Virus record (IMG/VR): IMGVR_UViG_3300045988_007604
Location: 1 to 40,869 of that record
Length of the DNA: 40,869 nucleotides
Origin: a virus
Reading direction: 5' to 3' (one strand)
Shown here: positions 1 through 40,869 of the stretch, piece after piece
Layout: each line of letters starts with the position of its first letter
Numbering within the stretch: position 1 is the first letter of the stretch
Notes under the pieces: generated by a model
Told to the model about the DNA's origin: nothing
The model's input: the letters and a program-made list of their open reading frames with translations, nothing else
Databases searched by the model: none
Program-made: the position numbers and the translations under genes

Positions 1-77
1 GGGCGGTCTGCGGGGTTGATTAGGGATTCAGTTTCAGGCTCGGAATCGGAGCACCACAGCATGTTGGCAACTACTCC
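1..77. repeat. Terminal direct repeat, copy 1 (identical to 40793..40869)
   Basis: gggcggtctgcggggttgattagggattcagtttcaggctcggaatcggagcaccacagcatgttggcaactactcc occurs at both ends. Compared base by base, 77/77 identical. Confidence 0.95.
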
Positions 78-110
78 GTTTTCAATGAGTGCCATACTCT
101 TAGCCATCAT
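1..110 (-). CDS. N-terminal part of an 86-aa fibre-adjacent small protein whose remainder is at 40642..40869 (gene spans the circular junction)
   Basis: Minus-strand ATG at 110 (second ATG at 107) preceded by AAGGAGG (114..120). The frame reads MMAKSMALIENGVVAN and then continues, via the duplicated 77 nt, as MLWCSDSEPETE... to the stop at 40642. Absent from the ORF track because it is split. Confidence 0.7.
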   Translation of the reverse strand, partial: MMAKSMALIENGVVANMLWCSDSEPETESLINPADR

Positions 111-248
111 GTACCTCCTTGCAGCCAGAGCCGCCAACAATAACGGGCTGGGGCTTAGATCCGCCAGTGCCTGGGTTGGAAACATACCCAAATGTATAAT
201 TTGATTTAATAAGCAGATTACCCTCGAAGTTTACTGTGCCTGAAATCA

Positions 249-1214
249 TTATGCAGCCCCCCTTGTATTGCGGATGATGGCAATGCCGGAACCGCCGGAG
301 CCACCGCTCGGAGCAGTCCCATTAGAAGTTTCGGTATATTTTCCTCCGCTACCGCCGTCACCAGTGTTTGCTTGCCCATTCTTCTTAGAGACACCACTGC
401 CGCCAGTAGCATACAGCTTACCTGTGCTCTCTCCAAATTCTCTTGTAGTGGTGCCTTGGCCAGCTCCGGCATTTGTTCCGCCGCCGCCATTGGTGGCTCC
501 CTCATGACCACTATTTCCACCACCAGAACCGCCATTTCCGCCGGAACCACCTTGGGGCGCTCCGCCTCCTTTTGCCGTAAATGAAAAGGCAGATGTGTCT
601 CCGCCGGCGCTTCCATTTTCTTTTGGGTCTCTCCATGGGGCTGCCGCACCGGCACCGATGTTGATAGAATATGGTGTGTTTATGGTCACTGAAACACCTG
701 TTTTTGTCATGGTGTACCCGGCTCCTGCCCCTCCGCCTCGCTGTTTGGGCTGGACATATCCGTTAGCCCAGACACCATTACCGCCAGCTCCTCCTCCCCC
801 GACAAGGAAGACGTCGATACCGTCCTCTGCACCATTGAGATTGGTAAACGTCAGCGTGCCGGAAGTTAGGAAGCGGATTTTCCAGTTGCCCTGAGATACA
901 GTGATAGGCTCGTCGGAATCGTTGACAATCTCGTAGTCGCCAGTGTAGGTAAATTCGGGAATGGTATTGAACGAGATTGCTGTACTATAATCGGTCGTGA
1001 TAATCACGTTTTTCTGGGCAGTCTTACCGTCTCCGGTGATGGTAACTGTCCACGTCCCGCTTGCAAGCCCCTTGAACACCACCACGCCGCTCGTGCCGGA
1101 GTTCTTGGTCTTTGTCTTTCCGTCCTTGGAAACAGACACGGTGACGTTCGCCGGGGCTGTGACGGTAAGGGTGCCGCCTGTGCCGCCACCTCCGGTATTT
1201 ACTCTTCCAATCAT
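249..1214 (-). CDS. Glycine-rich tail fibre / distal tail structural protein
   Basis: 321 aa from ATG 1214, which overlaps the upstream stop as ATGA. N-terminal beta-rich part (TLTVTAPANVTVSV, TWTVTITGDG) and a C-terminal half dominated by GGxGG runs (GGGGAGGNG, GGSGGNGGSGGGNSG). Last gene of the tail module. Confidence 0.7.
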   Translation of the reverse strand: MIGRVNTGGGGTGGTLTVTAPANVTVSVSKDGKTKTKNSGTSGVVVFKGLASGTWTVTITGDGKTAQKNVIITTDYSTAISFNTIPEFTYTGDYEIVNDSDEPITVSQGNWKIRFLTSGTLTFTNLNGAEDGIDVFLVGGGGAGGNGVWANGYVQPKQRGGGAGAGYTMTKTGVSVTINTPYSINIGAGAAAPWRDPKENGSAGGDTSAFSFTAKGGGAPQGGSGGNGGSGGGNSGHEGATNGGGGTNAGAGQGTTTREFGESTGKLYATGGSGVSKKNGQANTGDGGSGGKYTETSNGTAPSGGSGGSGIAIIRNTRGAA

Positions 1215-2176
1215 GCGCTTACACCGCCTTTCCAGCAAATAATGGTGGGAATCGTAATTGCCGATTCCGGGGCGCTTGCGGCATACAGATACACACCGCC
1301 GTTATAAGTAGCCGCAACAGGGGCAAAATTGCCGTCAATCGCGTCTGCCACGCCAAGAACCACCTCTGGAATCATGGAGTTCAGAACTCCCGTCAGCGCG
1401 ATCGCTGCACGGAATGGATAATCCTGATATGTAGAATCAGCCACAAACGCGGATACCGGCACGCTGGTATCCGTGAACAGAAGCTTTTTCAGCTCCACCG
1501 CCGTACCGGCTTCCAGATCGGCCAACTCCCGGTTGATGGAATCCAGCACCGATGTGGCTTGCGCCGTGGTATCATCAAGCACATCTTTTACTTGCGCCTG
1601 CGTTTCTTGCAGGAGCGTGGAAAACTGGCTCTGCATTGTGCTTGTATCAATGCCCACCTTTTCCGTCACCAGCCCGCACACCGAAGCGTCAAGCCGCTCG
1701 TCCGTAATCATGGAAGCGGTGATAGCGGTTGTACCGGCTGCAACGGAAATCCGCGCAAGGCTGATCTGCCGGATTGTGCTGTTGTTTGTCAGCGCCGGGG
1801 CTGCCGCCGTCCCGGATTTTGCGCCTTTCAAGATTTTCACTTCCGGATAGTCCACGTAGTTTGTGGTTTTCCACTCCACGATTACGCGATCAATCCGGTT
1901 CAGAACGCCGTCTGCCGCGTCAATGACAAGCTGCAATTTGGCACCGTCAACGGATTCATTATCAATCCACCACACAATGCCGTTCCTGCCGGAATTCGCC
2001 ATCCATCCGGTTCCGTCTGAGACTTCCACCGCCATTCCGGGCGTGGAAAGCGCCTGCACGGATGCATTGCTACCAGCGGCAAAAACGCCGGATGTGCGGC
2101 CATGATGCCAGCGCATAACGTCTTCTGCGCCTATGTATGTATCTTGGTTATTCGGGAAACTTTTGATATTAGCCAT
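1211..2176 (-). CDS. Tail fibre / receptor-binding-type structural protein
   Basis: 321 aa. Lies between the Tal-like protein and the Gly-rich fibre. Central coiled-coil-like segment (TMQSQFSTLLQETQAQVKDVLDDTTAQATSVLDSINRELADLEAG). Start overlaps the upstream gene end (2169..2176). Confidence 0.6.
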   Translation of the reverse strand: MANIKSFPNNQDTYIGAEDVMRWHHGRTSGVFAAGSNASVQALSTPGMAVEVSDGTGWMANSGRNGIVWWIDNESVDGAKLQLVIDAADGVLNRIDRVIVEWKTTNYVDYPEVKILKGAKSGTAAAPALTNNSTIRQISLARISVAAGTTAITASMITDERLDASVCGLVTEKVGIDTSTMQSQFSTLLQETQAQVKDVLDDTTAQATSVLDSINRELADLEAGTAVELKKLLFTDTSVPVSAFVADSTYQDYPFRAAIALTGVLNSMIPEVVLGVADAIDGNFAPVAATYNGGVYLYAASAPESAITIPTIICWKGGVSA

Positions 2177-3197
2177 TTAGTTTCATTGCCCCCAATGCTG
2201 TAAGAATAGGGTCGCCCAGGATAACTTCTGTCCTGGCTTTGTTGTTGTCCAAGGTGTACTTAATGCCCGTAATCCGGGCGCTGAACGATACCCCGAACCG
2301 GGCAGATACGCACGATACAATGTCCCCCAGAGCGTAATACTTGCCCAGATCTTCCGGGTCGATGGATACAGAAAAGGATTTTCGCCGGATTCGCTTTCCC
2401 AGCTCCATTTGTCCATAAGCACGCGCACGGGCTTTGCAATCGGCCGCAGATTCGTCATTTTCCTGCCGAACGGCTGTCTTAAACCAAACTTCCCGGCGAT
2501 TGTCCCCGGTGACGTCACCAACAATCTCAACAAAAGTGTTGTCTGTGCCGCTAAGGCTTCCTTGCACATAGGCCACATTGCAAAGTGTGGAATCGTCGTC
2601 GTTGATTACAAGGTCTTTCGCACTTCCCTGTTCCTCCGAAAATACAATAGCGTGAATGCCGGCCGTCAGGTCACGCCCCTTGTAAAGGCGGAAAGTGTGT
2701 GTCATATCGTCGGGATTCCACTCCATTGTGTGGCCTATGCCTTTTTCTTCAAGAAACGGGATAATTTCATCCAGCAAATTCCCGCCAATGAAAACATTGT
2801 CCGTTTTATCGGTCATCCCGGTTGCCTGTGCAACTTGAATCCTTGTCATTCCCCGGAGATTATCGCTTATCAGCTTGTACACGCCCGTCTCGATAGTTGT
2901 CATGTGGTATTCCGATGCAATGATTCGCTTATTCAAAAGCCAGTTTGCGGTGTATCCATTCGCAGTTATGCGGTTCGTGGTCGTGTCAATCTTTGTATTT
3001 TCTATCACAAATGTTACGTTTCTGCTCGTATCATACAGGAGATTTCCGACTTTCAGTACGTTAATGTTGTAGTCGCTTACCGGCGCAACCAGTATCAGCT
3101 TTCCGATATCGTTGTAGTAAATATTCATGATAACACTGATTGCGTGCCGGATTTCGTACCGGGTGGAAAAATCCTCTTTATAGATTTCAAAGCTCAT
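2169..3197 (-). CDS. Tail-associated / baseplate hub-like protein in the Tal position (resembles siphovirus Gp37-like family)
   Basis: 342 aa immediately after the Dit-like gene, with ATGA-type overlap at 3194..3197. The order TMP-Dit-this gene is the canonical siphovirus tail-tip order. Family assignment is from memory of similar N-termini, not from a search. Confidence 0.6.
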   Translation of the reverse strand: MSFEIYKEDFSTRYEIRHAISVIMNIYYNDIGKLILVAPVSDYNINVLKVGNLLYDTSRNVTFVIENTKIDTTTNRITANGYTANWLLNKRIIASEYHMTTIETGVYKLISDNLRGMTRIQVAQATGMTDKTDNVFIGGNLLDEIIPFLEEKGIGHTMEWNPDDMTHTFRLYKGRDLTAGIHAIVFSEEQGSAKDLVINDDDSTLCNVAYVQGSLSGTDNTFVEIVGDVTGDNRREVWFKTAVRQENDESAADCKARARAYGQMELGKRIRRKSFSVSIDPEDLGKYYALGDIVSCVSARFGVSFSARITGIKYTLDNNKARTEVILGDPILTALGAMKLNG

Positions 3198-4060
3198 AGC
3201 GAAATCCCCACGATCTCCGTTGCGAAATCAATATCCACCTGCAAATTCGCAAGTCCGCTTGTCGCTTCCGGCTTCAACACATTGTCCCCAACTTCCAACT
3301 GAAACAAAGTGCTTTTCAGGCTCAACGCGCCCCGGCAATCTCCGTCGACGGATGACGTTACAGTTGTCCGATCGTGCGTAATCTCTACAATCAGCCGCTC
3401 CCCGCTGACGATAGTTTTATTTATCAGCAGAAATTTTCCCGTCGCGGCGTTGGTGATTTTGGGGTTCTCCACATCACCGCTTGCCGAAAGAGTAGCAGTA
3501 AACGGGACGGGAACCTGGCCGCGATTCTCCACATTGATAAATTTCGCCTCAAACAGCTGGCCGAAACGATACGGCCTTGAAATGTTCCATGGGAATTTGA
3601 ATAGCTTTTGAATGCCGGACAACGTTACCGCTGCGGAATCGTCCTTGCACCAATACGGATACGCCGCCAAAAGGGAAAACTGGAACTGCGCGCCCCATTG
3701 TTTCGCCTCAATGCTGGGCGTTGCCGTAGGCCATACATCCAGATAATAGTCATCCGCGTACAGCTTTCCGGCAAGGTCGGGGCGGATGACGGATATCAGC
3801 TTTTCTTTATTTGCCGCCTGGCCGTCTCCCACCAAATACCCGTTGATATTCACAGGCCTGGGCTGAACGTTTTTGCTCTGAATTGTCGCGCCCGTCTGGT
3901 TGATGCCTTTCGCCTGGGACAGGGCTACCGTTACCGTATCAATGCCCGTGGGCTTGTTGATAAGATATCCACCGGCATAATCAAAGGTAACGGTGTCCCC
4001 GTTTTCGTTCACGTAGCGGAACAACTTGCTTAAATTGTTGAAGTTCGTCAAATCGTCCAC
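3194..4060 (-). CDS. Distal tail protein (Dit, siphovirus tail component)
   Basis: 288 aa directly downstream of the tape measure gene and overlapping its end. Typical size and position for Dit. Confidence 0.7.
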   Translation of the reverse strand: MDDLTNFNNLSKLFRYVNENGDTVTFDYAGGYLINKPTGIDTVTVALSQAKGINQTGATIQSKNVQPRPVNINGYLVGDGQAANKEKLISVIRPDLAGKLYADDYYLDVWPTATPSIEAKQWGAQFQFSLLAAYPYWCKDDSAAVTLSGIQKLFKFPWNISRPYRFGQLFEAKFINVENRGQVPVPFTATLSASGDVENPKITNAATGKFLLINKTIVSGERLIVEITHDRTTVTSSVDGDCRGALSLKSTLFQLEVGDNVLKPEATSGLANLQVDIDFATEIVGISL

Positions 4061-6567
4061 CTCGCTTGTGTGAAATACGCTTCTGTAGCCGCTGCCAGTT
4101 CAACAGGCGTTTGCGCAACGGACTGGATATTCTGGATGATCGTCACGCCGCGTCCACCACCAGCAAAGCCCACTCCATCGTAGTCCGCCCCGCCAGACGC
4201 ACCAGCCGATTTTCCAGCCCTATATGCTCGCGCTTCCTCTGCTGTAAGTACAGTCTCGCCCTTGTGCAAACGTACCAAATAATCATCATAAGGCACATAA
4301 TCAAGGCCGCTCTTCGCACCGGGAATGTTGCTACCCTTGATATTAGCCTTTATCGTGAGCGTGTAGTTTGCGAAGCTATTTGTCAATCGTGATTTCATCT
4401 GGGAAGCAAGAGAATCAAGCTTTGTCAGAACTCCGGGGGTGCTGCTATCGATACCAGCAACCAGTCCGCTCATGGTATTGGTTGCCGCCTCTGTAGCCGC
4501 CGCCTCCTGGTCAAGGTCGCCCACCTTTTCCACGTAGCTGTCTGCGGCCTCCTGCATACGAGCGTTCACATTCTCCACCGCCAGCGCCAATCCATCAGAA
4601 GTTTCGGTTCCTGCGGCCTCATATGCAGAAACATTGTCCATAAGCTCCGCAAGTTTTTTGCTTAGCCCCTCGGTGCCGCCGGACATGTCTTCTAGTTCAT
4701 CACGTAGCCCTGCAAGGAATCCGGCCTGTTCCCCCGTACTCATGGACGCGAGATATTGAGAAAGTCCGTCAACGCTAATGCCTGCAAGGTCTGCTTTTTC
4801 GGAAACAAATGCAAAATCTTCATCAATCTGCTGAAGGACTTCGGTATTTCCTTTAAGATTACCCATGAAATCATCCCACGACATTTTCACAACTTCTATT
4901 TGGGAAGTAAATGCGGACCCCACATCATGCAACCCGTTATAGATGGTGGTATAGGTATTCTGGTAATCCTCCAAAATGGATTGCGCAGTGGCGGCGTATT
5001 CCTCAGAAGCAGCCTTTATCACATTTGCGGGCTTTGCCGCTTCCTCGGCGGCGGCCTGTTCCTGCGCTTGCAGATCGGCAAGATTCTGCTCCGCCTCTTT
5101 TATTGCATCGCCATATTCCTGCATCTCTTTGGATGGGCGCCACTGCGTCGGATTGTATTTATACAGCTCATTCTGTGCCGCCACTAATTCCTCGTACTTT
5201 GCTTTCAGTTCATCCAGCTTTGCCTTTGCTTCTTCCACCGTCTGCGGCTCTCCGGCCAGTTCCTTGACGAACTCCTTGTGTGCCTTGGTTGCCTTTCCGA
5301 TGCCAATCGCCAGAGCCGCTACAGCAGCGGCAATCAAGCCAATTGGATTCGCCTTTATCGCCGTATTCCATGCGTATTGCGCCGCAGTTGCAAGGGAAAT
5401 CTGGCCGGTGAGCACGCCAACGGCTATTTCACTGACGGAAAATACGCCATTCAGTGTGGCTTCTGCAACGGCCGCTTTTCCGCTTTCCGCTGTAAAAAAC
5501 GCAAGCGCCGAGGCATTCGCTGTGAACACGGTAGCAATATTCGCAATGGCCTTCCCGGCCATATTCGCCCCGATTGCAGCACCGGCAACGGTTGCCGCTG
5601 TGGCCGCGAACTCAAACGCCGTGGCGAGAAGATCAATAGCGCTATTCGTTTCCCGGAGATACGAAATAGCTTCTACCGTGGCAGTTCCAACGCCGGTAAC
5701 GATTTGCTGTACACGGGGTATAATGTTCTTTCCGGCTGTAAATACGCTGTCCACGAAGTCCTTGGTAAGTCCTTCCATGTCGGCGCTGCTGTCAGCCATG
5801 CCGGTAGCCAGATTTTGCCATGCTGCTTTCATGGATGCCGTAGAACCCTCGATGGTGCCCGCCGCTTCATTTGCCGCATACCCCGCAAGCCCCTGCATTT
5901 CGATATAGTCCACAAGGGCGGCCTGACAGTCAGCCAGATTGTCAATGGTGTAGGCAGTAGCCTCGCCGTTTTCTGCGTTCCACTCATTTACCTTGTCAAT
6001 CAGCTGCTGGAATCCCTCTTTTGTGGGGGTAATACCCAGCTGCAAATTGTCCAGCATCGTGTAGTTGGATTTCATGATGCCGTTAAAGGCATTCTGTACG
6101 GCTTCTTGGGTGTTTCCGGTTGCCGCAACAACGTCGGCCTCGGCGGTGATAACTTTGTCGGCAAGTTCAGCGGCGGCCTGCACATTGCCGCCAAGGGCGG
6201 TTTTCAGGCCGGTAGCAAATCCATTCACCTGCTGCAAATAGTCGTTCTGGCTCATTTGCACGGTCTTGTAGGCGTTTCTCGCTTTCTCCGCCACAAAATC
6301 GTAAGCGTCGCCAAACATCAGCTGTGCGCCTCCGGCTAACTGCTCATACCGCGCATAACTGGTGTAGGCCGCTTTCCCAACGTCTGCAACTACCCCTGCA
6401 AGCTTCTTTACTCCGGCGATAATCGCGCCGCTGGCAAGGTTGGCTTTCAGAACGTCGGCGAATGTGCTTGTTTTGTTTTCAGAATCCTTTAGTTTACGCT
6501 CATATTCATCTGTATCCAGCGAGATCGTCGCAAACAGCTCGAATACATTAGCCGCCATCCTGCCCAC
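4048..6567 (-). CDS. Tail tape measure protein
   Basis: 839 aa, the longest ORF. Ala/Gly/Glu-rich helical protein with a hydrophobic central stretch (AATVAGAAIGANMAGKAIANIATVF...). Sits between the frameshifted chaperone pair and Dit. Confidence 0.9.
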   Translation of the reverse strand: MGRMAANVFELFATISLDTDEYERKLKDSENKTSTFADVLKANLASGAIIAGVKKLAGVVADVGKAAYTSYARYEQLAGGAQLMFGDAYDFVAEKARNAYKTVQMSQNDYLQQVNGFATGLKTALGGNVQAAAELADKVITAEADVVAATGNTQEAVQNAFNGIMKSNYTMLDNLQLGITPTKEGFQQLIDKVNEWNAENGEATAYTIDNLADCQAALVDYIEMQGLAGYAANEAAGTIEGSTASMKAAWQNLATGMADSSADMEGLTKDFVDSVFTAGKNIIPRVQQIVTGVGTATVEAISYLRETNSAIDLLATAFEFAATAATVAGAAIGANMAGKAIANIATVFTANASALAFFTAESGKAAVAEATLNGVFSVSEIAVGVLTGQISLATAAQYAWNTAIKANPIGLIAAAVAALAIGIGKATKAHKEFVKELAGEPQTVEEAKAKLDELKAKYEELVAAQNELYKYNPTQWRPSKEMQEYGDAIKEAEQNLADLQAQEQAAAEEAAKPANVIKAASEEYAATAQSILEDYQNTYTTIYNGLHDVGSAFTSQIEVVKMSWDDFMGNLKGNTEVLQQIDEDFAFVSEKADLAGISVDGLSQYLASMSTGEQAGFLAGLRDELEDMSGGTEGLSKKLAELMDNVSAYEAAGTETSDGLALAVENVNARMQEAADSYVEKVGDLDQEAAATEAATNTMSGLVAGIDSSTPGVLTKLDSLASQMKSRLTNSFANYTLTIKANIKGSNIPGAKSGLDYVPYDDYLVRLHKGETVLTAEEARAYRAGKSAGASGGADYDGVGFAGGGRGVTIIQNIQSVAQTPVELAAATEAYFTQARWTI

Positions 6568-6886
6568 CGCCTTTCGTCACCAGTTTCAGCCCAGCATTTT
6601 TCACCACATCCGCCACGATATCCTCCGCAGACCGGCTTTCCACCGGCTTCGGGCTGATGATATCCTCGTATCCGATAGATAGATACAATCGCTTGTCACA
6701 CCCCGCCGTGTTTTGCGTTATCATCTGGATACCGTCGGTAATGTAGCGCCGAAGAATTTCGCGTTCGCATTGCTTTTTCAACTCCATGGGAAGAATGGAG
6801 AGGTACGCCCTCGCCCGTACTCTGGGGAGGGCGCACAGTGCGCTGATTATTCGCTCTGCTCCCCACGCCCCCACGATTTGAAAAAA
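6548..6886 (-). CDS. Tail assembly chaperone -1 frameshift extension (gpT-like part of a G-T fusion)
   Basis: The -1 frame opens at the slippery TTTTTTC (6880..6886) and reads FFQIVGAWGAERIIS... to the stop at 6548. It has no RBS of its own and overlaps the 3' end of the gpG-like gene. Confidence 0.75.
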   Translation of the reverse strand, partial: FFQIVGAWGAERIISALCALPRVRARAYLSILPMELKKQCEREILRRYITDGIQMITQNTAGCDKRLYLSIGYEDIISPKPVESRSAEDIVADVVKNAGLKLVTKGGGQDGG

Positions 6887-7218
6887 CTCAGCAGTTCCTT
6901 ATCGTTGGAAAGCTCCTTGATCTGCCAAAGCGTCGCCATGGTACTCTGCGCGGCCACTTCCTCAATGCTCTTTTCGCCCATGATGGACAAAATAGCATAA
7001 ATGTCGGCGCGGTGCGTTTTCAGCAGCAACGGAACAACGGTGGTAATCCTCTGCGCACCAATCAGCATAACGCCGACTTTTGTGGAGTTTTTCTTGTCCA
7101 CCGGCTTGCCGATGGCGTTCATGATTTCCTCATCAGAAACGAGATTCACAATGTGCGGGGTGATCTCGCACAGCACGTCCAGGCACTCGTCCGTGCCAAG
7201 TTGAGATAATTTTCTCAT
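6847..7218 (-). CDS. Tail assembly chaperone (gpG-like)
   Basis: 123 aa between the major tail protein and the tape measure gene. Carries the slippery site near its 3' end. Confidence 0.8.
   Translation of the reverse strand: MRKLSQLGTDECLDVLCEITPHIVNLVSDEEIMNAIGKPVDKKNSTKVGVMLIGAQRITTVVPLLLKTHRADIYAILSIMGEKSIEEVAAQSTMATLWQIKELSNDKELLSFFKSWGRGEQSE
6880..6886 (-). promoter_or_regulatory. Programmed -1 ribosomal frameshift slippery heptamer T_TTT_TTC
   Basis: Zero frame is ...ctg agT TTT TTC aaa tcg..., which fits X_XXY_YYZ. It sits 11 codons before the gpG-like stop, in the conserved position between major tail and tape measure genes. Confidence 0.75.
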
Positions 7219-7228
7219 GCTTGACCTC

Positions 7229-7816
7229 CTACATCGTAGCGGATTCGGCCTCTCCGGCCTTTACGTAAATCTCAAAAGGCGGTGTATCCTGCGCCGTGAT
7301 GGAATAATGCCCGGTAAACTCGAATGCGAACTGGCCTTTGCTCTTGTCGCCGGTTTTCAGCTGGAAACCGCCAGTAGAAAGGCCGTTCAGCATATGGATG
7401 GCCATATAGCCGCCCTTTGTCGCGCCGTTTTTATCGGAGTAGTCGGCCACCAGCCAGATATCCTTGAAATCCTCGGTGGAAATATCGTTTCTGGGCGTGA
7501 TTTTCCCGGCGGCTTCATCAGCGGCGGCCACCATCGATTTTGCGTTAGTGGCGTTCACAGATACGAAAGTGCCGCTAAGCTTCACCTCCCAGCCTTCCAG
7601 CCGTTTCAGCTCCTTTGTGTTCTTGGGGCAGTTATCAATATCTTCGCCGAAATCGGAGAAGCTGGGCGTTGCCGCGAAGGTCAATCCGCCGCTGGTAGCG
7701 CCAATAATAGTGCCGTCGGCGACTTCCGCCGTATCGGGCGAAAAGGCCGAAAGCAGAACACCAGCATTCAGCACAAGCTCCTTAAAGGTATCCTGCGGAA
7801 TTTGTGTAAATTTCAT
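7229..7816 (-). CDS. Major tail (tube) protein
   Basis: 195 aa from ATG 7816 (MKFTQIPQDTFKEL), RBS AGGAGGAAAG upstream. Position is after the neck genes and before the chaperones. The ORF-track N-terminal extension was trimmed. Confidence 0.8.
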   Translation of the reverse strand: MKFTQIPQDTFKELVLNAGVLLSAFSPDTAEVADGTIIGATSGGLTFAATPSFSDFGEDIDNCPKNTKELKRLEGWEVKLSGTFVSVNATNAKSMVAAADEAAGKITPRNDISTEDFKDIWLVADYSDKNGATKGGYMAIHMLNGLSTGGFQLKTGDKSKGQFAFEFTGHYSITAQDTPPFEIYVKAGEAESATM

Positions 7817-7826
7817 TGCTTTCCTC

Positions 7827-8195
7827 CTATATGGTATTGAAAATTGCGGCAACGTTCAGTTGCCGCAATTTGATGGATTGATCTGATTCAAATGTGGAAT
7901 TGATGCACCACGGCTCACCGCGCATAAGCCAAACTGTGCCGGTATCACAAGGCAGCTGAATACCTCCACGTCCTATCGTGCGGGAAATTTCCTCTGCCTT
8001 GGCGTTCGGCTCTGCCTCTTTCTCCGTGTGATACCACAGCTTTACCGTCAGCGAGTTCGCCATATCGCCCCACCCGCCGACGGAGACGGAATAGGTAAGG
8101 TAAGGCATTACGGTATCGCTCGGTACCGCTGTATCCGGATACGCGGGGAGATTAAAGCCGGAAAAGAACTTGTAAAGCGCTTCTGTTGCCGTCAT
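7827..8195 (-). CDS. Tail completion / tail terminator-like neck protein
   Basis: 122 aa from ATG 8195 (MTATEALYKFFSGF), ATGA overlap with the upstream stop. Lies immediately before the major tail gene. Confidence 0.6.
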   Translation of the reverse strand: MTATEALYKFFSGFNLPAYPDTAVPSDTVMPYLTYSVSVGGWGDMANSLTVKLWYHTEKEAEPNAKAEEISRTIGRGGIQLPCDTGTVWLMRGEPWCINSTFESDQSIKLRQLNVAAIFNTI

Positions 8196-8545
8196 TTTGT
8201 CAGCTCCCATTTCTCGGCGGTGACTTGGCACATATCCAAAGTTCCGACCGTGGGCGCTTGCTTATCGCTCCCGTTGCTCGTCACCCGGAAAATTGCGCCA
8301 TCGGAAAGCCGCTTGAATACATCATGGAAAGAAAGCGGATTCGCGCGTCGGGTGGTAATGGTGTACACGCTGGTAACGCCCTCCTTCTCCGCGATTCTGG
8401 ATTGCATGGAGGTATCCAGAATAATAGCCGCGTCGAACTCCGCGCCCTGTGCCCATTCCGTTGCCCAGCCGCCCTCACCGTCCGGGGTGCGCTTCTTTTC
8501 CATCAGTGCGCACGTGTTATTCAGGTAGTAGTCAAGCAAGCTCAT
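8192..8545 (-). CDS. Head closure / head-tail joining protein
   Basis: 117 aa from ATG 8545 (MSLLDYYLNNTCALMEKKRTPDGEGGW), RBS GGAGGAAGAT, ATGA overlap with the upstream gene. Size and position resemble SPP1 gp16-type head closure proteins. Confidence 0.6.
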   Translation of the reverse strand: MSLLDYYLNNTCALMEKKRTPDGEGGWATEWAQGAEFDAAIILDTSMQSRIAEKEGVTSVYTITTRRANPLSFHDVFKRLSDGAIFRVTSNGSDKQAPTVGTLDMCQVTAEKWELTK

Positions 8546-8976
8546 ATCTTCCTCCATATCCGTAAGCGCGGCGCAAACACCGTTTTCCAGCTCGTGCTTT
8601 CGCCGGAGCCGGACGAACTGCTTGCCTTTGTGTACGAGTAGCCGCCGAAAGATTCGCTCTGGTACGGGCTTTGTACGGCCTCGGCGTTCTTCTCCTGCCA
8701 TGTGTTGATTTCTTCCAGAATCGCCAGCACATCCGGCGGTACGCAGATTTCCGTAACGATTCCGGTATAAGTTTCGTTCCGCAAATCAGCATCACCGTAC
8801 ACGTGAATCCCGTTATTCCTCCGGCTCCCTTCGATCAGGTAGTAATCGCCGGTTTCAAGGCCGGGAATAACAATCCGGTTCCTGGTGATTTCCTCCCCGG
8901 TAAACTGCCAGTGCAAGCCGGGGAAGAAATTACGCAGGTACACAAGCAGCTCATACAGGCTTACCGCATGTCCCAT
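8542..8976 (-). CDS. Head-tail connector (adaptor) protein
   Basis: 144 aa, the first gene after the capsid / small HeH gene. Position-based call. Confidence 0.55.
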   Translation of the reverse strand: MGHAVSLYELLVYLRNFFPGLHWQFTGEEITRNRIVIPGLETGDYYLIEGSRRNNGIHVYGDADLRNETYTGIVTEICVPPDVLAILEEINTWQEKNAEAVQSPYQSESFGGYSYTKASSSSGSGESTSWKTVFAPRLRIWRKI

Positions 8977-8989
8977 GTGATTCCCTCCT

Positions 8990-9094
8990 TTACCGGCTCT
9001 TTACAACGGCCAGAATGTCCGCTTTGTTCATTGCGGCGCTGACCCCGGAAATACCGTTTTCTTTGGCGTACTCCAAAAGCTGCGCTTTCGTCAT
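8990..9094 (-). CDS. Small Rho_N/HeH (SAP-like) motif protein
   Basis: 34 aa, MTKAQLLEYAKENGISGVSAAMNKADILAVVKSR, matches the helix-extended-helix pattern (L..yA.e.gI.g.s.m.KaeLi.ai). Start uncertain; an in-frame GTG lies a few codons upstream. A common small gene after capsid genes. Confidence 0.5.
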   Translation of the reverse strand: MTKAQLLEYAKENGISGVSAAMNKADILAVVKSR

Positions 9095-9147
9095 TCCGTC
9101 AAAGTCCACGGTCTCCGGTGCGGTTTTGTCAGCTGTCAGAGCCGCCC

Positions 9148-10050
9148 TTAACCCCCCGCCGGGGTGACAGTGGCAACGGCGATGCCGTCCAGGTACTCCG
9201 CCCACAGCTTCATACCCATGATGGCATACATATCGCCGGTAGCCCGGGAGTAGTCGCCCTCGACGTGTACGCCGATCAGGTTCGTTTCGCCCTTGACGGT
9301 GTAGTTCAGACCCAGCTTGGCAAAGTCGCTGTCGCTCGGGTCAACGTAGTACAGATCGATGTTCTCAACCGGGGTTGCAATCACCTTACCGGCGGCGACG
9401 TACTTGTCAGGCAGTAGGAAAAGGGTGTTGTAGCCCAGGAAGTTCTGGACATAGGTAAGGCCGAACATGGTCTGGGTGGTAATCTCCTTATCGCCCAGGT
9501 AGTCGTAAAAATCCATGATGTTGGCAAAACCAACAACCTCGGTCACGTCCTTGTCCATGCCCATGAACTTCGCAAGCACCTTGCCCTTGGCCTGTGCGAG
9601 CGCCAGCTGCCAGGTCTTGGGGGTCAGTGCCAGAGAGCCGGTAGCCAGGAAAGTGTAGAAGTCACCCAAAACCTTGTTTTGCAGGGCAACCAGGAACGCG
9701 TCGTCCGTCTTTTCTACGGCGACCTCTGCGCCGTATTTGGCCACGCTCTCGATGGTAACGCTCTTTGCGTACTTGGCCACCTCGATATCACCATAGGTGA
9801 CGGGGGAAACCTTCATCTTGGTGAAGGGGATCTCGTCGCCTTCCGCTACGGTGGAACCGCCCTGCAAAGTGCCGTCTACCTCTGCCTTGTAGGATACCAG
9901 TTTCGTGCCGGGCGCCTTGCGGATAGGCCGCATAATGCCCAGAATGGTGCGCAGTGCGTCCCAGTTATCGTTGAACCGGGTTACAAAGTCCACCTCTCGT
10001 GCGGACGTGGTGAACTGTGTGGAAATCGTTACGTTTTCTTTTGCTGCCAT
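9148..10050 (-). CDS. Major capsid protein
   Basis: 300 aa from ATG 10050 (MAAKENVTIS), RBS AAAGGAG 8 nt upstream. Directly follows the scaffold gene. Size is typical of HK97-fold capsid proteins. Confidence 0.85.
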   Translation of the reverse strand: MAAKENVTISTQFTTSAREVDFVTRFNDNWDALRTILGIMRPIRKAPGTKLVSYKAEVDGTLQGGSTVAEGDEIPFTKMKVSPVTYGDIEVAKYAKSVTIESVAKYGAEVAVEKTDDAFLVALQNKVLGDFYTFLATGSLALTPKTWQLALAQAKGKVLAKFMGMDKDVTEVVGFANIMDFYDYLGDKEITTQTMFGLTYVQNFLGYNTLFLLPDKYVAAGKVIATPVENIDLYYVDPSDSDFAKLGLNYTVKGETNLIGVHVEGDYSRATGDMYAIMGMKLWAEYLDGIAVATVTPAGG

Positions 10051-10073
10051 TTGTACAGCTCCTTTCAAAAAAC

Positions 10074-10688
10074 TTATTTGTTTTCGCTTGCCATGCTTTC
10101 AGCAAGCGCGGCCTGTCTTTCTGCGGTGGACAAAATATACCGGCCTTTATCGTCCTTTTTGTAGATTTCAGCGCGGCTCTTTGCGCCACCAGAGGTGTCA
10201 GGCGGGGTCTGTGTTTGGGTGCCGGTGGTGGTAGTCTTGCCGATCAAGCCCTTGTAATCGCCGGAAAGCAGCCCATCAAGTGCGGCGGTATCTTTGATAC
10301 TTTCGCCGTCCAGTTTCAGGCCGTCAATTTCAGCTTTGGCTCCACGGATTACCAGCCCCATGCTCTCGGCGGGAATGCCCTTGCTCTGGAAGTACGCACG
10401 CGCGGCCTTTTCCTTGGCGGCGGCGCTCTCCTTAGCGGCAACTCCGTCTTTGAAATCCTGAAAGTCTTTCTTTTCCTTCTCGTACTTGGCCTTGTAGCCG
10501 CCGTCAGCGTCATCCTTTTTCAGATCATCCAATTCCTTTTGAATGCCAGGAAGTTTCTCAGCGTCGGCCTTGTACTTCCCGATATCGGCTTTCAGGCCGT
10601 CTACGGTATCGGTGTGTGCTTCAATGATGGTGTCTACCTGTTCGTCGGTAAGCCCCATTCCCTTCAAAAGTTTGCGAGTTAATGCCAT
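10074..10688 (-). CDS. Scaffolding protein
   Basis: 204 aa. Highly charged, Lys/Asp/Glu/Ala-rich helical protein (KADIGKYKADAEKLPGIQKELDDLKKDD...) immediately upstream of the capsid gene. Confidence 0.8.
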   Translation of the reverse strand: MALTRKLLKGMGLTDEQVDTIIEAHTDTVDGLKADIGKYKADAEKLPGIQKELDDLKKDDADGGYKAKYEKEKKDFQDFKDGVAAKESAAAKEKAARAYFQSKGIPAESMGLVIRGAKAEIDGLKLDGESIKDTAALDGLLSGDYKGLIGKTTTTGTQTQTPPDTSGGAKSRAEIYKKDDKGRYILSTAERQAALAESMASENK

Positions 10689-10768
10689 TGTGTCAGTCTT
10701 CCTTTCTTCGCCCCTATTCTTCGGGGACGACTGTGATATAAAAACCGCTATACTTCGCGGGTTTTACC

Positions 10769-10824
10769 AAAATAAACAAAAAAGGAGCCAAACAGCACGC
10801 AAAATCTACGTACTGTTCGGCTCC
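10769..10824 (-). terminator. Rho-independent terminator (minus strand) inside the late region
   Basis: On the minus strand GGAGCCGAACAG-17 nt loop-CTGTTTGGCTCC (12 bp; the single non-Watson-Crick position is a G-U wobble in the minus-strand RNA), followed by TTTTTTGTTTATTTT. A second weaker hairpin AAAACCCGC...GCGGTTTT lies at 10741..10765. Confidence 0.75.
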
Positions 10825-10846
10825 GATTGCCCATTCCTGCGCCCAA

Positions 10847-10981
10847 TTACGCAGGAGAAGAATATTTGATTGTTTTCTTTACTTCGAGGACTATGTAGCC
10901 GTCGCCCTTGCGCCGTATCTCCACATCGTTCCCACGCTTTATGATAGCCTCTATGGCCTTTATGATTTCGTCATTATTCAT
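10847..10981 (-). CDS. Small hypothetical protein (44 aa)
   Basis: ATG 10981 after GGAGCC. Translated by hand: MNNDEIIKAIEAIIKRGNDVEIRRKGDGYIVLEVKKTIKYSSPA, stop TAA 10847..10849. Below the ORF-track cutoff. Confidence 0.45.
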   Translation of the reverse strand: MNNDEIIKAIEAIIKRGNDVEIRRKGDGYIVLEVKKTIKYSSPA

Positions 10982-11027
10982 TTATTCGGCTCCAAGAATG
11001 TTGAATTTTTCTGGTATCCACGCCCAG

Positions 11028-11432
11028 TCAGTCTCCTTTGCTGAGTTCGTCTTTTAGAATGTTTTTGTACGTTCCCTGATGATCGGCGATTGACGGCTTA
11101 ATAAACGGGTGCGCCCGGTTGCCAGCTGTCCAATGCCAGATTCCTTGCTCGTCCTGATAGCACCACGGGGTGGGGCGGCCTCCGCCTCCCTCGGCGTATT
11201 TGCCCGTTCCCATTTCCTGGTAAATGGCGTATCCGGTCGGCGTTCCAACAATGGCTTTCTTCCCATCCTCCACGGTATGTGTAATGCTGTTGCGCAAGTT
11301 CCCAGTATCAACGGGGCATAAATCCTTGGCGTATTCTACAGCTTTTTCTCCGCAGCGTTCCAACCCGCGCTCACACGCTTCACCAAGGGCGCGGAGGATT
11401 TCGTCAGAATTATCCACAAAGGTAATGCTCAT
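11028..11432 (-). CDS. HK97 gp10-family phage protein (neck/tail-completion class), displaced upstream of scaffold
   Basis: 134 aa from ATG 11432 (RBS GGAGTGGGAA). Contains the family motif CPVDTGNLRNSI followed by YAIYQEMGTGKY. The ORF-track N-terminal extension was trimmed. Confidence 0.7.
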   Translation of the reverse strand: MSITFVDNSDEILRALGEACERGLERCGEKAVEYAKDLCPVDTGNLRNSITHTVEDGKKAIVGTPTGYAIYQEMGTGKYAEGGGGRPTPWCYQDEQGIWHWTAGNRAHPFIKPSIADHQGTYKNILKDELSKGD

Positions 11433-11559
11433 TTCCCACTCCTTTTCTGCTTCTTCCAGAGCTGGCCTTGTGCGGTTCATGGCGGCGCATACGCATAATC
11501 CACCACAAGCAGGGATTCCAGCCCGCTTCTTTTTTATCCGGTTGGAAGATTTGGGCATA

Positions 11560-11589
11560 GAAAAAGCACCATGCAATTTGCACAGTGCT
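11560..11589 (-). terminator. Rho-independent terminator (minus strand) after the MuF-toxin/immunity pair
   Basis: Minus strand AGCAC-TG-TGCAA-A-TTGCA-TG-GTGCT (two 5-bp helices with a 2x2 internal loop), followed by TTTTTC. Confidence 0.55.
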
Positions 11590-11653
11590 TTCAGCTAATC
11601 TAAATCTAGTTACTTCCATTTGTCAATTTTTCGCTTTGATGTTGCCTTGGATT

Positions 11654-11956
11654 TTAACGCTCATTACTGAGTACCTTCAAGCATCGTTTCCATTCACTTT
11701 TCTTTTCGGATTCTGGTTTCTGTTCAACGAGTGCGGAAATAAGCGCGCTCCACTGTTTTAAGTTCTCTCCATTCGCGCCCTTATTTTCCAAAAACGCCAA
11801 AGTCTGCTTCATGGGGAACAATTCTGCCCGTGTAATAAAAGATTTTGCAAAATGCCGAGAACAGCCAAGCTTTTCGCATTGCGCGTATACGGCTCCCATT
11901 TCTTTCTGTTCTTGCGCTGCGTGTTTTTCATGCAGCTTTTTTACATACTCAGTCAT
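11654..11956 (-). CDS. Hypothetical 100-aa protein, candidate immunity/antidote for the upstream ART toxin domain
   Basis: ATG 11956 overlaps the MuF-ART stop (11949) by 8 nt, suggesting translational coupling. Helical, no recognizable motif. Followed by a terminator. Confidence 0.4.
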   Translation of the reverse strand: MTEYVKKLHEKHAAQEQKEMGAVYAQCEKLGCSRHFAKSFITRAELFPMKQTLAFLENKGANGENLKQWSALISALVEQKPESEKKSEWKRCLKVLSNER

Positions 11957-13841
11957 CGTCCATCACCATCTTTATGTAATAACGGTATTCTCCCATGATT
12001 TCTTCCTCGCGGACTTCCTTAATCGTAAATGTTGAGCCGCGCTTTAGTAGAAATTCGTACTCAGCATCTTGAAATTGCCCCGCAAGCTGATTGATGTAAG
12101 CTCCGCGCCCCGTTCCGGCAGGAATTTCAATATCAAGGACTGTCGGTTTTGCTGTTGCAACGCCATTGTTTCGAACAACCGTTGTGCTGGAATACGCCGA
12201 TTCGCGGAATTTTTTTCCTATGAGTTCACTCAAACTATCCTGAATGTCGTTATCTTCCACAAGTTTATCAATAACGTCATTCATCACACCGCGCTGGACG
12301 CGAATATTGTCTTTTAACTCATATCGGCTTATTGCGCTATCAAGCCCTTTAATTTGCTGTTTAACAAATTCGGCATTGATATTTTCCCAATCGCCAGTTT
12401 TACGCAAATATGTGTTTATATCCCAATATCCGCCACCGGTGTAATCGCCAATAGCATAATTTTCGTCTTTTGTCAAAGACTTCTGCCATTGCGCATGTTT
12501 GCTGCGTTTCTTCGCAAGCAGCCCGCGTTCATCTCCATCGTAATAGAAGAAATCATTTGCCTCATCACCAGTATAAAACTGTTTATACGATATCGGCTTG
12601 CTGGTTTCTTTTATTATATCAGATTTTGCCGCGCTTGCAACTTGCTTCGCAGTTTTGAGTGCCTCCCACCCATCAGCATTATTATACTTTAAGTCTTGGA
12701 ATTTTGCAAATGTTTTCGGTGCTTTTTTACCCAGAATCTCACGGTACTCTGCATATTCCCGTTGGTCGGCCTGGTAGTTCTTCCCAGCCTTTACCATGCC
12801 CGCCCATTTCTCTGGGGGATACTGAGCTTTCTTTTCGTCGTACCATTCTTTGTACGATTTTTTCTTTACAAGCTCATATTCTCCGGTTTCGGGATTCTTC
12901 ACGCGCATCATGTGGCGTTCCGCTTCCAGATCATCATCCGTGGCATTCACCACCGTGCAGCGGCAATTATACAGCTCATGCCCCGGCGCTCCCAACGAGC
13001 CATCACCGGGGAACATCATCTTATAGCCGCCTACATCAAACGGCTGATCGTAGTCCACAATCTGATTATCTGCCATGCCGTGATCGTGGCGGGTGCGCAA
13101 ATCCTTTGTGGCTACCCACTTTTTCTTGGATTTAATGCCCCACATTTCATCAGCGGCGGCGTAGCTGTCCATTCTCCCGGCGTTCTGTGCGGCGGTAACT
13201 GCCGTTCTTGCCGCTCGAATAGCGCTTACACGGCTCATTGTGACGATTCTGGACTGCAAATCATCGGATATCTGCTTGATGCTTCTGCCTTGCAATATGG
13301 AGCCTGTAACGCTTGCTGTAATCTGCTGCTTGCCAAAAGCCAAATCAATGCCCCGCTTTAGCGCAAGCCTTTCGGGGTAGTATGGCATTACGTCCGGCTG
13401 CTCCACAATTAAGCGCTTTACGGTCTGCTCGTCAAAAAGCGTAAAATCCGCACTCGGGTGAACGCTCTCGATGGTATAGGCGGTGTAATTCCGATTCAGG
13501 GAGTAGATTCCAGGCGTAGCGTCGTTCACATACGCAAGCGCCACCTCTTTTGCTTCCGTCGCACGTTCGGCCAGCTTGTCCCGAAGCGCTTCTAACCGTG
13601 CCCCGCGCCCCATCTGGTTCAGTCGCCATTGTTGGTAGTCCTTTTCAGTCCACTCCTTACCGTTGCGCTTCTGGCCTATCAAGTCCTGCATCTTCTTATC
13701 CTGATCGGCAAAATGCTTGAAAAAAGCATCTATTTCCTCTTGCAGTCCTTTAGCCGCCTGAGAATATATGGAGTTAATGCGGCGTTCCAGATCGGCAAGC
13801 GCCCTGTCGGTTCCCCTATCGGCTTCATTCGGCCTGGGCAT
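11949..13841 (-). CDS. Minor head protein (MuF / SPP1 gp7 domain) fused to a C-terminal ADP-ribosyltransferase toxin domain (MuF polymorphic-toxin type)
   Basis: 630 aa from ATG 13841. The N-terminal two thirds have MuF features ending in ELYNCRCTVV and follow the portal. The C-terminal ~210 aa carry the R-S-E ART signature: AIGDYTGGGYWDINTYLR, IRVQRG, AYSSTTV and QDAEYEFLL (ExE). Confidence 0.8.
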   Translation of the reverse strand: MPRPNEADRGTDRALADLERRINSIYSQAAKGLQEEIDAFFKHFADQDKKMQDLIGQKRNGKEWTEKDYQQWRLNQMGRGARLEALRDKLAERATEAKEVALAYVNDATPGIYSLNRNYTAYTIESVHPSADFTLFDEQTVKRLIVEQPDVMPYYPERLALKRGIDLAFGKQQITASVTGSILQGRSIKQISDDLQSRIVTMSRVSAIRAARTAVTAAQNAGRMDSYAAADEMWGIKSKKKWVATKDLRTRHDHGMADNQIVDYDQPFDVGGYKMMFPGDGSLGAPGHELYNCRCTVVNATDDDLEAERHMMRVKNPETGEYELVKKKSYKEWYDEKKAQYPPEKWAGMVKAGKNYQADQREYAEYREILGKKAPKTFAKFQDLKYNNADGWEALKTAKQVASAAKSDIIKETSKPISYKQFYTGDEANDFFYYDGDERGLLAKKRSKHAQWQKSLTKDENYAIGDYTGGGYWDINTYLRKTGDWENINAEFVKQQIKGLDSAISRYELKDNIRVQRGVMNDVIDKLVEDNDIQDSLSELIGKKFRESAYSSTTVVRNNGVATAKPTVLDIEIPAGTGRGAYINQLAGQFQDAEYEFLLKRGSTFTIKEVREEEIMGEYRYYIKMVMDDD

Positions 13842-15192
13842 TGCCACCACCACCGTAAACCATATTTATGTCCGCGTCCGCTTTCCGTTTCAGAATTTCC
13901 GGCACTTCCTCCGGCAAAAGAAATGGAAGGTGTTTCAAAATCGTTTCGTCATCAAGGAACGCAGCCGCCGAAAGCACCATGTTTGTTTCCTCTGTACGAT
14001 TTATCACCTTGTTCCACGTAAATTCCGGCTGTGGATTACTGATACCAGCAACAGCGCAAATCTGCCGAATGAAATCTATCAGAAAATACTCAAAATCGGC
14101 GCATTTGTTGTCCTGTGGCTGATACGCCGCCGAAATCTCTGTAGCCGTCTTCTCAGCGCCCGCCAGAGCCGTCACATCAAGCATCTGGGCATCCTCGTAC
14201 AGGTCGCGGCGTAAAATATCCAGCATGGTTTTCCGGGCTTCTACAGGAACGTCAAGGGTGTGGGCTTCTGCTGCCGTTCCATCGGAACTATCTACCACAT
14301 TCGCTTTTACGCTCTTCATTCTCTGAATGAACTGCGCCAAATCCTTATCGTCCATAGCGCCGGTATTATGCAGAATCCAGTAAATTCCGCTGGTATCGTC
14401 AATTTGGTTGGCAAACCCGGATTTGATAAAATCATAGCAGTCTATGGAGCCGCGCAACCCAACGAGTTCGCTTTCGTGGGTATCGTTGCCATACAATACC
14501 GCAATAGGCAGGCGGGTATAGTTCTCGTCGCACACATCCACAATGCCCAGATCGTTCCTCAGCTCCTTGTGGATATATGCGCGTTTCTCTGCCATTGGCT
14601 GCGCGTCGTCGCTTCCCTCCGCGCTCCATTCGCTCACGCCGTCCAACTCGTAAAGCGTAGCCCGGAAAACGGTTTTTCGGCCAGTCTCCCGGAACCAGTA
14701 CCGAATACCGGCCATCAGCTCCGACGTTTTTTCGTCCAGCAGCGGAACAAATCCCGGATTTCCGGGAGTATCGGCGAACGAAAACACTTCCAGATGATCG
14801 AGATTCCAATAGCCATAGGAAACGCCCTGCGCCAGCGCCAATTTTGCCGCCGCTTGAAGCTTAATATCAAAATCTGCACCAAGCTTTTCTTTTTCGTCCA
14901 TGCTTACGCCATTAGCGCAAATATAGCCCACCTCCTGCGTCACAAGCCGCCGAAATGTGAGCGTTTTTAGCCGGTAGTCGCTGCTCCAAATATCAGGAGT
15001 TTTATTCCCGGATAAGGTGAAAAGGAATTTCTGGAATTTCTCAATAGTGATGTTGTGCTTATTATAGTACGCCATACCATCAGCGGCATCTTTATACGCC
15101 TTGCTGCCCTGGTGTTCCCGCACGGCATCACGTATGAATTTCCCGGTAGTTCCCTTTGCAATGGCTTCTTCCAAATCTTGATAAATCTTCAT
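13825..15192 (-). CDS. Portal protein
   Basis: 455 aa from ATG 15192 (MKIYQDLEEAI, RBS GGAGAAAA). Lies between TerL and the MuF gene, with SPP1 gp6-like size and order. The ORF-track extension was trimmed. Confidence 0.85.
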   Translation of the reverse strand: MKIYQDLEEAIAKGTTGKFIRDAVREHQGSKAYKDAADGMAYYNKHNITIEKFQKFLFTLSGNKTPDIWSSDYRLKTLTFRRLVTQEVGYICANGVSMDEKEKLGADFDIKLQAAAKLALAQGVSYGYWNLDHLEVFSFADTPGNPGFVPLLDEKTSELMAGIRYWFRETGRKTVFRATLYELDGVSEWSAEGSDDAQPMAEKRAYIHKELRNDLGIVDVCDENYTRLPIAVLYGNDTHESELVGLRGSIDCYDFIKSGFANQIDDTSGIYWILHNTGAMDDKDLAQFIQRMKSVKANVVDSSDGTAAEAHTLDVPVEARKTMLDILRRDLYEDAQMLDVTALAGAEKTATEISAAYQPQDNKCADFEYFLIDFIRQICAVAGISNPQPEFTWNKVINRTEETNMVLSAAAFLDDETILKHLPFLLPEEVPEILKRKADADINMVYGGGGNAQAE

Positions 15193-15224
15193 GAATTTTC
15201 TCCAATAGCAGAAATCTCGCAAAA

Positions 15225-16427
15225 TCACAACAGCGACGCAGCGGCGGGTGAAATCGTGTTTTTCTTCTCCACTTTGTATTTCATAATGGTGTTGCAAAAG
15301 TACCTGATATCATCCATAGCGTGATCGTTATCCTTCACTACCGCGTCCTCCGTTTTCTTATCGTCCCACCGGTAAAGCCCGAACTCGCGAATGGCATCCG
15401 TGCAGCACCGGTGAATTTTTATATTCCCGTTCTTGAGATATACCGCCGTTCGCCGAATGCCGTCAAGAACGGCGTTGTCTGCCTGCTGGACGCGGAATTT
15501 TCGGCGTTTCAGGGCGGTAATGAAAGAAGCCGCCGAAGGATCAATAACCGCCCTCTTGATTTCGTAGCCGTCCGTCAGGCTCTCCACAGCGTCGCAATAT
15601 TCCTCGTCTGTGAGCTGCTTATAGTTGGCTCTTCCATCGTAGTAATACTCCTTGATCCTTTCCGCCTTATTACCATTCACAGCCCACAATCCGCATGAAA
15701 ATGGATTCAGGGTGCCGTAGTCGATGCTTATGTAATAATCCGCGAATTCCGGCACTTCATCCGTGATATTCGCTTCGGAAAAATCATATACAAGCCCCTC
15801 TGCCAGCGTCCATTTTCCCAGAATGTACCTATCATAGAACACCGTTCCGGCATATTCTTTTTTCAGATTTTCAACAAAAGTGGGGGGTAAAAATGGATTA
15901 TCGTCTATTGTGTATTCCTGGCTGAAAATATCGGCATCACTATCAAGGAATCTCTTTAGCCAGTGGTTGGGATACTGTGGATTGTACGTGCCATCGAAGC
16001 AGGAATACTCCTTATCAAGCCGGCTTTTCAGGAGGGCAAAAACTTCCTCCGACCAGTCCGCGACCTCGTCGCCGTAGCAATACTTGATAGACGCGCCGCG
16101 AATCTTCGATACCTGAGACACTTTTTCCGCGCCAAGGCAATAACACTTCTCGCCAAAAATCCACGCTGTATTATCGCTGGAAATCGCCCCAACAAGTTTA
16201 TCACCGTACAGATTCCGCATAGGCTCTAGCACATTTCGCTCTATTGTGGATTTTGTAACGCCCAAAATAACGGAAAGCCCATCTTTTCCGGCTCGTTCTC
16301 GAATCCGCATGGGAATAATCCACTTGAAATCAAGATATGTTTTCCCGCTTCGGGTCGCGCCACCCTTGAAATTCCATCGGTGATTCCCGTACCTTGCAAA
16401 TTCAATCTGTTTCGGGCTTAATAGCAT
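15225..16427 (-). CDS. terL: Terminase large subunit (PBSX/XtmB-like)
   Basis: 400 aa. Walker A-like GGATRSGKT near the N-terminus, acidic nuclease-type C-terminal half, RBS AAGGAG. Overlaps the TerS end. Confidence 0.9.
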   Translation of the reverse strand: MLLSPKQIEFARYGNHRWNFKGGATRSGKTYLDFKWIIPMRIRERAGKDGLSVILGVTKSTIERNVLEPMRNLYGDKLVGAISSDNTAWIFGEKCYCLGAEKVSQVSKIRGASIKYCYGDEVADWSEEVFALLKSRLDKEYSCFDGTYNPQYPNHWLKRFLDSDADIFSQEYTIDDNPFLPPTFVENLKKEYAGTVFYDRYILGKWTLAEGLVYDFSEANITDEVPEFADYYISIDYGTLNPFSCGLWAVNGNKAERIKEYYYDGRANYKQLTDEEYCDAVESLTDGYEIKRAVIDPSAASFITALKRRKFRVQQADNAVLDGIRRTAVYLKNGNIKIHRCCTDAIREFGLYRWDDKKTEDAVVKDNDHAMDDIRYFCNTIMKYKVEKKNTISPAAASLL

Positions 16428-16836
16428 CTCTAAACTCCTTAATTAGCCCATCCAACTTATTGAGGCTATCGTTACCGCTTGCCGTGTTTCTTGTGGCCTT
16501 ATCAACAATAATCCCGAAAGATGTTGCGATCTGGCTTAATGTTGCGGCCGAAATCTTTTCGGGGTCAGTGAGCGCTTTCAGATGCAAAGTGATTGCTTCT
16601 TGCATCGCCGCTTTTTGTGATTCCATGTACGCCATCATATCGGCGGTATTCTCTTCTTTTTTTTGCTGCACTTTTTGGGCGATATCCGGTGAAGCGCTGA
16701 CAATCCTTTTCACAGTCTGGTGAGTTACGCCATGCTTTTTTGCAACGGCGCTGTACGACTGCATTTCTATCCAGTCGGCGATTATTCTTTTTTTCTTCCG
16801 ATCTGTAATCCTTGCAGCCATAGCACCACCGCTCAT
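16402..16836 (-). CDS. terS: Terminase small subunit (HTH type)
   Basis: About 140 aa immediately upstream of and overlapping TerL. N-terminal HTH (QSYSAVAKKHGVTHQTVKRIV). Alternative start ATG 16821 (MAARITD). Confidence 0.7.
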   Translation of the reverse strand: MSGGAMAARITDRKKKRIIADWIEMQSYSAVAKKHGVTHQTVKRIVSASPDIAQKVQQKKEENTADMMAYMESQKAAMQEAITLHLKALTDPEKISAATLSQIATSFGIIVDKATRNTASGNDSLNKLDGLIKEFRDAIKPETD

Positions 16837-16846
16837 ACAAAATAAT

Positions 16847-16913
16847 TGGCGCGAGGCCGATTCGAACGGCCTTCTGTTGGGGAGAGGGTACCCGACTCGC
16901 TATCTGCCGCGCC
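16847..16913 (-). ncRNA. tRNA-like element (intact acceptor stem and T-arm; D/anticodon region non-canonical) - possible degenerate tRNA
   Basis: Minus strand: GGCGCGG...GGCCG-TTCGAAT-CGGCC-TCGCGCC-A. It has a 7-bp acceptor helix (one G-U) and a 5-bp T stem with a TTCGAAT loop. It is only 67 nt, and I could not fold canonical D and anticodon arms by eye. Confidence 0.4.
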
Positions 16914-16916
16914 ATG

Positions 16917-16950
16917 CAAAAAGAGGCTCAGGAACAATCCCAAGCCTCTT
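16917..16950 (-). terminator. Rho-independent terminator (minus strand) between late regulator gene and tRNA-like element/TerS
   Basis: Minus strand AAGAGGCT-14 nt loop-AGCCTCTT followed by TTTTG. Confidence 0.6.
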
Positions 16951-17017
16951 GCGCTTTTTCTTTTTTACCAGTATAGCACATTCAAACTGAAAAATCGTCT
17001 CATTTTTTTCTCATTTT

Positions 17018-17455
17018 TCAGCTTTCAGTCTGCCCATACAGGCACAGCGTGAAATGTCGTAGTGCTGAATCCCGGCGGCGGTAAACCTGAGCTTTTTCAA
17101 CTCCAAGTTCTTCACACAGGGCATCGACGTTGCCTCTAGCCGGGCATATGTAGAATCTGCTCAGTATCTTCTTTTCATCGACGCTAAGCGATTCAAGCCC
17201 GGAATCCACAAGCGACACCCATTTTCTCGCCTGTTCCAGTGAACGCGCCAGTTCCTCGCGGTGAACGATATTCGACAGCATCATATCTTCCCGGCCGGAG
17301 CCACCGCCGCTTACCGGCATACCGTCAGCCGTGGCGCTTCGGATACTCTGCATAGCGGATTCCAGCCGTGCCATTTCTTCGGGAATGCTTTTCAGGGACT
17401 GTTTCTTTGCACTGTACTCCTTTAGCTTTTCAATGGCCTCATACTTCCAGTTCAT
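17018..17455 (-). CDS. Late-gene transcriptional regulator, sigma-70 region-4-like (RinA/ArpU/DUF1492-type)
   Basis: 145 aa from ATG 17455 (MNWKYEAIEKLKEY, RBS AGGAGGAACGGA). C-terminal HTH LSVDEKKILSRFYI...LCEELGVEKAQVYRRRDSALRHF. Last gene before the packaging module. Confidence 0.7.
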   Translation of the reverse strand: MNWKYEAIEKLKEYSAKKQSLKSIPEEMARLESAMQSIRSATADGMPVSGGGSGREDMMLSNIVHREELARSLEQARKWVSLVDSGLESLSVDEKKILSRFYICPARGNVDALCEELGVEKAQVYRRRDSALRHFTLCLYGQTES

Positions 17456-17485
17456 TCCGTTCCTCCTTGCATATCTTATTAAATC

Positions 17486-17549
17486 CCCTGTATAGATATA
17501 CGCAATACACACAAGATATAAAAATATATTTAATATATACTATACAGGG
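17486..17549. repeat. 10-bp perfect inverted repeat (CCCTGTATAG / CTATACAGGG) bracketing a 44-bp AT-rich spacer upstream of the late regulator gene
   Basis: Arms at 17486..17495 and 17540..17549. The spacer is almost pure A/T plus CA repeats (atatacgcaatacacacaagatataaaaatatatttaatatata). Confidence 0.7.
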
Positions 17550-17555
17550 ATAAAG

Positions 17556-17756
17556 CTATAATATTAGATCCCGTCTCCTGTTTTTCGTTTTCTCCCTCCT
17601 TTCTGTACAATCCTTCCCAGGCGGGCACGGCCGCTTTTCCCCGCGGACGAATATGTAATTGCAGCATCTGCCGCCATCGTGGTACCCGAAGAAATACCGA
17701 CACCCGACGCAATACCGACACCCGACGCAATACTTCCTGCCGTCCTTGTACTCCAC
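17556..17756 (-). CDS. Small Cys-rich hypothetical protein
   Basis: 66 aa with 9 Cys, including the duplicated CVGCRY hexapeptide encoded by an 18-bp tandem repeat. Basic C-terminus. Confidence 0.55.
   Translation of the reverse strand: MEYKDGRKYCVGCRYCVGCRYFFGYHDGGRCCNYIFVRGEKRPCPPGKDCTERREKTKNRRRDLIL
17693..17733. repeat. 18-bp tandem repeat, 2.3 copies (aataccgacacccgacgc)
   Basis: 17693..17710 and 17711..17728 are identical, followed by a partial third copy aatac. In-frame within the Cys-rich ORF. Confidence 0.9.
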
Positions 17757-17773
17757 ATTACCGCCCCATTTCC

Positions 17774-18067
17774 TTATCCCGCGTCAGTCGCCGCTTTCTT
17801 GTCCCGATATCTCCTTTTAGCGGCTCTCTGGGCGTGGGCTTTCTGGCACTCCAAACTGCAATAGATTTTCTGCTTGATCTTGCCCTGCGTGAATTCCTTC
17901 CCGCACTGTGGGCAGATTTTAGAAATGCCCTGCGGGTCTTCCACGTCCTCCACATCGGCCTGAATCGGCGGGTGGTATCCGTGCATTGCCATGTACTTGC
18001 CATAGCTCGTCCCGGCCTTCTGGGCGGCTATGGAGCACAGGGTAAGATAGTCAGGTTTTTTGCTCAT
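17774..18067 (-). CDS. Small zinc-ribbon protein, basic C-terminus
   Basis: 97 aa. CPQCG...CSLEC motif followed by KAHAQRAAKRRYRDKK. Confidence 0.6.
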   Translation of the reverse strand: MSKKPDYLTLCSIAAQKAGTSYGKYMAMHGYHPPIQADVEDVEDPQGISKICPQCGKEFTQGKIKQKIYCSLECQKAHAQRAAKRRYRDKKAATDAG

Positions 18068-18163
18068 GATTCCCTCCGATTACAAATTCTTACAATATCG
18101 GCAATGTAGTTTGCCTCGTTCCGAGAAAGCAGAAGCTTGCCCATCAGAAGTTTAATAAAGCGC

Positions 18164-18517
18164 TTACGTGTCATTCCCCGCTATCCTTTCTCCGTAGCTG
18201 CAAAAATCGCCAGCTTTTACATACGGTAGCCCCCCGGCAAAATCACATCCACATTCGTATTCATCCGGTTTGTAATACTTGCAATCTTTGCACCGGACTA
18301 CGGGCACCATGGATTTCATTTTTTCTTTCGCTTCCAGCAGTTGGGCGTTGCACAAAATCAGCTGCTTCTGCACACACGTAAACTCTGCGAGTGGCACAGC
18401 TCGCACGGTGGGCATGCTATCGACCGAGCAAAGCGCCACATCCTCATTAAAATTAGGTACAACGCCAGAATTTTTTATAATCTCAGTTGTAAGTAAATCA
18501 GCGTCAATCAGCCTCAT
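18164..18517 (-). CDS. Hypothetical early/middle protein with C-terminal Cys cluster
   Basis: 117 aa. MRLIDADLL... N-terminus and VVRCKDCKYYKPDEYECGC C-terminus, a recurrent pattern in Firmicutes phage small proteins. Confidence 0.6.
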   Translation of the reverse strand: MRLIDADLLTTEIIKNSGVVPNFNEDVALCSVDSMPTVRAVPLAEFTCVQKQLILCNAQLLEAKEKMKSMVPVVRCKDCKYYKPDEYECGCDFAGGLPYVKAGDFCSYGERIAGNDT

Positions 18518-18668
18518 AAAAATCCTCCTTTCTCGGCATCTCTTTCAGCCACCGTCTGACGGTAAAGAACCGAATGCGTGACGGCTGATTCTTCGCCCAC
18601 CGCTCAATAGCGGCGGCGTAAGCAATTCTAGCGTTAAGGCGCTGACGGTGTTCTTGTCTTTCACTCAT
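18504..18668 (-). CDS. Small hypothetical protein (54 aa)
   Basis: ATG 18668 after AAAGGGGG. Hand translation MSERQEHRQRLNARIAYAAAIERWAKNQPSRIRFFTVRRWLKEMPRKEDFYEAD. The stop overlaps the next gene start. Confidence 0.45.
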   Translation of the reverse strand: MSERQEHRQRLNARIAYAAAIERWAKNQPSRIRFFTVRRWLKEMPRKEDFYEAD

Positions 18669-18683
18669 TCCGATTTACCCCCT

Positions 18684-18884
18684 TTAGCCCCGCTGATAGG
18701 CTACAATGCCTTTGATCTTGTCGTAGCTTTCATCTATTGTTATAAAATCCTGTGATGTATCATCAGGGCTGGTAAACGCAAAATAAATCTGCGTCCCGTT
18801 CTCCGTTGGCCATATATCCTCCACCCAGTCCAGATTAACCAGCCGGGGCTCGCCCTGCAGATGCACCTCGATAAAATCAGCCAT
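18684..18884 (-). CDS. Hypothetical protein (66 aa)
   Basis: ATG 18884 (MADFIEVHLQGEPRLVNLDWVEDIW), RBS GGAAGGAGG. The ORF-track upstream extension was trimmed. Confidence 0.55.
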   Translation of the reverse strand: MADFIEVHLQGEPRLVNLDWVEDIWPTENGTQIYFAFTSPDDTSQDFITIDESYDKIKGIVAYQRG

Positions 18885-19104
18885 TCTCTGCGCCTCCTTC
18901 CTTCGGCGGCGATGGGAGTAGGTGCATTCCCATTGGTGAAAGCCCTGTATCCTCATACTGTGCAAGGCGAGTATAGAGTTCTGGCACTATGCAGCCATTT
19001 CGACACCCCCCCGGCTTATTGCTGGGGCGCATGCAGTAGTTAGCCTGCCCGCAGCATTCCCACGGATCAAGATTTTGCCAGTGTTCAACCGTCAATCGTT
19101 TCAT
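18877..19104 (-). CDS. Cys-rich hypothetical protein (75 aa)
   Basis: ATG 19104 (MKRLTVEHWQNLDPWECCGQANYC...GCIVPELYTRLAQYEDTGLSP), RBS GGAGGAGGAAAA. Confidence 0.55.
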   Translation of the reverse strand: MKRLTVEHWQNLDPWECCGQANYCMRPSNKPGGCRNGCIVPELYTRLAQYEDTGLSPMGMHLLPSPPKEGGAENG

Positions 19105-19711
19105 CGTTTTCCTCCTCCGGCAATTCTGGAAGCGGCTGCCAGTGGGTGATTTCAACATCGTCATCCACCTGATCCGTTTCGTTCGCGCCGCACTCTACAA
19201 GCAAATCTTCGCAAACACACGACCACCAATACCAAGCCTCCCTGTAATAGACAGCAGTCGCTTTTTGCGGAACGTCCTTCATGTACCGGTAGTACGGCGC
19301 TGGGTTGTGATTTACCCACACCACATTTACAGGCTCAAGTTCTTCCGGCAACCGAACAGACGCAGGAATCCATGGGGTGAACTTCTTACAATAGGGGTAG
19401 CCGACGATCTCACCACAATCCTTGTTCCCGTAGACAATATTTCCGTCTATATTGTGGTCAAAATGACCGCACATGGTACAAATGAACATTTCGGCATCCT
19501 GCCACTTCTTCCGAAGCTGGACGACGGCTTTCTCGCGCTCCTGGGCCTCGTATTCAAGATCCCTGATTTTATTCTGCTCGCTGCACGGAATCCACCTTGT
19601 CCGCTCCAACGCCTCCATGCCCATCCGGCAGGCTTCGTTCACCTCGTCCATGCCGTCATAATGCTCCCGGTGTTCCGGGTTCAGAATTTCAATTGCTCGG
19701 TCAATTGTCAT
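19085..19711 (-). CDS. Hypothetical protein with DUF551-like C-terminus
   Basis: 208 aa from ATG 19711 (MTIDRAIEILNPEHREHYDG, RBS GGAGGATAAGGA). The C-terminal WIPASVRLPEE...ITHWQPLPELPE matches the DUF551 pattern. Confidence 0.6.
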   Translation of the reverse strand: MTIDRAIEILNPEHREHYDGMDEVNEACRMGMEALERTRWIPCSEQNKIRDLEYEAQEREKAVVQLRKKWQDAEMFICTMCGHFDHNIDGNIVYGNKDCGEIVGYPYCKKFTPWIPASVRLPEELEPVNVVWVNHNPAPYYRYMKDVPQKATAVYYREAWYWWSCVCEDLLVECGANETDQVDDDVEITHWQPLPELPEEENDETIDG

Positions 19712-19970
19712 TGTCCTTATCCTCCTTATCCTCCAAGAGGCACTGAACAGCAAGCTTGTTCAAAACGTGTGTAAAATCAATAATATCCCAATCATTTCCG
19801 GTAATTTTCTTCGCAAATTCATACATTGCAAACAACATTGCAGTTAAATCATCTGTGAAATCGCCGCACAAATCCATTTTAGGAAACGAGTATAGCTTGC
19901 GTTTTTCCTCCTCTCGGTAAACATCCTTTATTGCAGCTGTGAAAATTGATATTTTTGTGTTCATGTCCAT
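19701..19970 (-). CDS. Hypothetical protein (89 aa)
   Basis: ATG 19970 (MDMNTKISIFT), RBS GGAGGAATAATT. Confidence 0.55.
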   Translation of the reverse strand: MDMNTKISIFTAAIKDVYREEEKRKLYSFPKMDLCGDFTDDLTAMLFAMYEFAKKITGNDWDIIDFTHVLNKLAVQCLLEDKEDKDNDN

Positions 19971-19972
19971 AA

Positions 19973-20383
19973 TTATTCCTCCAAATCCATTTTTGCGCCG
20001 CAATGGCAATATGGGTATAGACGGCGAACAACTCCGTATTCACCGGCTTCAAGCAATATACCTATGGCGTCAGTATCAACCTTACGCCCACACACCGAGC
20101 ATACCAGACATAAAGCCGATCTGCGCGGGCGCCGGATATTCCAGTTACCATGCCGCACCGGCTCCACGTCGGCGGCTGGAGAATCCACCTCAAATTCTTC
20201 GGACAGCCATTTCCGGACAAATGACAAGTTGGCTGAGCCGAGCCCAACGTGCATCTCTCCGTCTTGCCACCACATGATGTTGTAATAAGTCTTTTCTGGG
20301 TTGTTATTCACAATGATTCTCGCGAACGAGGTTTTAATCTTTTCTCGCTTCGCAGCCGCCTCCCGGCTGATATAATCACTCAT
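19973..20383 (-). CDS. Hypothetical protein (136 aa) with C-terminal Cys pairs
   Basis: ATG 20383 (MSDYISREAAAKREKIK), RBS GGAGGAATTGAA, ATGA overlap with the ASCH gene stop. CxxC...CxC near the C-terminus. Confidence 0.6.
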   Translation of the reverse strand: MSDYISREAAAKREKIKTSFARIIVNNNPEKTYYNIMWWQDGEMHVGLGSANLSFVRKWLSEEFEVDSPAADVEPVRHGNWNIRRPRRSALCLVCSVCGRKVDTDAIGILLEAGEYGVVRRLYPYCHCGAKMDLEE

Positions 20384-20883
20384 TTCAATTCCTCCACGTA
20401 GCACCAACTCTGGGGCGGGCGTTTGATATGACCGCCATATTCGCAATATGCACATCCATATTCATCACACACTTTGCCTATGCAGATTTCAAACGGGCGT
20501 GAAAACTCGCTCAGCTTCTTCGGCGTATCGTAGATTTCCAGGTTGGAAATGTGCCAGCCGTACAGTGTTGCACCTTTTCCGTAGTCCCACAAAGCACCGT
20601 CCACAAGCATAGTCTGCGCCACAAAGTCATCGTCCACATCGTAGATTCCATACGGTTCTGTTGCCGCCTTGATGGTTTCAACCCGGTCGCAAATAAACTC
20701 CCCAATGACCTTGCCCCATGAGCCGCGCAGTCTGCGTGCGTCGTTGCCTTGCGTGCAGTAGATGTAGCATTTGAACGGCGTGTCCAGCTTTGGCCTGGTT
20801 TTTCGCACCTCAACGGTCTTTTCACCTCTGGCGATCTTCTCCACCCACTCCGGGCGGATGCTGATAAGTACCGCGTTAGCCAT
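20380..20883 (-). CDS. ASCH-domain protein
   Basis: 167 aa from ATG 20883 (RBS GGAGGGCTGAAC). The N-terminal AVLISIRPEWVEKIARGEKTVEVRKTRP is the typical ASCH opening motif. Cys-rich C-terminal tail. Confidence 0.7.
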   Translation of the reverse strand: MANAVLISIRPEWVEKIARGEKTVEVRKTRPKLDTPFKCYIYCTQGNDARRLRGSWGKVIGEFICDRVETIKAATEPYGIYDVDDDFVAQTMLVDGALWDYGKGATLYGWHISNLEIYDTPKKLSEFSRPFEICIGKVCDEYGCAYCEYGGHIKRPPQSWCYVEELK

Positions 20884-21079
20884 GTTCAGCCCTCCGGTTC
20901 CACGCTTCAATTGCTTCTTGTTCTTTCGCGTAATGGCCAGTAGAAGCACCACATCCACCAATGTTTGCACTACAGATCACATCATAATCCCGAAAGTTGT
21001 ATTCTTTGATGGTCACTCCATGCAGTTCAGGGTTGATGAACCCGCAAAAAGGGCAGGGCTTCAATTTGATTTCGTCCAT
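20876..21079 (-). CDS. lar: Lar-family restriction alleviation protein
   Basis: 67 aa. LKPCPFCG...VICS..GGCGA...EQEAIEAWNRRA matches the Lar family signature (PCPFCG zinc ribbon plus AI.AWNRR). Confidence 0.75.
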   Translation of the reverse strand: MDEIKLKPCPFCGFINPELHGVTIKEYNFRDYDVICSANIGGCGASTGHYAKEQEAIEAWNRRAEHG

Positions 21080-21081
21080 GT

Positions 21082-21768
21082 TTATCCCTCCATTTTTCCC
21101 CGCAGGGAATCCTTGATGTAGTAATCAAGCCCAAGCCTCTGGCAGAGCTGTTCCACATCCTGCCCGAACTGCTTCCAGTCGATATTGCTCGGATGGTAGT
21201 TCAGTTTCCCGATTTTTACCTTGTCGATAATATCGTAGCATTCCGAAAGCATCTCCATGACTCCGTGAGGATTCAGCACCGGCTCACAGGATACCCATGT
21301 GCTGATACCGCACTGCTTCGCGGAGTACAGGTCGATCAGCCGGTCAGAGGGGGCATAGGTGCCAATATTGGAGCCGTCATAGGTGATTCCGTACCAGTCG
21401 TTTTTGTCAAGCAAGTCAAAATCTCTGCTACCATCGCCCTTGGTAAGAATCTGAACATGGTTCCCGCTCTCTTTGATGGTTTCGATAACCGCCCTGGTGG
21501 TGGAAGTATCGTAGCCCGTGGGGTACGGGTCGCATGTGAAGCAAAGGTGTATAAGCTGCCCCTTGACCTGCTCTTTCTCCAACTGCTGTTCCAGCGCCTC
21601 CACCAGCCCCGGGCGGGGTGTAACATTGGCGTGAAATGCTTCCCGGTCACGGTGCAGCACATTCGGCGCAAAACAGTAGTAGCACCTGTGGGGGCAGCCG
21701 ATGTAAATATTGACGGCGTAATCGCCGTATTCCTTGGCTTTTCCTTTCGGAATATACAAAGGTTTCAT
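21082..21768 (-). CDS. Small radical-SAM protein (CxxxCxxC; SplB/COG1533-like opening motif)
   Basis: 228 aa. NIYIGCPHRCYYCFAP gives Cys25-x3-Cys29-x2-Cys32. A downstream CFTCDPYP resembles the tDPYqp motif of the DNA-photolyase-like radical-SAM group. RBS GGAGAG. Confidence 0.7.
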   Translation of the reverse strand: MKPLYIPKGKAKEYGDYAVNIYIGCPHRCYYCFAPNVLHRDREAFHANVTPRPGLVEALEQQLEKEQVKGQLIHLCFTCDPYPTGYDTSTTRAVIETIKESGNHVQILTKGDGSRDFDLLDKNDWYGITYDGSNIGTYAPSDRLIDLYSAKQCGISTWVSCEPVLNPHGVMEMLSECYDIIDKVKIGKLNYHPSNIDWKQFGQDVEQLCQRLGLDYYIKDSLRGKMEG

Positions 21769-21811
21769 GTTTTTACTCTCCTTCCCGCCCGGGTTGCCCC
21801 GGGCTTATCTG

Positions 21812-22246
21812 CTATCTAAAAATCACTACCATAGACGGAAACGGTGCTGGGTTCATTGCCACCCCGTTTTCATCTTCAAATTTTAACCGTCCACGCAGAA
21901 ACCGAATTTCCGCTTTTCCGTATATGTAATCGTGGAAATAGCTTGTGTCCGTCCGTGCCGGAATCAACATGACGATTGTCACACCCCCACGGACATGTTC
22001 AGAATATGCCTTTTGAACCCATTTCCCGATCTCCCTGCCATAGGGTGGGTTGCAAAACACAGCCCCATACCCGCTCCACGAACAGGATAACCCATCCATT
22101 TCTGGCGTAAAATATCGTTCACACTTGGCGTTTTCAGGGGAAGCGGCGGCATCTAAGCCGAAGTGAAATTCTTGATCCAACTTCTGAAAGAAGTCTTTCG
22201 GCGTTCGCCAGTCCATTTTCAAGCTGGATAATAACGCTTTGTTCAT
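21812..22246 (-). CDS. dam: Phage DNA N6-adenine methyltransferase (Dam family)
   Basis: 144 aa from ATG 22246 (MNKALLSSLKMDWRTPKDFF). Catalytic FCNPPYG motif, then LIPARTDTSYF. The ORF-track extension was trimmed. Confidence 0.8.
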   Translation of the reverse strand: MNKALLSSLKMDWRTPKDFFQKLDQEFHFGLDAAASPENAKCERYFTPEMDGLSCSWSGYGAVFCNPPYGREIGKWVQKAYSEHVRGGVTIVMLIPARTDTSYFHDYIYGKAEIRFLRGRLKFEDENGVAMNPAPFPSMVVIFR

Positions 22247-22292
22247 CCCATCACCCCCACGGTTTGCGATTCCTCGCAGGCTATCAGAACTT

Positions 22293-22691
22293 TCATTTCT
22301 CCCCCTCGCTTTCTGCCGGGGCTTTGAGCCATGCCAACCTGCATTCCTCGCACCCCGGCATATTCTCGCAGATATCTTTACACCCCTCGCAAATAAACGT
22401 TCCGGTGCTGAGTAACTTCGCCAGCTCCGCATCCGTCATGTTCCGGATTCTGTCACCGTTTGTTTTCGGCTTCACTTTTCGCTGAGATTCAAGCTTCCGC
22501 TTTGCTTCAAGCGCATCCTGAAAGCAATTGGCCGCATCGTGGAGACCGGCAGCCCATACCTGGTGCATCATTTCCATTTCCCATGCCCTTGGGTTTTTGC
22601 AGCACCCATTTTCTCCATGCTTGTGGTTTACTGGGTTTGGCGTAAGCTGTTCTACAACGTTGCTCATTTCCCATTCCCTTTCTGTTTGCAT
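22293..22691 (-). CDS. Hypothetical Cys-rich protein (132 aa)
   Basis: C-terminal MTDAELAKLLSTGTFICEGCKDICENMPGCEECRLAWL, a recurrent phage small-protein pattern. Confidence 0.55.
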   Translation of the reverse strand: MQTEREWEMSNVVEQLTPNPVNHKHGENGCCKNPRAWEMEMMHQVWAAGLHDAANCFQDALEAKRKLESQRKVKPKTNGDRIRNMTDAELAKLLSTGTFICEGCKDICENMPGCEECRLAWLKAPAESEGEK

Positions 22692-23006
22692 TTATTCCCC
22701 CGAGGGACTTTCCCCCACCGGGGCGGGGTGCTTTTCTGCTTTACTGGCTTGGAACAGCCGTACATTTTCGCCTTGCTCATGCTCAAAAACAATCCCCTCT
22801 CTCTCCAAATCCGGGTGTTCGTACCGGAAAAATTGGCGTTGTTTTTTTTGGTTTCCAATTGATTTCATGATGTTTTTGTTCCAGTTATCGATGAAATACG
22901 TTTCCCATGCCTTGCATCCGGCCCCGTTGGTGGGGCAATCGTCCCGCGTGCAGTTTCTGCAAAAGGGGCTTTCCGAATCGATGTACTGGCCGGGTTTTTC
23001 TCTCAT
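22692..23006 (-). CDS. Hypothetical Cys-rich protein (104 aa)
   Basis: ATG 23006 overlaps the replisome organizer stop (ATGA). Contains CRNCTRDDCPTNGAGC. Confidence 0.55.
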   Translation of the reverse strand: MREKPGQYIDSESPFCRNCTRDDCPTNGAGCKAWETYFIDNWNKNIMKSIGNQKKQRQFFRYEHPDLEREGIVFEHEQGENVRLFQASKAEKHPAPVGESPSGE

Positions 23007-23893
23007 AATGCGTCCCTTCTTTCATCTGCGCCCGCCGCCAGAACCTGCCGTATGGCTTCCATCTCAGCGTCCCCCAGCTCGCCGGACGCGCCCTTAGGAA
23101 TATCAGGCTTCCCATAGCGCCTAACCGGTGGTGCCGACCCAGCACCGCCCCTGTCCTGCTCTTTGGCAAGCCAGCCGTTGATAAATCGCTGTACCCCGCC
23201 CTTGGTTTTCCGCTTGGATGGGTTTGCGTCACACCACCCGGCCATTTTCCGAAGCTCTGCCAGGATATCAACGGCGGGGTAGAGTTCTGCCCATTTGTCC
23301 ACGTCAGCCTGAAAAACAGGGTAAAGGGATTTATCATTCAGCATGATCTGGCACACCGGCGGCGTGGAGGCGGGTTCCGGCTCCGCGCCTATACTCTCCT
23401 TTACTCTACTTTTCTCTACTCTACTCTCCTCTACTCTACTATGTCTTTGGATGTCAGCATTTTTTGATAAAATGTTGACATTTCTGCTTGAAATGTTTAC
23501 ATTGGGGCAAATTTTGGCGCACTCGACCAGAAGGATGTTGTAATCGACTTCAAGACTTTTACGGCGGCTGACTGCCTCGAAGTACCGCTTCTGAATTCCA
23601 CGTGAAGTCAGAACGTGATACTTGTCATATATCTCTTTGTCGAACATCCCTCGTCTGATAGAAGCCTCTATTATTTCGGAAACGACGCTCCCACCCAGCC
23701 CGCAACTTCGGGCGAACAAAAGCGCAACCTCCTCTGTCCATTCAATGTAATAACCCTCCTTGCCGTATATCTCTTGCAGCAAGTGAACGATTACACCAAA
23801 TCCTGTCAAGCCATATTCTGCTTCTATCAGTTCAAATTTCTTGTCCAAGCAAACATCAAGCGGAAAGAAATCAAGTCCGCTTTTGATTGCCAT
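23003..23893 (-). CDS. Replisome organizer / DnaD-like replication protein (Lin1244/DUF4373-type N-terminus)
   Basis: 296 aa. The N-terminal GLDFFPLDVCLDKKFELIEAEYGLTGFGVIVHLLQEIY is typical of this family. The central SRVEESRVEKSRVKES is encoded by phased hexamer repeats. Confidence 0.75.
   Translation of the reverse strand: MAIKSGLDFFPLDVCLDKKFELIEAEYGLTGFGVIVHLLQEIYGKEGYYIEWTEEVALLFARSCGLGGSVVSEIIEASIRRGMFDKEIYDKYHVLTSRGIQKRYFEAVSRRKSLEVDYNILLVECAKICPNVNISSRNVNILSKNADIQRHSRVEESRVEKSRVKESIGAEPEPASTPPVCQIMLNDKSLYPVFQADVDKWAELYPAVDILAELRKMAGWCDANPSKRKTKGGVQRFINGWLAKEQDRGGAGSAPPVRRYGKPDIPKGASGELGDAEMEAIRQVLAAGADERRDAL
23392..23442. repeat. Phased TACTCT iteron-like repeats inside the replisome organizer gene (putative origin)
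   Basis: TACTCT at 23392, 23402, 23417, 23422 and 23432, plus degenerate TACTTT at 23407 and TACTAT at 23437. All offsets are multiples of 5. An AT-rich tract with short palindromes follows at 23450..23530. Confidence 0.65.
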
Positions 23894-23896
23894 GTG

Positions 23897-24121
23897 CTAC
23901 CTCACTCCGGTTGTGTGTTCCAGCGAATACCGCGCGAAGCACGTCCGCTCCCCGTACCGGTTCTTTCCGGTGACGGTTTCGCTCTTGATGGGTACTCCCT
24001 GGGCTTTCAAATCCCAGATTCTTGCACCCAGGCGGTAACAGCCGTACTCAGTAACAGCCTCGGCCTGGGTGATACTTCCATAATCCTGCAAATGCCGCAG
24101 GATACGCTCACACTGTGTCAC
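23897..24121 (-). CDS. Winged-helix DNA-binding protein
   Basis: 74 aa. CERILRHLQDYGSITQAEAVTEYGCYRLGARIWDLKAQG is the recurrent phage wHTH small-protein pattern. Confidence 0.6.
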   Translation of the reverse strand: MTQCERILRHLQDYGSITQAEAVTEYGCYRLGARIWDLKAQGVPIKSETVTGKNRYGERTCFARYSLEHTTGVR

Positions 24122-24504
24122 GGCCTTACCTCCCGTATTTCAATCTGTATGTAATCCTCATCATGAAAATTGTGGGAAACGCTTTTCAGCCAGCGCCGGT
24201 TATCGTCCTCGATGACACGACCTTTCATTGCGTCCACGATCATCTTTCCCATGATCGCGTGATTATCGATATCCAGCCTATCATTCCAGTAGAATGTAAC
24301 GGCTACAGGCAGCTTAAAGGGTGTTCTGCGAATGTCCTGGGCGTTCATTGCCGCCAATGTAAGCCAGTGCCATAACTCAGCGTCTTTCTTCCGCAATGCC
24401 CAGTGCTTCCCGGCGTAGTACGCATTCATGCCGTACTCCTTCGCCCACTTCTTCTTTTCCGCGCCGGTCTTCGGGTAGGCGATTCTGAAAACTTCTTTTG
24501 CCAC
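24118..24504 (-). CDS. rusA: RusA-family Holliday junction resolvase
   Basis: 128 aa from GTG 24504 (RBS AAAAGGAGGAGAATC). LDIDNHAIMGKMIVDAMKGRVIEDDNRRW matches the RusA D.DN...DD signature. Confidence 0.7.
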   Translation of the reverse strand: MAKEVFRIAYPKTGAEKKKWAKEYGMNAYYAGKHWALRKKDAELWHWLTLAAMNAQDIRRTPFKLPVAVTFYWNDRLDIDNHAIMGKMIVDAMKGRVIEDDNRRWLKSVSHNFHDEDYIQIEIREVRP

Positions 24505-24569
24505 GATTCTCCTCCTTTTGGGGGTTAGCGGTTTAACCTCACACCGCCAAGGGAAATGCAAACTATACT

Positions 24570-24595
24570 ATCAATCTTTTTGAGAAAAGATTGAT
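24570..24595. repeat. Perfect 11-bp inverted repeat hairpin (ATCAATCTTTT-TGAG-AAAAGATTGAT) between ssb and rusA
   Basis: Read directly. There is no clear U-tract on the minus strand, so it is an attenuator, processing site or protein-binding site rather than a classic terminator. Confidence 0.6.
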
Positions 24596-24604
24596 TTTCC
24601 CGGC

Positions 24605-25048
24605 CTAGAACGGCAATTGCGCGTCGTCGTCTTCCAACTCTGCGAAGTTCGCCGCAGGGGCGGGAGCCTGATACGCCGGTGCGCTGTATCCGTTGTTAGC
24701 CCCAGAGCTGGCCTGAGCGCCGCTTTCCTTGCTGCCGCAGAAGTAGACACTGTTCACCAGAATCTCCGCCGTGCGGCGCTTCTGGCCGTTCTTGTCCGTC
24801 CAGTCCCGCAACTGCAATCTGCCGGTCGCTACGGCCATCTGGCCTTTATGGAAGTACTTCTCCACCATTTCGGCGGTGCCGCCCCATGCGACGCATTCAA
24901 TGAAGTCAACCTCCTTTTCGCCGGTCTGCTGATTCTTGAAATCCCGGTCACAGGCCAGTGTGAAGCTGGTCACAGCTTTGCCGGAGGCGGTTCTCCGCAG
25001 CTCCGGGTTGCGTACCAGCCGTCCGGCAATGGTGATGGTGTTAAGCAT
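24605..25048 (-). CDS. ssb: Single-stranded DNA-binding protein
   Basis: 147 aa. OB-fold opening MLNTITIAGRLVRNPELRRT..G.AV..F.LA, Gly/Ala/Pro-rich linker and acidic tail DDDAQLPF. Confidence 0.9.
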   Translation of the reverse strand: MLNTITIAGRLVRNPELRRTASGKAVTSFTLACDRDFKNQQTGEKEVDFIECVAWGGTAEMVEKYFHKGQMAVATGRLQLRDWTDKNGQKRRTAEILVNSVYFCGSKESGAQASSGANNGYSAPAYQAPAPAANFAELEDDDAQLPF

Positions 25049-25856
25049 TCTCTGCTACCTCCTGAGGGATGACCTCGCCAGTGGCCTGGTCAACGTCGAT
25101 GTACTCAGTCATGTCCGGGATATCTGCCATGTCGGAGGAAATCTCCGTCTTTGTGGTGCCGTCCTGAGACATACCGCGCACAAAGTCGGATTTCAGCGGG
25201 GCGTATTTCAGCACCTTTTTCAGAACGGTTTTCTTTGCCATCTCGTCAAAATTGGTCTGCCATGGGCCATTCCCGAAGCTCTTAGAGAACTTTCTCGCGT
25301 GCTCGGTAACTTCCTCGATGCTCATAACCTGAAATCCGTAGCCGCCGTCCTTCGTCTTGAACATGGCATAGTAGGCAATAGGTTTGCCCCGGTTGCTCTT
25401 GGCGGGGACATGCCGCAGCTTCGGGTCGAGGCCAAGGGCATATTCAAACTCGTCGTTTTCGTATACGGTGTGCGCTTGAATGATGGAAACCTCCCCGGAA
25501 CGGTAGGCCAAGTCGATAAGACCCTTATAGCCAAGCTGGAATTGGCACTCCATCTGGCCGTGATTGCGGAAGGGAATCAGATAAGCCTGCCCAAGAGGGG
25601 TATTGGGTTCCAAGCCAAGCTGGGCGGCGGTCATCATAGCGCCAAGGAAAGACTGAGGGGTGCATTCCTTGAGCTTCGGGTTGGCGCTAAGTGCCGACAG
25701 GGTAATGCGGCTGAACCGCTCCGGGGTCATCACGCTGGGCAGTGCCGCCTGAATGGCTGGCTTCATCACCTCGATATAGTCCTGAATGCTGCTGGGATTT
25801 TTCTTTTTCGCTACCGCCTGAGTAGAAGCGGCGGCATTCTGAATCACGTTTGCCAT
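25041..25856 (-). CDS. recT: RecT-family single-strand annealing protein
   Basis: 271 aa from ATG 25856 (MANVIQN). TPERFSRITLSALSANPKLKECTPQSFLGAMMTAAQLGLEP...GQAYLIPF is the RecT core. Adjacent to the YqaJ exonuclease. Confidence 0.85.
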   Translation of the reverse strand: MANVIQNAAASTQAVAKKKNPSSIQDYIEVMKPAIQAALPSVMTPERFSRITLSALSANPKLKECTPQSFLGAMMTAAQLGLEPNTPLGQAYLIPFRNHGQMECQFQLGYKGLIDLAYRSGEVSIIQAHTVYENDEFEYALGLDPKLRHVPAKSNRGKPIAYYAMFKTKDGGYGFQVMSIEEVTEHARKFSKSFGNGPWQTNFDEMAKKTVLKKVLKYAPLKSDFVRGMSQDGTTKTEISSDMADIPDMTEYIDVDQATGEVIPQEVAENA

Positions 25857-26794
25857 TAAATATTCTCCTTTTTGAACCGGAAAGTTCTGCTTTCCGAAGA
25901 TTTGAAATAGTTCTGCGGGATTTCTCCGTGGTCTTTCTCCCACTTCTTTCTATCGAATGTGGAGCGCTTCTGCGTCTTCCATGTGACGCTGTAGCTCCCG
26001 TATCCGCCCCGCTCCGCTGCTCCCATGACTTCCATAATACGCGCCTGAGCGGTTGCTTTCTTTTCTTCCAGCGCCTTGATCTGCTGGCTACATTCGTCCA
26101 TGATCGCCAGATCAACGGCACAGCCGGTCAAATCCATTTCGGTGTCCGGGTCGCTGGCCGGAAACTCTGCGTTCAGGGCGTCAATGGTGGAATCCATGCC
26201 GTCAATAACCGGGGGCGTTTCGCTCTGGACGTTATCCCAGAAGCTTTCCTCCGCCTCTTTCAGGGCTTCCAGCTCTGCCTCATCCCGTTCGATGACGAAC
26301 ACCTTGAAGTCGATGCCCAGAACCAGAACCGCCAGATACCAGCGGTCAAGACCTGACACAAGCAAGTAATGGCAGCACTGTGCGTAGTAAGTAGCCGGGA
26401 ACTCGCCGTTCTTGAATTTGCTCAGGTGCAGGGCATTGGTGGTCTTGATCTCTAATCCTGCCCGTTCACCGATGACCAGCCGGTCGTAGTTGGCGTGGGC
26501 GTAGGGCATATCGTCCCGGAATACGGTGTAGTTCTCCCGGCGCACCTTTTTCCCGGTAGCTTCGGCGAACCGCTTTGCTACGTATTCCTCCAAGTCCGTG
26601 CCGAGACGTACCGCCTCTTTCTGGGAAATATCCTCCGGGATGACCTTCCCGGTTTTTTCCGCCCACAGGGCATACGGTGACTTGTAGGGGTTCAGCCCAA
26701 GAATGGCGGCGGCATCCGAACCGCCAATGGTGGTAGAGCGTAGCGCTGTCCATTCCCCTTTGCTCATGGTTGCGGTTGGAATTTTCCGTATCAT
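25856..26794 (-). CDS. YqaJ-like viral recombinase exonuclease (lambda Exo-type PD-(D/E)XK)
   Basis: 312 aa. EWTALRSTTIGGSDAAAILGLNPYKSPYALW...DRLV...GLEIKT matches the YqaJ motif set. Paired with RecT. Confidence 0.85.
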   Translation of the reverse strand: MIRKIPTATMSKGEWTALRSTTIGGSDAAAILGLNPYKSPYALWAEKTGKVIPEDISQKEAVRLGTDLEEYVAKRFAEATGKKVRRENYTVFRDDMPYAHANYDRLVIGERAGLEIKTTNALHLSKFKNGEFPATYYAQCCHYLLVSGLDRWYLAVLVLGIDFKVFVIERDEAELEALKEAEESFWDNVQSETPPVIDGMDSTIDALNAEFPASDPDTEMDLTGCAVDLAIMDECSQQIKALEEKKATAQARIMEVMGAAERGGYGSYSVTWKTQKRSTFDRKKWEKDHGEIPQNYFKSSESRTFRFKKENI

Positions 26795-27168
26795 TCTTCA
26801 TCCTCCTGCAACGGCTCAAACCGTTTTATAGCGATGCCGCCCTTGTATGGATAGCATCGGAACGCCGTTTCTACCGGAACTATTCCGGTAAGGTTGGTAA
26901 CGGAAAGAGTTGCCGTATGGCTTGAGTTTTTTGAGAATGTGTTGTGCGGTTCGCGATCGGATGGCAGGAATATGATAAAACGACTGCTCATTTTAACCTG
27001 GACCCGTTCTGCATCCGCCATCATCGGCACAGCGAGTTTATTAAAATACGCTACAAGAGCGGAGGATGACCGGTAAAAGTAAACTGCCGGGAAATTAAAT
27101 CTCAGTTTTTTACCAGGAATGACTTCTTCAAACATTTCGGATTCGCCGATGAAAATATCATCCTCCAT
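26791..27168 (-). CDS. Hypothetical early protein (125 aa)
   Basis: Translationally coupled to both neighbours (overlaps at 27168 and at 26791..26794). No motif recognized. Confidence 0.55.
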   Translation of the reverse strand: MEDDIFIGESEMFEEVIPGKKLRFNFPAVYFYRSSSALVAYFNKLAVPMMADAERVQVKMSSRFIIFLPSDREPHNTFSKNSSHTATLSVTNLTGIVPVETAFRCYPYKGGIAIKRFEPLQEDEE

Positions 27169-27398
27169 CAGTCTACCTCCGCGGCTTCGTTAATTTCGGT
27201 CATTGCGCCAACACAATTCAGGCAGTAGAACTCATCATGCGCCGGGATATATACCAGTTTGCTGTCTGTGATGGGACATCCGCACCTGGCACACTTCGGG
27301 AGTGCCGCTTCCCGAAAGTCGGCATCCGCCGCCAACTGTTCAGCCTGCCGCCACGGCTCCATGCTATCAAAAACGTCCATTGACTTTCCTTTCTTCAT
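27168..27398 (-). CDS. Small zinc-ribbon protein
   Basis: 76 aa (or 70 aa from ATG 27380, which has a better RBS, AAAGGAAAG). CARCGC...CLNC pairs. Confidence 0.6.
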   Translation of the reverse strand: MKKGKSMDVFDSMEPWRQAEQLAADADFREAALPKCARCGCPITDSKLVYIPAHDEFYCLNCVGAMTEINEAAEVD

Positions 27399-27471
27399 TT
27401 GGTATACTGTAAATGGTCGAGATTTTTATATCGCTTGCCGTCCCCGGTGCTGTAACATCGGGGGCGGCTTT

Positions 27472-27705
27472 TTATCGCCCTCTGATGCACCGTCCGATAC
27501 CGGCACCCATCAGGATAGCGCATACCCACATGGCGGGAACTGCCGCCTTGTCTGCCAGCAAATCGGCCTGCTGCCACCAGAAAAGCACCAGATTCAGCCC
27601 CGCATAGGGGAGCGCACGGAAAACGCATTCCTTGATATTGAACGGCTTCCGGTTCTCCGGAACCGGCTCCCACCGGGCATCCACGGGCTTGCTTCTGCTT
27701 GCCAT
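27472..27705 (-). CDS. Small membrane protein (two predicted TM segments)
   Basis: 77 aa from ATG 27705 (RBS GGGGGTGATGAT). Hydrophobic stretches ALPYAGLNLVLFWW and VPAMWVCAILMGAGIG. Confidence 0.55.
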   Translation of the reverse strand: MASRSKPVDARWEPVPENRKPFNIKECVFRALPYAGLNLVLFWWQQADLLADKAAVPAMWVCAILMGAGIGRCIRGR

Positions 27706-27709
27706 ATCA

Positions 27710-27889
27710 TCACCCCCTGACCTGATGATTTCGGTGGACGACATCGAAAAGCTCCACATTTTCGTCGTCAAACGCCTTGCTTTCCTTCGATTCCATCAAA
27801 AGGGATTCCCGCAGCCGGTCATTTTCCCGGCGCAACCGGCGGTTCATCTCCGCCATGGTGCGAAGCTGGGCAACCTCGTTCGGCATCAT
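27710..27889 (-). CDS. Small coiled-coil protein (59 aa)
   Basis: ATG 27889, ATGA overlap with the upstream stop. Hand translation MMPNEVAQLRTMAEMNRRLRRENDRLRESLLMESKESKAFDDENVELFDVVHRNHQVRG. Just below the ORF-track cutoff. Confidence 0.5.
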   Translation of the reverse strand: MMPNEVAQLRTMAEMNRRLRRENDRLRESLLMESKESKAFDDENVELFDVVHRNHQVRG

Positions 27890-28485
27890 TTGGATTTCTC
27901 CTTGTAAGGCTTCACGTCAAAATCACAAATCCACCGCTTGCGACCATATCGATCTATGTAAAGGCTACACCCTTTGTGGAAGGCGCAGAGTGTGACACTT
28001 TTACCGATAGGAAATTCATGGCCATTGAGGTCACCTACAATCACGAACTTGTCCCCGATCTTCGGCTTGCTCTCTTTGGTCTTGTCCTCCTTGCGCTTCT
28101 TCTCAAAGAGCCGCTCAACGGCGACCCTTGCGCCCTCCGCTCTGCTGTAGGTATCCTTCGGATTGCACCTGGCTTCTGCGGTCTTCACGTCCCGCCCGCC
28201 CCGTTTCAGCGTGGCCGTGGTAATCATCCCGTCAAAGCGGAGTTCCACGGTGCAGGGTTCCCGATCAGGCTCCGCAAGACCAGCGATCATGTCTTCGTAC
28301 CAGAACCAATGCCCGGGGCAAGGAGGAACATCCTCCTCCATGTGATAGTAAACTCCTATACGGTTGATCCCGGATTCTATGATCGTCATGGTCTTTCCCA
28401 GATACTTGTCCATATTAGGGTTCCAGTTCTTCTGCGGCCTCTTGCTTACGATCCGCACCTTATCCCCAACTTTGTATTTCGCCAT
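27886..28485 (-). CDS. Hypothetical protein with repeated K.K.GDK..IV (SH3/KOW-like) motifs
   Basis: 199 aa. KYKVGDKVRIV at the N-terminus and KPKIGDKFVIV near the C-terminus. Central segment AEARCNPKDTYSRAEGARVAVERL. Confidence 0.55.
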   Translation of the reverse strand: MAKYKVGDKVRIVSKRPQKNWNPNMDKYLGKTMTIIESGINRIGVYYHMEEDVPPCPGHWFWYEDMIAGLAEPDREPCTVELRFDGMITTATLKRGGRDVKTAEARCNPKDTYSRAEGARVAVERLFEKKRKEDKTKESKPKIGDKFVIVGDLNGHEFPIGKSVTLCAFHKGCSLYIDRYGRKRWICDFDVKPYKEKSK

Positions 28486-28518
28486 AAATAAATCCTTTCA
28501 ATTTTCATAAAACGTGGA

Positions 28519-28785
28519 TTACTTTTCGCTTACGTACAAGCTGCCATCACTATTCAGCCTAGGGGTAACTCCAAGCCCGATCCCTTTTTGGTACAGCTCG
28601 CCGCTTATAACAATGTAATTAACGCCAGTTTCTTCATCCACAACGCATAGTGTCTCGTACTTTCCGTTTGAGTTCTGCGCCCAAATCTTTATCGGGTAAT
28701 TCTGTTCGGCTCTGGCCGCGGTAGTGGCGCACGCCCCAAGAATAAACCCGAAAACAAGCATCAATAGCAAAAATGCTTTGCGCAT
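28519..28785 (-). CDS. Secreted lipoprotein (88 aa)
   Basis: Signal peptide MRKAFLLLMLVFGFILGAC with lipobox L-G-A-C. RBS AAGGAGG. Confidence 0.7.
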   Translation of the reverse strand: MRKAFLLLMLVFGFILGACATTAARAEQNYPIKIWAQNSNGKYETLCVVDEETGVNYIVISGELYQKGIGLGVTPRLNSDGSLYVSEK

Positions 28786-28832
28786 TATTTAGCCCCTCCT
28801 TTCAATTTCGGCATTCTGCCGTAGATTTCAAA

Positions 28833-29123
28833 TCACTGCCATTCCCTTGCAAACGCCCGGATTTCTTTCTCCGAATACCCCAGGGTTTTCAGGATCACCG
28901 CCGGGTTTGGGTGGAGGGTGGTCACCAGCTTTCGCAGGACGCTTACCCGCATTTCGGTTTTGCCCTTCCGGTAGTTCCGAAGGGTCTGATGGTCTACCCC
29001 GGTTTTTTCTTCCAGCGCTACAGCGTTGTTGCTCTGAATCCCCGCCAGGGGACAGCAGCGGTCGATTTCCTTCCAGAAATCCTCCACTGCGTAGCGCTCG
29101 GCATACTGCCGGATTCTAGGCAT
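28833..29123 (-). CDS. HTH DNA-binding protein (early regulator)
   Basis: 96 aa. NNAVALEEKTGVDHQTLRNYRKGK is an HTH-like segment. The ATG overlaps the upstream small-ORF stop (ATGCCTAG). Confidence 0.6.
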   Translation of the reverse strand: MPRIRQYAERYAVEDFWKEIDRCCPLAGIQSNNAVALEEKTGVDHQTLRNYRKGKTEMRVSVLRKLVTTLHPNPAVILKTLGYSEKEIRAFAREWQ

Positions 29124-29268
29124 TGTCTTTCCCCTCGCTCTCTTTCTCTGCGGGCTTTACCTTGGGGGCAAGGATATTCGCCATATCCACCAGCCCCTCA
29201 ACGTAGTCCTGGCCTTTTACAACCGCGATATTCTCAAGAACGGTTACGATTTTCTCAGGCATTTTCAT
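29116..29268 (-). CDS. Small hypothetical protein (50 aa)
   Basis: ATG 29268 after AAGGAGGAA. Hand translation MKMPEKIVTVLENIAVVKGQDYVEGLVDMANILAPKVKPAEKESEGKDNA. Confidence 0.45.
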   Translation of the reverse strand: MKMPEKIVTVLENIAVVKGQDYVEGLVDMANILAPKVKPAEKESEGKDNA

Positions 29269-29501
29269 TTCCTCCTTTACTTAATTTTTCATTCAAGCTG
29301 AATGCCAGCTCCCCGATATTTTCTTCACCGTCAAGCCCCGTCGAGCAATTTCCGGGTGGTCGTGCCTTTTACATGGGGATGGATACCCAATACCCAGAGC
29401 CATAAAAGCGGGGGCGCTCATATTGTCACGGTGTTTGCCCTGCCATCATCAGCGCCGGTGGGGCAGTTCCGGTGGACGGCCTTTTCAGACCGTTTCGGCT
29501 A

Positions 29502-29530
29502 TTGATAAATGATTTTTGCCGTGCTACAAT
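29502..29530 (+). promoter_or_regulatory. Near-consensus sigma-70-type promoter (TTGATA-17-TACAAT), plus strand
   Basis: TTGATA 29502..29507, 17-nt spacer, TACAAT 29525..29530. About 22 nt upstream of the 29553 ATG, with GGTGGTGA as RBS. Confidence 0.65.
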
Positions 29531-29552
29531 CACCCAGAAGGGTGGTGATTAC

Positions 29553-29744
29553 ATGCGCAAAAAGAAAGCGGATAACGGCAAAATCAGTGTATACGATCTG
29601 TTTCAGGCTCAGCGGCGAGAAGCCCAGAAGCAAGATAGAAAAGAATACATGAAAGAAAACCGTTTTGAAATTATCCACGTTACTCTTTCAGCAGCTTCCA
29701 TTCTTATCAGTGTCGCTTCGCTGATTATTTCGCTTTCTCGATGA
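29553..29744 (+). CDS. Small basic protein with C-terminal TM helix, oriented against the lytic genes
   Basis: 63 aa: MRKKKADNGKISVYDLFQAQRREAQKQDRKEYMKENRFEIIHVTLSAASILISVASLIISLSR. Has its own promoter and RBS. Confidence 0.55.
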   Translation: MRKKKADNGKISVYDLFQAQRREAQKQDRKEYMKENRFEIIHVTLSAASILISVASLIISLSR

Positions 29745-29828
29745 TTCCGCCAATCCCCTGACGCTGTATCCCAGCGAATAGCAGGCAAGCGCGATTCCGA
29801 TTATTGAAAGAATCATGGATGCGTCCAT
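29688..29828 (-). CDS. Candidate mini-ORF (46 aa, N-terminal TM) convergently overlapping the plus-strand small gene
   Basis: ATG 29828 after GAGGG. Hand translation MDASMILSIIGIALACYSLGYSVRGLAESSRKRNNQRSDTDKNGSC. Overlaps 29553..29744 by 57 nt. Speculative. Confidence 0.3.
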   Translation of the reverse strand: MDASMILSIIGIALACYSLGYSVRGLAESSRKRNNQRSDTDKNGSC

Positions 29829-29836
29829 TTGCGCCC

Positions 29837-29962
29837 TCACCCCCTCCGTGAATGCTCGTATTTATTCTTGTGATTTCGTTTTTTCTTTTGTTTCTTTTTT
29901 CGCTTCGGCGTCTGAAACCGTTTTGTTTTCCCTGTGAAATGTGTGAAAGTGTTGGACGCCAT
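29837..29962 (-). CDS. Candidate mini-ORF (41 aa, extremely basic)
   Basis: ATG 29962 after GGAGGTGATTGCC. Hand translation MASNTFTHFTGKTKRFQTPKRKKKQKKKRNHKNKYEHSRRG. Speculative. Confidence 0.35.
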   Translation of the reverse strand: MASNTFTHFTGKTKRFQTPKRKKKQKKKRNHKNKYEHSRRG

Positions 29963-30016
29963 CGGCAATCACCTCCCGTTATCTGGTTTGCTAGGCTTGT
30001 CCCATTTTTGGGACGA

Positions 30017-30220
30017 TTAGTGTAAAAAAATAAGTGCCTTTTCTGCCGGGTCGGTGATGCCAAGCTTCTCGCATATAGCCTCTATCTCGATAGTGTTAAA
30101 CGGAATCTTCCCGTTCACCTTGGAATTCAATGTGTTTTTGGACATACCGATTTCCAGAGCCAGAGACCGCTGAGTAAATCCCGCTTCTACAATCTTCCCT
30201 TTTAACTTGTTCGTCGACAT
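30017..30220 (-). CDS. cro: Cro-like XRE-family HTH protein (first gene of the lytic-direction operon)
   Basis: 67 aa. GFTQRSLALEIGMSKNTLNSKVNGK is a classic XRE HTH. Divergent from the CI-like gene. RBS GGAAGGAGGG. Confidence 0.75.
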   Translation of the reverse strand: MSTNKLKGKIVEAGFTQRSLALEIGMSKNTLNSKVNGKIPFNTIEIEAICEKLGITDPAEKALIFLH

Positions 30221-30258
30221 GCTTTGCCCTCCTTCCGTCTCGTTTTTGGGACGCCTTT

Positions 30259-30287
30259 ATACTATCACGCTTCTCCTCATTTGTCAA
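30259..30287 (-). promoter_or_regulatory. Early lytic promoter (TTGACA-17-TAGTAT), minus strand
   Basis: The minus strand reads TTGACA (30287..30282), a 17-nt spacer, then TAGTAT (30264..30259). About 38 nt upstream of the cro-like ATG. Confidence 0.65.
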
Positions 30288-30328
30288 CCCAAAATTGGGA
30301 CAATTTTGAAAAATTTTTTGTTCCGGTA

Positions 30329-30357
30329 TTGCAATTTTGGGATAACCGTGTTATTCT
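30329..30357 (+). promoter_or_regulatory. Candidate repressor promoter (TTGCAA-17-TATTCT), plus strand
   Basis: TTGCAA 30329..30334, 17-nt spacer containing TTTTGGGAT, TATTCT 30352..30357. The RBS GGGAGGTG precedes ATG 30381. Confidence 0.5.
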
Positions 30358-30380
30358 ATACGCAGAAGGGAGGTGCCATT

Positions 30381-30728
30381 ATGAGCGATATTTCAAAGAG
30401 AATCCTAGAAACGATAACTTGCAAGGATATCTCCTATGGCGATTTATCGGATAAAACAGGTATTCCAAAGTCTGCTTTACAGCGGTATGCTACCGGGCAG
30501 ACGGAGAAGATTCCAATTGATCGGCTCGAAAAAATTGCAAGCGCAATCGGCGTAACGACATCATTCCTTATGGGTTGGGACAGCGCCGACAAAAAAGAAC
30601 AGCTCACCGTTCCCAGTGAGCTGTCTGACGTAAAAGCGCGGCTTATTCAATATGTGTATCCTTTAACAGACGAACAGGCAGCCCTTGCGCTTCGAGTTTT
30701 GAAATCAATTCTGGAAGACGCTGAATGA
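30381..30728 (+). CDS. CI-like XRE-family repressor
   Basis: 115 aa from ATG 30381. ISYGDLSDKTGIPKSALQRYATGQTEKIPIDRLEKIASAIGV is an XRE HTH. Divergent from the cro-like gene. Confidence 0.75.
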   Translation: MSDISKRILETITCKDISYGDLSDKTGIPKSALQRYATGQTEKIPIDRLEKIASAIGVTTSFLMGWDSADKKEQLTVPSELSDVKARLIQYVYPLTDEQAALALRVLKSILEDAE

Positions 30729-30792
30729 TTTTCTTCATGTCTGCTTCTGTCAAATTGGATATGTACCGGATCAGTTCTTCTCTTTCCTTCAT
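30643..30792 (-). CDS. Candidate 49-aa ORF antisense-overlapping the repressor 3' end
   Basis: ATG 30792 after GGAGGGTACAGAC: MKEREELIRYISNLTEADMKKIIQRLPELISKLEAQGLPVRLLKDTHIE. Overlaps 30381..30728 by 86 nt. It may be a shadow ORF. Confidence 0.3.
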   Translation of the reverse strand: MKEREELIRYISNLTEADMKKIIQRLPELISKLEAQGLPVRLLKDTHIE

Positions 30793-30910
30793 GTCTGTAC
30801 CCTCCATTGTGTATTTATAAACGTTTGTTTGCTTACAAGCCACATAGTACACCATGTTCTGTCCAATAAACCGGACTAATTAGAAATTTGCACAAAAATT
30901 TTTCTTTTCG

Positions 30911-30939
30911 TTGAAATTATATGTCGAACGTGGTATTAT
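30911..30939 (+). promoter_or_regulatory. Strong sigma-70-type promoter (TTGAAA-17-TATTAT) for the SAP-domain gene
   Basis: TTGAAA 30911..30916, 17-nt spacer, TATTAT 30934..30939. About 80-nt leader to GTG 31022. Confidence 0.6.
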
Positions 30940-31021
30940 TTTCCTGTGTGATTGTCCAGCGTTGGGATTATTTTGTACTCTCCGGCAACCGCCGATATAG
31001 AAATAAAGGAGAAATGCTACT

Positions 31022-32128
31022 GTGGAAAAACCTACCCGTCAAAACGAAAAGGCCATAAGTCGCGCAAACGCAAATATTTCAATATCTGTACATGAACCAA
31101 CACCAGAGGAATTAAGACAGCAACAATACGACACCGTTCGCGAAATCAAGAAATTGAGAGATGCCTCATTCCCCAGCAAAAACGGTCTCCGCCCCCATGA
31201 AATTCTCATGCTTTCCTATGCTCCAAAATTTCATGTCGGGCAAAAGAATTTCCAACAGTTTTGGTATTACAAATACGCCGTTTCTAATCCCAACGAGCTG
31301 TTGGAATCCTTGGTGTCAAAAGGGTTCATTCGGAAATGTTCTGCTGTGGAATCTCTCGGTAATTTGAAAGTCCCGGAGTTAAAAGCTATTTTATCCGAAA
31401 GTGGGTTGAAAGCGACTGGTAAGAAGCCTGATTTGATTTTGCGTATCACAAACGAGGTAGCCCCCGATGCGATTGAGCGTAATGTTAATTGTCGAAACTA
31501 TGCGCTTACTGAATTAGGCAAGACTGAATTGCAGGAAAACGAGTATGTAATATACATGCACGGATATAGATATAGCAATATTTCTGTGTGGACAATAAAC
31601 AAGGCAATGCAGGGATATCCGGCAAGACTATGGCGTGATAGAATCTGGGCTGAGCTAAACCGATTGCAGTTGGAAGCTTTCAGGGACATCGATCGCGGGA
31701 ATTATAGCCCGTATGTATCCATTCGCTACCAGCAAGCAGATTTTTTAATCGAGGAAAAGCGGTATGGTGATGCAATCACAATCATACTAGATGCACTTGA
31801 TAAATCATTGAACTACATCGCCGCAAAAAGATTTGAACTTGAGATTGAATTTCGAAAAACCGGTTTTAAGAGTGGTACGATTCCATCTTACGCAGAGCTC
31901 GTCAATGATTGCTGCGGTTTTGGTTTCCGTTTGTTGCAAAGGATATTAGATGCGTTTTCTCCTAGTAAGCCATACGATATTCTGATATCTGAAACATATG
32001 ACAGCCTTAAAATAAAAAAAGTACTCCTATCCAAAGACGAGTTTATTTCCATTCTACAATCACAGATTACCGGTGACATGAATACATTTTTGAGGGTTTG
32101 CAACAACGTGCAAAAGCGGCTTTTATAG
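31022..32128 (+). CDS. SAP-domain protein of unknown function (lysogeny-side moron; candidate defence/exclusion factor)
   Basis: 368 aa from GTG 31022 (RBS AAAGGAGAAA). SAP motif LKVPELKAILSESGLKATGKKPDLILRI, then a long helical C-terminal half. Visibly AT-rich relative to the rest of the genome. Confidence 0.7.
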   Translation: MEKPTRQNEKAISRANANISISVHEPTPEELRQQQYDTVREIKKLRDASFPSKNGLRPHEILMLSYAPKFHVGQKNFQQFWYYKYAVSNPNELLESLVSKGFIRKCSAVESLGNLKVPELKAILSESGLKATGKKPDLILRITNEVAPDAIERNVNCRNYALTELGKTELQENEYVIYMHGYRYSNISVWTINKAMQGYPARLWRDRIWAELNRLQLEAFRDIDRGNYSPYVSIRYQQADFLIEEKRYGDAITIILDALDKSLNYIAAKRFELEIEFRKTGFKSGTIPSYAELVNDCCGFGFRLLQRILDAFSPSKPYDILISETYDSLKIKKVLLSKDEFISILQSQITGDMNTFLRVCNNVQKRLL

Positions 32129-32135
32129 GTGATTT

Positions 32136-32170
32136 GCCCCGCCACCCGTGCCACAAGGTGGCGGGGCTTG
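32136..32170 (+). terminator. GC-rich hairpin terminator after the SAP gene
   Basis: GCCCCGCCACC-10 nt-GGTGGCGGGGC (11 bp perfect) followed by a weak T tract (TTG). Confidence 0.55.
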
Positions 32171-32308
32171 CCGCCGGTAACGCCGTGTGTCCCTTGCCGG
32201 TTGCAATATCACCATAGCATTTTCAGCCAGAGAAAGTAAACCACACATCTGATTCCACCGCAATCAAATGTGCACAATCCAATATCAAATTTAATAGGAG
32301 GGCGAATT

Positions 32309-33031
32309 ATGGATTCAAATACAGGCCAAACATTCATCGAGGAAATGCAGCCGAATTTCGATGCCCTCCCGGAAAGGCTGAAAGACGAGAAATTCAGGAA
32401 TCATCTGACGAACCAGCAGCTTTCTGACGTGTCCGGCGTTCCCATCGCCACCACAAGCCGGATTCTTTCCGGTGCCGTATCGAACCCCGGCTTTTTCCAT
32501 ATCGCCGCGCTGTGCGCCGCTATGGACGTGTCAATGGATTCCGTTGCAGGTGTTCACCCAAGCGGAGATCAGGCGGAAATAGACCAGCTCCGGCAGGAGA
32601 TAGCATACAAGGACGAGATAATTGCCGAGAAGGGCGCGGCGATAGACCGCCTACTGGACAGGAGCCGCATTATGGAGGCTGGTGTCGCGGCCAGAGATGA
32701 CCGCATCAGCAAGCAAAGCGAAGCCCTTTCTAAAAAAGACAGTGCGCTTGCATCCGTGCAAAGGGAAAATAAGCCCTTGATTTACGGGCAGTGCGCATTA
32801 AACATTCTGCTGACGGCGGTACTCATGATCTATATGGTGCTGGACGCCCGGAACCCGGAAATGGGGCTAATTCGCTCCGAAAAGATTTCTGCGGTAATTT
32901 TAGTTGGCGCGGCAGGAATCGCCGCCGTTTTTATGCTCACGGCATTTTTGATTTTCCACAAGCTATTAAGTGGAGGTGAACGGGATGGCAAAAAGAAAGA
33001 AGGAGCCGGAAATCAGGCTCCCAAAAATTAA
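32309..33031 (+). CDS. Membrane-anchored XRE-type HTH protein (HTH + coiled coil + two TM helices)
   Basis: 240 aa from ATG 32309 (RBS AGGAGGGCGAATT). HTH LTNQQLSDVSGVPIATTSRILSG, coiled coil DQLRQEIAYKDEIIAEKGAAIDRLL, TM segments ALNILLTAVLMIYMVL and AVILVGAAGIAAVFMLTAFLIF. Overlaps the int start. Confidence 0.7.
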   Translation: MDSNTGQTFIEEMQPNFDALPERLKDEKFRNHLTNQQLSDVSGVPIATTSRILSGAVSNPGFFHIAALCAAMDVSMDSVAGVHPSGDQAEIDQLRQEIAYKDEIIAEKGAAIDRLLDRSRIMEAGVAARDDRISKQSEALSKKDSALASVQRENKPLIYGQCALNILLTAVLMIYMVLDARNPEMGLIRSEKISAVILVGAAGIAAVFMLTAFLIFHKLLSGGERDGKKKEGAGNQAPKN

Positions 33032-34085
33032 GCAGCTCCCATCCGGGGCGTGGCACACACGTGTATTGATAGAGAATCGCCGCGTATCCATTACGAAAGA
33101 TACATATGATGAATGCGTGGCCGAATATCTGGCCTTGAAAAACGGCCTTGTGGAAATCCGCGAGAAGAAAGACGGGAAAGACATCACGCTAGAGGAAGCC
33201 GCCAAAAGCTACATTGCATCGAAAGAGGGCTTTCTCTCCCCATCCACCATTGCCGGGTACGAGAAGTTCAAGCGGAATATGCTGCCAGGCATGATGAAGC
33301 GGAACATTTTCACAGTCTCCAATGACCAATGGCAGGCCGCTATCAGGCAGGAACACAAGGCCGGGAAATCCCCGAAGTATATCAAAAATGGGTGGATGTT
33401 CTTTTCCGCCTGCATCGTCGCCGCCGGTGCTCCGCGCCCGGAGGTGATGCTGTATCCCCCGGAACACAACGAACGGGCATACCTCACGCCGGACGAGATA
33501 GATAAGTTTGTGGAGGCTATAAAAGGCCACCGATTTGAAATCCCGTATCTGATGTGCCTTTCCTCCCTGCGCCGTTCGGAAATGATCGCCATGGACTGGG
33601 CAAACATAGATCTGGAAAACAAAGTGATGCACGTTCGCGGCGCAATCGTCATGGGGACGGCTGGGCTTGTGCAGAAGCCACAAAACAAAACGGCGAAGTC
33701 CCGCCGCTCTGTGCCTATCATTCCGCCGCTTCTGGAAGCGCTGAAAGCGCAGGAGCAGAAGACCGGAAACGTGGTAAAGGCAAGCGCAGAAACCATCTAC
33801 AATAATTTGGGCAAAGTCTGCGCCGCCGCTGGAATCACCGTGGTTGATCTGCATGGGCTGCGCCACAGCTTTGCATCTCTGGCCTACCACTTGCAAATTC
33901 CGGAAATGATCGCCGCCGAAATCGGCGGGTGGAGTGACTTGTCTACCATGCACAATATCTACACGCACCTCGCCCAGAAAGATATTGCCAAACGCTCAAG
34001 CGACTTCTGCGACTACTTCACCGCCGAAGCGATGAAAAAGCGCAAATTGGCAACGGAATTGGAAACGAAAAATAAAAGTTACTAG
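32985..34085 (+). CDS. int: Tyrosine recombinase / phage integrase
   Basis: 366 aa from ATG 32985 (RBS GGAGGTGAACGGG). Catalytic-domain motifs LSSLRRSE (Arg), HGLRHSFASL (H-x-x-R) and MHNIYTHL (Tyr). Directly followed by the tRNA-fragment attP. Confidence 0.9.
   Translation: MAKRKKEPEIRLPKIKQLPSGAWHTRVLIENRRVSITKDTYDECVAEYLALKNGLVEIREKKDGKDITLEEAAKSYIASKEGFLSPSTIAGYEKFKRNMLPGMMKRNIFTVSNDQWQAAIRQEHKAGKSPKYIKNGWMFFSACIVAAGAPRPEVMLYPPEHNERAYLTPDEIDKFVEAIKGHRFEIPYLMCLSSLRRSEMIAMDWANIDLENKVMHVRGAIVMGTAGLVQKPQNKTAKSRRSVPIIPPLLEALKAQEQKTGNVVKASAETIYNNLGKVCAAAGITVVDLHGLRHSFASLAYHLQIPEMIAAEIGGWSDLSTMHNIYTHLAQKDIAKRSSDFCDYFTAEAMKKRKLATELETKNKSY
34041..34069 (+). repeat. Direct repeat copy 1 (two tandem ATTGG(C/A)AACG units) at the integrase 3' end, left of the attP core
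   Basis: cgcaaattggcaacggaattggaaacgaa. The first 17 nt are identical to 34281..34297, and the rest differs by one indel and one mismatch. Confidence 0.8.
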
Positions 34086-34114
34086 TGCCGCAACAGTTTT
34101 TGGAATTTATTTAT

Positions 34115-34141
34115 GGGGTTCGATTCCCCTCGGCTCCACCA
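34115..34141 (+). other. attP core: 3' end of a tRNA gene (T-arm + 3' acceptor strand + CCA)
   Basis: GGGGTTCGATTCCCCTCGGCTCCACCA has a T-loop TTCGATT flanked by GGGG/CCCC, then CGGCTCC, A and CCA. There is no 5' tRNA half upstream, which is integrase coding sequence. Immediately downstream of int. Confidence 0.75.
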
Positions 34142-34150
34142 AACAGAAAA

Positions 34151-34180
34151 AGCCCTAGAAACTTGTTCTAGGGCTTTTTT
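34151..34180 (+). terminator. Rho-independent terminator following the tRNA fragment
   Basis: AGCCCTAGAA-ACTTG-TTCTAGGGCT (10 bp perfect) followed by TTTTT. Confidence 0.8.
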
Positions 34181-34280
34181 ATTGCTTTATCAGCTATATT
34201 CCCACGTTCTTCAAACTTATTCTACGAGAAAGTATTACCACAGTTTTTAATATTTTTCCGCGTGCGGTACGTTTTTAGGA

Positions 34281-34308
34281 CGCAAATTGGCAACGGATTG
34301 GCAACGAA
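34281..34308 (+). repeat. Direct repeat copy 2 (tandem ATTGGCAACGG/ATTGGCAACGA), right of the attP core
   Basis: cgcaaattggcaacggattggcaacgaa. See copy 1 at 34041..34069. Confidence 0.8.
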
Positions 34309-34322
34309 GCCCGGGACTATCT

Positions 34323-34355
34323 AAAATAAAAGATGCACCTTTTGGCGCATCTTTT
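34323..34355 (-). terminator. Terminator (functional on both strands) at the end of the acidic-protein/HTH cassette
   Basis: Minus strand AAAAGATGCGCC-AAAA-GGTGCATCTTTT (12 bp including one G-U) followed by ATTTTAG. It starts right at the stop codon of the HTH gene. Confidence 0.7.
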
Positions 34356-34698
34356 ATTTTACGGGGGGATCAAATAGCCCCAAGCACTGCTGCATCAATA
34401 ATCTAGTATATAGCGGGCATTCTCGCACGCCCCGGCACCAGTCTTCCACAGTCCGGCGTGGGATGCAAAAGTGTTCTGCAAATGCTGCCTGTGTCATGCC
34501 CGCAGCGGAAACGATCTCCCGCACGGTACGGGTTGCGGCGGTATAGATGGCGCGCAGCTGATCCAACCGGTCGGGTGGAATGGGCGAATCTGGCGCATCG
34601 TCCCAGATGTCGGACAGGGACAGGCCGGACACGTAGGCGTCCGGGTCGGTGTAGGTTGCGCACTCCCGGGCGCAGGCGGCGAATTGGGTATCAGTCAT
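34354..34698 (-). CDS. HTH protein (C-terminal XRE-like HTH), Aca-like candidate autoregulator
   Basis: 114 aa from ATG 34698 (8-nt overlap ATGACTGA with the upstream gene). HTH MTQAAFAEHFCIPRRTVEDWCRGVRECPLYTRLLM. The ORF-track extension was trimmed. Confidence 0.65.
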   Translation of the reverse strand: MTDTQFAACARECATYTDPDAYVSGLSLSDIWDDAPDSPIPPDRLDQLRAIYTAATRTVREIVSAAGMTQAAFAEHFCIPRRTVEDWCRGVRECPLYTRLLMQQCLGLFDPPVK

Positions 34699-34996
34699 TG
34701 CCGTCGCCCTCATCGATCTTTTCTTCATGTGCCAACGCGGCTTCGCAGTATTCACCCCACAGCCTGTCGCACGTGGCGTCGAACCACTCGGCGAATTCGG
34801 TGTCGTCCATGCCTGGATCAAAATCGATCGGGCCGACGACCTCGGAAAACTCCGGGTGCCAGTCCAGGCCGATGCGGACGATCTCGTCGGCCAATTTCTC
34901 CACGAACGCATCCCTGTCGTGTTCCGACAGAAAATCGAGCTCGTTGATTCGAATATCACCATATTCAGCAGACTTAAAAAATACCTTGTACGTCAT
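34691..34996 (-). CDS. Highly acidic 101-aa protein (candidate DNA mimic / anti-defence protein)
   Basis: Counted 29 Asp+Glu versus 8 Lys+Arg. RBS GGGGAAGGGG. First gene behind a consensus promoter that carries an operator palindrome. Confidence 0.6.
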   Translation of the reverse strand: MTYKVFFKSAEYGDIRINELDFLSEHDRDAFVEKLADEIVRIGLDWHPEFSEVVGPIDFDPGMDDTEFAEWFDATCDRLWGEYCEAALAHEEKIDEGDGND

Positions 34997-35083
34997 TTTT
35001 ATACCCCTTCCCCCTGGGCTGCGGCCCAGGTAAAACCATTGTTTTAATTAGTGCTTATCGGGGTGTACCCCTTAAGCGCCTTT

Positions 35084-35112
35084 ACTATACCACGCAATGC
35101 GTGGGATGTCAA
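35084..35112 (-). promoter_or_regulatory. Consensus promoter TTGACA-17-TATAGT with a 15-bp perfect palindrome (CCACGCAATGCGTGG) in the spacer
   Basis: The minus strand reads TTGACA (35112..35107), spacer 35106..35090, TATAGT (35089..35084). The palindrome spans 35090..35104. About 80-nt leader with GC hairpin CCTGGGC-TGCG-GCCCAGG (35013..35030) before the RBS. Confidence 0.7.
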
Positions 35113-35161
35113 GGGGAAAAATGAAAAAAGTTTATATTCTTTTGAAAAAATTAAGCCGAAT

Positions 35162-35190
35162 AAAGGGAGCGCCTGAAAGCGCTCCCTTTT
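35162..35190. terminator. Bidirectional terminator closing the cargo operon
   Basis: AAAGGGAGCGC-CTGAAA-GCGCTCCCTTT. T runs follow on both strands (plus TTTTG, minus TTTATT). Confidence 0.75.
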
Positions 35191-35206
35191 GCGTAATTCC
35201 GGATTC

Positions 35207-35539
35207 TCAATCATTTAGCCGCCGCATAATCGCCGCGTATTCTTTTGGGTATATCAGCCGAACGCACTCCATGTGTTCGTCCATCACTTCTAATAGCCGT
35301 TTCATTCCCGCTGAATTTGCAGCAATTGCAAACTCGCTCCCGGATATTTCATCACTCTGCGGTGCAGGAGCGGAGGAATACAGGCTTACGGGGGAAACAT
35401 CAGCAGCGCGGGAATGTTCCGGAAACATATGATCTAGAATTGTATAGCATGAGGCCATCAGCTGGCATGTTGCCGCCGTCGGGCGCTTCACTGCTTTACA
35501 TTCTTCGATTGTTTCCAGCAAATCCCGCTCTGCCAACAT
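35207..35539 (-). CDS. Hypothetical helical protein (110 aa), last gene of the cargo operon
   Basis: RBS GGAGGATTAAAAA. No motif recognized. Helical ends flank a Ser/Ala/Pro-rich linker. Confidence 0.6.
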   Translation of the reverse strand: MLAERDLLETIEECKAVKRPTAATCQLMASCYTILDHMFPEHSRAADVSPVSLYSSAPAPQSDEISGSEFAIAANSAGMKRLLEVMDEHMECVRLIYPKEYAAIMRRLND

Positions 35540-35542
35540 TTT

Positions 35543-35926
35543 TTAATCCTCCATACAACGGACGGCCTTTTCTAGAGCCTCTCGCGTCCGGCTATCCGGC
35601 GCTTCATCAATCATGCGCCGCAGCTTATCCACCATATCTTCCTTGGCGTCTGCGCGGCTGTACCGCCCCATGCTATCGCGTTTACGGCCTCGGTAGCTCA
35701 CGCCGTCGCGGTAGTCGGCTCTATAGCCATCCCGTCCATAGTTGCCCATGGCGTACCAGTCCCCGGCACTGCTGTATCCTTCACCCATCATAATCTTATC
35801 CAGATTCTTCATGGTGTGCGTCAGCTTGTCCACGGTTTCCAGATCACCGGCGGACAGTTCGCCTTTTTCGGCGATTTCGTCCAGTTCCCGGCACAGTGTA
35901 TCTCTCAACTGTTCCCAGTGCTTCAT
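35543..35926 (-). CDS. Hypothetical protein (127 aa) with helical ends and a central Gly/Tyr/Arg/Asp-rich low-complexity segment
   Basis: RBS AGGAGGTGAAATT. Central segment GEGYSSAGDWYAMGNYGRDGYRADYRDGVSYRGRKRDSMGRYSR. Confidence 0.6.
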   Translation of the reverse strand: MKHWEQLRDTLCRELDEIAEKGELSAGDLETVDKLTHTMKNLDKIMMGEGYSSAGDWYAMGNYGRDGYRADYRDGVSYRGRKRDSMGRYSRADAKEDMVDKLRRMIDEAPDSRTREALEKAVRCMED

Positions 35927-35937
35927 AATTTCACCTC

Positions 35938-36372
35938 CTAGGCCACGCGCTCAATCATCAGATTGGCGTTGGCAACATCGATTGCCTGCGTGGAGACATT
36001 GCGCACGGATAACGCTACGCAGCACCCACGGGGAACATCCACAAACGCGGAAGTCGCCACGTTGAATGCATCTCCCACGGCGGCGGGTGTTGCCGTCGCC
36101 GTAGTGGTGGGAAGCGCTTCACCGCCCAGCGCCAGCGCTACGCTGATAGCCCCGGCGGTGCCACCGGTAGGCACGGAGATATTTCCCACGAAAAGCACGC
36201 GATACCGCGCAATTGGGGAACATCCGCTACAAACGCCCCGCAGGGTGACAAGGCCAGCCCCGTCACGGTGAACAACATACCCCCGGCCGCATTTCACCGG
36301 CGTATCGGTAAACAGCACGTTCTGTCCGGCCGCCACGGCCTGTACAGCGTTCGCAGTAAGTTCAACCGCCAT
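35938..36372 (-). CDS. Hypothetical beta-rich protein (144 aa), possible C1q/TNF-like (BclA C-terminal-domain-like) jelly-roll
   Basis: RBS AAGGAGGGGAGAGC. Alternating hydrophobic beta pattern: LTANAVQAVAAGQNVLFTD opening, LMIERVA ending. Cys pairs CSGC and CC. Fold assignment is pattern memory only. Confidence 0.5.
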   Translation of the reverse strand: MAVELTANAVQAVAAGQNVLFTDTPVKCGRGYVVHRDGAGLVTLRGVCSGCSPIARYRVLFVGNISVPTGGTAGAISVALALGGEALPTTTATATPAAVGDAFNVATSAFVDVPRGCCVALSVRNVSTQAIDVANANLMIERVA

Positions 36373-36384
36373 GCTCTCCCCTCC

Positions 36385-37185
36385 TTACGCTACGTTTCCG
36401 CAGCCGCAGCCGTAGCCGTTACCGTAGCAGCAGTTAGGATTCTGCACCTGATAAGCGGGAACCGGGCGGGGATTGTAGTACGCGAACTGGTTCTCCACAT
36501 AGCCCTTGATCGTCAGGTTCTGGGCATTCTGGCTCGCCGCCAGCTGCGCCATGAACAGTTGCTGATTCTGATCGGCGATTTTCTGATCCTTTGCCGCCAG
36601 CTCCTGTGCGGTAAGCCGCTGGTCGATGGAGCGGAAACCACAGTTCATAGCGTCGATGATATCCCGGGTGGTGTTCTGTACCGTGTTCCGGGTTTCGCAG
36701 CTCTGGGTAGCCAGATTGTAGTTCACGCCCTGAATAGCGGCGCGGTTTTCGCAGCAGCACTCCTGATTTGCCATCTGCATCTGGAAAAGCTGCTGCATCA
36801 AGGCAGCCTGCTGATTGCACCGGGAAAGCTCTGCCGCCTGGAAACCGTTGCTGATATTCTGGTTCACGCCTGCAAACCCATTCAGCATACCGGTATTCAT
36901 GGCGTAGAAGCCGTCGCAGACACCGTTGTTCACGCTGTCAATTTTCCGCTCGATGTTGGAAAAATCAGACGCGAGAACATACCCGTCCACCACGCCAGCG
37001 CCGGAACCACGACCGCCAAAGCCTCCGCCCCAGCCGTTACCGCCCCAGCCAAAGAAGCCGAAGATCAGGAAAATGATGATCCATGCAGACCAATCACCGC
37101 CCCAGCCTCCGCCATAGCCGCCGTTGTTGCCATCGGTGACAGCTCTGATATCGGCGGGGGTCATTTCGCTTGCTGTAATACTCAT
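36385..37185 (-). CDS. Hypothetical membrane protein (266 aa): Gly/Trp-rich TM N-terminus, Gln/Asn-rich coiled-coil body with Cys clusters, CCYGNGYGCGCGN tail
   Basis: RBS GAAAGGAGAACAAA. N-terminal GGYGGGWGGDWSAWIIIFLIFGFFGWGGNGWGGGFGG resembles YjcZ-type tiny Gly-rich TM sporulation peptides. Internal CCC and C-terminal CC..C.C. Confidence 0.55.
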   Translation of the reverse strand: MSITASEMTPADIRAVTDGNNGGYGGGWGGDWSAWIIIFLIFGFFGWGGNGWGGGFGGRGSGAGVVDGYVLASDFSNIERKIDSVNNGVCDGFYAMNTGMLNGFAGVNQNISNGFQAAELSRCNQQAALMQQLFQMQMANQECCCENRAAIQGVNYNLATQSCETRNTVQNTTRDIIDAMNCGFRSIDQRLTAQELAAKDQKIADQNQQLFMAQLAASQNAQNLTIKGYVENQFAYYNPRPVPAYQVQNPNCCYGNGYGCGCGNVA

Positions 37186-37239
37186 TTTGTTCTCCTTTCA
37201 AAAGATGAAAAATATAACAAAATCTGGCCAGATTATTGT

Positions 37240-37452
37240 TTACCTTCTAGGCGCTCCGAAGCCGAACATGCCCCGGAATTGCTCAAACTGCCCCTGCATC
37301 TGCTGTGCCATTTGCTGGGCTTGGTTAAGCTGCTGCTGGTTTACACGCCCGCTCTGTACAAGCTGATTAAGCAGTTGCTGCGGGTCTTGCCCCCTCATCT
37401 GCTGCATAAATTGGGGGAATTGGGAAATCATCTGCATAGGATTAGGCGTCAT
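37240..37452 (-). CDS. Gln-rich small protein (70 aa)
   Basis: Counted 21 Gln in 70 residues (QFPQFMQQMRGQDPQQLLNQLVQSGRVNQQQLNQAQQMAQQMQGQFEQF). The start overlaps the upstream gene by 11 nt. Confidence 0.6.
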   Translation of the reverse strand: MTPNPMQMISQFPQFMQQMRGQDPQQLLNQLVQSGRVNQQQLNQAQQMAQQMQGQFEQFRGMFGFGAPRR

Positions 37453-37864
37453 TGCGTTTTACCTCCGCTTTCTTGGCATCGCGTTTTCCATCCGTCAGCT
37501 GATTCAGCCGTTCCTCTACAGCGGAAAGCCGCTGCTCAAATCCCGCACTGACTGCCTCCGGGGTAGCTCCTGCGTCCCGGATTTTGTATTCATACGCTAC
37601 AATTGGCATTGGTCGCCCTTGCGCGTCTGTCCGCTTTTCGTAGAATACAGGCTTGTTGCTGTCCCAGAGCCGCACAAATCCGTTTGCCGTGACGATAAAC
37701 GCCTCCGCCGCAGATTCCGAAGCTACCCAAATTCGGTCATCAAGGGGCGGCTGTTGGGGTTGTGCGGGTATCTGCGGTTGCCCGATTGGCATTTGCGGCT
37801 GGAAATAGTTGGGCTGAAAATAGCCGGATTGGTAGTTGGGCTGCATATAAGGGTTTGCCATCAT
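37442..37864 (-). CDS. Hypothetical protein (140 aa) with Pro/Gln/Tyr/Asn-rich N-terminus and a small globular domain
   Basis: N-terminus MMANPYMQPNYQSGYFQPNYFQPQMPIGQPQIPAQPQQPP, then IWVASESAAEAFIVTANGFVRLWDSNKPVFYEK. ATGA overlap with the upstream gene. Confidence 0.6.
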   Translation of the reverse strand: MMANPYMQPNYQSGYFQPNYFQPQMPIGQPQIPAQPQQPPLDDRIWVASESAAEAFIVTANGFVRLWDSNKPVFYEKRTDAQGRPMPIVAYEYKIRDAGATPEAVSAGFEQRLSAVEERLNQLTDGKRDAKKAEVKRNDA

Positions 37865-38241
37865 TCACGCCTCCAAAAATAGATAGGATTTTCGTCCATT
37901 GAGTTCCAAGTATCGTACAAAACGCCGTTTTCCACGGCAACAACGTGGTTTTTCAGCGCGACAACGTAGATCCCGTCAGGGTATTCCCGGATAAAATCGC
38001 CTACGGTATAGCAATCCGGGCATTCCGCCGGGATTGCCGCCCGCCTGAATCCGTGCCGCCGTAACACCGCACCCCATACGTTATTTGCGCTAGGCATATC
38101 GCATTGAGTCAGCCCCTCGCTGGCCAGCTCAACGTAGGATTGGTACCAGTCAATTCCCAGAGCCTTTGCCACAGCTCTGACTGCGCAATCGCCGACTTTC
38201 GCGGCGCGGGGATTTGGATTAAAGCTTTGAAATTCAGCCAT
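37861..38241 (-). CDS. Hypothetical protein (126 aa) with conserved GDC..RA motif, first gene of the cargo operon
   Basis: ATG 38241 (RBS AAGGGGG; the ORF-track start at 38247 is a TTG). Motifs KVGDCAVRAVAKALG, PSANNVWGAVLRRHGF, CPDCYTVGDF and YDTWNS. Confidence 0.6.
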   Translation of the reverse strand: MAEFQSFNPNPRAAKVGDCAVRAVAKALGIDWYQSYVELASEGLTQCDMPSANNVWGAVLRRHGFRRAAIPAECPDCYTVGDFIREYPDGIYVVALKNHVVAVENGVLYDTWNSMDENPIYFWRRE

Positions 38242-38272
38242 AGGCAACGCCCCCTTTCTTCCTATAGAATAA

Positions 38273-38313
38273 CAAAAAAGTCGGTAGGGAAACTCTCGTT
38301 TCCCTACCGACTT
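38273..38313 (-). terminator. Strong rho-independent terminator separating the lysis/regulator genes from the cargo operon
   Basis: Minus strand GTCGGTAGGGAAAC-GAGA-GTTTCCCTACCGAC (14 bp perfect, extendable by two A-T pairs) followed by TTTTTTG. Confidence 0.85.
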
Positions 38314-38339
38314 ACAATCACATATCCTTCAAAAAGCTA

Positions 38340-38576
38340 TCAGAAGTCTATGTTTTTTGGGAGTATGTAGCTATACTCCTGCACACTGTTATAGGAGTTT
38401 TTCAACTTCCTAATGTACCTATCTAATGTGGCAAGGGACATGCCGTAAGCGTGGCACTGCTGTACACGGCTCCATCCGGCGGCTCGGGTGCGGATGATCT
38501 TTTCCTCCAGCGGCGTAAGAATCGCCAGGGAACAGAATTCATCCAGAATCACCCGATTCCACGGGACTTTATCCAC
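38340..38576 (-). CDS. Small sigma-region-4/LuxR-like HTH regulator
   Basis: 78 aa from GTG 38576. LTPLEEKIIRTRAAGWSRVQQCHAYGMSLATLDRYIRKLK is HTH-like. No strong RBS seen. Confidence 0.5.
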   Translation of the reverse strand: MDKVPWNRVILDEFCSLAILTPLEEKIIRTRAAGWSRVQQCHAYGMSLATLDRYIRKLKNSYNSVQEYSYILPKNIDF

Positions 38577-38584
38577 TTATCACA

Positions 38585-38842
38585 TCAGTCCTCCTTGGGA
38601 GAAATGTAAGTTCTTGCCTGTTTGCTGTCAGCGATACCGGCGGTGGTAGGATCATTGACCACGCCCAGGATCACCAGCAGGGCAAACACGGCGTTCACCA
38701 CGGCCAGCAGCTTGTCGCCGATCTCGCCCAAGTCCAGCGTAAAGCCGAACAGGGCGGCTACCGTCTGCACCAGCAGAAGCAGCGCGGGAATCGCGGCCAG
38801 CCAGAAGTTCTTGTTCTTGATGCGTACGATCCAGTTAATCAT
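38585..38842 (-). CDS. Holin (phiLC3-type)
   Basis: 85 aa from ATG 38842 (RBS GGAGGAAAACAAA). MINWIVRIKNKNFWLAAIPALLLLVQTVAALFG is the characteristic N-terminus. A second TM is AVFALLVILGVV. Confidence 0.75.
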   Translation of the reverse strand: MINWIVRIKNKNFWLAAIPALLLLVQTVAALFGFTLDLGEIGDKLLAVVNAVFALLVILGVVNDPTTAGIADSKQARTYISPKED

Positions 38843-38855
38843 TTTGTTTTCCTCC

Positions 38856-39128
38856 TTATTCTTCCACAATTTTCCGATTTGTGGATTTGATGTAGAAGTC
38901 CTCGTAGAGTTCCTGCTTGTCTCCGTTGTATGTATATTCCACATACACACCATCACCGGAAACGGTAGTCGAAAGCAACGCTTTGTAGTTCTGCAACGTC
39001 TTGCACGCCCAAACTACAAATACATTGCTGAGGTCGATTTGCGTGGATTCTCCCATTATAACATTATAATGCTCCACGAGCTTTCGCTTGCACACGCTCT
39101 GAAAGTGATCCATTCCTGTGATAATCAT
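38856..39128 (-). CDS. Hypothetical protein (90 aa) inside the lysis cassette
   Basis: RBS AAGGAGGAAAACAAAAA. No motif recognized and no TM segment. Confidence 0.55.
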   Translation of the reverse strand: MIITGMDHFQSVCKRKLVEHYNVIMGESTQIDLSNVFVVWACKTLQNYKALLSTTVSGDGVYVEYTYNGDKQELYEDFYIKSTNRKIVEE

Positions 39129-39150
39129 TTTTTGTTTTCCTCCTTAAAAA

Positions 39151-39456
39151 TCAGCCCAGCCCAAGCCGGGCAAGAATAAACCCTACAACAGCGGCCACAA
39201 CGATGTAGATGACCTTTTCCACAACGCCCTTCCACCGCTTGCCGGGTTCGGATTTCAGCTCCTGCACGTCCGCGCAAAGGCTGTCAACCTTATCCCCGGT
39301 AACTTCCACACGTTCAGCCATCACCGCAACAGACGTTGCCAGCGTGTTCAGCGCTTCCGTTTGCTTTTCCAGAGCGTCCAGCCGGTGAGAGTTGGATTTC
39401 CCCCGCTGCTCTACAGCGGAAATCCACTTAGTGATCTCAGCTTCTTCCATTGGCAT
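39151..39456 (-). CDS. xhlA: XhlA-like lysis-associated membrane protein
   Basis: About 100 aa; the likely start is ATG 39450, with GGAG 8 nt upstream. An N-terminal coiled coil plus a single C-terminal TM (VIYIVVAAVVGFILARLGLG) matches XhlA architecture. Confidence 0.65.
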   Translation of the reverse strand: MPMEEAEITKWISAVEQRGKSNSHRLDALEKQTEALNTLATSVAVMAERVEVTGDKVDSLCADVQELKSEPGKRWKGVVEKVIYIVVAAVVGFILARLGLG

Positions 39457-39465
39457 ACTCCATTC

Positions 39466-40080
39466 TCAGCCGTTCCACCGGCTGTATTTTCCGTTGTCCT
39501 CATGAATGCCCCAGCTGTACAGCCCCAGACCGCCCCGCCCGGGGATTTTCTCGGCCTGCACCTCCTGGGCTATGGCATAAAGCTTCTCCGGGGAGATAGC
39601 CCCTGAGAGGTCTGCGGCCTGCCCCGTGGTGTGCAGGGAGTTGGATACCCCGCCCACCTCGGCATTGTGCCGCTTGCACCTCACCCCGGAATTCACATTC
39701 AGGGGAACCCCAGCCCGACGGCGTATCTCATCGGCCATGCGGACGGTTTCCTCTGCGGGCTCTGCGGGGAAGCCGTTGCAGTATTTCCCGCCGCACTGGC
39801 ACCGGAATTCCTCCCGGGTGAAATACTCGATATCATCCCAGAACGTCCCGGTCTTTGGCGCTGTGCTGTCCTCCGGCTTTTCCACCTTTACCGCCGTCCC
39901 GGCAATGGCACCGATGAGCATTTTCTGGGTAGCCGCACCCGGTATCCCATCCACGGTAAGCCCGTAGTCCGCCTGAAACACCCGGACAGCTCCCTGGGTG
40001 TTCCTGCCCTCAATGCCGTCAATCGAGCCGGGAGAATAGCCCAGATAGGTCAACAGGCATTGGATTTGCTTTACCGTCAT
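39466..40080 (-). CDS. Endolysin: N-terminal peptidoglycan-binding domain + C-terminal peptidase M15-type (zinc D-Ala-D-Ala carboxypeptidase-like) domain
   Basis: 204 aa from ATG 40080. The PG_binding_1 pattern is LLTYLGYSPGSIDGIEGRNTQGAVRVFQADYGLTVDGIPG. The M15 pattern is FRCQCGG...SGVRC..HN..VGG...SLHTTGQAADL. Confidence 0.85.
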   Translation of the reverse strand: MTVKQIQCLLTYLGYSPGSIDGIEGRNTQGAVRVFQADYGLTVDGIPGAATQKMLIGAIAGTAVKVEKPEDSTAPKTGTFWDDIEYFTREEFRCQCGGKYCNGFPAEPAEETVRMADEIRRRAGVPLNVNSGVRCKRHNAEVGGVSNSLHTTGQAADLSGAISPEKLYAIAQEVQAEKIPGRGGLGLYSWGIHEDNGKYSRWNG

Positions 40081-40526
40081 ACGTTCACCTCTTCCCAGCC
40101 CTGGGGGTATGCGGACGGCGACCATACATTATTGTCCAACGTGGAGCGGTACACTTTACCGCCCTCCGCGCAGCAGTCTCCCTTATTATAGGGGCTGGTG
40201 GACATGGCGACGAATGGCAACGCTTTTGCTGGATCGGTGCTCCAAGCAAACCCCCACTGTGCAGGAAGTTCCTCTGGCTCCTGGGTGTAGATAGTGCTGT
40301 CATAGGGCTGCACTAGCCGCACCACACGGCCAGCAGACGATTGGCACACAAACCCGGCCTTGCGCTCCAGCATGTTTTTGTTTGCGACAGCAGCCTTGAA
40401 ACTGGGAATGTCGCTATCCGTCGCGTACAGTTCGGTGCCTGTCATGTCCGGGGCTTTCTCCTGCAAGGCAAGCGCGTTCGCCCGCCCCTGGGCATACATG
40501 ATGCTTTTTCTTTCCTCTTGTGTCAC
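40077..40526 (-). CDS. Hypothetical protein (149 aa) with CBM5/12-like C-terminal motif
   Basis: GTG 40526 start (GTGA overlap with the upstream mini-ORF). The C-terminal YNKGDCCAEGGKVYRSTLDNNVWSPSAYPQGWEEV fits the Y.aGd.V...G.vY......WsP....W pattern of CBM5/12 modules. Confidence 0.55.
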   Translation of the reverse strand: MTQEERKSIMYAQGRANALALQEKAPDMTGTELYATDSDIPSFKAAVANKNMLERKAGFVCQSSAGRVVRLVQPYDSTIYTQEPEELPAQWGFAWSTDPAKALPFVAMSTSPYNKGDCCAEGGKVYRSTLDNNVWSPSAYPQGWEEVNV

Positions 40527-40645
40527 AGACTGTCAACCCCTTTCTTGTAGGCTTCATCCAGCTCTTTAAGCTGTTCCTCGCCGCCGCTGGATTTCATTTC
40601 CTCGATTTTTGCGAGAATAGCGTTTTTGCGTTCTTCTATGGTCAC
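40523..40645 (-). CDS. Candidate mini-ORF (40 aa) between fibre-adjacent genes
   Basis: GTG 40645 (GTGA overlap with the upstream stop). Translation VTIEERKNAILAKIEEMKSSGGEEQLKELDEAYKKGVDSL. Coupled at both ends. Speculative. Confidence 0.35.
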   Translation of the reverse strand: MTIEERKNAILAKIEEMKSSGGEEQLKELDEAYKKGVDSL

Positions 40646-40869
40646 GCTTTATTCACCCCCAGAGCGGTTTCGATTTCAGACAATGCCGATTCGTATTCGG
40701 CATTCTTCTTCAACGCCTCTTCCAGCGGGGTGAGGATTTCCACACCATCCCGATAGAATTTACCATTGCTGTAGGTATCGCCGATAGCCACGGGGCGGTC
40801 TGCGGGGTTGATTAGGGATTCAGTTTCAGGCTCGGAATCGGAGCACCACAGCATGTTGGCAACTACTCC
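40642..40869 (-). CDS. C-terminal part of the junction-spanning 86-aa protein (see 1..110)
   Basis: The ORF-track entry 40642..40854 starts at an internal Met. The frame stays open to the window end and joins 78..110 through the duplicated 77 nt. Confidence 0.7.
   Translation of the reverse strand, partial: GVVANMLWCSDSEPETESLINPADRPVAIGDTYSNGKFYRDGVEILTPLEEALKKNAEYESALSEIETALGVNKA
40793..40869. repeat. Terminal direct repeat, copy 2 (identical to 1..77)
   Basis: See copy 1. Confidence 0.95.

What the first reader, a model, noticed from the sequence alone, without database searches (positions are those of the whole stretch)
11949..12600. Virion head protein (MuF) carries a C-terminal ADP-ribosyltransferase toxin domain
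The last ~210 residues of the 630-aa MuF/SPP1-gp7-like protein contain the full R-S-E ART signature. The motifs are AIGDYTGGGYWDINTYLR (NAD-pocket helix of C3/VIP2-type enzymes), IRVQRG (Arg), AYSSTTV (STS) and QDAEYEFLL (ExE). MuF proteins are packaged in capsids and can be ejected with the DNA, so this looks like an injected ART effector. Fusions of MuF to variable toxin modules are a described class (MuF polymorphic toxins of temperate phages). The target of this ART module is unknown. Hand counts of single 60-nt lines give 32-43% G+C within 12181..12420, against 53% at 13201..13260 in the MuF part, which is consistent with acquisition of the toxin module.
Basis: partly seen in the sequence, partly recalled or inferred. 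Interest (0 to 1): 0.7.

Follow-up and report, generated by a model that had tools for sequence, protein, structure and literature searches.

The report
Phage head protein fused to ADP-ribosyltransferase toxin
A temperate gut phage carries a head protein whose tail end is an intact ADP-ribosylating toxin domain, swapped in as a cassette together with a small probable antidote gene; this is a clear but ordinary example of the already described MuF phage toxins.

Summary
The ORF at 11949..13841 (-), 630 aa from its ATG, combines a Phage_Mu_F domain with a C-terminal ADPrib_exo_Tox domain (Pfam E 1e-31). R517, S552-T-T554 and E594-Y-E596 are invariant among homologues. The AlphaFold model (pLDDT 88) matches Certhrax, Lmo0066, VIP2, CDTa, iota Ia and C3. 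GC3 is 34% in the toxin part against 58-60% in the MuF part.

The unit is larger than the finding. A cassette of about 1 kb (about 11640..12645) holds the ART domain plus an overlapping 100-aa ORF (11654..11956). Phages 93-98% identical on both flanks carry other C-terminal modules there (Ntox50, a DUF6883-like module, HExxH modules, two other ART subtypes). Each non-protease module has its own unrelated small ORF. Phages with only 57% identical MuF parts carry the same ART (86%) and the same small ORF. The small ORF is a five-helix protein with no known relatives, most likely a non-enzymatic immunity protein.

MuF-ART toxins are already published (Jamet 2017; EFV; Bxa; Iyer 2022). This is a new member of a known kind. 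Packaging, injection, target and immunity remain inferred. The window is a temperate siphovirus, probably of Oscillospiraceae/Clostridia.

The parts
11949..13841 (-). MuF-ART fusion gene, 630 aa from the ATG at 13841 (an in-frame GTG at 13853 would give 634 aa). Its start overlaps the 3' end of the portal gene by 17 nt.
   Evidence: ORF list. Homologues are 630 aa and start M(P/A)RPNEADRG. Pfam PF04233 plus PF03496.
12951..13328 (-). Phage_Mu_F (SPP1 gp7-like) domain, taken to be the head/portal-targeting part.
   Evidence: Pfam PF04233, E 3.7e-16, residues 176-301 of the 634-aa reading. PHROG minor head protein / head morphogenesis families.
12657..13841 (-). Conserved backbone part of the protein (residues 1 to ~395). 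It is 95-98% identical in sister phages that carry other C-terminal modules.
   Evidence: Alignment A1, tblastn table, blastn borders.
12681..12704 (-). Junction motif KFQDLKYN (residues 380-387). It is the last stretch conserved across all C-terminal variants, just before the sequences diverge.
   Evidence: Alignment A1, coordinates. blastn homology with sister phages ends between 12605 and 12709.
11640..12645 (-). Exchangeable cassette: ART toxin domain plus the small downstream ORF. G+C is 42.8% against 51.2% for the window.
   Evidence: Sister phages (L004-L009) lose homology at 12605-12709 and regain it at 11438-11595. Phages of another backbone (L001-L003) align at 74% over exactly 12645..11640. 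Composition.
11952..12584 (-). Folded ADP-ribosyltransferase domain (residues ~420-630). The Pfam ADPrib_exo_Tox match covers 11970..12500.
   Evidence: Pfam E 1.1e-31. AlphaFold2 pLDDT 88.1, ordered from about residue 20 of the 230-aa query. Foldseek hits to Certhrax, 8za7_B, VIP2, CDTa, Plx2A, iota Ia and C3 at E 1e-13 to 5e-16.
12291..12293 (-). Catalytic arginine R517 (in VQRG).
   Evidence: Aligned to the Arg of BECa/Lmo0066. Invariant in alignment A2, column R117.
12180..12188 (-). S552-T553-T554, the 'STS' motif.
   Evidence: Aligned to STT of BECa and Lmo0066. S152 is invariant in A2.
12054..12062 (-). E594-Y595-E596, the ExE motif of the ARTT loop. The E-x-E form is typical of arginine-specific enzymes.
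   Evidence: Aligned to EYE of BECa. E194-Y195-E196 are invariant in A2.
11654..11956 (-). 100-aa ORF whose ATG overlaps the toxin gene's stop codon (ATGA). It is the candidate cognate immunity protein, an all-helical protein of unknown family.
   Evidence: ORF. Homologues of ~100 aa are conserved over the full length. It lies immediately downstream of type-A MuF-ART genes on this backbone and on others. It is absent from sister phages with other modules. AF2 gives a 5-helix bundle with pLDDT 78. There is no PDB, Pfam, PHROG or PADLOC match.
13825..15192 (-). SPP1 gp6-like portal gene (455 aa), immediately upstream and overlapping. It is the presumed docking partner of the MuF domain.
   Evidence: Pfam SPP1_portal, E 2.8e-33. 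455-aa homologues at 95-97% identity. The docking role is inferred from SPP1 gp7-gp6, as cited in PMC5576092 and PMC10083569.

Best explanation
The gene encodes a MuF polymorphic toxin of a temperate siphovirus from gut Clostridia.

- Delivery part (inferred): residues 1 to ~395 form an SPP1-gp7-like minor head protein. It is made with the portal and is probably carried into the capsid in a few copies.
- Linker: a lysine-rich stretch ends in a conserved KFQDLKYN junction.
- Toxin part (shown by sequence and fold): residues ~420-630 form a catalytically intact R-S-E mono-ADP-ribosyltransferase of the C3/VIP2/iota/Certhrax type (PF03496). The E-x-E loop predicts that it transfers ADP-ribose from NAD+ to arginine side chains of target proteins.
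- Cassette (shown): the toxin domain and the overlapping 100-aa gene behind it form one exchangeable unit that moves between phage lineages.
- Immunity (inferred): the 100-aa helical protein is most likely a non-enzymatic immunity protein. It would bind the ART and keep it inactive in the producing cell during virion assembly, and possibly in lysogens.
- Site of action (inferred): the toxin most likely acts in a bacterial cytoplasm after delivery with the phage DNA. The target is unknown.
For: - Domains and catalytic residues.
- Fold: AF2 pLDDT 88. Foldseek top hits are all R-S-E ART toxins at E down to 5e-16, with TM 0.85 to Lmo0066 (8za7_B).
- Head-module position: the gene lies between the SPP1-type portal gene (upstream, overlapping) and the scaffold gene.
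- Polymorphism on one backbone: sister phages are 95-98% identical over residues 1-395. They carry Ntox50, DUF6883-like, ATLF/HExxH, unknown or other ART C-termini instead.
- Cassette transfer: the ART is 86-87% identical in phages whose MuF N-part is 57-59% and whose portal is 38% identical. The nucleotide homology there spans exactly 12645..11640.
- Foreign composition: GC3 is 34% in the ART against 58-61% in the MuF part and neighbouring genes.
- Small-ORF pairing, type A: the type-A ART is followed by the 100-aa family in every locus examined (window, L001-L003, L013-L015).
- Small-ORF pairing, type B: the ART is 60% identical and is followed by an unrelated 111-aa ORF on two backbones.
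- Small-ORF pairing, type C: the ART is 30% identical and is followed by an unrelated 102-aa ORF.
- No small ORF follows the HExxH modules.
- Temperate phage: integrase and repressor-like HTH proteins.
[quoted passage not shown] Bxa is a MuF-ART that is arginine-specific, bactericidal and blocked by the adjacent binder Bsi (PMC11699363).
Against: - Nothing here shows enzyme activity, toxicity, binding of the small protein, presence in virions or injection.
- PMC10083569 states that carriage and injection of MuF toxins are untested.
- The small ORF is much less conserved (55-58%) than the ART (86%) between backbones. That fits fast-evolving immunity, but also looser functional coupling.
- The small protein has no similarity to any known immunity protein.
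- No ADP-ribosylhydrolase is encoded in the window, unlike the Bxa and Lmo0066 systems.
- Arginine specificity is inferred from the E-x-E motif alone.
Confidence: 0.72

Rival explanations
1. Bxa-like role. The fusion protein is released when the prophage is induced and the cell lyses. It then ADP-ribosylates proteins of the mammalian gut epithelium, acting as a colonisation factor for the lysogen population. The small ORF only protects the producer until lysis. This could be true in addition to a bacterial role.
For: The relatives come from human gut metagenomes and MAGs. Bxa is a gut-prophage MuF-ART that modifies non-muscle myosin II and promotes colonisation (PMC11699363 and PMC10083569, both citing Brown 2021). 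The closest folds include actin- and vinculin-modifying toxins: iota Ia, CDTa, VIP2, Certhrax.
Against: No uptake or translocation component is seen (no binary-toxin B component, no signal peptide region identified). A cognate immunity-like gene argues for a bacterial target. Resemblance to eukaryote-directed toxins is at the level of the fold (21-27% identity).
Confidence: 0.15
2. T4 Alt-like takeover or anti-defence effector. The injected ART modifies specific host proteins (for example RNA polymerase or a defence protein) to favour the infecting phage and is not a killing toxin. The small ORF would then be a regulator or packaging chaperone rather than immunity.
For: Head-packaged ARTs fused to MuF are interpreted this way in PMC9503650. 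Jamet et al. suggest low-toxicity ARTs may steer the lysis-lysogeny decision (PMC5576092). There is a weak match to the PHROG Alt-like family (phrog_802, E 2e-5, residues 336-504).
Against: On the same backbone the module is exchangeable with nuclease-type (Ntox50) and protease-type modules. That fits interchangeable toxins better than one dedicated takeover function. The strict pairing of each ART subtype with its own small ORF is the signature of toxin-immunity pairs.
Confidence: 0.1
3. The domain works mainly as an NAD+ glycohydrolase that depletes NAD, or is an inactive relic kept for a structural role in the head.
For: Some ART-fold polymorphic toxins are NADases (abstract of PMC13285283). 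No activity data exist for this subfamily.
Against: R, S-T-T and E-x-E are all intact and invariant across homologues down to 39% identity, as in proven transferases. Conservation at 86% across diverged phages argues against a relic.
Confidence: 0.03

Closest known systems
MuF polymorphic toxins of temperate phages (Jamet et al. 2017, PMC5576092), including the EFV toxin of the Enterococcus faecalis V583 prophage
   Same: N-terminal Phage_Mu_F domain, position in the packaging/head module next to the portal, variable C-terminal toxin, small ORF downstream, temperate phage. In that survey ARTs make up 14% of 191 MuF toxins. A cultured example with the same layout is Enterococcus phage AE4_2: a minor head protein with a C-terminal ART followed by an overlapping 67-aa ORF.
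   Different: The ART is only about 29% identical to the Enterococcus phage one. This protein has a ~90-residue lysine-rich linker with a KFQDLKYN junction. The host lineage (Oscillospiraceae/Clostridia MAGs) and the small-ORF family are not described.
Bxa / Bsi / BAH of the Bacteroides stercoris prophage PhiBxa (PMC11699363)
   Same: [quoted passage not shown] Bxa is shown to be arginine-specific, which the E-x-E motif predicts here. An adjacent small non-enzymatic protein (Bsi) blocks the active site. It belongs to a family with swapped C-terminal toxins.
   Different: Bxa is 869 aa and from Bacteroidota. Its locus also encodes an ARH1-type ADP-ribosylhydrolase (BAH). No hydrolase is found anywhere in this window. 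Sequence relatedness to Bxa and Bsi could not be tested because their sequences were not on hand.
Lmo0066 ART-ARH effector-immunity pair of Listeria monocytogenes (PDB 8za7)
   Same: Best sequence hit in the PDB (E 9e-15) and best structural superposition (TM 0.85 on the target, 27% identity). The R / S-T-T motifs are the same.
   Different: The immunity partner is an ADP-ribosylhydrolase, by the entry title, not a small helical protein. It is not fused to a phage head protein.
Enzymatic components of binary toxins and C3-like exoenzymes (BECa/CPILE-a, iota Ia, CDTa, VIP2, Certhrax, Plx2A, C3bot), Pfam PF03496
   Same: Fold and the R-S-E catalytic motifs. The E-x-E form matches the arginine-specific members.
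   Different: Identity is 21-27%. Those are secreted toxins acting on eukaryotic actin, vinculin or Rho. This one is fused to a virion protein and paired with an immunity-like gene.
Phage T4 Alt (head-packaged, injected ART)
   Same: The idea of an ART carried in the capsid and delivered with the DNA (PMC9503650).
   Different: Alt is not a MuF fusion and belongs to a virulent myovirus. It has no immunity gene. Only a weak profile match was found here.

Membership tests
MuF polymorphic toxins (Jamet 2017) | N-terminal Phage_Mu_F / SPP1 gp7-like domain | tested here: met
   PF04233, E 3.7e-16, 60 bits against a cut-off of 29.6. PHROG minor head / head morphogenesis families.
MuF polymorphic toxins (Jamet 2017) | Gene sits in the DNA-packaging/head module next to the portal and terminase genes | tested here: met
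   Gene order on the - strand: terminase 15225-16427, portal 13825-15192, MuF-ART, small ORF, gp10-like, scaffold 10074-10688.
MuF polymorphic toxins (Jamet 2017) | C-terminal extension is a toxin domain also used by other toxin delivery systems | tested here: met
   PF03496, E 1.1e-31. The closest solved relative is the ART of a Listeria effector-immunity pair, 8za7. A homologue is fused to Phage_min_cap2 instead of MuF (P0128).
MuF polymorphic toxins (Jamet 2017) | Polymorphism: conserved N-terminal part with different C-terminal modules among close relatives | tested here: met
   Residues 1-395 are 95-98% identical, with Ntox50, DUF6883-like, ATLF/HExxH, unknown and two other ART subtypes as C-termini.
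MuF polymorphic toxins (Jamet 2017) | Small ORF (<150 aa) directly downstream that changes with the toxin module (putative immunity) | tested here: met
   100-aa ORF 11654..11956. It co-occurs with type-A ART on several backbones. It is replaced by unrelated ORFs with other modules.
MuF polymorphic toxins (Jamet 2017) | Encoded by a temperate phage or prophage | tested here: met
   Tyrosine integrase 32970-34085 and HTH repressor-like genes.
MuF polymorphic toxins (Jamet 2017) | Toxicity of the C-terminal domain and protection by the downstream protein | not testable with these tools
   This needs expression experiments.
R-S-E clade mono-ADP-ribosyltransferases (C3/VIP2/iota type, PF03496) | ART fold with N-terminal helical bundle | tested here: met
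   AF2 pLDDT 88, pTM 0.83. Foldseek gives 143 PDB matches at E <= 0.001; all 50 listed are ART toxins.
R-S-E clade mono-ADP-ribosyltransferases (C3/VIP2/iota type, PF03496) | Catalytic Arg, Ser-Thr-Ser/Thr and (E/Q)-x-E motifs in register | tested here: met
   R517, S552-T-T554 and E594-Y-E596 align to those of BECa and Lmo0066. They are invariant in 15 homologues.
R-S-E clade mono-ADP-ribosyltransferases (C3/VIP2/iota type, PF03496) | NAD+-dependent transfer of ADP-ribose to a protein side chain | not testable with these tools
   This is a biochemical assay.
ART + ADP-ribosylhydrolase immunity systems (Bxa-BAH, Lmo0066-ARH) | Adjacent ARH/macro-type hydrolase that reverses the modification | tested here: not met
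   No ARH, Macro or NADAR hit in 66 window ORFs scanned against Pfam. The neighbouring ORF is a 100-aa helical protein.
Head-packaged injected ARTs (T4 Alt type) | Protein present in virions and delivered to the host with the DNA | not testable with these tools
   Inferred only from the MuF fusion and gene position. It is still untested for toxin-bearing MuF proteins according to PMC10083569.

The most novel reading that the evidence does not exclude
Within one gut-phage lineage, three ART subtypes (30-60% identical) each travel with their own unrelated small protein. The 100-aa five-helix protein here (three invariant cysteines, only 33 representative clusters among 1.84 billion) would then be a new family of specific, non-enzymatic ART inhibitors. 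On this reading the diversification reflects an immunity-specificity arms race in which virion-delivered ARTs act against bacteria that lack the matching prophage.
Probability: 0.4. Interest if true: 0.45.

Novelty: new member of a known kind. Interest (0 to 1): 0.3.

Why it matters
MuF-fused toxins are common in gut prophages, but it is still not known whether they are packaged and injected, or what they are for. This lineage offers a clean natural experiment. Near-identical phages differ only in a ~1-kb toxin-plus-small-ORF cassette, and three ART subtypes have three unrelated partners. That would make tests of cognate immunity, virion carriage and target choice straightforward. It does not change what is known about the class.

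Tried and rejected
- Small ORF as a scaffolding protein: the Pfam Phage_T7_Capsid hit is below threshold (18 bits against 27.1) and the family has no PHROG hit. Rejected.
- Small ORF as a known fold: the best Foldseek PDB match has E 0.7. No match.
- Defence-system membership: PADLOC gave no hit for either protein.
- Low G+C as a by-product of a Lys/Asn/Ile-rich protein: rejected, because third codon positions drop from 58-60% to 34%.
- Internal promoter for the small ORF: 6 promoter-like sites against 3.2 +/- 1.7 expected in 10600-13000, which is not above chance. No claim is made.
- Structured RNA between the small ORF and the gp10-like gene: z-score -0.22. Only a local hairpin is present.
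- Hydrolase-type immunity elsewhere in the window: none found.
- Close cultured relatives: megablast of 9000-17000 against GenBank phages gave only one unannotated faecal contig at 75% identity over 20% of the query.
- Word-indexed searches with the ART domain or the small ORF alone returned few candidates, so counts from them are not measures of abundance.
- Literature on 8za7/Lmo0066: no paper on the structure was found.
- Brown et al. 2021 could not be read and is cited only through PMC11699363 and PMC10083569.
Full report
**1. What is in the sequence.**
The finding lies at the 3' end of a minus-strand ORF, 11949..13853, which is 634 aa from the first GTG. Its homologues are 630 aa and begin M(P/A)RPNEADRG.

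Pfam finds Phage_Mu_F (PF04233, E 3.7e-16) and ADPrib_exo_Tox (PF03496, E 1.1e-31, 110 bits against a cut-off of 23.4). The four quoted motifs are all present, in 630-aa numbering:
- AIGDYTGGGYWDINTYLR at residues 463-480.
- IRVQRG at residues 513-518.
- AYSSTTV at residues 549-555.
- QDAEYEFLL at residues 591-599.

In HMMER alignments to solved toxins, R517, S552-T553-T554 and E594-Y595-E596 fall on the catalytic Arg, the STS motif and the ExE motif of BECa and Lmo0066. All are invariant in 15 homologues that go down to 39% identity.

**2. Fold.**
An AlphaFold2 model of residues 401-630 has mean pLDDT 88 and pTM 0.83. It is disordered only for the first ~13 residues and ordered from about residue 420. 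Foldseek against the PDB gives 143 matches at E <= 0.001. The top matches are Certhrax, Lmo0066 (8za7_B, TM 0.85 on the target), VIP2, CDTa, Plx2A, iota Ia and C3. The domain is a C3/VIP2-type R-S-E ART. The E-x-E form of the loop, rather than Q-x-E, is the form found in arginine-specific enzymes. That is an inference from family knowledge, not a result.

**3. Composition.**
The drop is not a side effect of amino-acid content. GC3 is 34% in the ART part and 45% in the next gene. It is 58-61% in the MuF part, the portal, the gp10-like gene and the scaffold gene. The low-G+C tract extends past the stop codon.

**4. Context.**
On the minus strand the order is as follows:
- large terminase (15225..16427)
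- SPP1-type portal (13825..15192)
- MuF-ART
- a 100-aa ORF (11654..11956) whose ATG overlaps the toxin gene's TGA
- an HK97-gp10/Neck1-like gene (11031..11432)
- a 44-aa ORF
- the scaffold gene (10074..10688)

The rest of the window encodes these functions:
- siphovirus tail proteins (SPP1 Dit, Gp37-like)
- holin and an M15 endolysin
- RecT/YqaJ, SSB, RusA and Dam
- a tyrosine integrase (32970..34085) and HTH proteins

It is a temperate siphovirus genome or prophage. The only relatives in named genomes are MAGs of Dysosmobacter, Clostridia and "Firmicutes". No close relative exists among GenBank phages.

**5. The unit is a cassette, not just a domain.**
A search with the whole protein finds more than 4000 relatives. 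Proteins 93-98% identical over the first ~395 residues end in different C-termini:
- Ntox50 (P0060)
- a DUF6883-like module (P0039)
- an ATLF-like HExxH module (P0053)
- another HExxH module (P0046)
- an unknown module followed by a DUF7675 ORF (P0018)
- two further ART subtypes (P0012, P0014)

The last shared stretch is ...KFQDLKYN (residues 380-387).

At the DNA level, these sister phages align at 93-97% down to 12605-12709 and again from 11438-11595 onward. Conversely, phages with a different backbone carry the same ART at 86-87% identity, although their MuF N-part is 57-59% identical and their portal 38%. Their nucleotide homology to the window covers exactly 12645..11640, which is the ART plus the 100-aa ORF. 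This reciprocal pattern, together with the GC3 shift, shows that a ~1-kb cassette was exchanged by recombination.

**6. The small ORF behaves like a cognate immunity gene.**

| C-terminal module | Loci | Small ORF directly downstream |
|---|---|---|
| Type-A ART | window, L001-L003, L013-L015 | 100-aa family, 55-64% identical, full-length including the first 19 residues |
| Type-B ART (60% identical to the window's) | L018, L011 | Unrelated 111-aa ORF; present on both backbones, 58% identical to each other |
| Type-C ART (30% identical) | L016 | Third, unrelated 102-aa ORF |
| Ntox50, DUF6883-like, unknown | L007, L006, L009 | Their own 62-, 53- and 71-aa ORFs |
| Two HExxH modules | L004/L005, L008 | None |

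The 100-aa protein is predicted as a five-helix bundle (pLDDT 78). It has three invariant cysteines. It has no match in the PDB, Pfam, PHROGs or PADLOC. A full profile search of 1.84 billion representatives finds only 33 relatives, nearly all about 100 aa. It is not a hydrolase, and no ARH, Macro or NADAR gene is found in the window.

The most likely role is a binding inhibitor, like Bsi for Bxa (PMC11699363). This is an inference. One caution is that it is far less conserved (55-58%) than the ART (86%) between backbones.

**7. Mechanism proposed.**
- Shown: an intact ART domain is fused to a MuF head protein, and a toxin plus small-ORF cassette is exchanged.
- Inferred from SPP1 gp7 (a low-copy portal-bound head protein, as summarised in PMC5576092 and PMC10083569): the fusion is incorporated into capsids through the MuF part.
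- Inferred: the ART is held inactive by the small protein in the producing cell. It acts by arginine ADP-ribosylation in a bacterial cytoplasm after delivery with the DNA.
- Rivals: a Bxa-like action on gut epithelium after lysis, an Alt-like takeover or anti-defence role, and an NADase or relic. The first two are not exclusive of the main reading.

**8. Comparison with what is known.**
MuF polymorphic toxins were defined by Jamet et al. (PMC5576092). They are found in temperate phages only. [quoted passage not shown] EFV of E. faecalis V583 is a MuF-ART that is toxic in yeast. Iyer et al. (PMC9503650) state that many Alt/VIP2-family ARTs are fused to MuF. Bxa is a characterised gut-prophage MuF-ART with two immunity proteins (PMC11699363). 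A cultured Enterococcus phage shows the same layout.

Every defining feature of the class that can be tested in silico is met here. The differences are of degree:
- a distinct ART subfamily (at most 29% identical to the characterised or cultured examples seen)
- no hydrolase-type immunity
- an undescribed small-protein family
- an uncultured Clostridia phage lineage

**9. Verdict.**
This is a new member of a known kind, and interest is modest. The added value of this second look is the exact cassette borders, the candidate immunity gene, and a natural series of three ART subtypes with three unrelated partners on one phage backbone.

Noticed in passing
L018:2501-4709; L011:4520-5908; L016:3001-5219: There are two further ART subtypes on the same or other phage backbones, each with its own unrelated small downstream ORF (111 aa and 102 aa). 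In the MAG locus L011 the type-B ART reads in frame into the 111-aa-type sequence, and the MuF gene is split. This is either a real toxin-immunity fusion or an assembly error.
   Followed up: partly
L004:4001-6147; L008:3001-5547: Sister phages whose MuF C-terminus carries an HExxH metallopeptidase-like motif (HEFAH in P0046; HELGH/ATLF in P0053) have no small ORF between the MuF gene and the gp10-like gene.
   Followed up: partly
window 10983..10986: The window lacks the 113-aa ORF that close relatives carry between the gp10-like gene and the 44-aa ORF (for example L004:6154-6495). The blastn alignment joins across this point.
   Followed up: no
window 10784..10824 (-) and 11558..11597 (-): A 19-bp-stem hairpin followed by a T-run sits between the 44-aa ORF and the scaffold gene, inside the late operon. 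A 14-bp hairpin sits just after the small ORF at the 3' edge of the cassette, preceded by a TTGACA-18-TAGATT promoter-like site (11626..11597).
   Followed up: no
window 12681..12704 (-): A conserved KFQDLKYN-type motif (FQ[DN][LM]KYN) occurs immediately before the point where all C-terminal variants diverge. It is reminiscent of the junction motifs of other polymorphic toxins. It is absent from the 565-aa backbone that carries the same ART.
   Followed up: partly
window 30207..34085 (+): The lysogeny region holds an HTH protein, a 368-aa SAP-domain protein (31022..32128), a second HTH-like protein and a tyrosine integrase. The lowest G+C of the window (40.7% in a 1-kb window) lies near 30626.
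   Followed up: no
window 20380..22432 (-): The early region encodes a radical-SAM/DUF5131 protein (21082..21768) next to a Dam methyltransferase (21812..22432) and an ASCH-domain protein (20380..20970). This may be a DNA-modification or anti-restriction set.
   Followed up: no
P0128: A homologous ART domain (55% identical) is fused to Phage_min_cap2 (PF06152) instead of MuF. The same toxin type is therefore attached to a second kind of minor capsid protein.
   Followed up: no

Follow-up and report, generated by a model that had tools for sequence, protein, structure and literature searches.

The window analysed here, a stretch of 40,869 nucleotides (40.9 kb), carries a two-gene cassette that we read as a new Aca-like regulator family together with a new candidate anti-defence protein. 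The cassette is probably an acr-aca-type accessory operon that is complete in itself and regulates its own expression, with an acidic 101-aa protein (gene 1) as the candidate anti-defence payload and a 114-aa HTH protein (gene 2) as its putative regulator (Table 1). A first-pass annotation of this DNA had proposed the acr-aca architecture, which is now backed by the conservation of the HTH gene and promoter, the swapping of cargo genes, compensatory operator changes, protein-DNA covariation and the presence of AcrIC5 in relatives. A broader reading, to which we give about even weight for and against, is that the 114-aa HTH protein founds an unrecognised Aca family that is widespread in human-gut Oscillospiraceae/Clostridia phages and conjugative elements, with operator specificity set partly by one recognition-helix residue (Asp, Asn or Ala for G, C or A). 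On this reading the slot cargo, with the 101-aa acidic protein and dozens of further orphan families, would consist of new inhibitors of Clostridial immunity that have new folds.

Table 1. Features of the cassette and of the adjoining attachment site, in window coordinates.
Feature	Position	Strand	Remarks
attP core	34115..34141	+	matches the ssrA (tmRNA) 3′ end identically; context only, outside the cassette
Downstream intrinsic terminator	34322..34356	-	overlaps the gene 2 stop codon
Gene 2, Aca-like putative autoregulator	34354..34698	-	114 aa
Gene 1, acidic orphan, candidate anti-defence cargo	34691..34996	-	101 aa
Predicted 5′ leader	34997..35077	-	start inferred from the -10 hexamer position
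Core promoter TTGACA-17-TATAGT, TG extended -10	35084..35112	-	11/12 sigma-70 match
Predicted operator, perfect palindrome CCACGCA-N-TGCGTGG	35090..35104	.	in the promoter spacer
A/T-rich tract, UP-element-like	35113..35150	-	5′ of the -35 hexamer
Upstream hairpin terminator	35162..35189	-	of the preceding 110-aa gene

The cassette-bearing genome is that of a temperate phage whose hosts are Oscillospiraceae-like Clostridia of the human gut; the cassette occupies a variable slot with lysis-side genes on one flank and attP on the other. Its position beside attP, recognised earlier, holds: the ssrA 3′ ends that are identical to the attP core include those of Oscillospiraceae and Eubacteriales MAGs, arm-type direct repeats surround the core (34041-34064/34281-34304 and 34093-34108/34240-34255), and a tyrosine-integrase-type gene (32970-34085) adjoins it. 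The 144-, 127- and 110-aa genes upstream of the cassette are common to syntenic phages (64-99% identity) with unrelated cargo, and the downstream integrase is also found in most of these phages (L001, L003, L007, L010, L018). Among GenBank phages, only five unannotated faecal phage contigs matched, each with <50% identity.

The core promoter (TTGACA at 35112-35107, TATAGT at 35089-35084, spacer of 17 nt) ranks best among four promoter-like sites in 1.8 kb, and both this promoter and the perfect 15-bp palindrome in its spacer are present where the first-pass annotation had put them. The palindrome takes up 15 of the 17 spacer bases, abuts the -10 hexamer and supplies the TG of the extended -10, and its CCAC/GTGG outer tetranucleotides are spaced by about one helical turn. 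The A/T-rich tract that precedes the -35 hexamer resembles an UP element and may act as one; its A/T runs, such as ‘ttttttcaaaag...ttttttcatttt’, keep their position in most related loci. The first ∼30 nt of the leader are conserved among cassettes with unrelated cargo, and a ∼40-nt leader insertion with a hairpin (35013-35030), limited to the window and L001, is followed by the ribosome-binding site GGGGGAAGGGG. A conserved leader RNA structure, comparable to the Aca2 and Aca1 RNA motifs, was considered and set aside: for all its conservation in sequence, the leader yields no consensus base pairs in RNAalifold.

Terminators had been proposed on both flanks, and folding finds a strong hairpin and a U-rich tract on each; a simple scan missed both, probably through extending the stems into the T-run. 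The upstream terminator consists of the core GGGAGCGC-loop-GCGCUCCC and a U-rich tract (fold dG -24.8 kcal/mol, z -4.3), and shields the cassette from late and accessory-gene read-through. The downstream terminator, which is the inverted repeat I1, has a 13-bp stem followed by UUUUAUUUU (dG -18.3 kcal/mol, z -6.75).

The gene 2 product is made up of a helical domain at the N-terminus (approximately residues 1-50) and an XRE-type HTH at the C-terminus (approximately residues 55-105), whose recognition helix includes Asp86. The presence of an XRE-like HTH in the C-terminal part had been suggested from the sequence, and is supported by an AlphaFold2 model (pLDDT 94.6) whose top Foldseek matches are XRE regulators, including C.Esp1396I, HigA2 and Xre antitoxins (target-normalised TM 0.55-0.69, rmsd 1.5-2.3 Å over ∼50 residues, E-values >0.2). 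Pfam gives only sub-threshold matches, to HTH_28, HTH_3 and Xre-like families, and a profile of the HTH family matched PDB entry 2ppx at E 0.016. On the strength of the model and its matches, gene 2 is assigned to the XRE-type HTH superfamily, with its five-helix DNA-binding fold. The comparison with Aca proteins covered those with PDB entries: a 25-member profile of the HTH family, run against all PDB chains, found no Aca at E ≤ 1, and where Aca1 (7c0g/7vjm) came up in the search of the PDB by fold, the resemblance was only that generic to XRE proteins (TM 0.56, E 2.4). The N-terminal helical domain is conserved and matches nothing. Members of the HTH family make up >150 protein clusters, spread over gut phages of the Oscillospiraceae type and mobile elements, and one source labels a gene 2 homologue ‘Regulatory protein’.

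Chance does not account for the promoter-palindrome arrangement, which is repeated at 29 of the 33 related loci; in these, a sigma-70 promoter with 10-12 of 12 matches lies 190-1660 bp upstream of the HTH gene and holds a palindrome of the type (C)CACNNA-N-TNNGTG(G) in its spacer. Four further lineages have a like promoter-spacer palindrome. Across the loci, the two arms of the dyad are complementary in 92.7% of cells, vs 79.5% after shuffling and 24-47% in slid controls; both arms have changed at six of the seven palindrome positions, and none of 500 shuffles reached the observed values. The alignments thus indicate that dyad symmetry is maintained via compensatory changes on both arms. In the recognition helix, the identity of the residue just before an invariant Trp goes with that of base 4 in the half-site CAC[N]. 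Asp pairs with G in all 16 loci of this type and in four out-of-sample lineages, Asn pairs with C in 8/8 loci, and Ala pairs with A in one locus (the protein there shares 83% identity with one of the Asp/G type); these counts come from related sequences and are hence non-independent samples. The nearest relatives of Asn-type proteins are Asp-type proteins from differing sub-lineages, which implies several independent switches. Gene 2 most likely shuts off its own strong promoter, for which the residue-base covariation gives indirect support.

The palindrome is single-copy in the window, where all other matches have three mismatches, which is chance level, and the HTH protein is therefore read as a dedicated autoregulator in this phage. 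A more general role, with gene 2 as a life-cycle regulator of the Cro- or antirepressor-control type and gene 1 as its co-factor in the lysis-lysogeny circuitry, is suggested by the putative repressor block and integrase nearby (28.8-34.1 kb), as well as by the ‘Regulatory protein’ name of the homologue. We consider it very improbable, however, given that the operator occurs only once in this phage genome, in the cassette’s own promoter, and that terminators insulate the cassette. The HTH gene and promoter also occur in non-phage settings, where an ArdA-domain protein, a Pycsar system and an NTPase gene are neighbours, and the HTH family accompanies integrases of the tyrosine or serine type, depending on the locus, so that it is not tied to a single lysogeny module.

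Evidence for an acr-aca-type operon also comes from what lies between the promoter and the HTH gene. Over dozens of loci, the HTH gene is conserved jointly with the palindrome-bearing promoter, and the genes between them are swapped; one to five cargo genes lie upstream of the HTH gene, which is last or near-last in the operons of relatives. The cargo is mostly small, acidic and soluble, with 55 proteins falling into 40 clusters (median length 98 aa, median net charge -6.5), and almost none of these proteins match Pfam, PHROGs or NCBIfam. Two cassette types hold bona fide homologues of AcrIC5 (PF22147), a type I-C inhibitor validated by experiment that has orthologues in Firmicutes (PMC7913775). 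The first type is that of L163-L171, where the match reaches 82 bits (L163:1767-1994, E 2.9e-23, vs a cut-off of 27). The second is L158 (2276-2485, E 6e-17, 62 bits), in which 75 nt separate the AcrIC5 gene from a gene 1 homologue that lies downstream of it and is 98% identical over 86 aa; the operon has a palindrome identical to that of the window and ends with the HTH gene. A further candidate, L008:4341-4742, was rejected as spurious, as its AcrIC5 match (E 5.5e-4) falls below the cut-off and its more than 140 homologues have no precomputed Pfam hit; the L163 and L158 matches are strong and independent of it. The guilt-by-association criterion of AcaFinder asks that a single operon hold both the regulator family and an Acr family that has been validated (PMC9765179). 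AcrIC5 provides this combination in the relatives and not in the window, whose own cassette holds no known Acr.

The cargo pool also includes zinc-ribbon, HNH-like and extra HTH (HTH_23) proteins, with a Fic enzyme in a distant relative, so some cargo may have nothing to do with anti-defence. This mixture of functions fits the main competing account, that of an autoregulated moron whose payload serves some other accessory role, such as host takeover, lysogenic conversion, superinfection exclusion or the inhibition of a host nucleoid protein or transcription factor. The cassette has classic moron anatomy, flanked by conserved genes next to attP and equipped with a promoter and terminators of its own, and gene 1 matches no anti-defence family. 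Against this account, which we regard as a serious though distinctly less likely one, the same cassette family carries the AcrIC5 homologues, one of them directly adjoining a gene 1 homologue, and an ArdA-domain protein adjoins a cassette of the same type in L174. Moreover, the predominantly small, soluble and acidic cargo is swapped among regulators in the same way that acr genes get shuffled between theirs (PMC9765179).

The counts given earlier for the gene 1 protein are correct, with 29 acidic (D+E) and 8 basic (K+R) residues, for a net charge of -21 and a pI of about 4.1; part of the negative charge sits in a C-terminal tail that is non-conserved. The gene is under purifying selection (dN/dS 0.12-0.29), as is gene 2, the range over the two genes being 0.12-0.39. 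A word-indexed search and an exhaustive HMMER profile search over 1.84 billion representatives found only eight relatives, all close, and there is no match to gene 1 in Pfam, PHROGs or NCBIfam, nor for its profile among PDB sequences. AlphaFold2 models the protein with moderate confidence (pLDDT 73), and Foldseek finds no match for the model in the PDB or BFVD (best E only 0.7-2.6). The earlier remark that the protein resembles no Acr that can be named thus stands, with no sequence or fold match found. The suggestion of a DNA mimic has no support from structure: neither the search by fold nor those by sequence link the protein to Ocr, to ArdA or to any Acr of solved structure. Two specific assignments were tried and dropped: gene 1 as AcrIC5, for which there is no Pfam hit at E ≤ 1 and which is no more than a neighbour, in L158, of the gene 1 homologue, and gene 1 as a relative of Ocr or ArdA, for which Pfam, NCBIfam, Foldseek and the PDB profile search reveal no likeness of sequence or fold. 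By association, we regard gene 1 as a good candidate inhibitor of bacterial immune systems, and a new one.

The two genes share the 8-nt overlap ATGACTGA described in the first-pass annotation, which had also treated their products as a pair. This part of the reading does not hold, as the two proteins are not co-evolving and the acidic gene is mobile cargo: gene 1 homologues also accompany other HTH sub-lineages, and also occur under a different palindrome without an HTH of this family. The same observation is incompatible with a cognate toxin-antitoxin pair, the alternative that the earlier note had named as contrary to an anti-defence role. In such a type II system, of the HigBA/Xre type, gene 1 would be the toxin and the HTH protein an antitoxin that neutralises it via the N-terminal domain and represses the operon. 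The HigBA-like gene order, the overlap, the promoter palindrome, the Xre antitoxins and HigA2 among the top Foldseek matches of the HTH, and the Fic gene that comes after a distant HTH homologue in L029 are all in keeping with this idea. However, the very acidic gene 1 protein has no toxin fold or family match, and the HTH gene is kept across loci in which the one to five partner genes upstream are unrelated to one another. No cognate, co-inherited partner with a toxin fold was found among the homologues, and we regard a toxin-antitoxin system as very improbable.

For the acr-aca-type operon we propose the following scheme, in which dimerisation, repression, the time at which the operon is expressed, and both the anti-defence activity of gene 1 and its target are inferred. 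Host RNA polymerase would fire the near-consensus promoter once the DNA enters the cell, and the promoter may also be active in the lysogen, at a low level. The bicistronic mRNA would yield the acidic protein and the HTH protein, the latter by translational coupling via the ATGACTGA overlap. The HTH protein, presumably dimeric, would then bind the spacer palindrome and block the -10 and extended -10, holding the operon at a low steady state. The acidic protein would be the payload and would most likely inhibit one of the host's immune systems stoichiometrically; CRISPR-Cas is possibly the target, going by the association of the HTH family with AcrIC5.

To our knowledge, almost no anti-defence proteins are known from phages of the dominant, mostly uncultured gut Clostridia. 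Earlier discovery anchors are mostly regulators from Proteobacteria, Listeria and Streptococcus. The HTH family provides two landmarks that are easy to search for, the HTH gene itself and the palindrome-bearing promoter, which bracket 40 clusters of small proteins in ∼30 loci, a validated anti-CRISPR family included. It can therefore serve as a guilt-by-association anchor for mining inhibitors, including possible modulators of CRISPR-Cas, and the acidic protein of the window heads the shortlist of candidates. In addition, the apparent Asp-G/Asn-C/Ala-A code offers a simple model for how repressor-operator divergence could insulate co-resident cassettes.

Several known systems resemble the cassette in part. 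The closest are acr-aca operons (the Aca1-Aca14 systems), whose promoters are defined by consensus -35 and -10 hexamers and an inverted repeat within the core promoter, IR1 (PMC9410906), and in which Aca1 and Aca2 autorepress (PMC6765145, PMC9410906, PMC13551039). The window cassette likewise has a strong, near-consensus early-type promoter, an inverted repeat within the core promoter and, as part of the operon, a gene for a small HTH regulator. The genes upstream of the regulator are small, fast-evolving and often acidic in both kinds of operon. Regulator and cargo recombine freely in both cases, with the validated AcrIC5 among the cargo here, and in both, second inverted repeats as well as second operons under the regulator turn up now and then. 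One related locus, L159, has a second cargo operon that bears the operator, which is reminiscent of Aca multi-operon control (PMC13551039). The differences lie in the hosts, which here are gut Oscillospiraceae-like Clostridia, in repression being predicted here, and in gene 2, which has no Pfam family above threshold, carries the unmatched conserved N-terminal helical domain of ∼50 residues, and has an HTH with no detectable sequence relationship to Aca proteins of solved structure.

R-M controller (C) proteins and Xre/HigA antitoxins share with gene 2 the XRE-type HTH and palindromes in their own promoters for autoregulation (predicted here), but the present operon has no R-M genes or toxin, and its partners are variable. 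AcrIC5 is, like gene 1, small, highly acidic and cargo of the same HTH cassette family, and differs in predicted fold and length, with no Pfam hit for gene 1. The dense negative charge of gene 1, with 29 of 101 residues acidic, recalls Ocr and ArdA, which are unlike it in fold and sequence. AcrIIA1 is a bifunctional HTH protein, both Acr and autorepressor, whose HTH is N-terminal and whose C-terminal domain inhibits Cas9, whereas the HTH of gene 2 is C-terminal and the two sequences are without similarity. The AcrIIA1 locus of Listeria prophages is nonetheless alike in being an anti-CRISPR locus under autoregulation by an HTH protein (PMC9410906); for the cassette, such autoregulation is predicted. 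Finally, four relatives (L015, L017, L019 and L023) have extra N-terminal domains fused to the HTH, an arrangement similar to that of Acr-Aca fusion proteins.

Every detail of the cassette proposed in the first-pass annotation is present in the window, from the promoter, spacer palindrome and overlapping genes to the charge counts and the terminators on both sides. The TG of the extended -10 element is part of the right arm of the palindrome, which occurs once in the 40.9-kb window; all other matches carry 3 mismatches and are at chance level. The genes for the acidic protein (gene 1) and the helix-turn-helix (HTH) protein (gene 2) have dN/dS values of 0.12-0.39 compared to their relatives, indicating purifying selection on both.

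Features of the cassette and its surroundings in the window
Feature	Coordinates	Strand	Details
Whole cassette	34322-35190	minus	
Upstream hairpin terminator	35162-35189	minus	end of preceding 110-aa gene
A/T-rich tract	between upstream terminator and -35	minus	
Promoter	-35, 35112-35107; -10, 35089-35084	minus	TTGACA, 17-nt spacer, TATAGT; score 11/12; TG extended -10
Perfect palindrome	35090-35104		CCACGCA-N-TGCGTGG; fills 15 of 17 spacer bases
Leader	34997-35077	minus	∼80 nt, ahead of gene 1
Gene 1	34691-34996	minus	101 aa; 29 D+E, 8 K+R; net charge -21; pI about 4.1
Gene 2	34354-34698	minus	114 aa; overlaps gene 1 via ATGACTGA
Downstream terminator	across gene 2 stop codon	minus	13-bp hairpin and U-tract; dG -18.3 kcal/mol, z -6.75
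Endolysin	39466-40125		
Holin	38585-38956		
Gly/Cys- and Gln/Pro-rich proteins	36385-37864	minus	266, 70 and 140 aa
attP core	34115-34141		identical to tmRNA (ssrA) gene 3′ ends
attP direct repeats	34041-34064/34281-34304; 34093-34108/34240-34255		whole region 34041-34304
Integrase	32970-34085		tyrosine-type
HTH/hydrophobic protein	32270-33031	plus	253 aa

The window appears to hold a complete temperate phage, in which the endolysin and holin are followed by several genes without known function, the cassette, attP and the integrase. The cassette adjoins attP and the integrase at the prophage end and is therefore in the classic slot of a moron, an accessory unit with its own promoter and terminators. 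MAGs of Oscillospiraceae, Faecousia and Eubacteriales are among the sources of the ssrA 3′ ends that match the attP core. Relatives of gene 2 were found in human-gut viromes and in MAGs of Dysosmobacter, Oscillospiraceae, Lachnospiraceae and Clostridia. The two pairs of direct repeats around the core are probably integrase arm sites; one repeat falls within the integrase gene, at its 3′ end. Between holin and cassette, the Gly/Cys-rich 266-aa protein and the Gln/Pro-rich 70- and 140-aa proteins are of odd low-complexity composition and match only PHROGs of unknown function. The 253-aa protein, with an N-terminal HTH (weak phrog_8 match) and C-terminal hydrophobic segments, is encoded by a gene that runs ∼60 nt into the integrase start; this protein may regulate the lysogeny module while anchored in the membrane.

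We compared 33 loci encoding relatives of gene 2. At 29 of these, the HTH gene is preceded at a distance of 190-1660 bp by a sigma-70 promoter that scores 10-12 of 12 and has a (C)CACNNA-N-TNNGTG(G)-like palindrome in its spacer, with variants that include CCACGCAWTGCGTGG, CCACGGAATCCGTGG, CCACCCAWTGAGTGG and TCACCCAATGGGTGA; the other four, which lack such a promoter, are either truncated loci or the most distant matches. At several loci the palindrome occurs a second time, immediately ahead of the -35 hexamer. The operator, aligned over 26 promoters, shows 92.7% dyad complementarity, where shuffles give 79.5% and slid controls 24-47%; both arms change at 6 of 7 palindrome positions, and none of 500 shuffles attains the observed values. 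Cassettes with unrelated cargo (the genes between promoter and HTH gene) have in common a conserved stretch of ∼30 nt at the start of the leader (aaagacacttaaggg..ccc..aaaggagat), and RNAalifold found no consensus structure in the leader. A ∼40-nt leader insertion with a hairpin (35013-35030) occurs in the window and in related locus L001. Promoter, operator, leader and HTH gene are kept while the cargo differs; the conserved unit therefore consists of these four, and the cargo is a swappable insert.

The operator also varies in step with the protein. Asp86 (..RTVEDWC..) precedes the invariant Trp of the recognition helix, and the residue at this position tracks base 4 of the half-site CAC[N]: Asp occurs with G (16/16 loci), Asn with C (8/8 loci), Ala with A at one locus, whose HTH protein is 83% identical to an Asp/G protein, and Arg with a rearranged half-site. 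These counts come from related sequences, so no formal statistic is attached to them. The Asn-type proteins are each closest to Asp-type proteins of different sub-lineages, implying several independent switches, and four lineages fetched later obey the same rule. Such covariation is the pattern expected of direct base contact, and the spacing of the outer CCAC/GTGG tetranucleotides, ∼11 bp centre to centre, would fit a dimer on one helix face. This apparent operator-specificity code is neat and testable.

The AlphaFold2 model of gene 2 (pLDDT 94.6) has seven helices, and together with Foldseek it identifies the C-terminal half as an XRE-type HTH. The top Foldseek matches are Xre antitoxins, HigA2, C.Esp1396I and ImmR, with Aca1 lower in the list; all are generic (target-normalised TM 0.55-0.69). 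No match was found for the N-terminal ∼50 residues, a region with invariant C9, Y16, Y22, S24, W32 and D34. By sequence comparison the HTH family appears to be undescribed: its Pfam HTH matches are all sub-threshold, its PHROGs assignment (phrog_25567) is of unknown function, and its profile matched no Aca among PDB sequences. The HTH module carries additional N-terminal domains in proteins of 138-243 aa at six loci (L015, L016, L017, L019, L020, L023), recalling Acr-Aca fusion proteins; the L023 extension is a stand-alone 122-aa gene in L158.

Each locus holds one to five or more cargo genes, and 55 cargo proteins, mostly without annotation, form 40 sequence clusters (median length 98 aa, median net charge -6.5). 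Entirely different cargo is found even in phages with the same flanking 144-, 127- and 110-aa genes (64-99% identity), most of which have an integrase downstream. Cassettes of P0057, an HTH homologue with 68% identity, include a 75-aa gene (L163) that belongs to Pfam AcrIC5 over its full length (E 2.9e-23; 82 bits vs. a cut-off of 27); in their promoter the spacer palindrome is GCACGC-N3-GCGTGC, and the leader is again the conserved one. Experiments have validated AcrIC5 as a type I-C inhibitor; it has Firmicutes orthologues and acts against an I-C system of gut Eggerthella (PMC7913775). At L158, where the palindrome is identical to that of the window and the HTH gene is last, a 69-aa AcrIC5 homologue (E 6e-17) lies 75 nt upstream of a gene 1 homologue with 98% identity over 86 aa. 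A conserved promoter, operator and HTH round variable cargo, with AcrIC5 among the cargo of related cassettes, bear out the acr-aca architecture first proposed, and match the free partner recombination and the inverted repeat in a consensus promoter of acr and aca genes (PMC9765179, PMC9410906). The variable partners, and a gene 1 product that is acidic and not toxin-like, make a toxin-antitoxin pair barely credible.

The AcrIC5 cassettes (L163:2836-2864; also L166, L168, L170) have a second 12/12 consensus promoter, lacking a palindrome, 165 nt upstream of the HTH gene, which suggests separate, unrepressed expression of the regulator. At L159 (2014-3900), a second promoter with the same operator type (CCACGGAATCCGTGG) comes after the HTH gene; the additional cargo operon under it counts a gene 1 homologue among its genes but lacks an HTH gene, and the arrangement resembles multi-operon control by Aca proteins (PMC13551039). 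Proteins of 92-434 aa that are basic and have several CxxC zinc-ribbon motifs adjoin the HTH gene at nine loci (L008, L009, L014, L023, L026, L155, L158, L163, L188), usually just upstream but downstream in L163, and HNH/AP2-like proteins recur beside it in L002, L007 and L010. A distant HTH homologue at L029 (3866-4834; ∼40% identity) has a palindrome-bearing promoter of its own and comes first, with a Fic adenylyltransferase (NCBIfam NmFic, E 2e-92) behind it.

Cassettes of this type are also found outside phages. There, the P0013 cassette (L172-L179) lies beside a divergent protein of 595 aa that has ArdA, YodL and DUF4316 domains (L174), a Pycsar system of PycTM and cyclase (L173) or an NB-ARC/nSTAND NTPase gene (L172); conjugative elements may carry it within defence or anti-defence islands. 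These contexts, and the single-copy operator in the window, argue against a general life-cycle regulator, which we consider very improbable.

Two exhaustive protein searches returned eight relatives of gene 1, which has no family in Pfam, PHROGs or NCBIfam and no relative among PDB sequences; it appears to be a new orphan. Its model, of moderate confidence (pLDDT 73), contains a strand, two helices, two strands and a long helix, and Foldseek found no match in PDB or BFVD. The acidic C-terminal tail is unconserved among relatives, and none of these results supports or excludes DNA mimicry. At L155, L159 and L160, further gene 1 homologues share a cassette with HTH proteins of other sub-lineages and with variant operators.

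Taken as a whole, the locus is probably an autoregulated anti-defence cassette of the acr-aca type. Its regulatory half is very likely correct on the comparative evidence, while an anti-defence role for gene 1, by association, has about even chances or slightly better. The same autoregulated moron with a payload of some other role is a less likely alternative, though one to be taken seriously. In the anti-defence cassette, host RNA polymerase would fire the strong promoter upon DNA entry, translational coupling would yield payload and repressor, and a repressor dimer on the spacer palindrome would throttle the operon. The kind of system is already known and the cassette is not surprising in principle; for the search for anti-defence genes in phages of gut Clostridia, the HTH family and palindrome offer a useful and well-supported starting point.

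At two loci (L156, L161), a gene 1 homologue lies under a different spacer palindrome, ATGGGATATCCCAT, and an HTH of the gene 2 family is absent. The homologue is the final gene behind this consensus promoter (2562-3330), preceded by two very short ORFs (47 and 55 aa), one of which may be a regulator, and a similar promoter lies directly downstream.

Follow-up and report, generated by a model that had tools for sequence, protein, structure and literature searches.

Organization of the locus

The gut phage DNA analysed here (IMG/VR record IMGVR_UViG_3300045988_007604, the whole stretch of 40,869 nucleotides being the window) contains seven co-oriented and tightly packed minus-strand genes (g1 to g7), which were found at the coordinates of the first-pass annotation. 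The same seven products were called by independent gene callers on six public contigs. The genes and the features around them are as follows.

38340..38576, minus strand: HTH gene, candidate cassette regulator, 78 aa, GTG start overlapping the end of the holin gene
38268..38313, minus strand: upstream hairpin resembling an intrinsic terminator, 3' of the HTH gene and 5' of g1, with a 16-bp stem, a 4-nt loop and a T-run
37861..38241, minus strand: g1, 126 aa
37442..37864, minus strand: g2, 140 aa
37240..37452, minus strand: g3, 70 aa
36385..37185, minus strand: g4, 266 aa
35938..36372, minus strand: g5, 144 aa
35543..35926, minus strand: g6, 127 aa
35207..35539, minus strand: g7, 110 aa
35162..35189, minus strand: downstream hairpin closing the operon (12 bp, GC-rich)
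34115..34141, no strand: attP core of 27 nt, with an identical copy at the 3' end of the host tmRNA gene

The genes had been placed between the lysis genes and attP, and this position holds: a holin (Phage_holin_1) and an endolysin with PG_binding_1 and Peptidase_M15_3 domains are encoded upstream, and attP is about 1 kb away. In an integrated copy (L233), position 34115 of the phage is where homology stops, in the 3'-terminal part of a tmRNA gene adjoining smpB, and ARAGORN located this tmRNA at 13044-13393 of L233. The interval from the operon to attP holds two further genes, which have a strong sigma-70-like promoter of their own (35084-35112).

The stop codon of g1 and the start codon of g2 share an ATGA, and the start of g3 lies 11 nt upstream of the g2 stop. 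Both overlaps had been described before, together with Shine-Dalgarno sequences for five genes; a GGAGG-like Shine-Dalgarno sequence is in fact present before all seven. The upstream terminator is likewise real, with a stem of 16 bp (38278-38313, followed by T6) instead of the 14 bp first given, and it is stronger than described (-30.8 kcal/mol, z = -8.6). It is followed on its 3' side by TGTTATTCT, an extended -10-like sequence and then the Shine-Dalgarno sequence of g1. The promoter scan recognised no promoter for the cassette, in agreement with the sigma-70 promoter reported missing after the terminator. The downstream hairpin (z = -4.0) was also confirmed, but the consensus terminator scan did not list it, because its T-run is not adjacent if the stem is taken to include its A/T extension. 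Non-homologous hairpins occupy the position of the upstream hairpin in 16 of 46 diverse loci and in the cultured Butyrivibrio phage Ceridwen, and terminator-like hairpins were found 3' of the last cassette gene in 20 of 46 loci.

The limits first drawn around seven genes have to be extended, as the HTH gene upstream of the terminator also belongs to the unit. Its 78-aa product matches known families weakly (HTH_29, E 0.007), while homologues at the same position in other loci match phage sigma-factor PHROGs 1190 and 3512 over region 4 (E 8e-7 and 1.5e-5), with Sigma70_r4_2 and TIGR02937 matches below threshold. These proteins (68-87 aa) have the size of region 4 only, as opposed to a full sigma factor. 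Of 199 loci, 141 have a small HTH gene upstream of g4; it was also recognised by eye in L042, L067 and Ceridwen, and in Ceridwen its start overlaps a 64-aa holin-like gene. The HTH gene is probably the regulator of the cassette, and its overlap with the holin gene places this regulator in the late lytic operon. Upstream of the first gene, direct repeats spaced by 10-11 bp form chains of at least four in 11 of 67 loci (0 of 67 in shuffles), but they are poor in the locus of this phage. The overlap of such repeats with a hairpin arm was considered as a general rule and rejected (4 of 26 loci versus 0-3 of 26 in controls).

Distribution and mobility of the cassette

The order g1 to g7 is kept in hundreds of viral and MAG contigs with unrelated lysis and integrase genes. 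In the loci L001-L069 and L077, this order is accompanied by identities of 37-78% for g1, g4, g5 and g6 and lower values for g2 and g7, and the neighbouring lysin, holin and integrase genes mostly have no BLAST match. At least five of the seven families were detected by HMM in about 36 of 80 genome/MAG loci. Loci with the cassette are mostly assigned to Clostridia, including Oscillospiraceae, Lachnospiraceae, Blautia, Dorea and Enterocloster, and the contigs are labelled sipho-, myo- and podovirus-like. The families therefore co-occur outside this phage with their order kept, as expected for the functional unit proposed in the first-pass annotation. The comparison of loci shows a conserved same-order unit that moves between otherwise unrelated phages, and thousands of gut and rumen Clostridia phages, prophages included, carry it in this order. 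We regard the unit as eight genes, the sigma-region-4-like HTH gene plus g1-g7, which form a horizontally mobile accessory cassette.

Across loci, the upstream neighbours are mostly tail-fibre and endolysin genes and the orientation is always that of the late genes, which shows that the cassette usually comes last in the late region, after the tail and lysis genes. In the L209 and L231 prophages, it lies within the head/structural gene cluster. Of about 35 diverse loci, roughly half have an integrase gene no more than 4.5 kb downstream (13 tyrosine-type, 5 serine-type), an observation that counts against the late lytic role proposed below.

A complete cassette is also present after the endolysin gene of Ceridwen (HMM E 2e-51 to 6e-18). 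Only lytic growth was observed for this phage, which has no annotated integrase or excisionase, and its host genus Butyrivibrio is non-spore-forming. Ceridwen encodes an XRE-type repressor and an antirepressor and is therefore possibly a defective temperate phage; this gene pair, too, is a point against a late lytic role.

Predicted products

None of g1-g7 matched Pfam, NCBIfam, PADLOC or PDB sequences. The products had been said not to look like virion, lysis or replication proteins, and indeed no known family of these kinds was matched, nor any defence family. The composition noted earlier for g2 (Pro/Gln), g3 (Gln) and g4 (Cys, Gly/Trp) was confirmed by count.

The g1 protein matches phrog_3754 (E 4e-30) and belongs to a family of 2941 clusters at 50% identity and at least 8000 clusters at 90% identity. 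Cys19, His99 and Asp110 are invariant in the alignments, and a C74-P-x-C77 motif is conserved. The AF2 model (pLDDT 95) matched only two folds, Josephin-2 and the ComA C39 domain (E 0.027 and 0.15, respectively; TM 0.44-0.45). As modelled, g1 shows a minimal papain-like fold carrying the invariant Cys, His and Asp, and is a putative cysteine peptidase. Natural g1-g2 fusions occur (P0529, P0548), and g1 and g7 are optional cassette members across loci.

The g2 protein (phrog_21718; no match in PDB or Pfam) consists of a P/Q/Y-rich N-terminal tail with 10 Pro and 10 Gln in the first 41 residues, a small conserved domain (IWV..E..A..LWD..PV.Y.K..D..G.P) and a charged, coiled-coil-like C-terminal segment. 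It accompanies g4 in nearly all examined loci (216-217 loci linked by jackhmmer). The g3 protein (30% Gln, pI 11.8; phrog_22984, E 3e-19) is backed as a cassette member by HMM co-occurrence. The sole membrane protein of the cassette is g4 (phrog_16490, E 2e-47; at least 597 relatives in IMG/VR), and signal peptides are absent from all products. An acidic N-terminal tail (net charge -2.4) precedes a single transmembrane segment rich in Gly and Trp (residues 21-65 with 20 Gly and 5 Trp), slightly more K/R past this segment, and a long Q/N/A-rich domain with an invariant CCC, further conserved Cys and a C-terminal Cys-Gly cluster; the protein has 11 Cys in total. The g4 protein is probably the membrane anchor of an assembly. 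The topology signal of g4 is weak, which, like the weak HTH matches and the poor direct repeats in this phage, counts against the late lytic role.

A membrane protein with partners, carried by a mobile, mosaic and variable cassette with alternative modules, could also belong to a superinfection exclusion, defence or counter-defence system, in which g4 and cytoplasmic partners would block incoming phages or host immunity. The lysis-integrase junction, where the cassette lies, is a frequent site of such genes. We consider this function quite unlikely, given that PADLOC gave no defence match (best g4, E 0.021), nuclease, NTPase and sensor domains are missing, eight structural-looking low-complexity genes differ from known exclusion systems, and the alignment shows strong conservation, not diversification, over the middle of g4.

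The g5 protein matches phrog_20016 (E 2e-51), belongs to a family of at least 7941 clusters at 90% identity and contains an invariant GCC motif. Its AF2 model (pLDDT 89, pTM 0.84) is, with confidence, a stand-alone TNF/C1q-like jelly roll. The best Foldseek match in PDB is 9h38, F-BclA-CTD (E 9e-8, TM 0.74), followed among the top matches by BxpB (8d02), ExsFA (7r1m) and BclA (1wck). The "BclA-C-like beta domain" of the first-pass annotation is therefore supported by both the model and the exosporium matches, and the spore-surface origin of these top matches counts against a late lytic role; the likeness to exosporium proteins is one of fold only. In other lineages g5 is replaced by a non-homologous Cys-rich beta protein.

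The fold of g5 speaks for the function first proposed, a prophage-expressed lysogenic-conversion cargo, perhaps under a sporulation promoter, which would build an exosporium- or coat-like layer or appendage on the host cell or spore. Spore coats typically contain Cys-rich proteins that lack a signal peptide, and the Cys-, Gln- and Gly-rich products without signal peptides would fit. In addition, the cassette adjoins attP here, integrases occur in about half of the diverse loci, contigs with the cassette are mostly assigned to Clostridia, and the hairpins insulate it from the late operon, which would be equally expected of a prophage-expressed moron and counts against late lytic expression. Exosporium genes on B. 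megaterium plasmids (PMC4674009) are a precedent for such genes on mobile elements. This function is nevertheless rather unlikely. The full cassette is present in Ceridwen, with lytic growth only and a non-spore-forming host; in L209 and L231 it lies among head genes, away from att; the HTH gene begins within the end of the holin gene, in the late lytic operon, and the promoter scan recognised no promoter. The spore-related families suggested earlier, including YjcZ-like proteins, were not recovered, as Pfam and NCBIfam gave no sporulation, coat, Ena, BclA_C, DUF3992, DUF4183 or YjcZ match at E ≤ 1. The cassette also has no collagen-like partner or exosporium leader, and searches for g4 and g5 gave no match in the Bacillus or Clostridioides phages of INPHARED.

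The g6 protein (phrog_28802) has an R/D/Y/S/G low-complexity core with RDSMGRYSR-type motifs between N- and C-terminal parts that, judged by sequence, look helical, and its N-terminus was linked by hhalign to a longer variant in L209 (probability 94%). The g7 protein is acidic and helical-looking, has a homologue in Ceridwen (E 4e-30), and is an accessory cassette member according to HMM co-occurrence.

Proposed role and comparison with known systems

Our preferred, tentative explanation (probability about 0.4) is a mobile, self-regulated, very late lytic cassette that builds a membrane-anchored Cys/Gln-rich complex. The g1-g7 genes would be activated last in the lytic programme, through read-through past the upstream hairpin or through HTH-dependent activation of a -35-less promoter abutting it. 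The products may join into one multiprotein structure at the cytoplasmic membrane, with g4 as the anchor, its Cys-rich domain probably towards the cytoplasm, g2 and g3 as its Gln-rich partners, g6 and g7 as helical adaptors, and g5 as a putative trimeric knob, whose place the non-homologous Cys-rich beta protein would take in other lineages; g1 may process or cross-link g2. Such a structure could help the phage at or after lysis, e.g., in receptor masking, exclusion of other phages or release, and would not be a spore layer. That the timing and the assembly are both inferred counts against this explanation.

Virion-associated accessories, such as a head or tail decoration or an adhesin knob, would make the cassette an unusual structural module after the lysis genes. 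TNF/C1q-like knobs are common at the fibre tips of phages and giant viruses, and the Foldseek matches of g5 include the phi812 spike at rank 49, with C1q/collagen fibre proteins among its BFVD matches. The constant co-orientation with late genes, the occasional location within a structural cluster and the presence in a phage with only lytic growth observed would also suit a virion role. We judge it unlikely: g4 contains a membrane-spanning segment, virions do not typically contain low-complexity proteins such as these, the cassette brings a regulator and hairpins of its own, no structural annotation applies to it among the PHROG matches, and it is spread over sipho-, myo- and podovirus-like contigs. 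Optional g1 and g7 and the exchange of g5 for a non-homologous protein also argue against a fixed structural role.

By analogy with clostridial loci in which a toxin or bacteriocin without a signal peptide comes with a sigma factor and a holin, the cassette might instead encode cargo released by lysis and acting outside the cell, whether bacteriocin-like, matrix-forming or animal-host-directed, as the order of a holin-like gene, a sigma-like regulator and products without signal peptides, the resemblance of g1 to the C39 bacteriocin-processing fold and the TNF-like fold of g5 would allow. This is very doubtful in view of the region-4-sized regulator, the lack of an ABC transporter, immunity gene or conserved double-glycine leader, the weak C39 match (E 0.15) and the membrane anchoring predicted for g4.

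The cassette shares partial features with several known systems. Morons and lysogenic-conversion cassettes at the lysis-att junction include lambda bor/lom and the staphylococcal immune-evasion clusters. The lysis-attP position, flanking hairpins and horizontal exchange between phages are common to both, whereas the present cassette has no recognised promoter of its own, has a regulator gene that overlaps the holin gene, occurs also in a lytic-growth-only phage and in structural clusters, and, with eight ordered genes, is large for a moron. Clostridial loci with a sigma factor, a holin and cargo are represented by TcdR-TcdE-TcdA/B and UviA-UviB-BCN5. They likewise combine a holin-like gene beside a sigma-like regulator with products lacking signal peptides; here, however, the regulator comprises region 4 only (68-87 aa), the holin is part of an ordinary lysis cassette, and the cargo is unrelated.

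Among single proteins, g1 resembles Peptidase C39 (ComA PEP, 3k8u) and Josephin-type papain-like enzymes in its N-terminal helix with an invariant Cys and its C-terminal beta-sheet with an invariant His and Asp, and the spacing of C19/H99/D110 is probably near that of Cys17/His96/Asp112 in ComA. However, the matches are weak, Pfam C39 is not matched, g1 lacks a fused transporter, no substrate with a conserved Gly-Gly leader was found, and the CPxC motif is extra in g1. The Gly-rich stretch flanking one hydrophobic helix in g4 (residues 21-65) recalls the tiny YjcZ-type membrane sporulation proteins (TIGR01732), but NCBIfam gave no match at E ≤ 1, and the 200-aa Cys-rich domain of the 266-aa g4 is absent from YjcZ. 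Exosporium proteins of Bacillus differ from the cassette in their collagen repeats, exosporium leader and leader-bearing partner, while the cassette is phage-encoded, including by a phage of a non-spore-forming host; identity to g5 is just 12-16%, and g5 has no Pfam or NCBIfam membership. Nevertheless, the g5 model has the same jelly-roll topology as BxpB/ExsFA and the C-terminal domains of BclA and F-BclA (TM 0.70-0.75, Foldseek E 9e-8 to 1e-5), and, like g5, BxpB/ExsFA are stand-alone proteins of about 145 aa and the BxpB/ExsFA/BclA group is made without signal peptides.

Organization of the cassette region and the attachment site

The two ends of the window share an exact 77-nt overlap (1-77 and 40793-40869), indicating a circularly assembled complete phage genome of ~40.8 kb. 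On its minus strand, the tail genes are followed by an endolysin, a small protein with a hydrophobic segment at its C-terminus, a DUF6275 protein, a Phage_holin_1 holin and an HTH protein, after which come the seven cassette genes g1 to g7 (38241 down to 35207), while a CI-like HTH gene is present on the plus strand. An Rfam Hammerhead_II ribozyme match, borderline but complete (37.3 bits vs the gathering score of 37, E 3.7e-4; model positions 1-66 of 66), was also recorded in the early-gene region (29434-29500, minus strand). The features flanking the cassette are the following:

39466-40125, minus strand, endolysin with PG_binding_1 and Peptidase_M15_3 domains
38340-38576, minus strand, HTH protein of 78 aa, whose GTG start overlaps the end of the holin gene
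35084-35112, minus strand, near-consensus sigma-70-like promoter (TTGACA-17-TATAGT with TG), between cassette and attP
34691-34996, minus strand, acidic protein of 101 aa, between cassette and attP
34354-34698, minus strand, HTH protein of 114 aa (phrog_25567), between cassette and attP
34322-34361, 18-bp hairpin ending the 101-aa/114-aa gene pair
32970-34085, plus strand, tyrosine integrase

All seven ORFs of the first-pass annotation were recovered at their positions, with a GGAGG-type ribosome-binding site before each and the two start/stop overlaps it had described (g1/g2 as ATGA, g2/g3 by 11 nt), and gene callers gave the identical seven products of 126, 140, 70, 266, 144, 127 and 110 aa on six independent public contigs. 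Its account of low-complexity, Cys-rich and Gln-rich composition was correct, and both hairpins that it took for terminators are real: the upstream one has a 16-bp stem (38278-38313) plus T6, with -30.8 kcal/mol and z = -8.6, and the downstream one (35162-35189) has 12 bp and z = -4.0. The GC content over g4-g5 (36001-37000) is 0.589 vs ~0.51 in the adjoining kilobases, which is consistent with Gly/Ala-rich coding or foreign origin.

The same phage was found integrated in a chromosomal contig (L233), where homology to the window spans g7 and two further genes and ends at 34115, inside the 3' end of a tmRNA gene (L233 13044-13393) adjoining smpB. Because homology stops there, the 27 nt at 34115-34141 (TGGTGGAGCCGAGGGGAATCGAACCCC) were assigned as the attP core; they are identical to the tmRNA 3' end of the host, and the integrated copy lies beside smpB in an Oscillospiraceae chromosome. 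The cassette is thus placed, as had been proposed, between the lysis genes and the att site of a temperate phage, ~1 kb from the mapped attP. The host of the window phage is taken to be an uncultured Oscillospiraceae bacterium, on the basis of the DXS cluster name and of a Dysosmobacter MAG in which the closest g4 homologue was found. The 101-aa/114-aa gene pair beside attP, driven by the near-consensus promoter, resembles a classical prophage-expressed moron more closely than the cassette genes do. A homologue of its 114-aa HTH gene is located upstream of g1 instead in two related loci (L038, L042).

Conservation and spread of the cassette

The cassette is a real, conserved and mobile unit of eight genes. 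When the seven proteins were searched by tblastn in 80 loci, the order g1-g2-(g3)-g4-g5-g6-(g7) was kept in contigs L001-L069 and L077, with identities of ~37-78% for g1, g4, g5 and g6 and lower values for g2 and g7; the lysin, holin and integrase of the window phage mostly had no match in the same loci. HMMs built from cassette sequences also recovered g3 and g7 and detected at least five of the seven families in ~36 of 80 genome/MAG loci, assigned to Oscillospiraceae, Lachnospiraceae, Blautia, Dorea, Ruminococcus, Subdoligranulum, Enterocloster and others. This conserved order and family co-occurrence in other contigs confirmed that the seven genes form one unit, and it is counted as eight because a small HTH gene (68-87 aa) accompanies them, preceding the cassette in nearly every locus inspected.

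A g4 scan of IMG/VR yielded at least 600 stretches, at least 597 of them confirmed. At 90% identity, at least 7941 clusters were counted for g5 and at least 8000 for g1 (2941 at 50% identity); exact copies of the window's g1 protein were counted on at least 1000 public contigs, and its g4 protein appears unchanged in 378 blocks of the collection. With thousands of clusters at 90% identity, the seven 'hypothetical' families rank with the most common accessory genes in phages of gut Clostridia, and the sole name given to their members is 'hypothetical protein [Caudoviricetes sp.]'.

Several positions within the unit are variable, and g1 and g7 are optional. The divergent g2-like proteins of contigs L075 and L209 were joined by jackhmmer to the g2 family in 216-217 loci, so that nearly every g4 locus examined also has a g2. 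In 32 loci, g5 is swapped at the same position for a Cys-rich beta protein of 129-145 aa (L075, L209 and L231 among them); remote homology between the two was rejected (hhalign probability 0.9%), and a PDB-sequence profile search with the alternative protein returned nothing. Longer variants of g6 exist, one of which has the N-terminal segment of g6 (probability 94%), and the L075 group carries a DUF7841 protein in its place, on which a literature search found nothing; no signal related g6 to g7 or to the DUF7841 variant. Between contig L010 and the window, the cassette is 99-100% identical except for g2 (69%, a 131-aa vs a 140-aa allele), which indicates allelic exchange within the cassette.

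The usual position of the cassette is the very end of the late genes. Across ~35 diverse loci, the upstream genes mostly encode tail-fibre domains (Collar, Collagen, LRR_5) and endolysins (PG_binding_1, GH25, Amidase_2/3, M23, M15, CHAP), and integrases lie downstream in 18 (13 tyrosine, 5 serine), as do CI-like repressors. The lysis-to-att interval emphasized in the first-pass annotation is therefore the commonest arrangement but not the sole one: in a Blautia prophage (L209), the cassette lies between capsid/head-tail-connector genes and putative tail genes downstream, and in Enterocloster hominis (L231) between a Mu-F-like minor head protein and scaffold/capsid genes. The Blautia prophage lacks g1, and directly after its cassette (L209 12246-12996) are two small HExxH proteins (HELVHAF, HEITHVV), possibly zinc metallopeptidases.

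Butyrivibrio virus Ceridwen (MN882553.2), a cultured rumen siphovirus, also carries the cassette, with HMM E-values of 2e-51 to 6e-18. Its endolysin is followed by a 64-aa holin-like gene, an overlapping 73-aa HTH gene, an annotated terminator, g1-g5, a 264-aa insert, g6 and g7. Outside this stretch the two phages have almost no similarity; since Ceridwen repeats the order of the window, the holin-HTH-hairpin-g1-g7 arrangement is common to two otherwise dissimilar phages. The Cys-rich insert (QHJ73770, L238 10929-11723), possibly a selfish insertion, has as its only annotation a similarity to a hypothetical protein from Acinetobacter phage AP22. In nucleotide and protein searches of INPHARED, g4 matched uncultured phages only, and Ceridwen was recovered there through g1 and g5 only. 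The cassette is also present in the cultured-strain assemblies of Enterocloster hominis CLA-SR-H021 and Agathobaculum desmolans ATCC 43058.

The first-pass annotation had proposed that the genes are lysogenic-conversion cargo that builds or modifies a host-surface or spore structure, a reading in line with the att-proximal position of the cassette and hard to square with Ceridwen. The authors who described Ceridwen observed lytic growth alone, could find no excisionase and consider it probably virulent, although it encodes an antirepressor and an XRE repressor (PMC7372960); the stretch of its genome read here has no annotated integrase. Butyrivibrio is a non-spore-forming genus (PMC6249431). 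Lysogeny is not known for Ceridwen, and it cannot meet a spore. A conserved unit that moves among unrelated phages and persists in one whose observed growth is purely lytic must be of general use in infecting Clostridia.

Cassette products and a putative very late function

Several copies of the small HTH protein match region 4 of phage sigma-factor PHROGs (phrog_1190, E 8e-7; phrog_3512, E 1.5e-5), their matches to Sigma70_r4_2 and TIGR02937 are below the cut-offs, and the window's own copy is only weakly recognisable. Of 46 diverse loci, 16 have a terminator-like hairpin in the 200 nt upstream of g1 and 20 have one behind the last cassette gene, the hairpin sequences being unrelated. No two-hexamer sigma-70 promoter was found after the upstream hairpin of the window, where the 35 nt before the g1 start hold just an extended -10-like TGTTATTCT, 3' of the hairpin. 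Upstream of the first cassette gene, chains of at least four direct repeats with 10-11-bp spacing were found in 11 of 67 loci vs 0 of 67 shuffles, some hits (9- or 12-nt spacing) lying within coding sequence, where codon periodicity may explain them; the repeats of the window are weak (TGATAG/TGAAGG/TGATTG). Six loci (L199, L161, L065, L203, L166, L071) have 4-5 direct hexamer repeats with 11-nt spacing between the HTH gene and the cassette, such as GGGCAG x4 and TTGACC x4, the sequence varying by lineage. These arrays probably serve as binding sites of a regulator. An antitermination arrangement, with repeats overlapping the hairpin's 5' arm, was rejected (4 of 26 distinct hairpins, no better than controls).

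Searches of g1-g7 against Pfam, NCBIfam and PADLOC gave nothing above noise, PDB-sequence profile searches with g1, g2, g4 and g5 gave nothing, and the PHROG families of the cassette proteins are all of unknown function. The only membrane protein in the cassette is g4, in which an acidic N-tail leads into a single transmembrane segment flanked by Gly/Trp. A conserved domain of ~190 aa follows, which is rich in Q/N/A and holds an invariant CCC besides other Cys residues, and the protein ends in a Cys-Gly C-terminus. By charge statistics, an orientation with the N-terminus out and the C-terminus in is weakly preferred. No signal peptides were seen in the other products when their N-termini were read by eye, so the partners of g4 would all be cytoplasmic unless freed by lysis.

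The AF2 model of g1 (pLDDT 95) points to a papain-like fold, its weak fold matches being two papain-like enzymes, Josephin-2 (E 0.027) and the ComA C39 peptidase domain (E 0.15, TM 0.44). Cys19, His99 and Asp110 are invariant (62 sequences), and the C74-P-x-C77 motif is invariant too. Natural g1-g2 fusions (P0529, full length, and P0548; 272 and 228 aa) and tandem two-domain g1 proteins (P0489 and P0547; 299 and 354 aa) exist, and no other domain fusions were found in long g1 homologues. Stand-alone homologues (29-36% identity) occur without other cassette genes in Tsamsa-like Bacillus phages, where they are annotated 'putative peptidase', in Geobacillus phage GBK2 and in Prevotella Lak megaphages; their neighbours in GBK2 and Bacillus phage Tsamsa are hypothetical proteins throughout. 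Cleavage by g1 of a double-glycine leader on g4 was rejected, as the N-terminal motif '(L/M)(S/T)PADI.AVT' occurs in some g4 subfamilies only, also where g1 is absent. A transglutaminase activity of g1, with the Gln-rich g2 and g3 as substrates, is conceivable; none of the best 50 g1 fold matches listed is a transglutaminase. A GerQ-like identity of g2 was rejected (no TIGR02728 hit).

The AF2 model of g5 (pLDDT 89, pTM 0.84; 65-sequence alignment) shows a predicted TNF/C1q jelly roll. Its best PDB fold matches by Foldseek are F-BclA-CTD (9h38, E 9e-8, TM 0.74), BxpB (8d02), ExsFA/ExsF (7r1m, 9h3d) and BclA (1wck, 3tyj), with TNF ligands next and a phage spike knob at rank 49. A previous study describes F-BclA-CTD as a tip domain with a TNF-like fold that forms trimers, and ExsF as binding the leader peptides of collagen-like proteins (PMC12357932). 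The nearest BFVD models (TM 0.80-0.86) stand alone as proteins of 130-145 aa; they come from uncultured gut contigs of sipho-, myo- and podovirus-like type, and one bears the name 'BclA protein'. This likeness to exosporium proteins, together with Cys-rich products lacking signal peptides, speaks for a spore or exosporium function; every sequence-level membership test failed, and the cassette is carried by a phage of a non-spore-former observed only in lytic growth. The proposal is thereby weakened, and we consider it unlikely.

We favour a mobile cassette that acts very late in the lytic cycle. The HTH protein would be co-expressed with the holin from the distal end of the late operon and would then control g1-g7, whose products may assemble into a membrane-anchored complex with g4 as the anchor, g2 and g3 as Gln-rich partners, g5 as the knob, g6 and g7 as adaptors, and g1 as a maturation enzyme that works with g2. 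Candidate roles of such a complex are the masking of receptors, exclusion, a part in release, and the coating of progeny. A more elaborate variant, which we regard as a decidedly long shot, is an exosporium-like protein layer built by the phage: a shell or matrix cross-linked through Cys and Gln, nucleated on the membrane by g4, studded with g5 trimers, matured or cross-linked by g1 and placed under a region-4-like very-late switch, it would, when infection ends, coat or embed progeny virions, cell ghosts or vesicles as a protective package in the manner of occlusion bodies, and might coat spores in sporulating lysogens.

Resolving the function of the cassette could uncover a late stage of the phage life cycle not described before (envelope remodelling, masking of receptors, progeny packaging or exclusion), and also a new regulatory device, a protein resembling sigma region 4 alone. 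The function is directly testable, since the cassette is carried by the cultured pair Ceridwen and B. fibrisolvens DSM 3071 and by cultured strains.

Comparison with known systems

No described system has this gene set, none of the seven families has an assigned function, and no known system explains the cassette, which, for one so common, should surprise specialists. In PADLOC, the sole hit was g4 to PD-T4-6 (E 0.021), counted as no match. The g4 protein gave no NCBIfam hit to YjcZ/tiny_TM_bacill (TIGR01732) at E <= 1. A literature search on prophage-encoded exosporium genes yielded precedents only, and no account of these cassette genes.

The resemblance of g5 to the BclA_C and C1q-TNF exosporium domains lies in the jelly-roll fold (TM 0.70-0.74 to 9h38, 3tyj and 1wck); it differs in having no Pfam or NCBIfam family at E <= 1 and no PDB sequence hit by profile. 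The collagen-like GXX repeats and exosporium leader of BclA-type proteins are absent from g5 (144 aa), which is the fold alone, and there is no collagen gene in the cassette. In build, g5 also resembles BxpB/ExsFA, a stand-alone TNF-like protein of about 150-170 aa (TM 0.73-0.75 to 8d02, 7r1m and 9h3d), whose trimers bind a leader-bearing collagen-like partner on the spore; no such partner was found for g5. The Ena (DUF3992) and F-ENA (DUF4183) Pfam models hit neither g5 nor the alternative Cys-rich beta proteins of L075, L209 and L231.

Peptidase C39 has a papain-like fold with a Cys-His-Asp triad; in g1, C19, H99 and D110 are invariant, its fold match to 3k8u is weak (E 0.15, TM 0.44), and there is no Pfam hit to PF03412 or PF13529. 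No transporter was found in the window or the related loci, and no conserved Gly-Gly leader partner was found, the N-terminal motif of g4 varying across subfamilies.

Like a moron or lysogenic-conversion cassette, g1-g7 lie between the lysis genes and att. A moron has its own promoter and terminator; g1-g7 have hairpins at both ends and the extended -10-like TGTTATTCT as the sole promoter-like element. Morons are dispensable for lytic growth and confined to temperate phages; the full set of g1-g7 is present in Ceridwen, observed only in lytic growth. Loci of the TcdR/UviA type also combine a group-5 sigma factor, a holin and cargo genes, but the regulator there is a full-length alternative sigma factor, while here it is a protein of 68-87 aa resembling region 4 only.
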